A stretch of DNA of 64,000 bases. It comes from Azolla caroliniana. Taxonomy: Eukaryota; Plantae; Polypodiophyta. The stretch lies in contig JBHGNT010000015.1 of NCBI GenBank assembly GCA_043228905.1, positions 7,192,001-7,256,000 on the forward strand, written 5' to 3'. The translations under genes were made by a program, and so were the position numbers. Shown in pieces: positions 1-64,000 of this stretch (the first letter of the stretch is position 1; each line of letters opens with the position of its first letter). Below the pieces are notes generated by a model that was not told the DNA's origin, did no database searches, and saw only the letters and a list, made by a program, of their open reading frames with translations.

Positions 1-54
1 AGATTCTCTAAAGATTCCCAAAAGATTCCATTTTATTTTGTTCATTTTTTGCAC

Positions 55-154
55 CGAGAACTCGATGCAGTGCATTGAGTACTCGTTGAATGAGTGTTGC
101 TTTCAATGGGAATATCGAGTTCCCGTTAAATGAGTGTTGCTTTCAATGGGAACT
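55..154. repeat. Degenerate palindromes with a GAACTCGAT core; remnant array of an old ParB-MTase transposon copy
   Basis: cgagaactcgatgca-g-tgcattgagtactcg has 15-bp arms (2 mismatches) around a 1-nt centre. Repeated ctttcaatgggaa arms pair with ttcccattgaaag at about 6176-6188. Confidence 0.6.
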
Positions 155-159
155 TAATG

Positions 160-624
160 TGTTATATGTTTTAGGGTTAGGGTTAATGATAATTATGATA
201 GCATGATGATTGATGATGAAGATAGACATGGTGCAATAGTGGAGATGATGAATGGGTTGATGGTGAGAGAGAACATGAAGATGTTGACAAGCATTGAGGG
301 GTGGGGGGGTGGTGCCTAGAATAGCGCCACCCCCCTCCCAAGGGATTTCAACGTAAGGGGAGAGAGAGAGAATTATTCCTTCATTCTTCATTCATTCCCC
401 ATAAGGGGTTAAATAGTTACAAAAGGGTAGATACACAGGGGTGCAAGACCCCTCGGGCATTCACACCAATCACTCACTCACACCTCTTCGTATCCATCCA
501 CATGCACACACGTGTGCATGTGTACACATACGTAATTACTCACACTCACAATTACATTTACACATACACATAAACAACATTATAACATTCCACCCTCGCT
601 CTCCATACATCTCGTATGGTAACA
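160..624. mobile_element. Probable solo LTR or small insertion
   Basis: Ends TGTTA...TAACA and interrupts the palindrome remnant. No matching direct TSD found. Confidence 0.35.
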
Positions 625-644
625 CATTATAGATGCACTGCATC

Positions 645-3600
645 TGTTAGGTATTAGTACCAATACAGACAGGAAATTATTACTAGAGATGAGGATTAGT
701 ACTAAGACGGAAAAATGTGTAGAAATCTCAGGAGAAGGAGAGAGATGGAGAGAGAGAGAGAGAGAGTGAGAATGATGGTAACAAATAATATGTTACATAC
801 AAGAATAGCTAGGAGGCTTAAGATTGGCGTTGAACCGAATTGGTTCGAAATAATGCCTTGTGCCTCTTTTTATAGTGTTGTCAGGAGTACTCCTGAAGTT
901 TGTAGAATGTTCCAGAGAAATTTGGAATATACATCAATTTTCTATAGTGAAATAATAAATGAAAACAACTTTTTGTATTACAATGTATAGCTTAATGGTA
1001 GGGTTACAACCCATGTGACACAAGGTTGTGGGTTCAAATCTTTTTAAAGCCATACTATGCTATATCATGATACTAGCCCCCCTTAAGACGATGAGTAATA
1101 CGAGTCGTCTTAGACTGAGGACTTGGTTTGTCGGGTATTCTCGATGGAAGTCCTCAATAAGAGCTCGAGCGTTTGTAGCAACTTCGTACTCCGGTCCTAC
1201 TTCAAGCTTGATCGGGGGTGGAGGTGGTGTAATACAATTCGGAAAAGTGTTGTCTTGATAAGGTTCGAGAATAGAACTATGAAAACACGGATATATCCGT
1301 AGTTGTGGAGGTAGCTCGAGACGGAAAGTGACATCATTAATTTTTCCAATAATACGGAAAGGACCTAATCGTTGATAATCCAATTTATCGCATGGTCGAG
1401 TAGTCTTGATGTGTCATTGTAATAGTCATACCTGATTTCCAATGTCAAAACAAGATGGAAGCCGATGACGATCCGCATAAGCCTTCTATCTTTGTTGAGC
1501 TTGATGTAAATGGGTAGATAGGTCAGCTTGTATATTGCGTAACCACTCCAAATGATCTTCTCCATGAGAATTTGTGGGTAACTTTGTAGTTTCTAACACA
1601 CACCATCGACGATGATAGCCTGTATAAGCATAAAATGGTGTAACCCTAGTCGATGAGTGGATAGAGTTATTATAAGCAAATTTGGCAAAGTGGAGAATAT
1701 CCGCCCAATCATCTTGTTGATAGCTTAGAAAACACCGAAGATACTGTTTCGGCGTTTGATTTGTTCGTTCTGCTTGTCCGTTTGTTTGAGGATGATAGTC
1801 GGAGGAGAGGTTATAAGTGACCTTGAGCATTTTGAAGAGATGCTTCTAGAATTTCGAGACGAATCGAGGTCCACGATCGCTGATGATACTATCCGGGAGG
1901 CCATGATGCCGAAATACTTCACACATGACAATTTCAACGGTTTCTTCACTAGCGATTGCCTTAGTAAAAGGTAGGAAATGTGCCATCTTAGTATATCGAT
2001 CTACTATTGTTAAGATCGTATCGAATCCCTTTGAAGCTGGAAGATCAGTGATAAAATCCAAAGAAATGGACTGCCACAACTTGCTTGGAATTGGTAATGG
2101 TTCCAATAAACCATATGGATGATGTCTTGGCATCTTTGCTCTGCAACATGTATCACATGTCCGAGCATAGTCTTCAGAAATCGTCGCATATGAGGCAACC
2201 AAAATGATCATTGTACTAAATCCAATGTTTTAGTGCTACCAAAATGTCCAACTGTATATGTGTCATTATAATTTTGGACTACCCAAAGGTGACAAGAACC
2301 ATTGGGATCATACAAGAGTTTCTTAAAGAACAGTAATCCATCATGACATTCGAATTTTCGATAGTCCGTACTTGGTTGTTGTGACTGAGAATAGGTTGAC
2401 CGTGAGGGATTATTTTGTGCTAGAATGGCTTGAGCGAAAGTGTTTGTCTTCAAGTCTTCACGTATGGTATCGATAGTGCGGGAATCCAATGGAGTGTCAA
2501 AACTCACGTTGCTTGCAGTCGTTGTGGTCCCAGGATGACTTGCTTTTGATTATCGAATGTTGGATCACCGGGCTGAGGTGCTAGATACGAGCGCCACGAT
2601 AATGCATCTGCCTTCCCTTGCTACTTTCCAGGACGATATGTAATTTTGAAGTCGAAACGAGTGAGGAATTGGGCCCACCGAGCTTGTTGTCGATTTAATA
2701 CACGAGCATTCTGGAAATAGGAAAGGTTTTTGTGATCACTGAAGACTGACTTGATGAGAAGATCCCTCTAAAAAATGGCTCCATTGTGTGAAAGAGTCCA
2801 CTATTCCCAAAAGCTCCTTGTCATGTATCTTGTAGTTGATTTCGACAACATCAAACTTGCGCAAGTGGAAAGCGCCACAAGATGTAGTTTTTTATCATCG
2901 CCTTGTTGTGACAAAAGGCTAAATCCGAGGCGTCTGCCTCCATGATAAATGGTTTTTTTGGATCAACATAAGCTAGAATAGGAGCCAATGTAAATGCTTT
3001 CTTAAGACTGACAAAATCCATGTCTGCTTCCTTAGACAAAACAAACGACTGCCCCTTTTTGGTAAGCTATGTGAGAGGCAAAATAAGCTTTGAGTAGTCT
3101 TGTATAAACTTGCGGTAGAAATTTGCGAAGCCTAAAAAACATTGCACATCTCGCAATGAACAGGGAGTCTGCCACTCTACCATAGTTTTGACCTTAGTTG
3201 GATCCATAGAGATGGCTTCCGAGGAAATGACATAGCCTAGAAATCCCACTTGGTTGCACTCAAAACTACATTTTTCCAGTTTTGCAAGACCATGTTCTCA
3301 AAGTTGTTTTAGTACTAATAGTACATGAGAATCGTGCTCTACTTGAGTCTTCGAATAAATTAGTAGATCATCAAAATAGATGATCAAACAGATATCCAAG
3401 AGATCTCAGAATATATCATTTGTCATGTGTTGGAAGACTATTGGCGCATTGGTGAGACTGAATGGCATAACCGAATACTCGAAGTGCTCGTATCGGGTGC
3501 GAAAAGCAGTCTTCCATTCATCTCCTGGTCGGATCCATACGAGGTTATATGCGCCTTGTAAGTTGATCTTTGTGAAGAACTTTGCACCATTAATCCATTC

Positions 3601-6167
3601 CAAAAGACTCGAGATAAGGGGAAGTGCATACCTATTCCTGATGGTGACCTTATTCAAGCCACAACAATCCACGACGAGACGAAGTGATCCATCCTTTTTC
3701 TTGACAAAGAAAATGGGTGCGTCGGCTGGAGATTTCAAATGTCGAATGAACCCATTTGTCAAATTCTCCTCTATGTAGGCTCGAAGGACTTCTAGCTCGG
3801 TTGGTGACAAGTTGTAGATCGATCCCCATGGTGGCTCTTTTCCTAGTTGTAAATCAATGGGACAATCATACGGTCGATGGTGAGGAAGAGTATTGGCTTG
3901 TACCTTATCAAACACGTCGGCATAATGACGATACTTCTCGAGAAGTTGAACTATGGATTCCTCTTTAGTGGTGCTGGAAGGTTTCACTTCTACTGCGAAT
4001 ACAAACATTGATTCCTTGCGCCCTTCCTCACGCAATTAATGTAGTGAAATGATTGAAACCTTATGAGTAGATTCTCGAGGTTGTTGATACCAGATTTCTC
4101 TTGTTCTCCAATCTATGTACGGATTGTGTAACTCGAACCATGGTAACCCCAAAAAAATGGGATGTTCTGGACTACTAATTATATTGAATGATACTACACA
4201 TGCCAAATTATCTAGGATAACACTAATTGGCTTTGACTCTTCTACGATATCTCCAGAAGAAATGGGGTGACCATCAATGACTAGTACAGAGGCTGGGCAA
4301 GGGAGTTTTCTTAAGGATATCTAATGAGCTTGGGCAAAATTCTTATCCATGAAGCAAGAATTAACTCTGGAATCTAGGAGTGCTAAGACATGTACTGGAG
4401 GAGTACTTTTAGTACTAATTTTTACTTGAACTAGGAAGACATTGCTAACTTGCTTAGAGGGAATGGAACCACTAATGGGCTGCACAGATCTAGGGTTGTC
4501 CAACCAAACGACTCCTATTTTGGCTGGACTTAGTCGTTTAATCCTTCTTCGAGCTCACTAAGGATTTCAAATTTGTTTGATAGGCTTGGGCTATTAGAAC
4601 TATCATACAGTCCTAATGAAATAGAATCGGGCTTAATACTATTAGTAATAGTGGATATTTGATTTACCTGTCTTCTTGGCCTAGGGGGATAGTTTATTGC
4701 AATATGTCCTAGTCCACCGCAATAAAGACATAGTTGATTTGCTCGGCGTCGCTGCTTTTCCTCTTCCGATAACTGTCCGCGACGACATGTAGTGTTGATT
4801 TCCATCGGGGTTGGAGCATTTGTTGGAGACGCATACGATTGAGGCATATGTGGGCTCCGACCTTGTTCTTGAAATTTGTAATTGATGTTCTGAACGTCGT
4901 TCGAAAAGTCTGTTATTGCAATGCACCGCTCGACTGATTGCCTCTATGAGCGACTTTGGTTCTTCGGGAAAAGTCAGGAGTAAATCTTTGACATCATTTC
5001 GAAGGCCATATCGAAACTGCTCCATCAATGCTAGATCATCCCAAGGAATATCGGTGGTGAGTAGATGGAAATCCACAACATAGGCTGAGGCTGGACGATC
5101 ACCTTGACGCAATCTTTGGATTTTCTTGATTGTCGTCCTAACACTATCGGTGTCCCCGGAACAAGCTTTAAACTCGCTAATAAATTCTTCAAAATTATTT
5201 AACAATGGAGATCTTTGTTCTAATAAAGGTGCAAACCAAGCCAAAGTTGGGCCACTAAGCAACGTGCCTCCTAATCCCACTCGTGATGCATTGGTGGGAT
5301 ATCGGGAAGGATGCATTTGAACCACGAGACGTACCTGATTAAGGAATCCTCTGAATTGTGACCGCGTTCCGTCGAATTTTGTAGGAAGACCGATCTTGGG
5401 ATCTTCCTTGAGTATTTGGTCCTTGTTGTTGCAAGGACACGATGGTTGCCTCAAGCTGTTGTACACGTAATGTCAACTCTCCGTGTTGGTGTGCGTTTGC
5501 TGCTTCTCTAAAGAGATTTGTTGAAGACCACCCAACAACCCTTGATTTTCTTATCCTAGTGCTACGAACTTTTCTTTCAAGCACTGTAGCTCCAAGAGGA
5601 CAGATTGGTATTCTTGCGCGCTAACAATTTCCATAGTATTGGAGGAGGGATAAGAAGATTTGTATGAAGTGAATGAGGGATATGAAGATGAGAACGAAGG
5701 AATTCAGTTCAAACTATCAGGAATAGTACTAAGATAGAGAGGGAATTAGTATTAGAGATGAGGATTAGTACTAAGAGGGAAAAAGGTGTAGAACTCTCGG
5801 GAGAAGAAGAGAGATGGAGAGAGTGTGTGTGTGTGTGAGTGAGTGAGAATGATGGTAACAAATGATATGTTATATTATATGAAGAGAATATACAAGAATA
5901 CCTAGGAAGCTTAAGACTGACGTTGCACTGAATTGGTTCGAAATAATGCCTTGTGCCTCTTTTTATAGTGCTGTCAGGAGTACTTCTGAAGTTTCTAAAA
6001 TGTTCCAAAGCAATTTGAAATATACATCAACTTTCAATAGTGAAATAATAAATGAAAACAATCTTCTTTGTATTACAATGTATAGCTTAATGGTAGGGCT
6101 TTAACTTATGTGACACAAGGTTGTGGGTTCAAATCCTTTTAAAACCATACCATGCTATATTATGACA
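645..6167 (-). mobile_element. Degenerate Ty3/gypsy chromovirus (Tcn1-like) LTR retrotransposon
   Basis: Diverged LTRs at 645-1072 and about 5715-6167; TSD gcatc (640-644) / acatc (6168-6172); G-rich PPT next to 1072. Fragmented gag (4681-5466), protease (LLDS), RT (3406-4035), RNase H, integrase (YHPQTNGQAERTN, GPF motif) and an internally deleted chromodomain (EYEV...IEDFH). Confidence 0.92.
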
Positions 6168-6399
6168 ACATCGAGTTCCCATTGAAAGAGGGTGGCTTTC
6201 AACGAGAACTCAATGCATAACTTTATAACTATTTTATTAGCTTTCATGAACTTTATATTATATGATGAAGCTTTGATGAACTTTATAAACAAGAAGTACA
6301 AGAAACGGTAGCACCCTGAGGAGGACAAGCCTGAAGTACTCGAGTTCGTTGAAGATGAGGAGGAAGATACACAACTCGAAGTAATTCTTCTAGGTGGCC

Positions 6400-7570
6400 A
6401 GATTGGCTCGGGAATCCTCACCTCAAAGAAAAAATTGGATTCGAGAAAATATTGTAAAGACTAAGGTTGTCCATAAGGGACAACTATTTCATTTACCGAT
6501 TTGTTCTATTCAAAGGCCACCAATTGATCCGGAAATAGGACGACGGGCTCTAGAGATAAGAGAGCCATATTCAGTGCATGTGAAGAATTAGAAAGGCAAA
6601 ATGAAGATAAATCCACATGCTACTATAGTGCCATTCTCAGTAATGCTAGACCCAGATCAGTGCCCAACTATTGCTGACTTCACGTACAGTTCGGCTGATG
6701 ATTACACATACTACGTGATTGGAGGATCCCACTCTACTAAAGCCCGACATCAACTTGTCAAGGAGTATCATCTTACCCCATTCTTCAAATATGCAGAATG
6801 TAAAGTGTATGTCGGGCTTATACATGAAGAAGCCAAGTTGTTAGCTTGGGACCACAATAATGATAATGACTATAGACATAAGATGTCATGTATAGAGTGC
6901 ATCAGGTTCTTTCATCATGAGTACCTTGATGCTTTGCAAAAATTTCCTACTAGGTTGCATCCTGGATTGCGATGACAATGTCTACTTGAAGGGGGGGTAG
7001 CAGTTAACGAAAGCAGAAAGTCTGAAGGCCTGAGGAAGTATGACTCATGGTTTCAACTTGCTTTTAGAAGAGAGGAGGTGTGGGACCTCCAAGATTGAAT
7101 TTTCAGTATGTGGGAGCGAAAAGAGATAAAGGGCCAACAATCAAAGAAGGCTAAGTTGGACCCTCAAGTGGAGATCAAGTCTAAGTCACGTAAAAGTGAC
7201 TTAGTGATAGAAGAATTAGCAGAGGACATGATGCAGTCATTGCAAGGGATAAAAGATGACATATTATTCATATCTGTTTTATCAAGAGTGGCCACCAAGG
7301 AGTTCAGCTTAGATGAAATGGTCACAGAGTTTCAAAAGTGAGTATTCTATGTGATGATTGTTTTTCATTGGATTGCTTTGTTAATTTTCTCTAAATTATT
7401 CTAAACTTAACGTGTAATGTTTTTTAGACATAAGGTTTATATGAAGATACAAGAGCTAACGATGAAAAACTTGTCCCTACCTACGTGGGAAGAAGTGGAG
7501 TAGTCGTGCCCAAAAACATCATCGTACCAGGTTCTTGAAGAATTTTTCATTGTATTTAGAGAATGGGTAA
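6400..7570 (+). pseudogene. Decayed paralog of the transposon ParB-MTase gene (ParB-like part plus exon 2)
   Basis: Translation RPPIDPEIGRRALEIREP...KINPHATIVPF...YVIGGSHS...AKLLAWDHNNDNDY...FSLDEMVTEF aligns with 51092-52762. Same intron positions (AA|GTGAGT...TTTAG|ACATAAG and TGG|GTAAGT). Several in-frame stops. Confidence 0.85.
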
Positions 7571-8496
7571 GTGCGTTTATATCTTCTATGGGTAAGTGGA
7601 GAATCTTCAAAAAAATGAAGTCTTGTTATGCATACAAAATATCAAGTTGATTGGCACATCACTATCCTTTCTTTTTGTTTTTGTAAATTATGATGACTAT
7701 CATTAGGGAAGAAAATCACCACCATAATGAACTTGCAATGAATTTAAGTATCCATACCACCAAGTTCTAACTTACAAGGAGGATTGTTTGGGATACAAAT
7801 ACTTAGAGCTAACTCCCAAACTATAGACCAATTACGATGATGACTTACCGCCTCACATAACTTCTTGAGCATCAAATTGAAGCTGTGTAGTAACACTAAC
7901 GATGAGATAAAACGTAAATTGACGGTTTGTAGTGACACTAGTGATGAGATAAAAAGTGTTGACTTCATGCTCCAAGATATGTTGGAAGCAAACAATGTTG
8001 TGTATTTGAGGTACATCGTGTAAGGTTGGCCAATGGAGACGAGAAGGTCATGTGTTCAACCACGACACTCCACAATCGCATCTACAACGTCATAGAGAGA
8101 TGAGAAAATTCAGTTTCGAACCCAACACGTAATGCTAGTGGTCTACCCAACTTACCACTAAAGGAAACTAAATTACGATAAAAGAGGCTATTTTCAAGCT
8201 CACATGACATGAGGGATGTGTCTATGGATTGGCTTGTGTGCAAATGATATGTCCCGGCTACTAGAGATGGTCGAAAGCATATACATAAACATACATAAAG
8301 GACATGGGGGGCATTACATAATATATATATATATATCTGGTCAGCGGGATGGGATGGGCATGGCCGTAGACGTTCAAGGAGTGCTTTTCCAAGTGTACAT
8401 ATATATATATATATATTGAATGAACGAAGGTTGACACTATCTACATACATGCACCCATCGACCGATAGACCTGCTTTTCTTGCTCGTGGAACGTGG

Positions 8497-11400
8497 TGTT
8501 GTAATAAACTAATTAGTGTAAATAAGTAAATAAGAAAGTAAATACAAAACGTAACCTTATGATATGAAAAGGTGCACCCCAAAAATAGGGTGCACCTATA
8601 ACCATCACATTCTCTCTCTGTGGTCGGTTGGTTGGTTGTAGAGAGAGAGACAAACACACATTATCATAAAAACATTCTTTCTCCCTCTCTTTCTCTCTCT
8701 CCCTTTCTCCCTCTCTTTCTATTTCTCGTTTACCATATGGTATCAGAGCGGTGAAGGAGTCCAACCCCACCAAGATTTGTGTCGCGGTGTTAATAACAAA
8801 CGTGCGAATTAAAGAAACGACTTTCGACCATGTCAAACGGTGGAGTGATAGCAAATGTGGCGGCAAATGCCGCCCAGGTATCGTCTCGCACTTATCATAT
8901 TGAAAAATTGAATGATAAAAATTATCAACCATGGCGTATGACCATGGAAATTATATTAGAACAACATGACTTGTTAAAAATCGTCGATGGAACCGACGTG
9001 TGCCCCGACCCCACAAATGCACTTGGTGTGCAAACATGGAAGCGGCGTGATTTAAACGCTCGCTTAGAACTTCTCCTTCATATGGAGGACACACTTAAGC
9101 AAAGTGTGAGAACCTTGACTACCTCCAAACAAATATGGGATAGATTAGAGGCTAATTACCTCCATACGGACGTTACGTCCCAAGTTGCAAATTTAAAAAC
9201 ATTAATAAATATGAATATGAATGAAAATGATGATGTTGATACATTCGTTAAAAATTGGAGACTTCGACTTGATGATGTAATCTTTTCAGGACTTAGTTTG
9301 CCAAGTTCCGTTCAATCTGCCCTCTTGTTAGCCGCCCTACCCCCATCATGGCAACCATTTATAAGTACAAAATCCACATCCGCCAACATTAGTGTCCCAA
9401 CATTAGTTGCATCAATCTCACAAGAAAACATACTTCGTAGGGCAATAAATCAACCCTCCTCATCTCACACCGCACTTTATATCAAACATCCAAATTACAA
9501 TAAAAAACCTTACAATAAACCTAAATCAACATACCAACCTAATAACTCCAAATTTTATTCACGAACCTCTAAATTTAACGATTCAAGGAATCATAACAAA
9601 TCTAGGTTCCTTAGATCCTTTTGTAAAAATTGTCAAAGGAGCGGACATGAAACGAAAGATTGTTATAGGAATTCTAACAACGGGAAAAGAACATATAAAG
9701 AAGACCAATCTTATAATGCATCTCATGATGACTACGATCCAAATAATCACATATGTGATAATGACCAAAATTCCGATAAAGATAATGAAGATTCTTTCAT
9801 TGCCTTCATGGCCCTCACTTCATTTAACAATTCTCCCACTTCAACGTGGATTCTTGATACAGGTGCCACATGTCATCTCACCTCAAGAGTTGAATGGCTC
9901 AAAGACTATAAGGCCTTAGAACATCCTTTCCCGGTTAGATTTGGGAACAATGGGGTTGAATATGCCCTTGGACATGGGACTGCTCATCTTGAACTTTCTG
10001 ATGGGAACTTCATTGAAATCAATGAAGTTTACTATATACCTAACATAGCCAAAAACTTGATATCAGTCAATAAACTCACGAATGATAATACATCCGTCGA
10101 GTTTTATCACAAATATTGTATCATTCGTCATAAGACACCCTCTGGACGAGGCTATGTCGTCAATTGTCCAAGACAAGGATGTCTTTACCTTCTAGGCCGC
10201 TCTGTGGTACCTGCTGAAGAAGCACACCACATAGATGATTCAAACACATCAAACTATATGACCTTATTATGGCACTATCGATTAGGTCACTTAAACCATC
10301 AAACAATGGTTCACATGGCCCGACAACATATAGCAATTGGCTTTACTCTTCCTCGTAAATCGAAATTATCCCTTTGCGAAGGGTGTATATTTGGAAAACT
10401 TTCTAACTCGCCATTTCCATCCCATCCTACAACGACCACCAAACCCCTCCAACTAGTACATACGGATATATGTGGTCCTTTGTCTACCCCATCCCTATCT
10501 GGAAATGTATATTTCCTAACATTTATCGATGACTTTACTCGGTTCACGATGGTCACGTTTCTCAAGACAAAATGTAGTGATCAAGTCCTTGAGAAATTTA
10601 AAGCCTACCACAAACTTGTAACAAATCAACAAGATTTACCCCTTAAAGTACTACAATCAGACAATGGTGGAGAATTCAAGTCCCAAAACTTCCAAACTTA
10701 TTGCCAAAACCATGGGATTCAACAACGGTTTACCATCCCATATACACCCCAACACAATTCAAGGGCTGAACGGCGAAACCGGTTGTATATGGACGCCACT
10801 CGTAGCATGCTCGCCATTGCAAACCTTCCCCGAACATATTGGGAAGAGGCCGTTTCAACCGCTTGTTATATATTCAATAGAACATATAGTCGATCAATTA
10901 GGACAACTCCATTTTCCTTGTGGTTTGGAAAAAATCCAAATTATGAAAATCTAAGAATCTTTGGATGTCCATCATATGCACTCGTACCCTTAGAAACTCG
11001 ATCAAAATTAGATAATCACGCAGTTCGCACAATATTTGTTGGGTATGGCGAACCTCATGGCTATAAGGGTTATCGATTATATGACCCAAAATCCAAAAGA
11101 TTTATATTTAGTCGACGAGTGATATTTGATGAAGATAAGCTAATATCTAATCCTCACCCACATCATGGCCATGAAAAGATACAAGATGAGACTACCATGT
11201 CTAACATTGAATCTAATAAAGAAATAATATCATCACCTACTAATTCTTGGCGGGCTCCACAAATGTCCTCGGAAATTCAACAAGTCACACTTGACCATAT
11301 GCCAATTAACCCTCCTCCACTAATGCATTCATCTCTAGAGGTTCGCCCAGAAGTCCCAGTTTCAACCAATGACTCCAACTTATTGCCCCTAATAACCAAA

Positions 11401-13724
11401 CAATCACAACAAACTGATGTACATACTCCAATTTTAAACACTAACTCTACGCAAACTAAACAAAGGCTTAATAAACAATTTAGCACTCATAAGGAAAAGC
11501 CTTTAGATAGAACACAATTAACTCACATTGATTATTCAGGTTCCCATCCTATTCAAAATCTCTTGATCCCACTACGAAGATCCTCACGCCTTAATGGTAA
11601 GGGGAAAACCAATGGTCACAATGATGCAAAAGTAATTAAAATAGGATGTAGAAATACCTCATATCCCACTAATAGTCAACATGTAGAAGATAAAAATTGT
11701 TGTGACAATGCGAAATCACCTAGTTCACTTAGCCCTACATCGACTCCAAAGAAAGTTCGTACTATTCAAGATCTTTATGATCACACACAAAAAATTGATG
11801 CCCTTGTTGCGGACCATCGATTTGAACCTGAGTTTGCTTTTTTCGGCTCTTGGTTCCCCGACAACCACATCAGACGTCTCTGATGATCCCTTAACTATCA
11901 ATGAGGCATTGCAAAGTCCAGATCGTGTAGAATGGCAAGCCGCCATGGCAAAAGAACTTGAATCTCTTGAGGCCAATAAAACATGGACTCTAGTACCACT
12001 CCCAATGGGACGCTCACCTATTTCATGCAAATGGGTGTTGAAGAAAAAACTAAACCCTGATGGTACTGTTGCACGTTACAAAGCTCGACTTGTAGCTCGT
12101 GGTTTTTCTCAAGTTGAAGGACTTGACTATTCTGAGACATTTTCACCCGTCCTCCGTATGGCATCTTTTCGGCTCCTAATGGCTCTAGCCACCATTCTTG
12201 ATCTCGAAGTACATCATTTGGATGTACAAACGGCATTTCTACATGGTGATTTACCTGAGGAAATCTACATGTCCCAACCTCCTGGGTTTGAGTCACAATC
12301 TCAACCAAACTATGTGTGTCGATTACATCGATCACTTTATGGACTCAAACAATCTCCTAGGTTATGGTTTCAAAAATTTAACAATTTTATGCTCTCACAT
12401 GGCTATTCTAGATTGTTATCAGAACCAAATATATACATTAGACATAATCATTCATCTAATCGGTTGTTAGTGGTAGCATTATATGTTGATGACATTCCTA
12501 TAGTCGGAACACCATCTGAAATTACTCAAGCAAAGCTAGAGCTTTCCAAAGCATTTTCAATAACAGATTTAGGTCCCCTATCTTATTTCCTAGGCATGCA
12601 AGTTACGCGTAATCGTAGTATGGGCACCTTGATCATTCATCAAAATAAATTCATTAATGAAATTTTGAAATCCTTCGGAATGCTAAACATTAAACCTTGC
12701 ACTACTCCCTTATCATTAACATGTAACTTAAGCATATCTGATAGTCCAACCACAAAAAGAGATATTAATTTTATGCAACAATTTCCTTTTAAACAATTAA
12801 TAGGAAAACTTCGATATTTAGTCACAGGGACTCGTCCTGACCTTTGTTTTGCAATTAACTATCTTTCACGCTTTATGCATAATCCTGGTCTTATGCATTG
12901 GAAATCACTTCAACGAGTTATGCGATATTTAAAACACACATCTAACTATGGATTAACATATAAACGATCCCAATCCGAAAGACCAATCAAATCACTTGTT
13001 GGTTGGTCTGATTCGGATTGGGGGGGGGACATTGATTCTCGTAGATCTACTGCTGGTTTTTCTTTTATAATGGCAGGAGCAGCAGTGACGTGGCAATCGA
13101 AAAAACAAGAATCTGTGACACTCTCATCTGCTGAAGCTGAGTTCGTAGCAGTGGCATTGGCTGCTAAAGAAGGATTATGGTTGCAAACAGTGATAAAAGA
13201 ACTCCAACTATGTGGACCACTCCAATTGAAAATCCTCTGCGACAATATATCATGCATCTACTTAACGAAGAATCCAAAGCACTCAGAGAAAACAAAACAT
13301 GTGGATTTAAAATATCACTTTATACGAGAGTTAGCCGAAGAAAACAAGCTTACATTAGAGTTTACATCAACAAATCATATGTGGGCTGATTTTCTAACAA
13401 AGGCTCTCCCTCCGGACAAATTTGAAACTTGTTGTGAAAATTTAGGATTACAACGGTTCACAACTAATTAGTTTATGGGGGGGTGTTGTAATAAACTAAT
13501 TAGTGTAAATAAGTAAATAAGAAAGTAAATACAAAACGTAACCTTATGATATGAAAAGGTGCACCCCAAAAATAGGGTGCACCTATAACCATCACATTCT
13601 CTCTCTGTGGTCGGTTGGTTGGTTGTAGAGAGAGAGACAAACACACATTATCATAAAAACATTCTTTCTCCCTCTCTTTCTCTCTCTCCCTTTCTCCCTC
13701 TCTTTCTATTTCTCGTTTACCATA
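8497..13724 (+). mobile_element. Young full-length Ty1/copia LTR retrotransposon
   Basis: 241-bp LTRs at 8497-8737 and 13484-13724 look identical. PBS tggtatcagagc (tRNA-iMet) at 8738-8749, PPT before 13484, TSD cgtgg at 8492-8496 and 13725-13729. Confidence 0.97.
8830..13471 (+). CDS. Copia gag-pol polyprotein with one frameshift near 11840
   Basis: CCHC knuckle (CKNCQRSGHETKDC), protease WILDTGAT, integrase (HTDICGP, SDNGGEF), RT (YVDD), RNase H (SDSDWGG). ORFs 8830-11883 and 11702-13471 join at a T homopolymer. Confidence 0.93.
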
Positions 13725-13920
13725 CGTGGAGATTCAGAGGCGGTGGAAAAAAAGCAAATTCCGAGCGACCTGTTTTTTTTTGCTCGAGGAACGTCGAGAA
13801 TCAGAGGCGGCGGGGGAGAACAAGCAAATTCCGGCGGTGCCGACCCGACCACTACAAAACCGCGGCCGCAGCAACAGCAACACAATTCCATTCCATTTTG
13901 CGCGACTGTTGCAATTAACG

Positions 13921-14256
13921 ATGGCCGCCTCCGCCTTCCCTAAATTCAGCCTTCTTCTCCTCCTCCTCCTATTCTTCTTCGTATTCTTTCATGTCACGCC
14001 ACTCGTGTTGTCCGGCCCACCTGACACCGGCGGCTGCTGGAACTGCGAAGGAAGTCCTGCCAGTACCGACCCCCACCACAACGAGCTCCCCCCTCCCACC
14101 CCTATCGCCCACTTCCAAGCCCAAGATGAAAATGAAGAAGAAGAAGAAGAAGAAGATTCCTCCTCCTCCTCCTCCTCCCAATTGACTTCCTTCCCACCCC
14201 ACCAGGGGCACCGCCGCCGCCACCGCCGCTTACTTACCACCACCACCACCACATAG
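13921..14256 (+). CDS. Putative small secreted protein (111 aa)
   Basis: Good start context (acgATGG). Hydrophobic signal-peptide-like N-terminus (FSLLLLLLLFFFVFF...VLS), CxxC, Pro/Glu/Ser tracts and C-terminal RRLL. Confidence 0.4.
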   Translation: MAASAFPKFSLLLLLLLFFFVFFHVTPLVLSGPPDTGGCWNCEGSPASTDPHHNELPPPTPIAHFQAQDENEEEEEEEDSSSSSSSQLTSFPPHQGHRRRHRRLLTTTTTT

Positions 14257-14274
14257 ATTGGCGTATCTCATGTC

Positions 14275-14319
14275 AAGTGTGTGTGTGTGTGTGTGTGTGT
14301 GACAGAGAGAGAGAGAGAG
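14275..14319. repeat. (GT)n(GA)n compound microsatellite
   Basis: Directly visible in the sequence. Confidence 0.9.
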
Positions 14320-14808
14320 TAGGTAAGTGAAAAGAAAGAGAAGATTGGATGGTTGGGCATGAGAGTTTGCCCGGAAGAAGCAACTCTTGTACTGGTAATT
14401 ATTAGGTTAGTCACAGTGATAGTTAACCGAAGGGGGCGGAGAGAGAGAGAGAGTAGGTTAACCGTTAAAGTAAAAAGAATACATTTAAGCTTTGGATGGA
14501 TGGGTGGGCATGCGAGCTGCCCGGAAGAAGCAGGCTACTCTTGTTGTAATGAAGACCGGTAATAATTAGGTATGTGAGAGTGACAGTTAACCACCATTCC
14601 ACTCACAAAACTCGTGCCCGTTATGTGTAGTTGCACATCCACATCCACATCCCACATCCACTGTCTATAAATAGCAATAAATAGCAGCCGCTACCATGGT
14701 CTAAACTAAATTAAAAAGACATAGAATCATCTAAAACCATATATACTTTTTACATTTAGTGAGATATATCTATAATCTATCTATCCCTCTCCCCTCTCTG
14801 TTCAATGC

Positions 14809-15555
14809 ATGATCTTATTAATCATCATGTACTTGGGTCATCAGCTCCCACTAGTGATCGGCCAACGAGATTTCTGCAGAAGATTCAGCTCCACTAGACC
14901 CAATCTTCATCGTGCACCCATACTTAACTCAACCAGGCTTACCGGCTCATATAAGAATAGACATGCATTATACCGTCAGGTAGGATCGAGCTCCACCTTC
15001 CTAAAGGAGTTGGAGGCCGGTCTCACCTGCATCCATCTCCAATTCCCAACACCTCCCCACCATGATGTGCACAGGGTAAGGGTAGCACATCTAAAAGGCC
15101 TCCAATCAGTGAATACAAGCTATACGTCGGTCAAGGCTTTGATGGAGGCCATATGGACCATTGTGAATTCATCTACTTCCATGTGTTCGGATCTTGGCCA
15201 CCTGTGCCACACGGAGAGAAGGATGGCCGATGCTGAAGCCACGCTCACGAGGGTCGCGTCAGATTTACAGTCACAAGAGCTATCGGCCGCAATGGCATCT
15301 CTTTCTCTTACTCTCACCATGCTCGTGCAACGTGTGAATGGTATCGCGAATGTCATTCACACTCTTTCTTCGGTCGTTGGAATGTTGGAAAGCCATCTCT
15401 ACCACGAGGGCCTCACCAACTTCTCCACCCATTTCTTCGCACCTCTTAGGGATGCTGGGAATTTGGGATTAAGGGAAGTGACCGAACTCACCAACACAAC
15501 CACGCGAGCATTCACGGTCACGATGATTGCTGTGTCGGAGAGGCATCACGGATGA
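14809..15555 (+). CDS. Hypothetical protein (248 aa), possibly secreted
   Basis: Uninterrupted ORF with a hydrophobic N-terminus and an upstream ctataaata TATA-like motif near 14665. No family recognised. Confidence 0.3.
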   Translation: MILLIIMYLGHQLPLVIGQRDFCRRFSSTRPNLHRAPILNSTRLTGSYKNRHALYRQVGSSSTFLKELEAGLTCIHLQFPTPPHHDVHRVRVAHLKGLQSVNTSYTSVKALMEAIWTIVNSSTSMCSDLGHLCHTERRMADAEATLTRVASDLQSQELSAAMASLSLTLTMLVQRVNGIANVIHTLSSVVGMLESHLYHEGLTNFSTHFFAPLRDAGNLGLREVTELTNTTTRAFTVTMIAVSERHHG

Positions 15556-18469
15556 ATGACTCTACCACAAGTTCAGCCATCAATGAGGCGGCATCGGTGA
15601 TCAAAGTCGAGATGCAACGAGCCCTTGACAGGGTTAGTATACACTCTTTGACATTATTCTCACATTTTACTTAAAGACTCCAGAAATTATATATATATAT
15701 ATATCTTTATTCATTATGTTTCTATGTTCAACACATATACTCAACAGTTATGAATTTGGTTTCAAGTAATTCTGTAGATGAATCTTTATCTTTACATTAG
15801 CATGTTTGTTGTCTCAGATAACATGTGTGGAACAATCGATGCAGCTGATACACAACCCAGATGTAAGCCAAGCTGTAGAAATTGGCAACCACAATCCCGA
15901 GCAGGCCGAGCAGAAATTGGTCTACACAGATTGTGAGGGTGCGTTCATCCCGAGCAGGCCATGCTCTAGATAGGCTTAGACACATGTATGCGAATTCCCA
16001 AGGATGTTATTCTATAAATGATATAGTTAATGGAGATCATGAATATTTTCTTTGTTGTGTACCCTTCCTCGACCCAGAAAACAACTACCACATTCCTCTG
16101 AAACTCCATTGTCTCTCTGCAACAAAACACTGAACATTTGAGATTTTGCACACTAAACGTAGACTTCCCAAGTTTCCAACGAGCTACAACTCACTAAATT
16201 TGGTGAATAGGGTTTAGGGTTTCAAACCGACTTAAAAACTGTTCAAACGGACATCTTGGATCTATATATTGTGTTTGAAACATGCACACACTTATGAATA
16301 TGTATACAAAAACTAGACTAGAGGGCTTTTAAGCTTAGTAAGCTTAGTATCCTCAAGAGTAATGAACACTTTTAAACTCAGACTATACTCAAAAGAAGGC
16401 TTACGAGAGTACAAACAAGATGAACTATATTAAGCTAAGTGGGTGTATTTAAACCTAAAGTATGCATTCCCAATAAGAGCCTACAAAATACACAAAAACT
16501 GAGACTAATATACCACTCTCCAATGCTTTATTTATGTAGTGCTCCAACAAAAGTTAGTGTGGAATTTAAATTCAAAAGTTACTTTCAATTCCAAGTCTCT
16601 TCTCCATTAGGAGTCCATGACAAGTAGTTGTATATTCAAGGGAAAAGTTTAGTGATGTGGCATTTTACTAAGCAATTATCGTTCACATACTTGAGCGTAC
16701 TAGTATTTCTAACAAGTTGGAGGGACTTTTATATGTTTATCGTTTTAAAAGTTATGTTCTTCATGTGTAAACACGATGATCATCTCTTTGAAGAAGCAAT
16801 TCCTATGTTAACGTTATGTGCTAACAACACAACAAAAGAATACAAAGCCATCAATTATGAGGATATAAAGACAGACTAATAGCTAGAAGAGGAACATCAA
16901 GAAAAGACAAAATAATGGTGAGTCGTAACAAAGAAGTAATGACTATCTTCCCTTTCCCTTCCGCATTCTCACTTTTGTGGGCTTATAGGGAATGGTACTG
17001 GGTAAAAGCATGCGAGTGGAAACACTATTATTGTTAATTAGCTATTTGTTTAGCTAGTTTTTTGTGGGAAAATCATAAGGATAGTTTACGAAATTTTATG
17101 TTTTATTAGTTAAATACACCCTATCCTCGAGTGCTCAACTTCGCAAAATTTTGCGAGACAAAGGAGGACTTTCACAACATATATGGTCTGTTGCTCGAGG
17201 GTATTGACCCTGCTGTTCTAACACATAGATTGATTAGTGATGTAGACTGGATGTCAGTATATAAAGTGCTTAGAGTGAAAGGCAAGGTCAAGCTCTAGCA
17301 TGTACGATCGGACCTGTACGACGACTGCATGAAACTACATGAGAAAGTACATCAAGAGATCCCGGTCAACAACGAGTTGTCTATTTCATTTGCCAGAGCT
17401 TTTGCATACGAGTATTGCAAAACAACGAAGGAATCTCGTGACCCTGAAATGTACAAGGTAGCTTGGGAAATTTATGGTAAGGCATCGGTAGAAAGATGTC
17501 AGAAGATGGGGCTTGTAACAAAAAATGGCAAGATTTTGGAGCATGGTAGTTGATGATGCAACTGCCGACTCCCAACAAACCCACAAGTATATGCCACACT
17601 GACACACAATGAAAGCCAATGTTGATAATACAGGTGAGACATTGATTAGCTATATGCTAAAAAATGTCCATGAAGCCTGTGAGACATTGGAGTTTTTTAA
17701 GACTAATTTAGGGAAAGCAACATTGGCTACTGCGATGGAGAGCAAATTCACTTCGGCAGTTACAACAATCAGAAATAAGATTCCGGTACCTATTGTTTTG
17801 CTAGTATGTAATATGTTATAAATAACTTGTACATGAAAGTGTGCTACTGAGGCATTATCTGGAACAGGTTGCTGAACATGAGCTTGAAATTGAGGGGTCA
17901 CTAGATCCCTAGCGGAAAATTCAACTCTGTCACAGATTACAATTTGGACAAGCTACAAGTAAGTTAATGATTATTGTTTCTTGTTGTTGTATCCTCCTCA
18001 TTAAGGAATAATTAATCAGTAAATTTCCCGGTTGCATTGAAGGAATAATACTCCCGTCAAGAAGAGGTAGTTAGCTGCCTTAAGAAGCAGCTACATTTTG
18101 TGGAGGGGATGGTAAGGAGCACACAAGAATTGGACCTAAACATTCTTGCTCCCTTACCAAATGAAGGAGAACCAGGAAAGGATATATTGACTATTCAAGC
18201 ACGTTGCATCGCTTGTGGATTACGTGTAGAGGACAAATTTGCTACTCTGTTGGTTCACCTACAACCATGCCAACACACATACCATATCGTTTGTTTTCAA
18301 TATGCATGTCGCATTGTTGCATTCTGTTTGGGGGATTGTAATACAGCTCTCCCAAATGAGTGGAGAAAACTAACAGGTAAAATTGTTGCTTGTGACCATA
18401 GTGTAGTTAATTAGTTCCATCTTTGCTAATTAGGTAAGCCGTATAAAGTGTAGAAACTATTTAGTTGTT

Positions 18470-19518
18470 ATGGTTGTAGTGTAGTAGCTAATTAGCTAAC
18501 ATGTCGTTAATTAGCTAAGTGGTAGCTAATTAGCTACTACCATACTCTAGTTGAGTAGCTAATTAGCTAAGTGGTAACCAATTAGCTACTACCATAGTTT
18601 AGTACAGTGGCTAATTAGCTAAGTGGTAGCTAAGTGGTAGCTAAGTAGTAGCTAATTAGCTACTACCATAGTTTAGTTGAGTAACTAAGTAGCTAAGTGG
18701 TAGCTAATTAGCTACTACCATAGTTGAATACAATCGCTAATTATCTACTACCACAGTTTAGTTGAGTAACAAATTAGCTAAGTGGTAGCTAATAAGCTAC
18801 TACCATACTTTAGCTCAATAGCTAATTAGCTACTACCATAGTTTAGTACAGTAGCTAATTAGCTAAGTGGTAGCTAATTAGCAACTACCATACTTTAGTT
18901 GAGTAGCTAATTAGTTTAGTGGCAGCTAATTAGCTACTACCATAGTTTAGTACAGTAGCTAATTAGCTACTACCATACTTCAGCTGAGTAGATAATTAGC
19001 TAAGTGGAAGCTAATTAGCTACTACCATAGTTTAGTACAATAGCTAATTAGCTAAGTGGTAGCTAATTAGCTACTACCCTAGTTTAATACAATAGCTAAT
19101 TACCTACTACCATACGTTAGTTGAGTGGTAGCTAATTACCTAAGTGATAGCTAATTAGGTACTAGCATACTTTAGTTATAGTGGCTAATTAGCTAGTACC
19201 ATACTTTAGTATAGTAGCTAATTAGCTAAATGGTAGCTAATTAGTTACTACCATAGTTTAGTACAATAGCTAATTAGCTACTACCATACTTTAGTTATAG
19301 TGGCTAATTAGTTAGTACCATACTTTAGTACATTAGCTAATTAGCTACTACCATACTTTAGCTGAGTAGCTAATTAACTAAGTGATAGCGAATTAGCTAC
19401 TACCATACTTTAGCTTAGTAGCTAATTAGCTAAGTGGTAGCTAATCAGCTACTACCATAGTTTAGTATAGAAGCTAATTAGCTACTACCATAGTTTAGTA
19501 CAATAGCTAATTAGCTAA
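18470..19518. repeat. Satellite built on the palindrome TAGCTAATTAGCTA (left part)
   Basis: Many copies of tagctaattagcta linked by agtgg or ctaccatagtttagtaca spacers. Confidence 0.95.
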
Positions 19519-22500
19519 TGTTGGGATTTCGGTCCCTCCGGATGGGATGTCCGGAGATGAATGACGGCAAGCCCGGTTGCGGTTACGGAACCGGATGATG
19601 AAGAGTACCCGGCATGAAGCCGGATGAAGAGTACCCGGATACGGATCCGGATGATGAAGACCCCGGCTACGGAGCCGGATGACGAATGTACCCGGAGAGA
19701 GATCCGGATGCGGGGACATATTTGTCAATATGTTTGCCAAGAGCCCTTGAGGCTATATTTGTAAATAGCCCGAAAGTCATATGTGTATAAATATGACTTA
19801 GGGCAAACAGTTTAGTTGTTGTTGCTCATTTTTCTGTTTTCCACGAAGAGGGAGCGAAGTGAGAGCAACCGAGAGAGAGAGACGAAGAGGTCGTTGCCTC
19901 TGTGTATTACCGCCGCCTGTGGCGAAGATAGTGAGCTCAAGGTTGTTGCCTTGTAGCTTCACCATTGTACATCTCTGTTTTAGTGATAGTTGGAGTTTGA
20001 GGACTCCCGTGGTTTTTCCCATTTAGGGTTTTCCACGTAAAACATCCAGTGTACTCTTCTCTCTATTGTCTTCATGCATTTTGTATTTCCTGTTTTCTGT
20101 GAGTAGATCCTATTCCTCGGTTGTGGCTGAGCGCTGTCTCTAACAAAGTGGTATCAGAGCGACGGTAACACAGAAAATGGAAGGCGGCGGTAGTGGGCCT
20201 CCGGGCATGATGGTGTTGAACTCACAGAACTACGCCGACTGGAAGATAAAGATGGAAGACCTTCTCATCGTCCGAGACCTGTACGAACCGATCGACAATG
20301 CCGAGATACCCAAGGGGGTAATAGAGTCGGAGTGGAAGCTCCTGAACCGGAAAGCCGTAGCGACGATCCGGCAATATGTCGATGTAAGTGTTCTGCAACA
20401 TGTGGCGAACGATACGAACGCCTATGAGATGTGGCGGAAGCTGTCAGGCCTCTACGAGAGGAAGAATGCGTTGAACCGGACCTCCCTGATGAGGAAGATA
20501 GTGAACCTCAAGTACCGGGACGGCGAGAGTATGGTGGAACACGTAAGCACGTTCATGGGATTCGTGAACCAGCTTGCGGCGATCAAGTTCCCGTTGGAGG
20601 ATGCAATGCAAGCCATCATCCTGATGTGTACATTGCCGGAAAGCTGGGAGAACTTGGTGGTGACTCTCAGCACCTCTTGCACCGAAGAAAACTTGTCCCT
20701 ACAAACGGTAAAGACAAGTATTTTGAACGAAGAAGCGCGTCGGAGAGATAAAGAACCGGCCTCCGATCCGAAGATGCTGCTTACCGAATCGGATCGGGGA
20801 AGACAACGGAACCGGAGTCTGCAAAGACGGGAGAAGTCGGGGACCCGGTCGCAGTCAAGAGGAAGGCCCACATGCTTCCACTGTGGGAAGCCGGGGCACT
20901 TCCGGAAGAATTGTCGGCATTACCGAAAAGACAACGGAGCCGACGACACCGATTCGAAGAAGTCACCGGAGCGAAACGGCGCATACCGGGGAGCCACGGA
21001 CCGGAGAGGTCCGGATCGGCGAGGGCAGGACCGGAAAGGAACGACGGCACTCGCGGCAAGTGAAGAAGAGATAATGCTCATTACCGAAGAGAGGGAGCTG
21101 AACCTTGCCGGTGAAGAGATGACCTGGGTGGTCGATTCCGGAGCGTCGTTCCACCTGACCCCGGAGAAGAAATACTTCTCATCCTACACAGCCGGTGAGC
21201 ACGGCTGTGTCCGGATGGGAAATGAAGGTACATGCCGGATTGCCGGCATAGGAGACGTGTGGCTGATGACATCAACCGGATGCAAGATGCTGCTGAAGGA
21301 TGTTCGACACGTTCCGGAGGTTCGATTGAACCTGATTTCAGCCGGGAGGCTAGACGATGAAGGCTACACGGGTAGCATCCGGAACGGTGTCATGAAGTTC
21401 AGCAAAGGGAGCCTGATAGTGGCTCGGGCCCGGAAGGTCAACACACTGTACCTGATGAATTCCCGGCTATGTCCTGAGGAGCTGAACGTGGCAGCTGACA
21501 CTGCCGGTGAGCTATGGCACAAGAGACTGTGCCACATGAGCGAGAAGGGGATGAAGAGGCTTGCCGAAGACAACCTGATACCGGTAAAGCATTTACACTT
21601 GGGGAAGTGTACCGACTGTCTGGCCGGTAAGCAAAACCGGACCTCCTTCCACTCAAGGCCACCGACGAGACGTAGCGCACCATTGGAGTTGGTGCACACT
21701 GACGTGTGTCAAGTAGAAACGAAGTCACATGGCGGAGCCCAGTACTTCGCGACATTCATTGATGACCACAGCCGGAAGCTGTGGACGGCACCGTTGAAGA
21801 CAAAGGACCAAGTGTTGTGCGTCTTCAAAGAACTCCACGCGAGAGTGGAAAGAGAATCCGGCAAGAAGCTGAAAGCGATACGAGCGGATAACGGAGGGGA
21901 ATACCGGGGGCAGTTCGCGGAGTACTGTCGCTCGAAGGGAATCCGGCTCGAGTTTACTGTGCCGAAGACGCCGGAACTGAACGGGCTGGCCGAGAGGATG
22001 AACCAGACCATAATGGAGAGGGTCCGGAGTATGCTAGCACATGCGAAATTACCCAAGGGATTTTGGGCTGAGGCAATGTCGACAGCGACATATGTGATAA
22101 ATAGATCACCCTCAGTACCCCTGGATGGAGACACGCCACAGAGAGTGTGGACCGGTAGGGAAGTATCCTACCGGCATCTGAAGGTGTTCGGATGTCTCGC
22201 ATATGTGCATGTGGCAAAGGACCGGAGAGGAAAGCTAGATCCAAAGACCCGGCCATGCATATTCCTCGGTTACGGCGACGACGAGTTCGGCTACCGAGTA
22301 TGGGACCCGGTCGACAAGAAGATATTCAGGAGTCGTGATATCATCTTCATGGAGGACAAGACACTCGCCGACTGGGAGTCGGAGAAGAAGATGAAGAGCT
22401 CCAAGTCGACCGGTGAGAATCAACTCTATGAAGAGCAGTCCCGACCGGCAAGGGACCGGTTAGCACTCGAGGATCCGGCCGAAGACGGTGAAGAAACAGA

Positions 22501-24889
22501 ACCGGCCGAGGAAGATGAAACTGATACCGGAACCGGCCCCGATCCCGAAATGGATTCGGATGAAGAGGAAACGGAGGAGCCGGTTACCGAAGCTCCGGAA
22601 CGGAGATATCCTCTAAGAGAGAGAAGGGCCCCCCGGAGATTTCCGGAACCAGAGCACGTGCTGCTAACCGACGAGGAGGAGCCGGAGAGTTTTGAAGAAG
22701 CAAAGCTTGACACCCATAGCCGCAGGTGGTTAAGTGCCATGCAGGAGGAGATGGATTCCCTGCATGAGAACCACACATATGAACTTGTGGAGTTGCCGAA
22801 AGGAAAGCGGGCGCTTCGAAACAAGTGGGTGTTCAAGCTGAAACCGGGAGATGCCGGAAACCCCCCGAGATACAAAGCCAGGATCGTGGTGAAGGGGTTC
22901 CAGCAGAAGAAGGGCGTCGACTTCGACGAGATATTTGCCCCGGTAGTGAAGATGACCTCCATCCGGACGGTGCTGAGCATAGCGGCAAGCATGGACCTCG
23001 AGGTAGAACAGATGGACGTGAAGACGACATTCCTTCACGGTGACCTCGAAGAAGAGATCTACATGCAGCAACCAGAAGGATTCGAGAAGAAAGGGAAGGA
23101 GCACCTGGTATGCCGGTTGAAGAAGAGCCTTTACGGACTGAAGCAGGCTCCCCGGCAATGGTACCGGAAGTTCGACTCTTTCATGACCGACGAAGGGTAC
23201 CACAAAACGCAGTCCGATCACTGCGTGTTTGTGAAGAAGTTCAAAGGAGGAAACTTTCTAATACTCCTCCTGTACGTGGACGACATGTTGATCGTCGGAC
23301 GGGACCAGGCCAAGATACGGATGCTGAAGAAAGCGCTTCACCGAACTTTCTCAATGAAGGACCTGGGTCCGGCGAGGCAAATACTAGGGATGCACATCAT
23401 CCGGGACCGAAAGCAGAAGCAGTTGTGGCTGTCACAGGAGAAGTACGTGACAAAGGTGCTTCACCGGTTCAACATGTCGGAAGCAAGACCGGTCGGGTCG
23501 ACTCTCCCGGCAAACTGCAGGTTATAAGGCAAGCAAAGTCCGAAGACAAAAGCTGAAAAGGAGGATATGATGAAGATACCATATGCCTCTCCCGTCGGGA
23601 GCTTGATGTACGCAATGGTGTGTACCCCACCAGACATTGGATACGCAGTCGGAGTGGTGAGCCGGTATATGAGTAATCCCGGCAAGGAGCACTGGAACGC
23701 GGTCAAATGGATACTCCGATACTTAAAGGGCACTTCGAACATGTGCCTCCGATTCGGCTCCGGTAAGCCCGAACTCGATGGATTTACCGATTCGAACATG
23801 TCGGCTGATGCGGATACCAGCCGGTCTACATTAGGGTATGTAATGACATATGCAGGGGGAGCTGTTTCGTGGCAGTCGAGGTTGCAGAAGACGGTTGCGT
23901 TGTCAACCACGGAGGCGGAGTACATGGCGGCTGTTGAAGCCGGCAAGGAAATAATTTGGATGAAGGACTTCATTAGAGAGCTCGGTATCCGGCAGGAGGA
24001 GTACCGGCTCTACTGCGATAGTCAGAGTGCCATCCACCTTGCGAAGAACGCGGCCTACCATTCCCGGACGAAACACATCCAGCGTAGATACCACTGGATC
24101 CGGGAAAGGATAGAAGATAAAGAGCTCGTACTGACGAAGGTCCACACGGACGAGAACGGGTCGGATATGTTGACCAAGGTGCTCACACCCGACAAGCTGG
24201 AAGCATGCCGGAAGAGGATCGGATTGGAGAGACATCCCATGCCGAAGTGAAGGGGGAGTTTGTTGGGATTTCGGTCCCTCCGGATGGGATGTCCGGAGAT
24301 GAATGACGGCAAGCCCGGTTGCGGTTACGGAACCGGATGATGAAGAGTACCCGGCATGAAGCCGGATGAAGAGTACCCGGATACGGATCCGGATGATGAA
24401 GACCCCGGCTACGGAGCCGGATGACGAATGTACCCGGAGAGAGATCCGGATGCGGGGACATATTTGTCAATATGTTTGCCAAGAGCCCTTGAGGCTATAT
24501 TTGTAAATAGCCCGAAAGTCATATGTGTATAAATATGACTTAGGGCAAACAGTTTAGTTGTTGTTGCTCATTTTTCTGTTTTCCACGAAGAGGGAGCGAA
24601 GTGAGAGCAGCCGAGAGAGAGAGACGAAGAGGTCGTTGCCTCTGTGTATTACCGCCGCCTGTGGCAAAGATAACTTGAGCTCAAGGTTGTTGCCTTGTAG
24701 CTTCACCATTGTACATCTCTGTTTTAGTGATAGTTGGAGTTTGAGGACTCCCGTGGTTTTTCCCATTTAGGGTTTTCCACGTAAAACATCCAGTGTACTC
24801 TTCTCTCTATTGTCTTCGTGCATTTTGTATTTCCTGTTTTCTGTGAGTAGATCCTATTCCTCGGTTGTGGCCGAGCGCTGTCTCTAACA
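19519..24889 (+). mobile_element. Full-length Ty1/copia (Tnt1/Tork-like) LTR retrotransposon
   Basis: LTRs 19519-20145 and 24261-24889 (TG...CA, only a few differences). PBS tRNA-iMet at 20149-20160, PPT aagggggag, TSD gctaa at 19514-19518 and 24890-24894. Confidence 0.98.
20177..24250 (+). CDS. Copia gag-pol with one premature TAA at 23525-23527
   Basis: CFHCGKPGHFRKNC, WVVDSGAS, HTDVC, RADNGGEY, LLYVDDM. ORF 23567-24250 (RNase H) continues in the same frame. Confidence 0.95.
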
Positions 24890-25180
24890 GCTAAGTGGTA
24901 GCTAATTAGGTACTACCATAGTTTAGTACAATAGATAATTAGGTAAGTAGTAGCTACTACCATACTTTAGTTATAGTGGCTAATTAGCTAGCACGATACT
25001 TTAGTTGAGTAGCTATTTAGTTGCTACCATATTGACAAAGAGTAGCTAATTAGCTAAGTGGTAGCTAATTAGCTAGTACCATACCTAAGTGAAGTAGTTA
25101 ATTAGCTCAGTGGTAGCTAATTAGCTACTGCCATAGTCTAGAAGAATAGCTAGTTAGCTAAGATGTAGCTAATTAGCGAC
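24890..25180. repeat. TAGCTAATTAGCTA satellite (right part)
   Basis: The same unit resumes after the copia TSD. Confidence 0.92.
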
Positions 25181-25912
25181 CATGTTGTTGTAGAATCTTG
25201 TGGTTTAAGGAGGGCACATGAGGTGTCTGGTGCTGATGACGATGCAACTGATGAGGAAATAGTTGCCAATGTGGCTGAAAGTAAGAGTCTTGCTATCACA
25301 TCTCCTTCAAATCAGCTCCACCCTATTCTTTTGGAAGATGGCATTGAATTAGGCAACGATTTGAAAAGCCATCAAATATTGGAAACAACATGTAAATCTA
25401 AGGTTCATAACAATAGTGTTTTTGAACACTTGATGGAACATATCTTCGAATCCCAAAACCTTGATTCCACCCCACTAAGCCCAACTATTGATAATGTCCA
25501 AACAGATCCCATTGTGCTGGAAAAGCTAGCGCAAGACGCGGCTGACGTGCAAGCCGTTGCTAAGGTGATGGAAAAGTTGTCGGAGGAGGACACACTTGCG
25601 CAATGGGTCAAAGAAGCAAGGCTAAATGGGCAACCGACTAGAAAAAGGCTGAAGAAGGGGCCACGATCGGGGACAAGACCAGTTACTCAGTCAAGGGGCT
25701 CTTTAATTGGAGCGAAAAATACTTATTAGTGGGATATGATTGCTATCGATTTTCCTAGGGTTTTATGAAGTTTTACTATGATCTATTTGGACAAGTAAAA
25801 CCTCAGATTGGTTGTTGCTTGATCCACATTATTTAATGGAACTCTATGATGTTTCTCCAAGATAATTATGTTCATGTTGTTTTATGATGGAAAATATTTC
25901 ATGTTCATTATG

Positions 25913-26506
25913 AACACTTTCGCATTCACAAGTGGAAGGATCACGCATAAATGGAAGGATAAGGAATATTTTGATTGCTTTTAGTACTTTTTTAAATGAT
26001 TTTACAAAACACATTGATACTTGTATCATACATGATCAAATATACTATGAAAAAGGTTAAAAATCCACTATTTTCGTGATTTAAAAATAAATAAAAAAAG
26101 AGGAATTTCAAAAAGTTACATTCCCAATTTATATCACAAACTTTACAACCAATGTTATTTTATAAGAAACGATTTTTTAGAAATCATAAGAATTCAAAAC
26201 ACATGCTTTTATATTACTCGATTTGTTACAAGTGGAATGTCGTTACACTTAATAGCCAAAAATACATTCATGATCACTCCTTTACGGAGAATCACTACTA
26301 CAACTAATATACAATGACGATTCCTCCTCGTCATCCTCGGATGTACCAATCAGTGCATTATCTTCATCATAAACCAAATGGTTTGACTCTAGATTATATG
26401 TAGTAGATCTTGTTTGCCTTCAACTCGAGCCACCTTGTAGACTTGGTAATTTTTCTTTTATTATATCTATTGTTGACTTCCTTAATCGTCCGACTTTTGT
26501 AAGCGT
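25913..26506 (-). mobile_element. Transposase-side end of a second Sola-like element (TIR plus transposase C-terminus)
   Basis: Starts aacactttcgcattcacaagtggaaggatcacgcat, a variant of the TIR. Closely matches the reverse complement of about 57147-57729. Cut by an LTR at 26507. Confidence 0.92.
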
Positions 26507-27247
26507 TGTCGTGCCTTTCGTCTCCGGATCGTTGCGTGAGTCGGGTGGGAACCACAGAGGTCTTGGACTAGGAGAAAGAAGTTCGCGAGATAAAGATTAA
26601 TTATGAGTAAATAGCAAAGAGAAAGATAAGAAACTCGTGAATCACACGAGTATACTATATTAATTGGTACTTAGGGTGTTAAGAGAGAAGTAGATGTATA
26701 AATCGTGAATCCCACGAATAATTTTTGTATTAATTAATACTTAATCCAAATAATCAACAACCCTTTATATATTTCTCTCCTCCTTATATAAGGAAGGAAG
26801 AGCTAAGCATGGCTTCATGCTTCTTTTTTTACAAAAAGTGTTCATGTCCACTAAATGTGCATGTGATGCTTTTTTATTTCCTAAGTATAGGGCTCATGCA
26901 CGCTAGATGTGCATGAGTTATTTTTAGTGTCTCGTGTTTTTTTTTTTTCTTTTTCATATATTAAAAAAATACACGATTTACCTTTTAATAAAGGTATGCA
27001 TAAATAAAGGTCTTATACGTATTAAATCTATATTTAAAACACTTAAGATAAGTTAATGTAATGGTAAGGTTGGGGTTTGTCAACGTGGAGGTGCAGAGTT
27101 TGAATCACGCCCTGCGCAGTAGTGAGTATTTCCTTTTTTTTTTTACATTTATGTCTCTTTATCCGGCTCTTCCTTGCCGGTATGCCGTTTTCTTCCTTGC
27201 CGGTATGCCGTTTTCCTCCTTGCAGGTATGCCGTTTTCCTCCTTACC
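26507..27247 (-). mobile_element. Inverted, 5'-truncated copy of the gypsy LTR at 27652-28463
   Basis: tgtcgtgcctttcg... is the reverse complement of ...cgaaaggcacgaca (ends 28463). The match continues to about 27247. Confidence 0.9.
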
Positions 27248-30200
27248 GGCAAGGAGTGATCGTCTATGATAGTAGCTTGGACCATCAACATACAACGATG
27301 CGGAAATTCGCGAAAAGGTGGTTCGGGCCGTACGAGGTTCGGAAGGTCTTCGACAACGGGACGTACCGATTGTCCGAGTTGGATGGAACAATACTACGAG
27401 TGCCTATAGGCGGGAAGCGGGTGAAGATTTTCAAGAAGCGGACCGACGACAAACCTTATGTGATCCAAGTCCAGGCCGACAACGAGGAGCAATCGGACGA
27501 AGACCACAATGATGCGGGAAGCGAAGAAAGTGGATTACAACTCATAGTCGACATAAGGGGAGAATCGGAGGAAGCTTCGGATGAAGACGGATACGAAGAA
27601 TCAAGAACTTCGGCACATACCGGAGGATGTGCGGGTTTGGAGGGGGGCGAGTGTCGTAGTGTAGGTTGCACACTATGTGGAAATTATATTTTTGTCCCTC
27701 CGGATAGAGAATGGAGTGCTCGGTGAGAACCGGAAGAAAACGGCATACCGGCAAGGAGGAAAACGGCGGCAAGGAGGAAAACGGCATACCGGCAAGGAAG
27801 AAAACGGCATACCGGCAAGGAAGAGCCAGATAAAGAGACATAAATGTAAAAAAAAAAAGGAAATACTCACTACTGCGCAAGGCGTGATTCGAACTTTGCA
27901 CATGCACGTTGACAAACCCCAACCTTACCATTACATTAACTTATCTTAAGTGTTTTAAATATAGATTTAATACGTATAAGACCTTTATTTATGCATACCT
28001 TTATTAAAAGGTAAATCGTGTATTTTTTTAATATATGAAAAAGAAAAAAAAAAACACGAGACACTAGCGTGCATGAGCCCTATACTTAGGAAATAAAAAA
28101 GCATCACATGCACATTTAGTGGACATGAACACTTTTTGTAAAAAAAAAAGCATGAAGCCATGCTTAGCTCTTCCTTCCTTATATAAGGAGGAGAGAAATA
28201 TATAAAGGGTTGTTGATTATTTGGATTAAGTATTAATTAATACAAAAATTACTCGTGGGATTCACGATTTATACATCTACTTCTCTCTTAACACCCTAAG
28301 TACCAATTAATATAGTATACTCGTGTGATTCACGAGTTTCTTATCTTTCTCTTTGCTATTTACTCATAATTAATCTCTATCTCACGAACTTCTTTCTCCT
28401 AGTCCAAGACCTCTGTGGTTCCCACCCGACTCACGCAACGATCCGGAGCCGAAAGGCACGACACAGTTGGTGAACCCGACGTGAAGACAGGTGGCAAGGA
28501 GATGGAGGCTCAACAAGCTAACAATATGATGGCGATGTTCGAACGGATGCTTCAAGAACAACGCACGATGTCGGAGATTTCGGCATCAGTAGAGCGGCTC
28601 GTGCAACGCAACGGGCAATTTAATGGTAAGGATGTGTCGCGATATTTGCAGGACTACAAGGCGGAGATGCTCCGGTGCCGGGCTTCGGAAGGACTGCAAG
28701 TGACATCCTTTAACCGGGTGGCGACCGACGGGCTTCAAGGGAGTATCCACAGGTTGCAACAACAAAATCCGACATGGGAAGCATTCGAAGAGGCGTTAAA
28801 GACCACGTTTGCCATCGAGGACTCCTCCAAGGCAACGCGGAGGGGATTCGAGGATTGGGTGGAAACGTCAGGTAAGGGGCTGAAGGTCCTCGAAGTGTTT
28901 TCGACATTCGAAAGTCGGTTCGGGAGGTTGTCCGTGAGAGATCAAACTATTCTTGCACCGGACAAAGTCATCATGTTTTTGCGAGCTGTGGACGTCCGGG
29001 ACCGGAAAGATCTCGGAGTGCTTCTTGAGGACACGACCACCGAAAGCGGCCTCACCGAAACATGGGAAAGCGTGCGGGATATCGTCGCGCGGTACACGAA
29101 GAGGGGGCAATGGCTTGCCAACGAAGAAAAGAGGGTTTCGGAACCGATTCCGAAACCGAGAACGGGACTGGAAGACCATCAACCGAGGGCTCGGGAGATT
29201 ACGGCCGAGAAGGGAGTCGACGCGTCTACGGTGGAGCAGCTGCTGAAGGAGATGGAGAATCTAAAGATCGCGATGGTGAAGAAGTCGGATGACCGCCCCA
29301 CAAGCTCCAAATATACGGATCGACGGTGCATATGGTGCGATAGCGCCGAACACGATCGGAGGGATTGCGACGACCATAAGGAGGCGCTACGACGGGATCT
29401 CATCTACTACGAGGGAAACCGGATTCATTCGATGGACTCTCGGAAGCCACTCCGACCGAACTTCCGGAAAGGCGGCATGAAGAAGGTGCTCGAGGAGGAG
29501 TTAGCGGCAAGAAGCAACTGTGCGACAACCGCGGGAATATGTGTCGGGGAGTCAACGGGAGCGAAGGCGTCTTTCTGGCCGGAGGTGCTAGGAAACACCG
29601 AGAAAACCGACTCCAACGATATCCGAAACACCGCGGAAGGCGTCCGGGAAGCTACGGGATGGGAGTGCCCTGTCGACAAGAATAGCATATATGCCCTGTG
29701 TCAATTACATGAGGTGTATGTGGACGAGAAACGACGGCGCACGGAGGATGCGGCCGGACCATCGAAGATACCGGAAAGCTGGAACTCCGGAGGTAAGGGA
29801 AAAGAAAAGGCGACTCCGGCATTCAAGCTCGCCTCGGACATAGAACAACAAACCGACTTGAAAAGAGTGTTCGAGGAAAGAATCTTGGATAGCCGGGTAG
29901 ATTTTTCGCTACGGGAACTACTCGGAATAGCGAAGAAGGAGTTTCACGATCTTCTCGTGGATCTCGTGAAAAGGAAGAGACAAAGTACGGAGGAAAATGC
30001 TCCAAGGGTGATAAGTTACGGAGGAATGAAGAAACAATACCGACAAGTGGAGGATAAGTTACGGTCGGCATCAATAATAAAAGAAGACGAAGAAATCGTG
30101 GGAGTGATCGAGGAAGTGTTCTATGGGAATACACTACAACGGCTTGAAGAGCTTGCGGAAGATAAAAGCCAAGGGAACCGGGTAGTCCCGGTGGAATCGG

Positions 30201-32540
30201 TCGAGATGTACGAGATCGTTGCGAAAATGGGGCCGGATGCGCTCCGCAAAGAAGAAGCAATGGTAAGTACGAAATACAAGACCGTGGAGAAGAAGGTGAA
30301 ACCGGCCGCGGGACCACTACCCGCCGATAGCGAACAAAAGAAGAAAGAAGTCTCGGGAGATCCGACACTTCGGAAGTCCGTGGATATCGGACATGCCTTC
30401 ACAGATGAGACCCGGAAGAAACTTCGGATCGGTGGAGGTGGGTTCCTCTTACAAGAAGAAGAAAAACGGTTTCGAGAGATGTTGGAGCAACATGGCAAAG
30501 CATTCGCGTTCACATCGAGGGAGATCGGATGCATTGATCCAAAGATAGTGGAGCCGATGGTGATTTTCACGATTGATCATGTACCGTGGAACCTGAAGCC
30601 GATTCCGGTGCCACGGGTGCATATTCCGAAAGTCATCGACTTGCTCAAGGAGAAGATGGCGATGGGGATTCTAGAGCCATCAAGTGCTCCGTACTCAAAT
30701 CGATGGTTTACGGTTCCGAAGAAGAATGGGTCACTCCGATTCATCCAAGACTTGCAACCGGTGAACAAGGTCACGATCCGGAACTCGGGAGTCGGTCCGA
30801 TAGTGGACGAATTCGCGGAAGCCTTTGCCGGACGTGCGATATACTCCATCGGGGACCTATACTCGGGGTATGACCAATTCCAACTAGCCGTGGAGAGCCG
30901 AGACATCACTACCATGCGGACACCGATAGGACTAGTTCGAATGTGCACACTACCACAAGGAGCGACAAACTCGGTTGCACATATGATGAACGCGATGAAC
31001 AAGGTGCTTCGAGATTGCATCCCGGAGATAACGATGCCGTTTCTAGATGACATTCCGATGAAAGGATGCGCGGTGGAAGAAAAAGATGAGACTATGGATG
31101 ATCGGGGATGCCGAAAGTTCGTGGTCGACCATATTCATGATTGCGAGAAAGTGTTGCGAAAGCTAGAAGATGTGCACCTAACACTTTCCGGGGAGAAATC
31201 GGCATTCGGGCAAGAAGAAATATTGGTGGTCGGACATCTATGTGGACCCTACGGCCGAAGACCGTCACCAACAAAGATCGATGCGATTCAAGCTATGAAG
31301 GAAGTATGTGAGTCAACATCGGAAGTCCGAAGGTTTCTGGGTGCGTGTGCATTCTATCACATATGGATTCCGCACTATGCACATATAGCGGACCCGCTAA
31401 ATTCGAGTGGAAACCGGAACACACTAAAGCCATGAGGAAGCTCAAGAAGACACTATGGAGGGCGGAATCACTTAAGAAGCCAAGCTACGAGCGGCCAATC
31501 ATAGTAACGGTTGATACAAGTCCAACCGGTATCGGGTGGGTCATCAATCAAGCCGACTCGGATGGTTCGCGGTATCCGATCCGATTTGGAGCAAAGGTCC
31601 TCAACGAAAGACAACGCGGATATGCACAAGTCAAAAGAGAACTGTGGGGAGTCGTGTCGGCGATAAAATCGGATCGGGATTATTTGATCGGAGCTGAAGT
31701 GGTGGTCGAGACGGATTGTCTTCCGATACTCGGGATGATGCGGTGTTGTACGATACCGGATGTGGCTATGCTAAGGTGGATTGCATATGTCAAGTCACTT
31801 AATCCGGAGGTTCGACACATCTCGGGGAAGGACAACGCGGTAGCGGACATGTTATCGAGGGCGCAGTTTGAAGACGACATAACCGAATCAGATAATGAAG
31901 AAGTTTCCGAAGACTACTTCACGTCAGAACACATATGCCGAGTGAACGTGATCCGAGAATTCCGGGAAGAAGAATACGAGGGGGAAACCTTGATGATCGG
32001 GAAGATGCTACAAGAGGTCGAGGATTCAACCAATGATAAAGAAAGGAGAGCCGAGATCCGAAGGAAGAAGAGGCAAGTCCAAAAGTTCTTCTTGGAAAAC
32101 GGTTTAATATGGAGGACGCCGAAAAGACCGGATGGGATACCACTTCGAGTAGTCGGGACGAAAGAGCAACGAAATCGGATAATGTCCGAGTTCCACGAAT
32201 CCGATTGGGCTGGACATCGAGGAACATGGGCAACTTTTGTGAAAATCAAGCAAAGATATTGGTGGAAGAACATGTATAAAGATGTCGCGGAGTTCACAGA
32301 AAGCTGCGAGAAATGTCAAGTCTACTCCGGGGTCCGACACCGAGATGAGCTGCATCCGACATTCTCACCGACAATCAACTTCAAGTGGATGGTCGACATT
32401 GTAGCTATGCCGACCGGGATTGGACAAAAGAAATACTTGGTGTTAGCTCGAGAAGATCTCACAAACCAAGTTGAAGGTCGAGCGCTTCGGAGGAAAACGT
32501 GTGCCGCGGTGTGCCAATTTCTTTTGGAAGAAGTGTTTTA
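27248..32540 (+). mobile_element. Ty3/gypsy non-chromovirus element with tRNA-Trp PBS; integrase tail + PPT + LTR + PBS + gag-pol
   Basis: Integrase 3' end (RWFGPYEV), PPT gaggggggcgag, LTR 27652-28463 (TGTCGT...ACGACA), PBS tggtgaacccgacgtga from 28468, then gag-pol running into the gap. Confidence 0.93.
28502..32540 (+). CDS. Gypsy gag-RT-RNaseH-integrase, frameshifted near 31400; protease apparently deleted
   Basis: Gag (FNGKDVSRYL; CIWCDSAEHDRRDC), RT (LPQGATNS, FLDD), RNase H (VDTS, ETDC), integrase HHCC. No D[ST]G-type protease motif seen. Confidence 0.88.
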
Positions 32541-32640
32541 NNNNNNNNNNNNNNNNNNNNNNNNNNNNNNNNNNNNNNNNNNNNNNNNNNNNNNNNNNNN
32601 NNNNNNNNNNNNNNNNNNNNNNNNNNNNNNNNNNNNNNNN
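32541..32640. other. Assembly gap (100 N)
   Basis: Run of N. Confidence 1.
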
Positions 32641-32908
32641 AAGGAGTATTAGAAAGTCTCCTCCTTCGAACTTCTTCACAAACACGCAGTGATCGGACTG
32701 CGTTTTGTGGTACCCTTCGTCGGTCATGAAAGAGTCGAACTTCCGGTACCATTGCCGGGGAGCCTGCTTCAGTTCGTAAAGGCTCTTTTTCAACCGGCAT
32801 ACCAGGTGCTCCTTCCCTTTCTTCTCGAATCCTTCCGGTTGCTGCATGTAGATCTCTTCTTCGAGGTCACCGTGAAGGAATGCCGTCTTCACGTCCATCT
32901 GTTCTACC
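32641..32908 (-). mobile_element. Copia RT fragment of the same family as 19519-24889
   Basis: MDVKTAFLHGDLEEEIYMQQPEGFEKKGKEHLVCRL is nearly identical to the RT near 23010-23270. Confidence 0.9.
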
Positions 32909-35900
32909 TCTGTCGGAGTTAGTGTACTTCACAGTGCAATCATGCACGACAGCTTTTGAACTTTGGAAAACGGTGTCGGAAACTTATGAAAAGAAGGTCG
33001 CCGCAACGAAGATGTATCTGATCCGGATCCAGTGCCTCTACAACTTGTGGATGAAAGAATCTGATTCGGTTCATGCACACCTCAACGAGTATGAAAGCAT
33101 AAGCTCCCAAATCTCGTTTCAGGGGACAACAATTGAGGATGAACTCAGAGCAATGATACTCATGAGTAATATCATGTGACACCTCACCGATCTCAGTTTC
33201 GGCAATACTCGGACCGGCACTCCGACTTTGTTCGAGTTGGAAACTCGCAACACTGTGCTATAATCGGAATCGGCACTGTAGAGCTCAACTTTCCGGTGGG
33301 TCTACACTCGTACTGCACAACGTCCGACACGTTCCTAAGCTCTCAAGACCCTTGATCTCAGTCAGACAGCTTGACGAAGCCGGCATTCGTGCCGGGTTCT
33401 CATTAGGAGGGTGGACACTCCACAAAGGGAACCTTGTGCTTGCTCGAGGACCAAAGGTACACTCTTTGTACCCTTTATATGTCACACTCAAAGAGGGTGA
33501 CTTATTTCTGGTTGATATCCCCTTGTCCTCGTTATGGCACGGGCGACTTGGACACCTTAGCAAGGCTGGCATAACGCATCTATCTAGAGCCGGTTACATC
33601 CCCAAACTCTCCTTCTCGGATCACCAATTCTGCGAGCATTGCTAGTACGGCAAATAGGTAGCCGCATCACACCCGACATCAGCACTAAGAGAATCGAGTC
33701 CCCTCGATTTGGTCCACTCGGACGTCTGTGGCCCGATGCCACATCAGTCTCTCGGCGGTGCTTCGTACTTCGTCAGTTTTATTGACGACTCGACTCGGAA
33801 GGTGTGGGCTTACCCCATTAGAACCAAAGATCGGGTGTTCTCGATCTTCTCCGAATGGCTTGCAATGGTCGAAAATCAGATCGGTCAGAAACTGAAATGT
33901 CTCCGAACCGACAATGGAGGGGAATTCAAATCTGAAGAATTCGTTAAATTTTGCTGGGAACACGACATTCGATGTGAATATACGACACCCTATAGTCCGG
34001 AGCAGAACGGAATTGCAGAACGCATGAATCAGACGATTTAAGAACGCGTAGTATCTATGCTCCAACACTCCGGACTGTCGGATGGCTTCTGGGTTGAGGC
34101 TCTACTCACGGCAGTACACATAATAAATATGTCGCTAAGTAGACCTCTAGGACTTCAAATACCTCAGGAAATATGGACCGGTAGTAAGCCGAATTATGAC
34201 AAGCTGAGGATCTTCGGTTGCGAGGCATACGCCCTCATACCGAAAGACGATCGCTGGAAACACGAACCAAGATCAAGGAAATGCGTTTTCCTTGGATATG
34301 GACCCGCCAGCGAGATCTGATACCGACTCTGGGACCCCGAGCACAAACAAATCGTCCGAAGTTCGGACGTCGTGTTCAATGAGTCGACTATGCATAAAAC
34401 AGCCGAAAGGAATATTGAAGTCCGAAGGGTAATATTTTCTGAAGTGCCAACCCTTCATGAAGGCCCAACCCACAACACGAGATCGGTTTCACGGGTAACC
34501 AACAACTCTCGCACCGAATCCACCGATTCAGCACAACCGAATGGCTCGGCTCCCGACCATCCGACATCGACACCCGGTGCAACTAGTCCAGTCATACCTC
34601 GCAGATCCGAGAGACTGTCGCAACCTCCGGAAAGGTACTCTCCCAGAATTTTCTTTACCGACGCCGGTGAACCGACGTCTTACGAAGAAGCGTTGGCATC
34701 TGCTGATTCAACCACATGGCATCTGGCGATGGAGTCGAAAATGCACTCCATTCGGACAAACAAGACTTGGGACTTGGTCGAATTACTGAAGAATCGACGT
34801 GCTCTTCCATGTAAGTGGGTCTATCGACTAAAAGAGACGTCCGACTCGACCAACCCAAAGTACAAGGCCAGATTAGTTGCAAAGGGATTTCGACAAGAAT
34901 ATGGCGTCGACTTCGACGAAATCTTTTCACTAGTGGTGAAAATGACAACCGTTCGTTTCATGCATGGCGTCATGGCTGCCGACAACTTGGAGTTGTTTCA
35001 GCTAGATGTAAAAACGGCATTCCTCCATGGTGACCTACAGGAGGAAATCTATATGGAGCAGCCGAAAGGCTTCATGACCACCGGCCAGGAACATCTAGTC
35101 TGTCGACTTAGGAAGAGTCTCTACGGCCTGCAACAGGCACCCCGACAGTGGTACAAGAAGTTCAACGACTTCATCCAATCGATCGGCTTCTCAAAGAGCG
35201 ACGAGGACCACTGACTCTTCACCAAAACAGCTCAAGACGGGTCTCCCGTCTTCCTCATCATCTACGTGGACGACATGCTACTCTCCGGTTGACATGCCAA
35301 AGAGCTCACCGAACTTGTTCGGAAACTGTGTTTGAAGTTTGCCATGAAGGACCTCGGTCCGGCAAGACACATACTCGGTATGAAGATTAGTCGGCATCGT
35401 GATAAACGCCAACTTTTCTTGTCTCAATCCGACTACATCGGATGTGTCTTGGAACGCTTCAACATGCACTCGGCCAAGTCTGCTTCGACCCTGCTCCCCC
35501 TTAACCTTCGGCTATCTTAGCGAGACTGCCTGATATCTGGTCCAGAGGGGGAAGTATGAAGTCGGTACCGTATGCACCGGCAGTCAGCTCCCTTATGTAC
35601 GCGATGGTCTCAACACGGGCTGATATTTCTCACCCCGTAGGAGTCGTCAGCAGATTCATGCAGAACCCAAGCCGATCGCACTGGAACGCAGTCAAGCATG
35701 ATGTGTTCAGATATCTAGCTGGCACAAAAGACCACGCAATTCTTTTTGGCCCGAACTCAACCTCAGGCGTAGTCGGTTACACCGACTCGGACTTCGTCGG
35801 CTGCGTGGATAGTCGAAAATTAACAACCGGATATTGCTTCAAATTCGGCAATGGAGCAATCTCGTGGAAGTCAAAACTTTAGGAGTGCACAACCACCTCA

Positions 35901-36747
35901 ACGACCGAAGCGGAATATGTAGTTGCGTCTAACGCGGCAAAAGGAGCTTTATGGCTCGGTTGGCTGGCGCACACGTTTCAACAAGTCAACTCAGACTCGG
36001 CTACAACGACAGTCAGGGTGTTGTTGCTTTGTCAAAAAATCTAGTTCACCACAACACCTCCAAGCATATCGACATTCGATATCACTTCGTTCGGGACTGT
36101 GTCATTTCAGGGAAAATCGGTCTAGAGAAGATATCCACAACCGACAATGTCGCAGATGGAATGACCAAGTGTCTTTCGGCGGATCGTTTCCGGTCCCTTC
36201 GGCACCAGATGGGCGTAACGAAAAATTGGTCCGGTTAAAGTCGGACACATAGCACAGGATGGTTTCGGACCACCGACATCGGTTCTTTGAGGATCGGCTT
36301 GAGCTCTTCCGACCCGACTGGTTCGGTCTTCTATCTTCGGATCTTGCAGACTCTAACAAAACCGATCTATCCGATAAACCTTGTATATATACCTGTAATT
36401 CTTTTGATAACCCATGTATACGCCCATTACAGGGGAGTGTTGAATACGAGTGTATAATGGCCGTATTCACATTGTCCCTTTGGACAACCCAAGTTTGGGC
36501 TATTTCTGTAAATAGCATAAAGGGCAATTGCCCTAGGACAATCACTATATAAAGTGACTTTGTAACCTTTAGAAAAGGTTGTTGGTTGCTATTCTTTGTA
36601 ACTATTGCTATTGGAATATAACGTTCCATTTTGTGCCTATCTCTCTCTTTCTTTCTCTGTGTCTATCTTGTTTCATTCGCATACACAAGTTCTTCTTCAT
36701 CACGAATGTTGCTTGCACTTCCGCATTGATGGCCTTGTCTCCCAACA
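32909..36747 (+). mobile_element. Degenerate, 5'-truncated Ty1/copia with 3' LTR
   Basis: Gag, integrase (VHSDVCGP, RTDNGGEF), RT and RNase H fragments with many stops. PPT aggggag, LTR 36438-36747 (TG...CA). Confidence 0.9.
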
Positions 36748-36759
36748 TGTTGGACATCA

Positions 36760-38140
36760 TATAATGCCATAACTAATGTGGTTGCAACAGATCGTCAATC
36801 TTGGATTGTTGTAAATGGGCAACAGTCCCAAACACATTGTCGACTTTTGTTGTGTCAGTTTCACGCCAAAAAGTCATGGGTGGACAACTTGTTGCCAAAA
36901 GTAAGTGCAAATGAGAGAAGCCATTTTTATCAATGAATGTGCCAACCGATGCAATGCATTACTGAATCATCATTGAATGCAACATGTGAGGAGTTAAAGG
37001 TGGAATATGCGGACAAGCCCGATGTTTGACAATATATAGAAGGAGGATGTTGTGGTTTGACATGTGTGTGGAGGAAACTCTGGCCCAAGTTTGGTAGAAT
37101 GTTCAACTATGGACACGTTGACACTACCAATATTGTGGAAAGACATTGGCAGTTTATCAAGTATACTGCCTTGAGGGGAAGAATAAACCGATCAATTACG
37201 GACCTTCTGCATGTCTTAATCGGGGACAGTGAAACTGGCACTTGCATAGGAGGAACAGTAATAGAGTGGTACAAGCAACGACAAGAAATATGTGAGAGTG
37301 GTCGGTTTGCACCCCGTGCGAATTGTAGGGATCAAAGGTCCCGACTTAAAGAAGCGGAGGGAATATTGGAAAGGTATGTCGACAATTCTTCCACAATTGA
37401 AATTGTCGACGAGGCCCGATATTGGTTTAGAATCTTGAGCATGACGACTCCCACTCTATGGTATAACATCTCACTCCAATGCTCATATTGTGATTGCCAA
37501 GACATTGTGACTAAATGTAAGCATTTACTTGGTATCCGAATGATTATTGAGAGGCATATGCCACATTTATGTGGCTCATTGCTTTTTATAGATCACGCAA
37601 CCCAAATGCGAATGAACCATAATACAGAAATAGAAGTGGAGGCAGAGGTAGAGCAAGTAAAGGAGACAAACCCCACAACATCCGAGATTGAATCATTCAA
37701 GTCCAAAATACAAACGGTTGTGAAAGCACTTCAATGTCTCGAACAAGGGTTAGGAACCTTCGACCGTGCAACTATTGTCGAAGGTATACAAACATTGGAA
37801 GATGTGGCTGAGAAGGTGTATCGCGTTGGTGCACCAAAATCAACCAATGAAGAAGATGGTAGATCAATAAGTTGCAACCAACAAATCGGTGCCAAAAGAA
37901 GTGCAACAATAGACATCTCGCAATAACTTATTGGCAGCTCCCCAAACACTTCCAAATCCCACTCCAGGAAACTACAAAGAGGTGCTAGTCGGGCTAGGAG
38001 GAGATTGCCATTGGTTGACCATGAGAAGGTTCGGTGTTTGCGTTGCGATGGCTTGACCTTGACTTCAAGGGACTCCAATGTTACATGTTGTAAAAATTGT
38101 GGTTCCATCTTGCAATCATCCCGACATGAGCCATAATCTT
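36760..38140 (+). pseudogene. MULE/Mutator-like transposase remnant with SWIM zinc finger
   Basis: LLCQFHAKKSW (CxxH), TTNIVERHW, SWIM-like CDCQD...CKH, and C-terminal CxxC...CxxC. Stops upstream of ORF 37057-37926. Confidence 0.75.
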
Positions 38141-39454
38141 AATATGTAACGTGTATATTCATATTTCATTTTAGGGTTGTCAATATTTGACATTTTAATA
38201 TTTTATGTAAAGACTTGTTATTTGAATCTTTAGGTTTTTTTGAGAAATTTTATGATAAGTTTCATGGCAAATATTTGTTGTACACTTACAATTTTGTGGA
38301 GTTTTTGATGTTTGTTGCTACAGAGTCGGGCTCCTTGTGACAGACATTGTTAGCTTTTTATCCATCTTGGACGGTGGAGATCGAACACGCCATCAGCAGT
38401 GCGACCTGCACCGTCCCTCTCCGCAATTCCCTCACTTGCCCTCTGTAATATTTGGTAGCAGTTAGTCACGAGCGTATGCAATGGACATGATAGATACGTA
38501 GATATGTATAGATACATATATGTACAACATATGTAAAATGTAGTATCGACTATAGAGCCCATGCCTCTGTAAATGTAGTATCGACTATAGAGCCCATGCA
38601 TGTATGAGTCGACCAAGAGAAAGTTTACCTGCTAAACCGGGATGCAACGGCATGAAACCGGCAAGCACCGGTGACCATCCTGAACGTTCAAAAAACTAAA
38701 GAAGCGGCATTCCCTCCCTATCTATCTCTGCTCTGCTCCTTCAGCCCTGCTGCTCTCGCCATCGCCATCGCCATCGCCATCGCACAGTCAGTGAGTGTGA
38801 CTCAGCTTCATTTTTCTGTCTCTACTCTGCACACAATAACAACTTCTCTAGCTCCAGATCCGGCCTTCCAGTGCTCATCACTCAACTCACTCTTTCTACT
38901 CATGGAGTAGAACCTTTTATTTCCTGCAACTCTTTCTTGTTTTGCTTCTTCCATGTTCCTGGCTCCTCACAAACATCAGATTCCCCGACCTCCGACCTCC
39001 TCCTCCTGCTTATAACACTGGCTTCAATGATCTGATTTCATCCATGGATGCTCGCAGAAACGATTAGTGTGGTCGTTCACAAATAGCCACTTCTGTTTCT
39101 CGGGGCATCATTGCGGGGCCTTCTCTTCCTGAATACGTATTCTCAGAAGATTCTCCGTGTTTTGAGACACTATGGTTGCGCCTTCAGATTCGAAGGCAAG
39201 TTTCTCTGCAAATTTTTTCTCTTGTGCTCGTGTCTGTTCTAAACTCATCATTTTAGTATATCGGTAGAGCTTCTATCTCTGATTTCTGTCTTCTCTCTTG
39301 CTTGGTTACATGGACATAAATGTTCATTGAACGTGTGTGCATTCATTTGCAGAGATGTGTAGCTGGTTCTCGAGTAATTGGTATTTCTGTCTGCAAGTTA
39401 TATTTGCTCACAGAGCTAAACCCTAACCTTCAACTTCTCTGTTCAAATAAACAG

Positions 39455-41316
39455 ATGAGTAGATCTGAGGAGGAGCAGGCGGCGAAGAATGGCGACATTG
39501 GTGAGCGAAGGTGGACGTTGAGTGATTTCGACATTGGGAAACCGCTGGGGCGAGGGAAATTCGGAAACGTATACCTAGCAAGGGAGAAGAAGGTAGAGAG
39601 GCGCCTTTCATTTTTTTGGCTTCATGTCTCACCTGATTCTTTCTTCTTCTAGAAGTTTGGCCTTCCCGCCTTAAATTTAAGTCTTCAGTTTCATTCCTAC
39701 TCATTCACTCCTCCTTATTCTTTCTGATTGTGCTTTCCTGCGAATTACATTACGATAGAGCAAGTACGTCGTCGCGTTGAAGGTGTTATTCAAGAATCAG
39801 TTGCAGCAATCGCAGGTGGAACATCAGCTAAGGAGAGAGATTGAAATCCAGAGTCATCTCAGGCATCCCAACATATTACGCCTTTATGGTTACTTCTACG
39901 ATGTGGTAAATAAAAGCCCTCATCTTTGGCAACTCTTCTCTCTGTATGTACACACACACACACAGACACACACAACGGCTGAGAATCACGACAGTATGCT
40001 GACATTCTTGGTCCATATCTCATTTCAGACTCGTGTGTATTTGATTCTCGAGTATGCCCCAAAAGGTGAACTATACAAAGAACTCCAACGCTTCAAGGTC
40101 TTCAGCGAGAGAAGATCTGCGACGGTAATTCGTAAATACATTCGTTTACAAAACACACTAATAACATTGATTTGATCTAGGCTTAGTGCGATTGTGGTAG
40201 ATGATAAACTTTAATTCTGTGATCTGGTTTTGCAGTATATTGCATCATTGGCACGTGCATTGATGTACTGCCATGAAAAGCACGTAATACATCGAGATAT
40301 TAAGCCCGAGAATTTGTTGATGGGAATCAAGGTAAATAAATATTGTTAAGGATGTATTGCATTCTAAAGCACTTATGTAGAAATGAACCGAATAATGGTT
40401 TTTGAGTACAGCAATGTTAGGATTACCACCAATTCTGGAGATTGGGAAACTCCTATTTTTTCTTCTTGCTTATGTATATTGTTTTTTTGTTCAACACAGG
40501 GTGAGCTGAAGATTGCAGATTTTGGTTGGTCTGTTCATACTTTTGACAGACGCCGAACTATGTGTGGTACCCTTGATTATCTTCCTCCCGAAATGGGTAA
40601 TGTGACTATCATGATTCATGGCACCTCCTTGTTTACAATTTATACCTGAAGATTCATGGGTGTCAGATTCTTAAAAACTCATACATTTCTTTGACATCTT
40701 GCAGTTGAGAGTAAGGATCATGATGCGGGCGTCGACATATGGAGTCTGGGAGTACTCTGTTATGAGTTCCTCTATGGTACCCCACCATTTGAAGCTGTTA
40801 AACACTCGGATACCTACAGAAGGTATCATAATGCCATGGGTCCTACAGAATTACTGCTACAAAAGTTGTGAAAAGTTACAAAAGTTCTATAAAATCTGCA
40901 TGTAGCACACTTAGCTTTGTGTAATCCAGTTCATTAAATCCACTAACATTTACATGATTCGAAATTAAATATATGCACATGCCAGTTCTTTTTGAGTTTG
41001 TATTAGCGAAATGACTAGAGAGCTATTTATGATGGATTACACACATGCAGAATTGTGAAGGTTGACTTAAAGTTCCCAAGCAAGCCATTTGTATCACTCC
41101 AGGCAAAAGACCTTATCTCTCAGGTAAGTGATGCAAGGATTTAAACATCCTCTCTCTCTCCCAATGAAAAAAATTATGCATTAAGACCCTATGTATTATA
41201 TTTTTGGTACACAGCTTTTGGTCAAGGACTCAGCTCGACGGCTTCCGCTAGAGAAAGTTCTTACTCATCCATGGATTGTTGCAAATGCTGATCCGAGTGG
41301 TGTATATGCAATGTAG
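39455..41316 (+). CDS. AUR1: Aurora kinase (alpha type, AUR1/2-like), 8 exons, 288 aa
   Basis: Exons 39455-39592, 39759-39905, 40029-40124, 40236-40331, 40500-40596, 40705-40822, 41051-41123, 41215-41316 (867 nt, all GT-AG). Motifs [48 protein letters not shown] and C-terminal [12 protein letters not shown]. Confidence 0.95.
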
Positions 41317-42829
41317 ATAGAATGAAAGAGAAGGTTCTCACTCATCCATCGGGAAGGAAAGGAATATGCTTCTAGTGATCCATCATTAATTGCTTTCCTC
41401 TACGTAACGGAGTAGAGATATACTATATCATACCATCATTTAAATCTGTTCTACAACATGGGTCTACAAATTTTTAGTAGGTTTCTGTCTAAGGAAACAA
41501 CAGTGTGTCTTCATGATTGGACTGACCAACTTGTCATCTCCTCCTTGCTCAGCAGTTTTGTTCCTTTACTGCTCGCGCTGGATTTTGTTGTTCCCTTTAA
41601 CCTTAATTCATCAAAACAAATGTTTTCTACTGAACTTGTTTTATTCATTTTGCTGGTTTTGTAATGACAAAAGAGAATACTGCCCAGAGAATCCTGCTAA
41701 GAACTGTTAATTGTATCAGAAATGATTAACAATAAAGGGAGAATGGTGCTCATTATAAAGCCCCTTCCCCTCTCCCCTGTTTTGCTTTCAACTGTTAATT
41801 GGTAATGGATGATACCTACCACAAATGGCGATATTTTGCAGAGTGATAGTAATGAAATGGTTTTGTAGCCAAAGTTGGCATGGCGGTATAATACATACAT
41901 ACATACATATATACATACATACACACATATATATGTATGGGATATCTGTGCTCTTATGGGATGGACCACAGACAGATTTAAATGATGAACAAAAGAAGTC
42001 TTTTCTTAAATTGCGGATGACAATGACAGAAGTGGCCTGCCTCATGGGATTATTGTTCTCAAGCATATCTATCAACACCAATTTATCATCCAATTACTCG
42101 TGCCTTGTCTTACCTTGATTGATTTCCTTGCCCTGTGAGTAACTCTTGGCTTGGCTTGCCTAGAGTATTTGCTTTTCCTTTATTTTAGACCTACTTTTTT
42201 CTTGTCAATTCTTTACAACATGTAGACTCGAGTACTCTTGTCTTAGGTTGCCTAGAGGCTTGCTCTTGGTTTAAACTTTAGAGCTAGGTTCCCTTTTTTC
42301 CTATTCAATTCTTTACAAAGCTATTCATTGGTATCTATGGAATTGAAACTTATTATAGATCTTGTCACTCAAATAGGCGATTATGAAACCCCCACAAGGA
42401 ACATAAACATGATACCCTCTTGGAGGGTTATGACATCGCTTCAAACTCCCTTTGGAAAAAAAGTCATGGCGGACAATACAACCCACTCCAACCATGATTT
42501 CGAGGCAACTTGTAGCAACTCAAATGCATATATTGATATTGAACATGACTCACTAGCATTTGACGATTATCCTTGTCTTCAAAACTAGCCTCGAGCTTTA
42601 TAGCGAAGGTCAAAATCTTCCAAATTTAGAGCTATTTTTTTGAGCAATGGTATAAACAAACTTAGACTTGGTGTTATGAGGTTAGATATGTCGGTTGATG
42701 CCATGAGGATGTAGTTGTATGAAGATTTGATTTAAAAGATTATAAAGCTTTGATTGGACTACATTACATGTCATCAAATTTCTTTAGCAAAAACTAATCT
42801 TTGCATTGATGAGTATAAATGTTGAAGGC

Positions 42830-44775
42830 GTCGGAAATGAACTCCATTCGGCAAAATAAGACTTGGGACTTGGTCGAATTACCGAAGAATCGACGTGTTC
42901 TTCCATTCAAGTGGGTCTATAGACTAAAAGAGTGCGTCACAATATGGTGTCGATTTTGACGAAATCTTTTCACCGGTGGTGAAAATGACAACCCTTCGCT
43001 TTTATGGTCGGCGTCCTGGCTGTCGAGAACTTGGAGTTGATTCCGCTAGATGTCAAAACAACTTCCTCCAGGCTAACCTAGAGGAGGAAATTTCTATGGT
43101 GCAACCGAAAGGCTTCATGGTATCCGGCCAAGAACATGTAGTCTACCGACTCAGAAAGAGTCTTTACGGCCTGAAACAGGCATCGAGACAGTGGTACAAG
43201 AAGTTTGACGACTTCATCCAATCAGTCGGCTTATCCAAGAATGATGAGGATCACTGCCTCTTCACCAAAACAACTCAAGTTGGGTCACCCATCTTCCTCA
43301 TCATTTATGTGGATGACATGCTACTCTCCGGTCGACATGCCGGAGAGCTCGCTGAACTTGTTCGGCAACTGCGGTTGAAGTTTGGCATGAAGAACCTTGG
43401 TCCGGCAAGACACATTCTAGAGATGAGGATAAGTCATATTCGAACTCGACGACAACTGTTTCTGTCTCAAGCCGACTATATTGGACGTGTCTTAGAACAC
43501 TTCAACATGCAATCAACCAAATCTACTTCGGCTGTGAGTCTTTGGCTGTCTTAGCGAGATTGTCCGACATCTGGTCCGAAGGGGGAAGTTATGATGTCGG
43601 TACCGTATGCATTGGCAGTCAGCTCCTTGATGTACCTGATGGTCGTGACATGGCTTGACATTGCTCATGCTGTAGGAGTCGTCAACACATTTATGCAGAA
43701 TCTCGACTGATCGCATTGGAATGCAATAAAGCATGTGTTCAGATATCTGGTGGGCAAAAAAGACTATGGCATCCTATTCAGTCCGAACGACACTTCAGGC
43801 GTAGCTAGTTATACCGTCTCGGACATTGCCAGTTGCATAGGTAGTCGAAAGTCGACAACTAGATATTGCTTTAAATTCGGCAATGGAGCAATCTCGTGGA
43901 AGTCGAAACTTCAGGAATGCTGTCACGGACACATCACTATGTCGTAACAAGTGCACTGCTACGTCAACAACCGAGGCCGAATATGTTGCCATATCCGATG
44001 CGGTGAAAGAGGCTTTATGGCTCGGTCGGTTGGCTCGCATGTTTCGACAAGTTGATTTCGACTTGGCTCTACTTGTCTACAGTGACAGTTAGCGTACTGT
44101 CCCATTGTCGAGAAATTCGGTTCAACACAACACCTCGAAGCATATAGACGTGAGATATCACTTTGTTCGGGACTATGTCATTTTAGGGAAAATCGGCCTC
44201 CAGAAGATACCTATAGCCAATAATGTCGCAGATCAATTCCGATCCCTTTGGTAGTAGATGGGCGTAACGAAGAATTAGTCCGATTGCGTCGGACATGCAG
44301 GATGGTTTTGGATAAACAACATCGATAGTTCGAAGTTCGGCCTCAACTCTTCTGACCCCAATTGACTGAGCCTTCTATTCTCGAATTTTGCCAACTTGAA
44401 CAAAACCGAATTGTTCGACAACCTTGTATAAATCCGTAATTCTTGTTACAGATCCTCTGTTGTATACGCCCATTATGAGGGAGTGTCGAATACGGGTCTC
44501 TAATGGATGTATTCACATTGTTCCATTGGACACACTAGGTTTAGACTACTCTTGTAAATAATGTAAAGGGCAGTTGCCCTAAGTCAGTCAGTATTTAAAT
44601 TGACTCTTGGAACCTAGTGTTAAGGTTGTTCATCTTGTACATTGTGCCACTGTAACTCTTTGAGAATAATATACTTACATCTTGTTTGTGCCTACTATGT
44701 TGTCTCTTTTCTCCTTGTTTCCTCGTTGATCTTGTTTTATGTTATTATCAATTTGATTCTCCCTATTCCCTGACA
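42830..44775 (+). mobile_element. Degenerate copia 3' half (RT, RNase H, LTR), related to 32909-36747
   Basis: YVDDMLLSG and FKFGNGAISWKSKLQ. PPT then LTR 44484-44775 (TGTCGA...TGACA). Confidence 0.88.
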
Positions 44776-44829
44776 ATCTTCATCACAAAGAGATGCTGAG
44801 ATTGTTCCTCACTTGATAGATTAGAATCG

Positions 44830-45560
44830 GATCAACAACCTTTAAAAAGGTATTCCTTTCCACCATTGGTCCTGAGATACTTAATCTTGTTGCATGTCTC
44901 CTTCACCTTCAAGAAGCAAGAGATGACTTCACTCTTCTTCTCAAATAAACATGCCCAGGTGATTCGAGTGAAGTCATTGATGAAGGTCACGAAATATCGG
45001 CTCCCTCCGATGCTCATGTTTTGTGCCGGTCCCTACACATCCGAGTGTATCAAATTGAGCTCATTTAAGTTTCGATTATGCTCGTTGGGGAAATGAAGCC
45101 GGCACTGCTTCCCTAACTACCAGGCTTCATAGACTTGGCTTTTTCGGCCACTGAATTTCAACAATCCGAAAATTATGTTCTTCGTTTGCATCTCTTGAAG
45201 CCGTGGGAAGTTGACGTGGTCGATCTGCTTGTGTCATAAGTTGATATCCGATTCGACTTTCTGTACTTTGGCGAACATTGTGGCGCTGACATCATTTGTC
45301 TCAAAGATTAACATCCTTCCCTCTCAGCGCCCTTGTGCGATGATCTGGCCTTCTTCCTTGATGAAGCACCCGAGATGAGTGAACTTGACATGCATCCCTT
45401 GATCGACGATATGTCTGACCAACACCATGTTTTTGGTGATCGTCAAAACGTGCAAGATGTTCCTCATAATTCCTCCCTGGCCAACATGGCTTAGAGGGAC
45501 GTCTCTAATATGTTCGATGGGGTGAGGGGTGTTGTAGCTAGTTTCGACGATCCCTAGCTA
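44830..45560 (-). mobile_element. Copia integrase / GAG-pre-integrase remnant
   Basis: RYFVTFINDFTRITW...YLRTNGGKEY on the minus strand. Confidence 0.75.
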
Positions 45561-48462
45561 TTTCGACTCTCACTACCATCTATCAGAGTCAACTACGCTT
45601 GATGCAATTTTTTCTGAATCAACACACTTCTTCCAACATTCGCTTTCTTTGTGGCCCTTTTGGCCATAGTTCAATAGTCCATGGCTTTCCCTTGCCGACT
45701 TCCGATGCCATCCTAAGTCCCCCTACTCGTAGAGGGTCCACTATTGTCGATACTTCCTCTATGCCTCTGATTCTGCTCTTGCCGGCCACCTCCATTTCGT
45801 GTCGACCCACCTCGTTCTCCACAACCATGGGGCCAATCCACCTCCATGTACAACATCTTGTTGTGGGTGTGTGTGCTCCTTGACGCACCTATGTGGTTCT
45901 TCTCTACAAGGAGCATCAACTACAAGTCTAAAAACGAAGGAAGCTTCTCCCTTGTGCAGATAACCGTCTAAATCGGCCCGTACTTCTGAGCTAACCCACC
46001 CAGGTAGATTTGCACCACCTCATCTTCATCCACAGTCACGTTGATGGACCCAATTGCATCACAAATATCTTATAGTCTTCATGGTATAGTCAGTTACCTA
46101 CATTCCTCCTTGTCGGAGGTTGTTGAACTCTTGTCTAAGTTGCAACTTACAGGATGCGGTGTTGGCGACGAAGACCCTCTACAGGTTCCCCCAAGTATTC
46201 TTCGGGGACTTCGCATTCCTGATGTACCCAAGCATGTGGTTATGGACACACAAGGCAAAGCAATACAAGACTTGGCTTGGTGCTTGCTCCCAAGTTGGGA
46301 AATCTCTGTTCCGGTGCCGCATCGTTAGCTCCTTCGACATAGCTCCAGTGTCCGAGCATTGACTAGTGCATCTTGTACGGCCAAGATGTGTAGTTTCTCC
46401 TGTCGAGCTTTTCCGTCGAAAGGGAGCTGCCCATTCCTTTGTCTATGTTCTTATCTGTTCTTGTTTGGAAGACGAAGGCTTATCTCTGTGCCAATTCGCT
46501 TTGTCGGCCGCTACAAAGGATCTTCAATTGTCGCTTTGTCGTCTACAGTGGAAGCTTGTACACAGAGAACACATTCCACTTGTTAACCTGCCGACAGACA
46601 CAATAGGTCGAACGTTCAACTCCGTTCTGTCAAGAAGATTGTGGTGGAGAGATGGTTAGTCGAAACTAATCCACCATATGAGTCTTCTACGCGCAATCCT
46701 AAGGTTGCCACGGATTGTATCTCTTGAGTCGTTTCTCTCTTGGCATCTTCCATTAGCTTTTTCATTCCTCCTCGCCCGAAGTTGAGTTGAAGTGGTTGTC
46801 AAGTCTTTGTCGAGTGAATCTTGCCATCTTGATAGTAGATTTTATTATGATTAAGAGCATCCCTATACTCTTGGAAATCTTTCTTCTGGTGGTCGATACT
46901 ATCACACCACATACACCTTCGCACCATTCCACCTCCTTGCCTTGATGAAGTCGAGCTTTGTCCCGATTCTAGCTTCGTCACTTTGATCGACAAGTCTTTC
47001 ATGCCTTTCACCAATTCGTGTAAGAGTGATTCTTCTACTTTCTTTTCTCCCGACTCATTCCCCGTTTCTTCATCATTTCTGTCGGGCAACTCCATAAACC
47101 ATAACTTTCTTTTGCAGAAATGGGCGCACGTCCTTTTCACCTCCTCCCAGTCTTCGGTAAGTCCACTTGGACTATTCTGATCTTCTAAAAGCATTCCCAA
47201 GTCCTTCCTGTCTTTAATATTAGTAGCTTGTAGAAACAATATGACTTTATCTAGCACTATTATATTTCTATCTCTAACATTTAGTTGCTCAAATCTTTCA
47301 GAAAACTCTTTTAATACTTCCAAAACACTTAAATGTTTATTAGACTCTATCCAATCCATGAAGGCTCGCCTTGTCATCCTTGACATATCGTTGAGGTTGT
47401 ATTCATTTAGCAATGCTCTTTCGAAAGTCACCCATGTCTGATGTTCCCTCTGTAGCTCTTGGATCCTTTCTTGTAGCCCAATCGCAGCGACTCGACTAAA
47501 GCTATTAATTTTTGCAGCTTCGTCGACACCGCATTTAAGCATTTCTTCATTATAAATCTTCAAAAATCTTGTTAAATTTATACCTTCGAAGATTCCTACT
47601 TGTGCGAGAATATCGTCGACGGCTTTGTCGATGCTTGCCATCATCTCTTGTTCCCGCATCACTCGTTCCATCATCGTACACATAAGCCTCATTTGCTCCT
47701 CCATTTCTCCTCGACGCCGCCTTCACGTCGGGTTCACCAAATGTGTTGGGGTAGTTGTGGTTCGTGCGGCGAAGTCGCAGGGACTAAGGTTAAGGGGAGT
47801 TGAAGGAGCTTAACTTTTAATAAGGCTTGTATGGTGATGATAGAATGGTTAAGGATAGTAAGACGAAGAGTTACGAATAATGTGTGTGTGTGTGTGAGAG
47901 AGAGAGAGACAATCATAGATAAAAGATAAAGACAATGTATGATTCAAGAAAGAAGATTGAGACAAAGTATGATTCTAGAAAGAAGATTGAGACAAAGCAT
48001 GATTCAAAGAACAAGAGTATATGATATAAACATGATGTATATTAAAAATATAATATTTTACAATCCTTGATCGCAAGATGAATCTTTTGAATACCGACCC
48101 TTGATTTGAACCCACGACCTCAACTTCGAAACAAAAGGTTCTCCACCCAATGAGCTAGTCTTCTTTACTTGATTGTATTATTTTCTCACCCTCTCTTCAT
48201 CCCTCTTGTTTTCCTTGCCCCTCTTTATATAAGTGTTGCCATGCATATGGTAATGTATGGGAGCATGGCATGCATGCAATGCATGAGTTACATGTAATGC
48301 ATGATTGCCATTTGGCGCACATGCATTGCATGTGATGAATGATGGCTATGTATGAAAATAGATATGGGATAAGTATAATGATGAAAATGCATTCTAAAAT
48401 AACTAACCTAGCTTAGTGGTGTATGCTTGGTGCTTGGTATACAAGGTTGAGGATTCAAGTCC

Positions 48463-48498
48463 AACACGTTCGCGTTCACAAGTGGAAGGATTGCGCAT
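48463..48498 (+). repeat. Left terminal inverted repeat
   Basis: aacacgttcgcgttcacaagtggaaggattgcgcat. Confidence 0.95.
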
Positions 48499-49509
48499 TC
48501 CACTTGTAGAATCTTCTTAAAACGAAGCAAATACACCCTCTCTACAATAATTGGATGCACTAGTATCACATGTTCCTCAACTTGATAAGAATTTGCAAAT
48601 ATAAAAATACATGATAGATCTACGAGTGGAGATCATTAGAAATCATGCAAGTTTAGACATGTTGATAAGTTAATGTATCTAAATAAAGTTCAACTATGGC
48701 TCAATATGGCACTATTGTGCGACAAGGGAAACACTAACTTAAAGACTTATATTAATTAGGTAGGTTTTACAAAATTATGAGGTGTACTTGTATCCATACT
48801 AATAAAATGAGATATAATTTATACTTTGACCCATACGTGCATGTATGTAATTGTCGAAAATGTAGGATAGTGCACATTAGGATAAGTGATTGGAATAACT
48901 AACTTATTAAAGTATTCAATACTTATATTAAAAGTTGATCTAATCTATTCCTCAGTTTGTTCATATGGGATCAAACCATATGTGTATATAATTGTGCACA
49001 ATGTAAGGCAGTGAACTTTAGGATAATGTCGTGGAAATAACAAACCTATTAGGCTTTCATACCTGTATTTAAAATTGATCTACTCTATTGCTTAGGTGAT
49101 TCACACAAGATCAAACTCCGAACGATAACGCAACTGGAACCATTATCAACACACTACACAAACTAAGCAGCAATGGAATAGAAACATAATAGTTTTAACA
49201 ATATAAGACAAAGATCCATAATAACAACATGGACAGTCATGGCAATAATTATAGGGCCATGTTCTGTTAAGGTTAGCTTGGACCAAAATCAGCCTCCATT
49301 TAAGCTAGTTCATGTTTCTCCATAAGTTTGGTAGTCAGCTATGCACGCGGTGAAACCAATATCATAAATCTACTAATGAGGTATATAAAAATAAAATTGA
49401 AACATATAGATGATTATAAAGAATAGAATCCACTAGGTAAAACCCAAAATTTGTATTAATAATGTGAAATCTTAACAAATCGTCAGTGTCATATTCTTTA
49501 TAGAGTCTA

Positions 49510-52500
49510 TTACATAGCAATCAATTCATCTACGTCATTTTCTTCATCATCTTGTGTAGAACTGTCTTCGGCTATACGTGCATTGGTTTCCCCTGTTAGC
49601 CGGGCCAACGAAATATCTTCTATAAGCTCATCATCAAGCTCTATTAGCTCTCCCGGTTCGCCGGCTAACGGAGGAATAGGCTCTCGCGAAGCGGGTTGAA
49701 ACCTTTCTGTATTGGCGAGGTTCTTTGCACCGACCTCCTCATCCTGGTCTGGGCACTCCCACAAAGCCTTAATCCGCATATTAATAAATATAACTTGGTC
49801 CTCGTCCTTCTCCAATGCAACTGTATTCCTAAACAGCTTCAATGCACATGCTGACGTAGTTCCTATGATGTAAGTAACAAGAAGATTTAGTTGTCAAACG
49901 ATAAAAGTGATTGGTTATCTCAAGATCGTTACCCTAGTTCGAGGAATACCTGTGCCAGAAAAGAGATCTAATATCCAGTCTCCTTCGACAGAAAACATCT
50001 CGATCAAGCGCATCATAAGTCGTTGAGGTTTTTGGTATGGGTTGACAAGTCCCCGTTCTGTCGTGGTGACATGTCGCAATTTCCGAGTCACTGCTGGATA
50101 TACCCACAGATTTGAACCTCCCACTTCATTAGAATGCTCTTTGATTCTCTGTTTTTTAATTTCATCGAAGTAGCCAACCGTTATGTATTCAATGGCATTA
50201 ACGAACCGAAAAGTTGGCCCTCTATTTACATTGGTCTTGATCCTATAAAAAATAATTCATCGAGTTAAAAATAGATTCAACAACCTTAAGAATTGCAATA
50301 TAATGAAAGACACCTATAAATAATCCTTACCATGCAAGGTTCTCGATGCCATGGCAACGAGATCTCAAAGCTTGAGCTACCGAGTACCCTTGGTCCATAC
50401 TATGAAAGACAACTATTCGCCACAAGGATGCGGTCGTTAGCTCAGCGAAATCCTTGACCATCTTCTCCAATTGTTTAAACCTAAACGGTTCATCGTCGTA
50501 TGATGACCCAGCCATTCGAAATCCGTAAGGAATATCCGCAATCATTAGCGTATATTCCTTCTTTGGCACCTTCTGGATCAAGTCGATGACATCACCGCAA
50601 ACCACATTGTAGTAAAGATCTCTCGTAATATCTTTCTTGTGGCTAAAATTTTTAAACGAGCCATCTTCCTCCATTTCGTACGCCTTGACTAAGCGACGAT
50701 CCTTTTCTTTTCTGGCTCGCTCGAGATGTGCAAGGAAGGATGTAGGGAAATCGTGTATATCCTTAACTTCTCCTTGTTTCTTGCCTCGACACGGTTTCTA
50801 ATAGAAGCAATAGGACATCAGGTATTATTATACAACCTCTACATATGATGAAAGGGTAATGAAAAAATATCAATACTAACCCAATCCTTGAATGCAATAA
50901 AATACTCTGATAACGCCTTATACGAAGACGTTAGAGGATAATCCTCGGTCACTTGTTCCCAAGTTATACATCCAAGTTGTTTCATCATTACTTCTTGGAT
51001 CTTCATGTACACCTTATGACTGTAAAATTAGAAATCAAGATTAGAACTTTGAATTACACCAGATAGACTACAATTTCAGTATTTGAAAGACTTACTTATT
51101 GAACTCGGTGACCATTTCTTCAAGGCTTAAATCTTTCGCCACAACCCTTGACAAAACGGACACAAGAAGCTGCTCGTCCTTAATACCTTGCATCGCTCTC
51201 CATAGAGACAGCTTCATGTCGTCTGCCGCTTCTTCAATTGTCAAGTCAATTTTCTTGGCGGCTTGTGACTTTAATTCTAGTTGAGGGTCAACCCTACATT
51301 TCTTTTGTCGTTGACCCTTTACCTCCTTATTCTCCCACATTGAGAAGATTTGATCTTGGAGGTCCCATACTTCTCCATCTCTAAACGCCAATTGAAACCA
51401 AGATTCATACTTTCGAAGACCATCGGACCTAACATTATCATCTACCACAATGCCGACTTCATGCAGACATTGACGTTGAAGGCCTGGATGTAACTTCACA
51501 CCAAACTTTTGTTTCACATCTAAATACTCGTGGTGGAAGAACCGGATACGCTCAATAGACGACATTTTCTGCCTATAGTCATTATCATTATTATGGTCCC
51601 ATGCCAACAGCTTAGCCTCTTCGGTTGTGAGCCCAACATATATTTTGCACTCGGCATACTTGAAGAAGAAAGTGGTTGGATGTTCTCTTACAAGTTGTCG
51701 ACGTGCCTCTGCTGAATGCGATCCACCAATGACAAAATAATTATATTGATCATGCTTTCTGATATCAAAATCTTCAATGGTTTCACATTCTTCAGGATCC
51801 ACCATAACAATAAAAGGCACCACTGTGGCATGAGGATTAATTTTCATTTTTTTCTTGAGATTTTGAACATGCATGCGATGAGGCTCTCTAATCTCAAGTG
51901 GTCTTCGACCTGTTTTTTCATCAATAGGGGGCCGATGGATGTGTGTTATAGGCAAATTAAATACTTGCCCTTTCCTGACCAGCTTCCGTTGCATTAACTC
52001 TCTTCTTATTTTATTCTGCTCGGATGACAAAACACCCGAGGCCAGCTCGGCTCCTGGCGTCCCTTTATTATCCTCTTCTTCATTTTCACTTGTCGAATCC
52101 GTATCTGACATTTTCGTTGTCTTCTTCTTGGCTGGTCTTGACTGGACTTTGGATACCTTTTTAGTGGCCTTCAAGTGGGAGGGCTCTTCATCTCGTAGAG
52201 TTACATGGCCTTGTATATAAGGCCTCAAGGTAACAATCAGGTTTTGTGAGTTATCAAGTGCTTTTTTGAACACTTCAGGCCCACAAGATTCCTTTACTAA
52301 AAGATCTTCTGAAAGGAACACTTTGCGTACCCCCTTGGAGCAGTCTATCATTACCAGTATGTTGGCCGAATCTGCATCTTCGTAGTCAAATCGTAGAATT
52401 CGGCCATACATAAATGGAGTTTCTTTTCCTAGCTGCCCCTCACCCTTCTTCTTTGCTGTATACAATACGACTTTTTTCTTTGAGTCGACATATTGCATAC

Positions 52501-52762
52501 ACCATTCCTTGTCCGTTAGATCTCGGTCAGGAAGGTCTTCGCCTCCAGTAGCGGCGACAATTTTCTTTTGGCTTACATCACTATGGGGCTGAGATTTTGT
52601 CTCTTCGTTAAAGAGAAGCTTTTTTCCTCTCTTCATGGTCTCCGGAGTTACCTTGGTCTGGGCTTCGATTGGAGAACCTTGTATGCGAAGCTTAATTTTC
52701 TTCACGGGTCGGTCTGACAGATTCTCAAACGACCTATTTAAGAAAGTATATGCATTTGCCAT
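49510..52762 (-). CDS. ParB/Srx-like domain fused to a beta-class N6-adenine/N4-cytosine DNA methyltransferase, 5 exons, 972 aa
   Basis: Exons 52762-51096, 51019-50881, 50797-50331, 50242-49950, 49862-49510 (2919 nt, GT-AG, frame preserved, no stops). Motifs VCGDVIDLI, IADIPYG (motif IV), AWIKTN, NPYQKPQRLMMRLIEMFSVEGDWILDLFSGTGTTSACALKLFRNTVALE (motifs I/II). ParB-like VPFIVMV...YFVIGGSHSAEARRQL...GLTTEEAKLLAWDHN. Confidence 0.88.
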
Positions 52763-53147
52763 AAGTTAGACAGTTACGTAGATTGAAGTTGTTATTATAA
52801 TGAAGAACAGTTTCTAGGAGCAGTAACATATTCAAAAATCTATTCTAGGCAGGGCTATTCAACCTAGAAAATATATATCGTAATAACTAAAACGGGTTAT
52901 ATATTCTTTTAAATAGTAGGTATGACTTATATAGATTCTAAACCTATATTGATGAGAATTTGCCATAGTGAATGCAATTTGTAGATCATTTTCTACTATT
53001 TTAAGCTAAAGTAGGTCAAAAAACACCTATAATTAGAGCATGTATTTGTTTAGAAGTAAGTAAACTCAACATAAAAAGACTGATTTTGACAGACAATTTG
53101 ATAACATTTCCACCCCGTAAACGATTTTTCTCTCTCAAAGGCTACAC

Positions 53148-53709
53148 TTTAAACACGAACTCGATACGGCGTATCGAGTTCGTGTTTAAAGTATAGGTTT
53201 TAAACACGAACTGGATACGGCGTATCGAGTTCGTGTTTAAAGTATAGGTTTTAAACACGAACTCGATACGCCGTATCGAGTTCGTGTTTAAAACCTATAC
53301 TTTAAACACGAACTCGATACGGCGTATCCAGTTCGTGTTTAAAACCTATACTTTAAACACGAACTCGATTAAACACGAACTCGATACGCCGTATCCAGTT
53401 CGTGTTTAAAACCTATACTTTAAACACGAACTCGATACGGCGTATCGAGTTTGTGTTTAAAAGGTAAGTTTTAAACAGGAACTCGATACGGCGTATCGAG
53501 TTCGTGTTTAAAACCTACACTATGAACACGAACTCGATACGCCGTATCGAGTTCATGTTTAAAACCTATACTTTAAACACGAACTCGATACGGCGTATCG
53601 AGTTCATGTATACAATACAAATATTTACACACGAACTCGATACGCCGTATCGAGTTCGTGTATAAATATTTGTATTGTATACATGAACTCGATACGCCGT
53701 ATCGAGTTC
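53148..53709. repeat. Array of 11 palindromes TTTAAACACGAACTCGATACG-(G/C)-CGTATCGAGTTCGTGTTTAAA, period about 51 bp
   Basis: Units start near 53148, 53199, 53250, 53301, 53369, 53419, 53470, 53521, 53572, 53629 and 53682, plus a half unit at 53352. Spacer gtataggt or its complement acctatac; the last three units have shorter arms. Confidence 0.97.
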
Positions 53710-53832
53710 TTGGGAAACGAAACATATTTACAAAAATGTCCACAGTGTCAGAGGCCTACCTGGACTCCTCGCGCTCGACTCTCTTGGAAGACATGGTTGA
53801 TCGTGTTGTGTGGAGGCGGAGATCGCGCTTTC

Positions 53833-53901
53833 GTGCTTTGTGCCTTGAGTGCTCTGTGTGCTCTGTGTGCTCTGAGTGCTCTGTACGCTCTGTACGCTCT
53901 G
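53833..53901. repeat. 9-bp tandem repeat (gtgctctgt-like)
   Basis: gtgctttgt gccttga gtgctctgt gtgctctgt gtgctctga gtgctctgt acgctctgt acgctctg. Confidence 0.8.
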
Positions 53902-53925
53902 GTGAGTGAAATATGATGAGGTCTT

Positions 53926-53936
53926 CCTATTTATAG
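53926..53936 (-). promoter_or_regulatory. TATA-like box (CTATAAATAGG) facing the ParB-MTase gene
   Basis: Plant TATA consensus on the minus strand. Position only; no expression data. Confidence 0.35.
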
Positions 53937-54608
53937 GGATTGAACCCATGGTTAAAGTAACCATAGTCATCTTAACCAATGTTGGTAACTTTGAGGATAG
54001 TTAGTTTGTAACCATAGTCACATTAACTATAGTAACTTATGATTGTATTAATGATTACAAAGTCAAACTAACATATTGATCAATCTTTTATACTCATAAC
54101 AACCTACAATCACTTCAAAGGTTATTAAGGAGACAATGATAGAGGTTCATGAATGTACCAATGATTGATTACTAAAAGCAAAATTTTTTATGACTCTCAA
54201 TAGTTATGTATTAAAGATGTGGGCATGAATTAACCAATGATTGATAAGTCTAATATTTAAAATGGTGAGCATTAAAGAATCAATGAGTGAGACGTTCTAT
54301 ATCAAAATGGGTGTCATTAATTAGCCAATGATTTTAACATTAATCCAACATATTCAAGGCTTGTTAATGATCAGTTTTATATTTTACTTGATTTAACATC
54401 ATTTAGATCTAGTTTATATAATGATTGATAATTTAAGTTAAATTACTTTATTAAAAATAATTTTTAGATGTATTGTATTTTAATAGAATATTACATAATA
54501 TAGACATTCTATTGATTTGGCTTTTGTTTAGAGAGAAGTTTATGTTTAGGGAGGAGTATATGGTTAGAGAGGAGTATAACTTAGAGAGCCCTATCTAGAC
54601 CTTAAGCC

Positions 54609-57371
54609 ATGAGTGAAGATTCACCGTTCTCGATTGAAGAATATTGTTTGTCATCAGACCCATCGTTTTCTACTGAAGAGTATTGTTTATCAACAGAGTC
54701 ACCATATTCGATTGAAGAATATTGTCTTTCGACCGACTCACCATATTCTATAGAAGAATATTGTCTGAGCTCATCTACATGGAATGCAAATAATGACACA
54801 TGTGAAGAGTTCTCTATTGAAGAATACGATATTAATAAAGATACCGGGAATGAAGGAAGTGCCCAGGAAACATTGAATAACATTGAATTAGACTGTAACA
54901 AGGTTACACCAACCTCTATGCAGGAAGAGAAATCTGGGAGCCCTATGCATATTAGAAGAATCCCACGAAGAATTCGTCTGGCTAGATTTAGCTTGGTGAC
55001 ATCAGATAAACAGATTGGATTTGATGTCAACAAAATATGTTGTGCCCGTGGTTGTATGTCTATGATTGGAAAATCAAAGTTGCGAGAATTAAGGCGATAC
55101 TATTTTTCGATGACCGGTGATGAGCAAGACACTTACCTCGGGTCACATATGCAACTAGTATCTGACAAATGTACGGGGATCAAAGTATCATTCGAGTATT
55201 ATATCTTCCATGCGCAACAGATATGTAGAGTTGCATTCAAAATTGTGTTATGTGTTAGTAACATGCGGCTACATAGAGTACAACAACGTCTACTTAGCGG
55301 GGATCAGATGCTCAATTGTAAAGAGGTTCCAAGTATGAAAGGTGCAATTGGAAGACTAGCTATTGGCTGGATGAAAACTTACTTTCAGTTAAATTGTGAA
55401 GTAATGCCCACTACAGGTAGGATGCATCTTTCTGATAATTATACCCGTCGGGAAGTTTATGATGTCTATCGATCTGAAATGCTGGGCTCACGTAATAAGT
55501 CTATCACCTATAGCCAATTCACAAGATTATGGAGAGCTCGGTTTTCAAATGTTATTATTCCTCGTAAAGTACGTATGGGTTATTGCTCCATTTGTGCAAA
55601 TCTTAAAAGTTTGGCTAAAGGTGCAAAGACATCAATGGAAAAGGATACGAGTAAGAAGTTACTACAAGAGCATCGTGAGGCACAATCCTTAGAACGAAGG
55701 AAGGCGATGCATCATAGAGAGAAGTGTTTGAAGAGGCCTGAACAATACATGTGCTTAATGATAGATGGCATGGACCAGAAGAAGACATGCTTGCCGCATA
55801 TGCGGAGGCTCCCCAAAGATGTCAATGATGAGTGCCTTGTTCAAATGCACTTGGTGGGATGCTTGGCTTATAATAGGTCTGTTCGACCTCACGTCTTCAT
55901 TACTTACCCCAATGTTCACAATGACCCTAACCTAACAGTTACAGTGATTCACCGAGTTTTGATGTCTTGGGGACAACCTTTCCCCCCTGTTCTATACATT
56001 CAATTGGACAATACTGCTAGAGAGAACAAAAATTCAACTGTATTTGGCTATCTAAGTATGTTGGTCAACCTAGAATTGTTTAGGAAAGTGAAAGTCAATT
56101 TCCTTTTGGTTGGCCACACACATGACCATATAGATCAGATGTTTAGCACATTCTCCAGACAGTTGTCTCGGCATGATGCTTTCACTTTACCTAAACTATT
56201 TGATGTCATTTGTGATGCATATACACCACGCCCAAAAGTGTTACACTTGAAGGAGGTATATGACTTTAAGAGATATATATTAGATGGGGGTGGTGGGAAT
56301 GTTAAAGTGCTTGCTCAGTTAAACAATATAAGTTTCAATCACATTTTTTTGATAAAGAAAAATGGAATAAGTGGTTCTACACTTTTGTATGCTAAACAAT
56401 ATTCATCTTCTACAACATGGGAACCTGAAGGTGGTTGCCAGTTATTACTTTGTATGCCGAGTACAATTGTCCATGGAGCTAAGCAAATGCCAATTGAGAA
56501 GAAAGGACAGTTGCAGAGCGACTTGGTATTAGAACAAAAACGGTCATGGCTCCAAGCCTTAGAAGAAAAAAGAAAACATATTGAGGCCGCCAAGAAATAT
56601 GCCGCACAACAAGACACGTCATGGTGGGATGTATTTTATAGTGATCAGAAAGAAATTATAGACAATTGTGTATCTGTTGATAATTGGAATTTGGAAACGC
56701 CATTCACATGGTCGCTGCAACATGATCGCGTAAATAGAAGTCCGGAGCGACTAGTAAATGCGATTAATGACAGCTTGGTCCATCCACAACAAAGAGACAT
56801 TTATGTGGGACCAAGGATGACCAAAGCAGCCGAAGCTAGATGGCAAGGAAATTTGCAAGAGCTCACCGCGGGGATGTTGATTGCAACGCCGGCTGATGAG
56901 AACTCACATGGCCACCAATTTTGGGTTGGTAAAATTCTAGAAGTGCTAATGCATGAAATAGATAACACGATCAAGTCTATAAATGTTCATTGGTACAACA
57001 CTAGAAGTGCAAATGCTTTTACAGGTAAGTATACATTGGAGATGATTGAATGCCAAACAAGAAGGGGAGGTAGGAAGAGGAAGCGAAACATTCGTAACAC
57101 CTCGACCCTTGATATCTCTGATGTGGATATCATCGTGTACGACTTCACACTTACAAAAGCCGGACGATTAAGGAAGTCAACAATAGATATAATAAAAGAA
57201 AAATTACCAGGTCTACAAGGTGGCTCGAGTCAAAGGCAAACGAGATCTGCTACATATAATCTAGAGTCAAACCATTTGGTTTATGACGAAGATAATGCAC
57301 TGATTGGTACATCCGAGGATGATGAGGAGGAATCGTCATTGTATATTAGTTATAGTAGTGATTCTCCGTAA
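54609..57371 (+). CDS. Sola-like (DUF7869-type) DDD transposase, 920 aa
   Basis: Single intact ORF. Cys motifs CCARGC, ICRVAFKIVLCVS, CSICANL...H. Candidate catalytic triad IDGMDQ / QLDNTARENKN / FLLVGHTHDHIDQMFS. NLS-like RRGGRKRKR. Confidence 0.88.
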   Translation: MSEDSPFSIEEYCLSSDPSFSTEEYCLSTESPYSIEEYCLSTDSPYSIEEYCLSSSTWNANNDTCEEFSIEEYDINKDTGNEGSAQETLNNIELDCNKVTPTSMQEEKSGSPMHIRRIPRRIRLARFSLVTSDKQIGFDVNKICCARGCMSMIGKSKLRELRRYYFSMTGDEQDTYLGSHMQLVSDKCTGIKVSFEYYIFHAQQICRVAFKIVLCVSNMRLHRVQQRLLSGDQMLNCKEVPSMKGAIGRLAIGWMKTYFQLNCEVMPTTGRMHLSDNYTRREVYDVYRSEMLGSRNKSITYSQFTRLWRARFSNVIIPRKVRMGYCSICANLKSLAKGAKTSMEKDTSKKLLQEHREAQSLERRKAMHHREKCLKRPEQYMCLMIDGMDQKKTCLPHMRRLPKDVNDECLVQMHLVGCLAYNRSVRPHVFITYPNVHNDPNLTVTVIHRVLMSWGQPFPPVLYIQLDNTARENKNSTVFGYLSMLVNLELFRKVKVNFLLVGHTHDHIDQMFSTFSRQLSRHDAFTLPKLFDVICDAYTPRPKVLHLKEVYDFKRYILDGGGGNVKVLAQLNNISFNHIFLIKKNGISGSTLLYAKQYSSSTTWEPEGGCQLLLCMPSTIVHGAKQMPIEKKGQLQSDLVLEQKRSWLQALEEKRKHIEAAKKYAAQQDTSWWDVFYSDQKEIIDNCVSVDNWNLETPFTWSLQHDRVNRSPERLVNAINDSLVHPQQRDIYVGPRMTKAAEARWQGNLQELTAGMLIATPADENSHGHQFWVGKILEVLMHEIDNTIKSINVHWYNTRSANAFTGKYTLEMIECQTRRGGRKRKRNIRNTSTLDISDVDIIVYDFTLTKAGRLRKSTIDIIKEKLPGLQGGSSQRQTRSATYNLESNHLVYDEDNALIGTSEDDEEESSLYISYSSDSP

Positions 57372-57693
57372 AGGAGTGATCATGAATGTATATTTGGCTA
57401 TTAAGTGTAACTACATTCCGCTTGTAACAAATCGAGTAATATAAAATCATGTGTTTTGAATTCTTATGATTTCCCAAAAATCGTTTCTTATAAAATAACA
57501 TTGGTTGTAAAGTTTGTGATATAAATTGAGAATGTATGTTTTTGAAATTCGTCTTTTTTTAGTTACTTCTAAATCACGAAAATAGTGGATTTTTAACCTT
57601 TTTCATAGTATGTTTGAACTTGTATGATACTGGTATCAATGTGTTTTGTAAAATCATTGAAAAACCCCTAAAATTTCCCTTCTCCTTCCATTT

Positions 57694-57729
57694 ATGCGCG
57701 ATCCTTCCACTTGTGAACGCGAACGTGTT
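57694..57729 (-). repeat. Right terminal inverted repeat
   Basis: atgcgcgatccttccacttgtgaacgcgaacgtgtt. Confidence 0.95.
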
Positions 57730-57847
57730 GTCCCTCAATTTTATACATTGTACATCGTATATAAGGATATGGGTTCAAGTCTCTCAAATATTATTAAATA
57801 CAACATTTAAGCTTATTTTTATATTGTGAAGCACATTCTTCACGACA

Positions 57848-58630
57848 ACGCCCGTTAATATCTGGTTAGGAATAAGTTTGCATTACGGTCTTCGCCTACC
57901 CCACTTGCACCACCCTTTGGTGAAGTGTCCTAGAGGGACACCCTGTGTTAGGGCTAGTCTGGCCCCAAGGAGTAACATAGTTTTTGGCGATCACGATTCC
58001 TGCTCAAGCGCAATGAATAGCGGGGGGCTTGGATGACTAGACAAACAAACTACCCAACAACGGAGCGAGCGAGACGACTCGCCGAAAGATTGCAAAAGCA
58101 TGAAGCGTACCACCAGGCGGCAGAAGAAATCTATGCGGATCGATCCTTTTCAAAGGTGATCCGGCGAGTGGCCGCGGAGTCACTCCGTTTGTAGCAAAAT
58201 TCCCATCCAGACGAAGGAAGCAGTTTAAGTAGTCTAAAGGAAGCGGAATCCATCCTACAGGCATTAGCAGCGGGAGAAGGCGATTCAGAACCATTTTCGA
58301 CGTTCGAATTGGATTCGGACGGCGAGTACAACGCACATTCGAATTACCGCAGCAGTCACGACACCCCGGACGGACTGGAGGATGAGGAATCGGATAATAT
58401 ACCAACACCGGAACCGACGATAACAGAACGGGAAGCTTTAGGAAGGCACGAGGCGGATCAACCTCCGACACCGCTTCCAATAGAAGAGGTGGAGAGACCA
58501 TCGTCAGCACCAGCTCGAGTTCCGACACCGGACGACGATATGCCGTTCCAATATCCCAAGTGCCAGGATGTTCCGAACGCGGAAGCTCATGTATATGCAT
58601 TTCTACAAACATGGGAAGCAAGCCATGTGT
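57848..58630 (+). mobile_element. Probable retrotransposon 5' region / gag remnant
   Basis: FQYPKCQDVPNAEAHVYAFLQTWEA resembles a gag N-terminus. Cut by the copia at 58631. Confidence 0.45.
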
Positions 58631-61600
58631 TGACAGGAACTACACGCTCCCGATTAGCAACGCTCGGCCACAACTAAGCTTAGAATCAAACACAAAAAAT
58701 GGGGAATGAATGCACGACACAATGGAGAGAAGAGAACACAGGATGTTAACGTGGAAAACCCAAACTAGGGAAAAAACCACGGCAACCCACAGACTGCAAA
58801 CTATCATTATGTCAGAATGTACAAATGGTAAAGCACCGAAGCAACGACCTCGAGCTTTCTATCTTCGCCACAGGCGGTGGTTACAATAGAGGCAACGACC
58901 TCTTCCTCTCTCTCACTCTCTCTGTACACAGTTGCGCGCTCTAATCTTGCGCCAACAAGAATGACAACAACCTTACATTAAGTTTGCCCTAAGTCATATT
59001 TATACTAATATGACTTTCTGGCTATTTACAAATATAGCCCCGATGGACTCTCAGAAACATATTTGCGAATATGTCCCTTCATCCGGTGAGCACTCCTCAC
59101 CGGGCCTGCATCATCCGGCGCTTGCCGGGCACATGTCATCCGGTTCTCACCGGTTCTTCCGTTGCCGGGTACTCCACATCCGGTTCTCACCGGGTCTTCA
59201 CCATCCGGCTCTTGCCAGGTACTCGTCATCCGGTTCTCACCGGGTCTTCCGTTGCCGGGTACTCCACATCCGGTTTCGGCCTCAGCCGATAGGCCGAGAC
59301 TTCCCATTCGGAGGGACATGTTTACTAACAAACTCCCCCTTCACTCCGGCATGGGATGTCGTACTAGTCTGATCCGCTTTCGACATGCATTCAGCTTGTC
59401 AGGTATCAGTACTTTGGTCGTGTGGATCTTCGTCAGCGCGAACTCCTGGTCATCTACTCTTTCCCGGATCCAGTGATACCTTCGCTGGTTATGCTTCGTC
59501 CGGGAATGGTAGGCCGCATTCTTAGCAAGGTGGATGACACTTTGACTGTCACAATAGAGCCGATATTCATCTTGCCGGATATCGAGCTCTCCGATGAAGT
59601 CCTTCATCCATAATATTTCCTTGCCGGCTTCCACAACCGTCATGTACTCCGCCTCTGTGGTTGACAACGCAATCATCTTCTGCAGCCTCGATTGCCACGA
59701 AACAGCTCCCCCTGCATACGTCATTACATACCCGGATGTAGACCGGCTGGTATCCACATCAGCCGACATGTTCGAATCGGTAAAACCGTCAACTTGAGGT
59801 TTTCCGGAGCCGAATCGGAGACACATATCTGAAGTGCCCTTCAAGTACTGGAGTATCCATTTGACCGTGTTCTAGTGCTCCTTGCTGGGATTGCTCATAA
59901 ACCGGCTCACCACTCCGACTGCGTATCCTATATCCGGTCGGGTACACACCATTGTGTACGTTAAGCTCCCGACGGCAGAGGCATATGGAACCTTCATCAT
60001 ATCAGCCTTCTCTGCTTTCGTCTTCGGGCTTTGCTTATTGGATAACCTACAGTTTGCCGGAAGTGTCGATCCGACCGGTTTCGCATCTGACATGTTGAAC
60101 CGCTGAAGCACCTTTGTCACGTATTTCTCCTGTGACAACCACAGTTGCTTCGTTGGCCAGTTCTGGATGATATGCATCCCCAACATCTGTCTTGCCGGAT
60201 CCAAGTCTTTCATCGCGAAGGTTTGGTTGAGAGCCTTCTTCAGCATCCGTATTTTGGCTTGGTCCAGTCTGACAATCAACATGTCGTCCACGTACAGAAG
60301 GAGTATCAAGAAGTCGCCTTCTTCGAACTTCTTCACAAACACGCAGTGGTCAGCCTGTGTCTTGTGGTACCCTTTATCGGTCATGAAGGAGTCGAACTTC
60401 CGGTACCATTGTCGGGGAGCCTGCTTTAGTCCGTACAGGCTCTTCTTCAATCGGCATACCAGGTGCTCCTTCCCCTTCTCCATGAATCCTTCCGGTTGCT
60501 GCATGTAGATCTCCTCTTCGAGGTCACCGTGAAGGAATGCCGTCTTCACGTCCAGCTGCTCTACCTCGAGGTCCATGCTTGCTGCTATACTCAGCACTGT
60601 CCGGATGGAGGTCATCTTTACTACCGGGGCAAATATCTCGTCGAAGTCCACGCCCTTCTTCTGCTGGAACCCCTTCACCACGATCCTGGCTTTGTATCTC
60701 GGGGGGTTGCCGGCATCTCCCGGTTTCAACTTGTACACCCACTTGTTTCGGAGTGCCCGCTTTCCTTTCGGCAACTCCACCAATTCGTACGTATGGTTCT
60801 CATGCAGGGAATCCATCTCATCCTACATGGCACTTAACCATTTGCGGATGTGGGTGTCATCCTTCGCCTCTACGAAGCTTTCTGGCTCACCCTCATCGGT
60901 TAGCAGCACATGCTCTACATCCGGAAATCTCCAGGGGGCCCTTCTCTCTTTGAGAGGATATCTCAGTCTTTGGGCTTCGGTAACCGGGCCCTCCATTTAC
61001 TCTTCATCTGAATCCGATTCGGGGTCTTGGCCGGTTCCGGTTTCAGCTTCCTCTACTTCTTCTTCTGCCGGTTCGGTATCCTCACCTTAAACGGCTGGTT
61101 CCTCGAGTGCTTACCGGTCTCTTGCCGGTTGGGTCTGCTCATTGTAGAATTGATCCTTACCGGTCGTCTCGGGGTTCATTATCTTCTTCTCCGACTCCCA
61201 ATCGGCGAGCGTCATGTCCTCCATGAAGATAATATCTCGACTCCGGAATACCTTCTTGTCAACCGGGTCCCACACTCGGTAGCCGAACTCATCGTCGCCG
61301 TAACTGAGGAATATGCATGGCCGGGTCTTTGGATCTAACTTTCCTCTCCGGTCCTTAGCTACATGCACGTATGCGAGACACCCGAACACCTTCAGATGCC
61401 GGGAGGGCACTTCCTTACCGGTCCATACTCTCTGTGGCATGTCTCCGTCCAAGGGTATTGAGGGTGATCTGTTTATCACATATGTCGCCGTCGACAATGC
61501 CTCAGCCCAAAACATCTTGGGTAATTTTGCATGCGCGAGCATACTCCGGACCCTCTCCATTATGGTTCGGTTCATCCTCTCAGCCAGCCCGTTTAGTTCC

Positions 61601-64000
61601 GGCATCTTCGGCACGGTAAATTCGAGCCAGATTCCCTTCGAGTGACAATACTCCTCGAACTGCCCCCGGTATTCACCTCCGTTATCTGCTCGAATCGCCT
61701 TCAGCTTCCGACCGGTTTCTCTTTCCACTCTCGCGTGGAGCCTTTTGAAGACGGATAGCACCTGATCCTTCGTCTTCAACGGTGTGGCCCACAGCTTACG
61801 GATGTGGTCATCTATGAACATCACGAAGTGCTGCGATCCTGCATGTGACTTTGTGTCCACTTGACACACATTAGTATGCACCAACTCCAGTGGTGCATTA
61901 CGTCTCATCGGTGGCCTTGGTCGGAAGGAGGTCCGGTTTTGCTTATCGGCCAGACAATCAGTGCACTTCTCCAAGTGCACGTTCTTCATTGGAATGAGGT
62001 TGTCGTCTGCAAGCCTCTTCATCCCCTTCTCGCTCATGTGACACAGCCTTTTGTGCCACAACTCACCGGCAATGTCGGATGCCATGTTCACTTCCTCCGG
62101 ACATAACCGAGCATTCATCAGGTACAACGTGTTTACCTTCTGGGCCCGAGCCACAATCAGGCTCCCTTTGCTGAACTTCATAACACCGTTCCGGATGCTA
62201 CCTATGTAGCCTTCATCATCTAGCCGACCGGCTGATATTAGGTTCAGACGAACCTCCAGAATGTGTCGGACATCCTTCAGCAACATCTTGCATCCGGTTG
62301 GTGTTGCCAGCCACACGTTTCCTATGCCGAAAATTCGGCATGTACCTTCATTCCCCATCCAGACACAACCGTGATCACCGACTGAGTAGGATGAGAAGCA
62401 TTTCCGGTCCGGGGTAAGGTGGAACGACGCTCCAGAGTCGACAACCCAGGTCATCTCGTCGCCGACAAGGTTTATCTCACTCTCCTCGGTGATGAGCATC
62501 AACTCTTCTTCACTTGACGCGATTGCCGTCGTTCCCTTCCGGTTCGGTTTCCTTGTCCTTTCGGAAATGCCGACAGTTCTTTTGGAAGTGTCCCGGTTTG
62601 CCGCAATAGAAGCAAGTAGGCCTCCCCCTTGAATTTGATCGTGTCCTCGACTTTTCCCGGTTTTGGGGACTACGGTTTCTTTATCTTCCAGGTTCCGATT
62701 TGGTAAGGAGTGTTTTGGAGTCGGAGCTCGTATCCTTATCTTTCCGACACGCCTCCTCATCTAGCAAGCTCGACTTCACTATGGCTAGGGATAACTGTTT
62801 CCCTTCCGGCCCGGCGTTGCCCAAGGTGACAACCAACGTCTCCCAGCTATCTGGGAGGGAACCGAGCAAGAGCAGCGCTAGTACCTCATCGGCGAGAGGT
62901 ACTTCCAATGATGTTGCCTGGTGAATCAGCCCCTGGAAGGCATTCATGTGCTCCGCCATGCTGGAGCCATCTTGGTACCGGAGTCTTACTAGCTTCCGGA
63001 ATACCGAAACCTGATTAACAACATTTTTGTTTTGAAACATAATGACGATCTTCTCCCAGAGCTCATGAGCCTTGCTCTCTTCATTGAAGTTGTTGTATAG
63101 GCTCATGTCGATGAAGCACCGTATGTACGCCGTTGTCTTCATGTGCATCACCTCCCATATCGCGACGTCGATCTTGTCCAGTCTCTTGTCCCCGAACTAA
63201 ACAGGCAACCAAAGATCTTTAACCACGAGCATGTCCCTCATCTTCGACTTCCACACCGAATAGTTGGAGCCGGTGAGCTTGAACATACCTCCCAATGAAT
63301 CATCCATTTTTTTGTGTCGTTTCGCTCTGATACCACTTGACAGGAACTACACGCTCCCGATTAGCAACGCTTGGCCATAACCGAGCTTAGAATCAAACAC
63401 AAAAAACGGGGAATGAATGCTCGACACAATGGAGAGAAGAGAACACAGGATGTTAACGTGGAAAACCCAAACTAGGGAAAAAACCACGGCAACCTACAGA
63501 CTGCAAACTATCACTATGTTAGAATGTACAAATGGTAAAGCACCGAAGAAACGACCTCGAGCTTTCTATCTTCGCCACAGGCGGCGGTTACAACAGAGGC
63601 AACGCCCTCCTCCTCTCTCTCACTCTCTCTGTACACAGTTGCGCGCTCTAATCTTGCACCAACAAGAATGACAACAACCTTACATTAAGTTTGCCCTAAG
63701 TCATATTTATACTAATATGACTTTCCGACTATTTACAAATATAGCCCCGATGGACTCTCAGAAACATATTTGCGAATATGTCCCTTCATCCGGTGAGCAC
63801 TCCTCACCGGGCCTGCATCATCCGGTGCTTGCCGTGCACATGTCATCCGGTTCTCACCGGGTCTTCCGTTGCCGGGTATTCCACATCCGGTTCTCACCGG
63901 GTCTTCACCATCTGGCTCTTGCCGGGTACTCATCATCCGGTTCTCACCAGGTCTTCCGTTGTCGGGTACTCCACATCCGGTTTCGGCCTCGGCTGATAGG
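58631..64000 (-). mobile_element. Ty1/copia (Tnt1/Tork-like) LTR retrotransposon, disrupted; 5' LTR runs off the window
   Basis: 3' LTR 58631-59330, PPT 59331-59341, PBS complement gctctgatacca 63324-63335, 5' LTR from 63338. Gag-pol fragments 62681-63151, 61111-62760, 59872-60816, 59341-59844. Confidence 0.95.

Follow-up and report, generated by a model that had tools for sequence, protein, structure and literature searches.

A Sola1-Type Transposon of the Fern Azolla caroliniana Carries a ParB-Like Methylase Gene and a Palindrome Array, a Candidate Self-Directed DNA-Marking Module

We identified in the fern Azolla caroliniana a 9,267-bp transposable element in which three parts occur together: a gene for a Sola1-type transposase, a divergently oriented accessory gene for a ParB-like protein fused to a putative DNA amino-methylase, and an array of palindromes in the spacer between the two genes. 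Judged from sequence comparison with related loci, the transposase, the accessory gene, and the array are a conserved, selected unit and not a chance assembly. From one terminal inverted repeat (TIR) to the other, the element occupies positions 48463-57729 of the window, i.e., the whole stretch of 64,000 nucleotides analyzed here. A previous sequence-only reading of this DNA had described 36-bp TIRs, a GTCC target site duplication (TSD), an intact Sola-like DDD transposase, a divergent intact 972-aa gene with a ParB-like part and a beta-class N6A/N4C amino-methyltransferase part, and 11 palindromes between the genes, all of them inserted in a gypsy LTR. With the exception of the insertion site, these features were recovered in our analysis.

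Element structure and transposase

The 36-bp TIRs (left, 48463-48498, plus strand, starting with AACAC; right, 57694-57729, minus strand) match as inverted repeats at 35 of 36 positions, and directly after the left one comes a 10-bp stem that is complementary to its inner part. Copies of a 4-bp duplication, GTCC, to which no strand is assigned, border the element at 48459-48462 and 57730-57733. Both the 4-bp TSD and the TIRs are as expected of a Sola1 element.

The transposase ORF (54609-57371, plus strand; 920 aa) is uninterrupted by stop codons and matches Pfam DUF7869 with an E value of 1.8e-51; a protein atlas search with the transposase returned DUF7869 again and nothing further. The conserved acidic residues (D386/D389, D467, and D509) lie within blocks that are conserved across plant and animal DUF7869 proteins. 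Besides, the blocks MDGxxQ...P, (V/L)DNTxxENKN, and VGHTHxxIDQxFS are shared with the curated Sola1-1_Ec32 transposase, as compared by eye, and not by an alignment tool, on the sequence printed in the supplement of the paper (PMC12477816). The protein is of the DDD type and bears the sequence signature of Sola1 transposases. A 13-aa repeat occurs three and a half times (54630-54764) at its N terminus, and it also has a Cys-rich region in its N-terminal part and a beta-rich region in its C-terminal part. There was no further long ORF in the element and no ATPase match, and thus a ParA-type partner gene is absent. The element is a young, apparently autonomous cut-and-paste transposon of the Sola1 type.

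The proposed insertion in a gypsy LTR is unverified, because the flanks are single copy within the window and the flank ORFs gave no Pfam family match. The nearest element on the right side is a copia element.

Accessory gene and its encoded protein

The accessory gene lies on the minus strand, opposite to the transposase gene, and consists of five exons with GT-AG borders, which total 2919 nt, i.e., 972 codons plus a stop codon. Exon 1 (51096-52762; 555 codons plus 2 nt) encodes, in this order, a disordered N terminus, a PH-like beta domain (aa 74-192; 52187-52543), a basic/acidic linker, and a ParB/Srx-like domain with a predicted helical DNA-binding region (aa ~270-556; 51095-51955). Exon 2 (50881-51019) comprises 46 codons, and exon 3 (50331-50797) encodes a linker and the N-terminal part of the methylase, including motif IV (DIPYG). 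The methylase continues in exon 4 (49950-50242), with NPYQKP and FSGTG (AdoMet-binding motif I), and in exon 5 (49510-49862), which completes motif I (FSGTG-TT across the exon border) and encodes the C-terminal methylase part, an acidic tail, and the stop codon. An annotated Ceratopteris protein (P0019) crosses the exon 1/exon 2 and exon 2/exon 3 junctions identically, and exon 5 aligns with a Ginkgo protein (P0029) and with CcrM/MboIIA. None of the RNA runs contained the accessory gene. A single sequencing run, of unlabelled type, did match, and its contigs are colinear with the genome; since they run straight through the introns, that run is DNA. For the searches described below, the exons were used singly, and the whole protein was represented by full-length natural homologues (P0029 from Ginkgo and P0239).

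Exon 4 alone matched PF01555 with an E value of 1.2e-8 and 35.7 bits (cut-off, 26.7); the homologues P0239, P0109, and P0029 were likewise above the cut-off. In addition, exon 4 gave weak NCBIfam matches to CcrM-like adenine methylases, the methylase part matched phage DNA-methylase PHROGs, and the solved structures nearest to the Ginkgo homologue were CcrM, MboIIA, and RsrI. Motif IV (DIPY) precedes motif I (FSGTG), corresponding to (D/S)PP(Y/F) followed by FxGxG, which is the beta-class order. The first proline of the canonical DPPY is replaced in motif IV, where relatives have DPPYG or DFPYG; the D, P, and Y of the motif and the whole of motif I are retained. The adenine methylases Erm and KsgA function with NIPY or NLPY. 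According to established motif rules, the aspartate of motif IV favors adenine-N6 over cytosine-N4 as the target. By its motifs, the protein contains a putative amino-methylase of the beta class and of the adenine type.

The ParB-like part was recognized by structure and not by sequence profiles. In the AlphaFold model of exon 1, the ParB region has a pLDDT of about 70-90, and Foldseek against the PDB returned Noc, ParB, KorB, PadC, and sulfiredoxin (Srx) as the best matches (E values of 1.7e-5 to 1e-2; probability, 1.0); the TM-scores were low (0.15-0.26 by query) because the exon 1 model has several domains. Pfam returned nothing on exon 1 even at an E value of 10 and, over all family members, a weak DUF6551 match at best, and a 25-sequence profile searched against PDB sequences gave low-complexity noise only; thus, the structure search alone settled the fold. 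By these structural matches, the fold of the accessory protein is of the ParB/Noc/sulfiredoxin type, with a putative helical DNA-binding region. The GERRxRA arginine patch is absent, and the homologous stretch is VIGGSHSAEARRQL, with GGSHS, in which G346, H349, and S350 are invariant and G347 nearly so in 25 relatives. This stretch more closely resembles GG(C)H(R), which is found in Srx and in ParB-like nucleases. Because GERRxRA is replaced by GGSHS, it is unlikely that the accessory protein forms a CTP-dependent clamp and spreads in the manner of ParB.

For the N-terminal beta domain, no match was obtained by Foldseek, and VIA-align indicated a PH/PTB-like domain. The top hit was the SANTA domain of M18BP1 (Z, 5.9; rmsd, 3.6; 96 residues), a score under the level that signifies more than a common fold.

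Palindrome array

The 11 palindromes (53146-53709; no strand), each of up to 43 bp, recur with a 51-bp period between the divergent genes, approximately 385 bp upstream of the start codon of the accessory gene. We found 11 matches to CTCGATACGSCGTATCGAG at ≤3 mismatches (53160-53706), against a chance expectation of 0.01; successive matches lie 51 bp apart in all but three cases, one step being 67 bp and two being 52 bp. The palindrome core in the array is TCGATACG-S-CGTATCGA, and the observed/expected ratio of CpG in the array is 2.78. The half-site did not occur elsewhere in the element, and the palindrome core is absent from the TIRs and their vicinity.

The 51-bp period and an invariant 17-bp core, TCGATAC-NNN-GTATCGA, are kept in three fern families. 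The outer arms of the palindromes vary between these families yet remain self-complementary, and the spacer outside the palindromes is unalignable. Related palindromes adjoin the accessory gene in Riccia, in Ceratopteris, and in an older copy at 6397-7566 of the window, in which they lie beside the ParB gene with no transposase nearby.

Linkage, homologues, and selection

The divergent pair of transposase and accessory gene was also found at loci of two other fern families (L001 and L002), in the liverwort Riccia (L005), and on a metagenome contig (L006), and ranking the loci by the divergence of one gene gives the same order as ranking them by that of the other. In a Ceratopteris copy (L004), intron 2 holds the array, and a stretch of 10 kb around the copy is free of a transposase; the layout is therefore not fixed. 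Homologues formed 34 clusters, many of them with intact ORFs of at least 500 aa. In a third homologue search, for which the profile was built from distant full-length relatives, the cluster of the query itself was the only one recovered.

In comparison with locus L009, dN/dS was 0.07 for exon 1, 0.03 for exon 2, and 0.05 for exon 3; against L001 and L002, dS was saturated and dN ranged from 0.02 to 0.25. The methylase exons are the best-conserved part of the accessory gene, the identity to L002 being 97% for exon 4 versus 87% for the ParB core. The parts of the element are conserved together, and the selection on them is purifying.

Relation to known systems

The sequence-only reading was aware of no account of the combination, but its novelty does not hold with respect to algae. 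It has been reported that a Sola1 element of Ectocarpus carries a divergently transcribed gene for ParB plus an N4C/N6A methylase (Dinatale et al. 2025, Genome Biol, PMC12477816). Like the Azolla element, this element (Sola1-1_Ec32) has a 4-bp duplication and termini beginning with AAC (AACCG there and AACAC here), whereas it is 21.5 kb long, its TIRs measure 282 bp, and its protein has 1104 aa, in contrast to 9.3 kb, 36-bp TIRs, and 972 aa encoded with four introns in Azolla. No palindrome array is mentioned for this Sola1 element in PMC12477816, and the two accessory proteins are likened by description. The best blastp match of the Ectocarpus Sola1-1 in Repbase was Sola1-1_PPa (PMC12477816).

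In giant Plavaka elements of the red alga Bostrychia, PAG3 combines an N-terminal ParB-like domain with a nucleic-acid-modifying domain, and inverted-repeat tandem arrays adjoin it; the PAG3 protein was proposed to bind and modify its own transposon (Petroll et al. 2025, bioRxiv 10.1101/2025.02.11.637652 / Curr Biol). Both the arrays and the idea of self-modification are thus published. However, the enzyme fused in PAG3 is a 2OG-dependent oxygenase, the methylase being separate in PAG2 with a SET domain, and the transposase is of the Plavaka/CMC and not of the Sola1 type. ParB-HTH proteins with Dam-type methylases from chlorophytes and chytrids and methylases of phage ParB-terminase loci (Iyer, Zhang and Aravind 2016, PMC4738411) are similar in that ParB is fused or linked with an amino-methylase of phage origin taken up by eukaryotes, whereas that clade is Dam/DpnM-like (group 2) and the Azolla methylase belongs to PF01555 and is CcrM/RsrI-like (beta class).

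As in the algal elements, the Azolla element contains a ParB-like/modifier fusion divergent from the transposase gene, with a tandem inverted-repeat array adjoining it. The architecture is therefore largely catalogued by the algal Sola1 and Plavaka papers of 2025, but not for land plants, for which our literature search found no description of a Sola1 element with a ParB-methylase gene. Since the design was published for algae in 2025, the Azolla element extends a known design to land plants; the association of Sola1 with a ParB-methylase gene is old and selected and not an algal curiosity. Apparently new are the finding in land plants, the conservation of the core motif, and the evidence of selection.

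The bacterial pairs ParB-parS, Noc-NBS, and KorB-OB are alike in fold, according to the structure search, and in having palindromic sites of at least 16 bp, often several; the Azolla protein differs from them in its GGSHS stretch, the lack of a ParA partner, the fused methylase, and the extra PH-like N-terminal domain. In Arabidopsis, the VANC anti-silencing proteins of VANDAL (Mutator-like) elements reportedly act on short motifs repeated in the non-coding DNA of their own element, and motif and protein are said to co-diversify between families, with loss of 5mC as the effect. The likeness to VANC is one of logic only; VANC is not known to be homologous to the accessory protein or to have a methylase.

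Proposed function and alternative explanations

We consider it somewhat probable that the lineage of this element permanently includes a self-directed DNA-marking module, in which the ParB part tethers the methylase to the array. The loading of the ParB part at the array and marking of the element by the methylase, both putative, make a reasonable fit to the conserved core motif. The ParB-like/helical part would bind, probably as a dimer, the CpG-rich palindromes that follow each other in 51-bp phase between the divergent genes. The tethered methylase of the aspartate type (DIPY), which is closest to CcrM/RsrI/MboIIA, would then most likely write N6-methyladenine on the control region of its own element. 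The likeliest purpose might be to set the chromatin and expression state of the element, and this may either oppose 5mC silencing by the host or self-limit expression of the transposase.

It is also conceivable, though unlikely, that the array, together with the ParB-like protein, acts as a sequence-specific switch for transcription from a bidirectional promoter and that the methylase is inactive or an extra DNA-binding module. The array does lie exactly between the divergent genes, and neither end of the element contains the half-site. The best structural matches include KorB and Noc, two ParB relatives with a role in regulating or tethering DNA, and motif IV deviates from DPPY. On the other hand, motif I is retained in full and motif IV in its D, P, and Y, and conservation is strongest in the methylase exons (97% for exon 4 against 87% for the ParB core at L002; dN/dS of 0.05 for exon 3). 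We regard as less probable still that the module has a role in how or when the element transposes. Bridging of the ParB type would then condense the element or pair its parts, and methylation would mark the donor DNA and so couple transposition to replication. The bacterial elements IS10 and Tn5 are under the control of Dam methylation, DNA bridging by ParB relatives is established for bacterial ParB, and the module has been co-inherited with the transposase over long times; however, the palindrome core is neither in nor near the TIRs, the arginine patch for ParB clamping is missing, and the element has no ParA-like partner ORF.

Slightly more improbable again is binding of the array by the transposase or a host factor in place of the ParB-like protein, the adjacency reflecting shared promoter architecture only. 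The Cys-rich and beta-rich regions of the transposase would be compatible with this, but palindromes accompany the ParB gene where no transposase is nearby (Ceratopteris L004 and the older copy at 6397-7566), and red-algal ParB-domain genes associated with another transposase superfamily also adjoin inverted-repeat arrays (bioRxiv 10.1101/2025.02.11.637652). As to the view that the methylase gene is a one-off neutral passenger and the array an ordinary satellite, we consider it already refuted. The capture of fragments of host genes is common among DNA transposons of plants, which would speak in its favor. Nevertheless, a one-off capture, raised as an objection in the sequence-only reading, disagrees with the recurrence of the pair at other diverged loci, which number at least four and comprise one of a liverwort, and neutral evolution of the methylase (dN/dS near 1), raised likewise, disagrees with the values of 0.03-0.07; the invariant core in otherwise unalignable spacers and the many intact ORFs among the 34 homologue clusters also argue against it.

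Beyond the DNA-marking module itself, we tentatively suggest, as possible rather than probable, that Sola1 with the ParB-methylase gene and the array represents an ancient streptophyte lineage (Chara, liverworts, ferns, and Ginkgo), in which protein and cis sites would co-evolve and the protein would write 6mA or 4mC on thousands of copies. Whether 6mA/4mC is meaningful in land-plant DNA is disputed, and we know of no dedicated 6mA/4mC writer with a defined target in land plants. The Azolla element offers a candidate writer together with a candidate target (the 17-bp core across families and the 51-bp phasing). If the reading as an ancient streptophyte lineage is true, the unit would be the first defined amino-methylation system of land plants to be both encoded by a transposon and targeted to a sequence, and it would give a concrete origin to DNA methylation signals other than 5mC in the genomes of ferns. 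Because the family is multi-copy and has relatives in Ceratopteris, a transformable model fern, the idea of self-modification proposed for algae is directly testable.

Element structure and transposase

The element spans positions 48463 to 57729 of the window and carries 36-bp terminal inverted repeats (TIRs; AACACGTTCGCGTTCACAAGTGGAAGGAT[T/C]GCGCAT) whose inverted copies differ at one base, with a GTCC duplication on both sides, as claimed in the sequence-only reading. The same TIR was found with 1 to 6 mismatches at three loci with homologues (L001 to L003). Besides, at the left end only, the inner TIR pairs with adjacent sequence in a 10-bp stem (ACAAGTGGAA ... TTCCACTTGT) at 48481-48510; L002 also has this stem on its left side, and it is absent from the right ends. 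The proposed insertion into a gypsy LTR was not confirmed: the flanks had no second copy within the window, the flank ORFs matched no family, and the right-hand neighbor is a copia element. Host DNA just outside the duplications (48440-48462 and 57734-57752) is partly inverted-complementary, extending the inverted repeat to 59 nt at 83%, which may reflect chance or a preference for palindromic targets.

The transposase ORF (54609-57371, plus strand) encodes 920 amino acids without interruption and matched Pfam DUF7869 (E value, 1.8e-51). Relatives were found in Ceratopteris, the liverwort Riccia, Chara, oysters, mussels, sea urchin, and amphioxus, and these share the conserved acidic residues of the IDGMDQ, LDNTARENKN, and GHTHDHIDQ blocks, in agreement with the earlier description of an intact DDD transposase. 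Comparison by eye revealed the same blocks in the transposase of Sola1-1_Ec32 (MMDGANQ, VDNTVAENKN, and VGHTHIQIDQ), an element with a 4-bp duplication, termini starting AAC, and a best match to Repbase Sola1-1_PPa (Dinatale et al. 2025 supplement, PMC12477816). Because of the block match to this curated element, the 4-bp duplication, the AAC termini, and the Repbase link, we accept the window element as putatively Sola1-type. Directly upstream of the transposase start codon, an 18-bp repeat occurs three times (54525-54588), and 3.5 copies of a 39-bp repeat (54630-54764) encode successive repeats of a 13-aa peptide (SIEEYCLS.DSP.) at its N terminus.

Accessory protein

On the minus strand, a 556-aa ORF and subsequent shorter ORFs form a gene with canonical GT-AG introns, whose five exons (52762-51096, 51019-50881, 50797-50331, 50242-49950, and 49862-49510) sum to 2919 nt, i.e., 972 amino acids plus a stop. 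An annotated Ceratopteris richardii protein (P0019) crosses the first two junctions identically, and the spliced divergent gene originally proposed is thus upheld. We searched the exons singly and used natural full-length relatives in place of the whole protein.

Exon 1 had no Pfam match and no PDB sequence match. The confident region of its AlphaFold model, built on 25 homologues, gave Noc, ParB (CDP or CTP-gamma-S bound), KorB, PadC, and sulfiredoxin as the best Foldseek matches (E values, 1.7e-5 to 1e-2; probability, 1.0), and the initial ParB-like assignment is right. Since the canonical arginine patch of ParB is replaced by a near-invariant VIGGSHS, CTP-driven clamping of the chromosomal-ParB kind should not be assumed. 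A confidently predicted beta domain of the PH/PTB type (pLDDT, 89.6) lies upstream of the ParB-like region; its best match was the SANTA domain of M18BP1, at no more than common-fold level (Z score, 5.9).

Exon 3 holds motif IV (LMIADIPYGF) and exons 4 and 5 hold motif I (NPYQKP...FSGTG|TT), the order of beta-class enzymes, and exon 4 by itself passed Pfam PF01555 (35.7 bits versus a cutoff of 26.7); the amino-methyltransferase domain is accordingly retained. For a Ginkgo homologue, the best alignments were to three adenine methylases (CcrM, MboIIA, and RsrI), and NCBIfam and PHROGs returned CcrM-like and phage DNA-methylase families at scores far under the equivalog cutoffs. Motif IV reads DIPY in ferns, DPPY in metagenome contigs, and DFPY in Chara, and by the usual motif rule its aspartate points to adenine-N6 rather than cytosine-N4 as the probable target.

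Palindrome array

Between the two genes, we found 11 matches to CTCGATACGSCGTATCGAG at 53160-53706, where 0.01 was expected by chance, the same number of palindromes as first noticed. The sites are spaced by 51 bp, except for one 67-bp and two 52-bp steps, and each unit consists of a palindrome of at most 43 bp with an odd center, either G or C, and of an 8-bp spacer found in both orientations. The arrays of L001, L002, and L003 have an equivalent location and also a 51-bp period. The core TCGATAC-NNN-GTATCGA was invariant across all units in three families, whereas the outer arms were family specific (CACGAAC/GTTCGTG in the window, CAGCCCAAC/GTTGGGCTG in L002, and CCAGAAT/ATTCTGG in L001) yet self-complementary throughout, and the 1.1- to 1.8-kb spacers showed almost no alignment outside the arrays. 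The half-site is absent from the rest of the element, ends included, and the array forms a CpG island (observed/expected ratio, 2.78 versus 0.88 over the whole element). This pattern looks like that of a putative dimeric binding site that coevolves with its protein.

Riccia has about six units of GGCAACTCATGCG-N-CGCATGAGTTGCC (L005, 10374-10604), sharing the outer CAACTC/GAGTTG with L002; the gene model R1sor_022317 translates across them (aa 94-170), probably an annotation artifact, and its methylase exons lie downstream, though its product has no recorded Pfam match. In Ceratopteris richardii (MU262555.1; L004), the second intron of the ParB-methylase gene contains an array of TCGATGCC-T-GGCATCGA with a 31-bp period (11795-12029); the methylase exons of this gene carry frame breaks, and no transposase was found within 10 kb of this copy. 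Three imperfect units in the window (53211, 53313, and 53380) all deviate at the same core CpG (TCGA to TGGA or TCCA), a C/G transversion; deamination of 5mC would be expected to give C-to-T changes instead.

Distribution and selection

The same divergent gene pair occurs at L001 and L002/L003 (ParB parts 67% and 73% identical to the window copy, respectively), at the Riccia sorocarpa chromosome locus L005 (CM100800.1; R1sor_022315 and R1sor_022317), and on the metagenome contig L006 (ERZ24794615 k141_991271), which encodes an intronless 981-aa ParB-methylase between 229-bp TIRs likewise starting AACAC. Accessory homologues were also found in Ginkgo, Adiantum, and Chara. In L006, motif IV is the canonical DPPY, a DUF7869 transposase adjoins the ParB-methylase gene, the spacer has different inverted repeats (4039-4287), and telomere-like TAACCC repeats lie in the subterminal region.

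Identities to the window copy for the transposase core, ParB core, and methylase exons were 80%, 87%, and 88 to 97% in L002; 78%, 82%, and 74 to 81% in L001; 46%, 32%, and 32 to 43% in L005; and 34%, 25%, and 26% in L006. The rank order L002 > L001 > L005 > L006 is common to all three parts, which fits a long joint inheritance of both genes. Against the homologous locus L009, dN/dS was 0.07, 0.03, and 0.05 for exons 1, 2, and 3; against L001 and L002, synonymous sites were saturated and dN was 0.02 to 0.25. The accessory gene is thus under strong purifying selection, and the dN/dS of 0.35 in a 95%-identical copy is in line with the decay that copies should undergo once inserted. The family is multicopy, since 2352 contig pieces of a DNA run, likely of the same organism, matched the accessory gene at at least 90% identity. 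Recurrence of the pair, codivergence, selection, and copy number together argue against a one-off capture and against neutral evolution, two of the outcomes on which the sequence-only reading would have fallen. A passenger gene is likewise excluded by the recurrence across loci and the selection on the accessory exons.

Possible function and known systems

On balance, we lean toward a self-marking module, in which the ParB-like region would dock on the array and deliver the methylase to the control region of the element itself, where it would most likely write 6mA and so set the expression or silencing state of both divergent genes. The ParB-like protein and the array might instead act purely as a transcriptional switch, the methylase being silent; an array lying between divergent genes would suit this too, but the methylase retains D, P, and Y of motif IV and all of motif I, with a dN/dS of 0.05 in exon 3, and we consider such a switch unlikely. 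It is rather improbable that the module, linked as it is to a transposase, serves the mechanics or timing of transposition; the half-site is confined to the array. Still less probable, in our opinion, is that another protein binds the array; related palindromes also adjoin ParB-like genes that have no neighboring transposase, in Ceratopteris and at the older copy in the window.

The self-marking reading has precedents. In the 21.5-kb element Sola1-1_Ec32, ParB-like and N4C/N6A methylase domains are combined in a 1104-aa protein, whose gene runs opposite to the transposase strand (Dinatale et al. 2025, PMC12477816). In Plavaka elements, accessory genes that fuse a ParB domain to a 2OG oxygenase adjoin tandem inverted-repeat arrays, and self-modification was likewise proposed (Petroll et al. 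2025, bioRxiv 10.1101/2025.02.11.637652), and chlorophytes and chytrids have ParB-HTH plus Dam-type methylases (Iyer et al. 2016, PMC4738411). The finding is real, but this kind of system has recently been described, and the novelty first supposed for the combination does not hold. In fern genome papers, Sola elements appear in repeat tables only, and no land-plant description of a ParB-methylase transposon module was found in the literature searched, mostly outside subscription journals. We add its presence in land plants, the parallel divergence of the two genes, the evidence of strong purifying selection, and a conserved core site whose sequence is precisely defined and whose phasing is fixed.

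Other elements in the window

An older, diverged ParB-like gene copy lies at 6397-7566 (plus strand), with 55-130 and 6166-6225; it comprises exon 1 aa 238-554 (64% identity) and exon 2, and methylase exons and transposase were not detected. An LTR retrotransposon (LTRs at 655-1070 and 5724-6165) interrupts the region upstream of this copy, where decayed palindromes of a related type, e.g., GAACTCGATGCAGTGCATTGAGT, also occur. A sister copy of the element is represented by a solo right end (25913-26506; 92% identical) with the TIR and the last 74 transposase codons; it stops at 26506, where an inverted duplication starts (26507-27249 versus 27748-28463). The window holds nested LTR retrotransposons, three of them copia elements (8495-13724, 19519-24900, and 58630-64000) with near-identical LTR pairs (95.8 to 100% over aligned stretches), and remnants of gypsy elements. 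A satellite of the 85-bp type (18437-19518) and a single assembly gap of 100 N (32541-32640) are also present.
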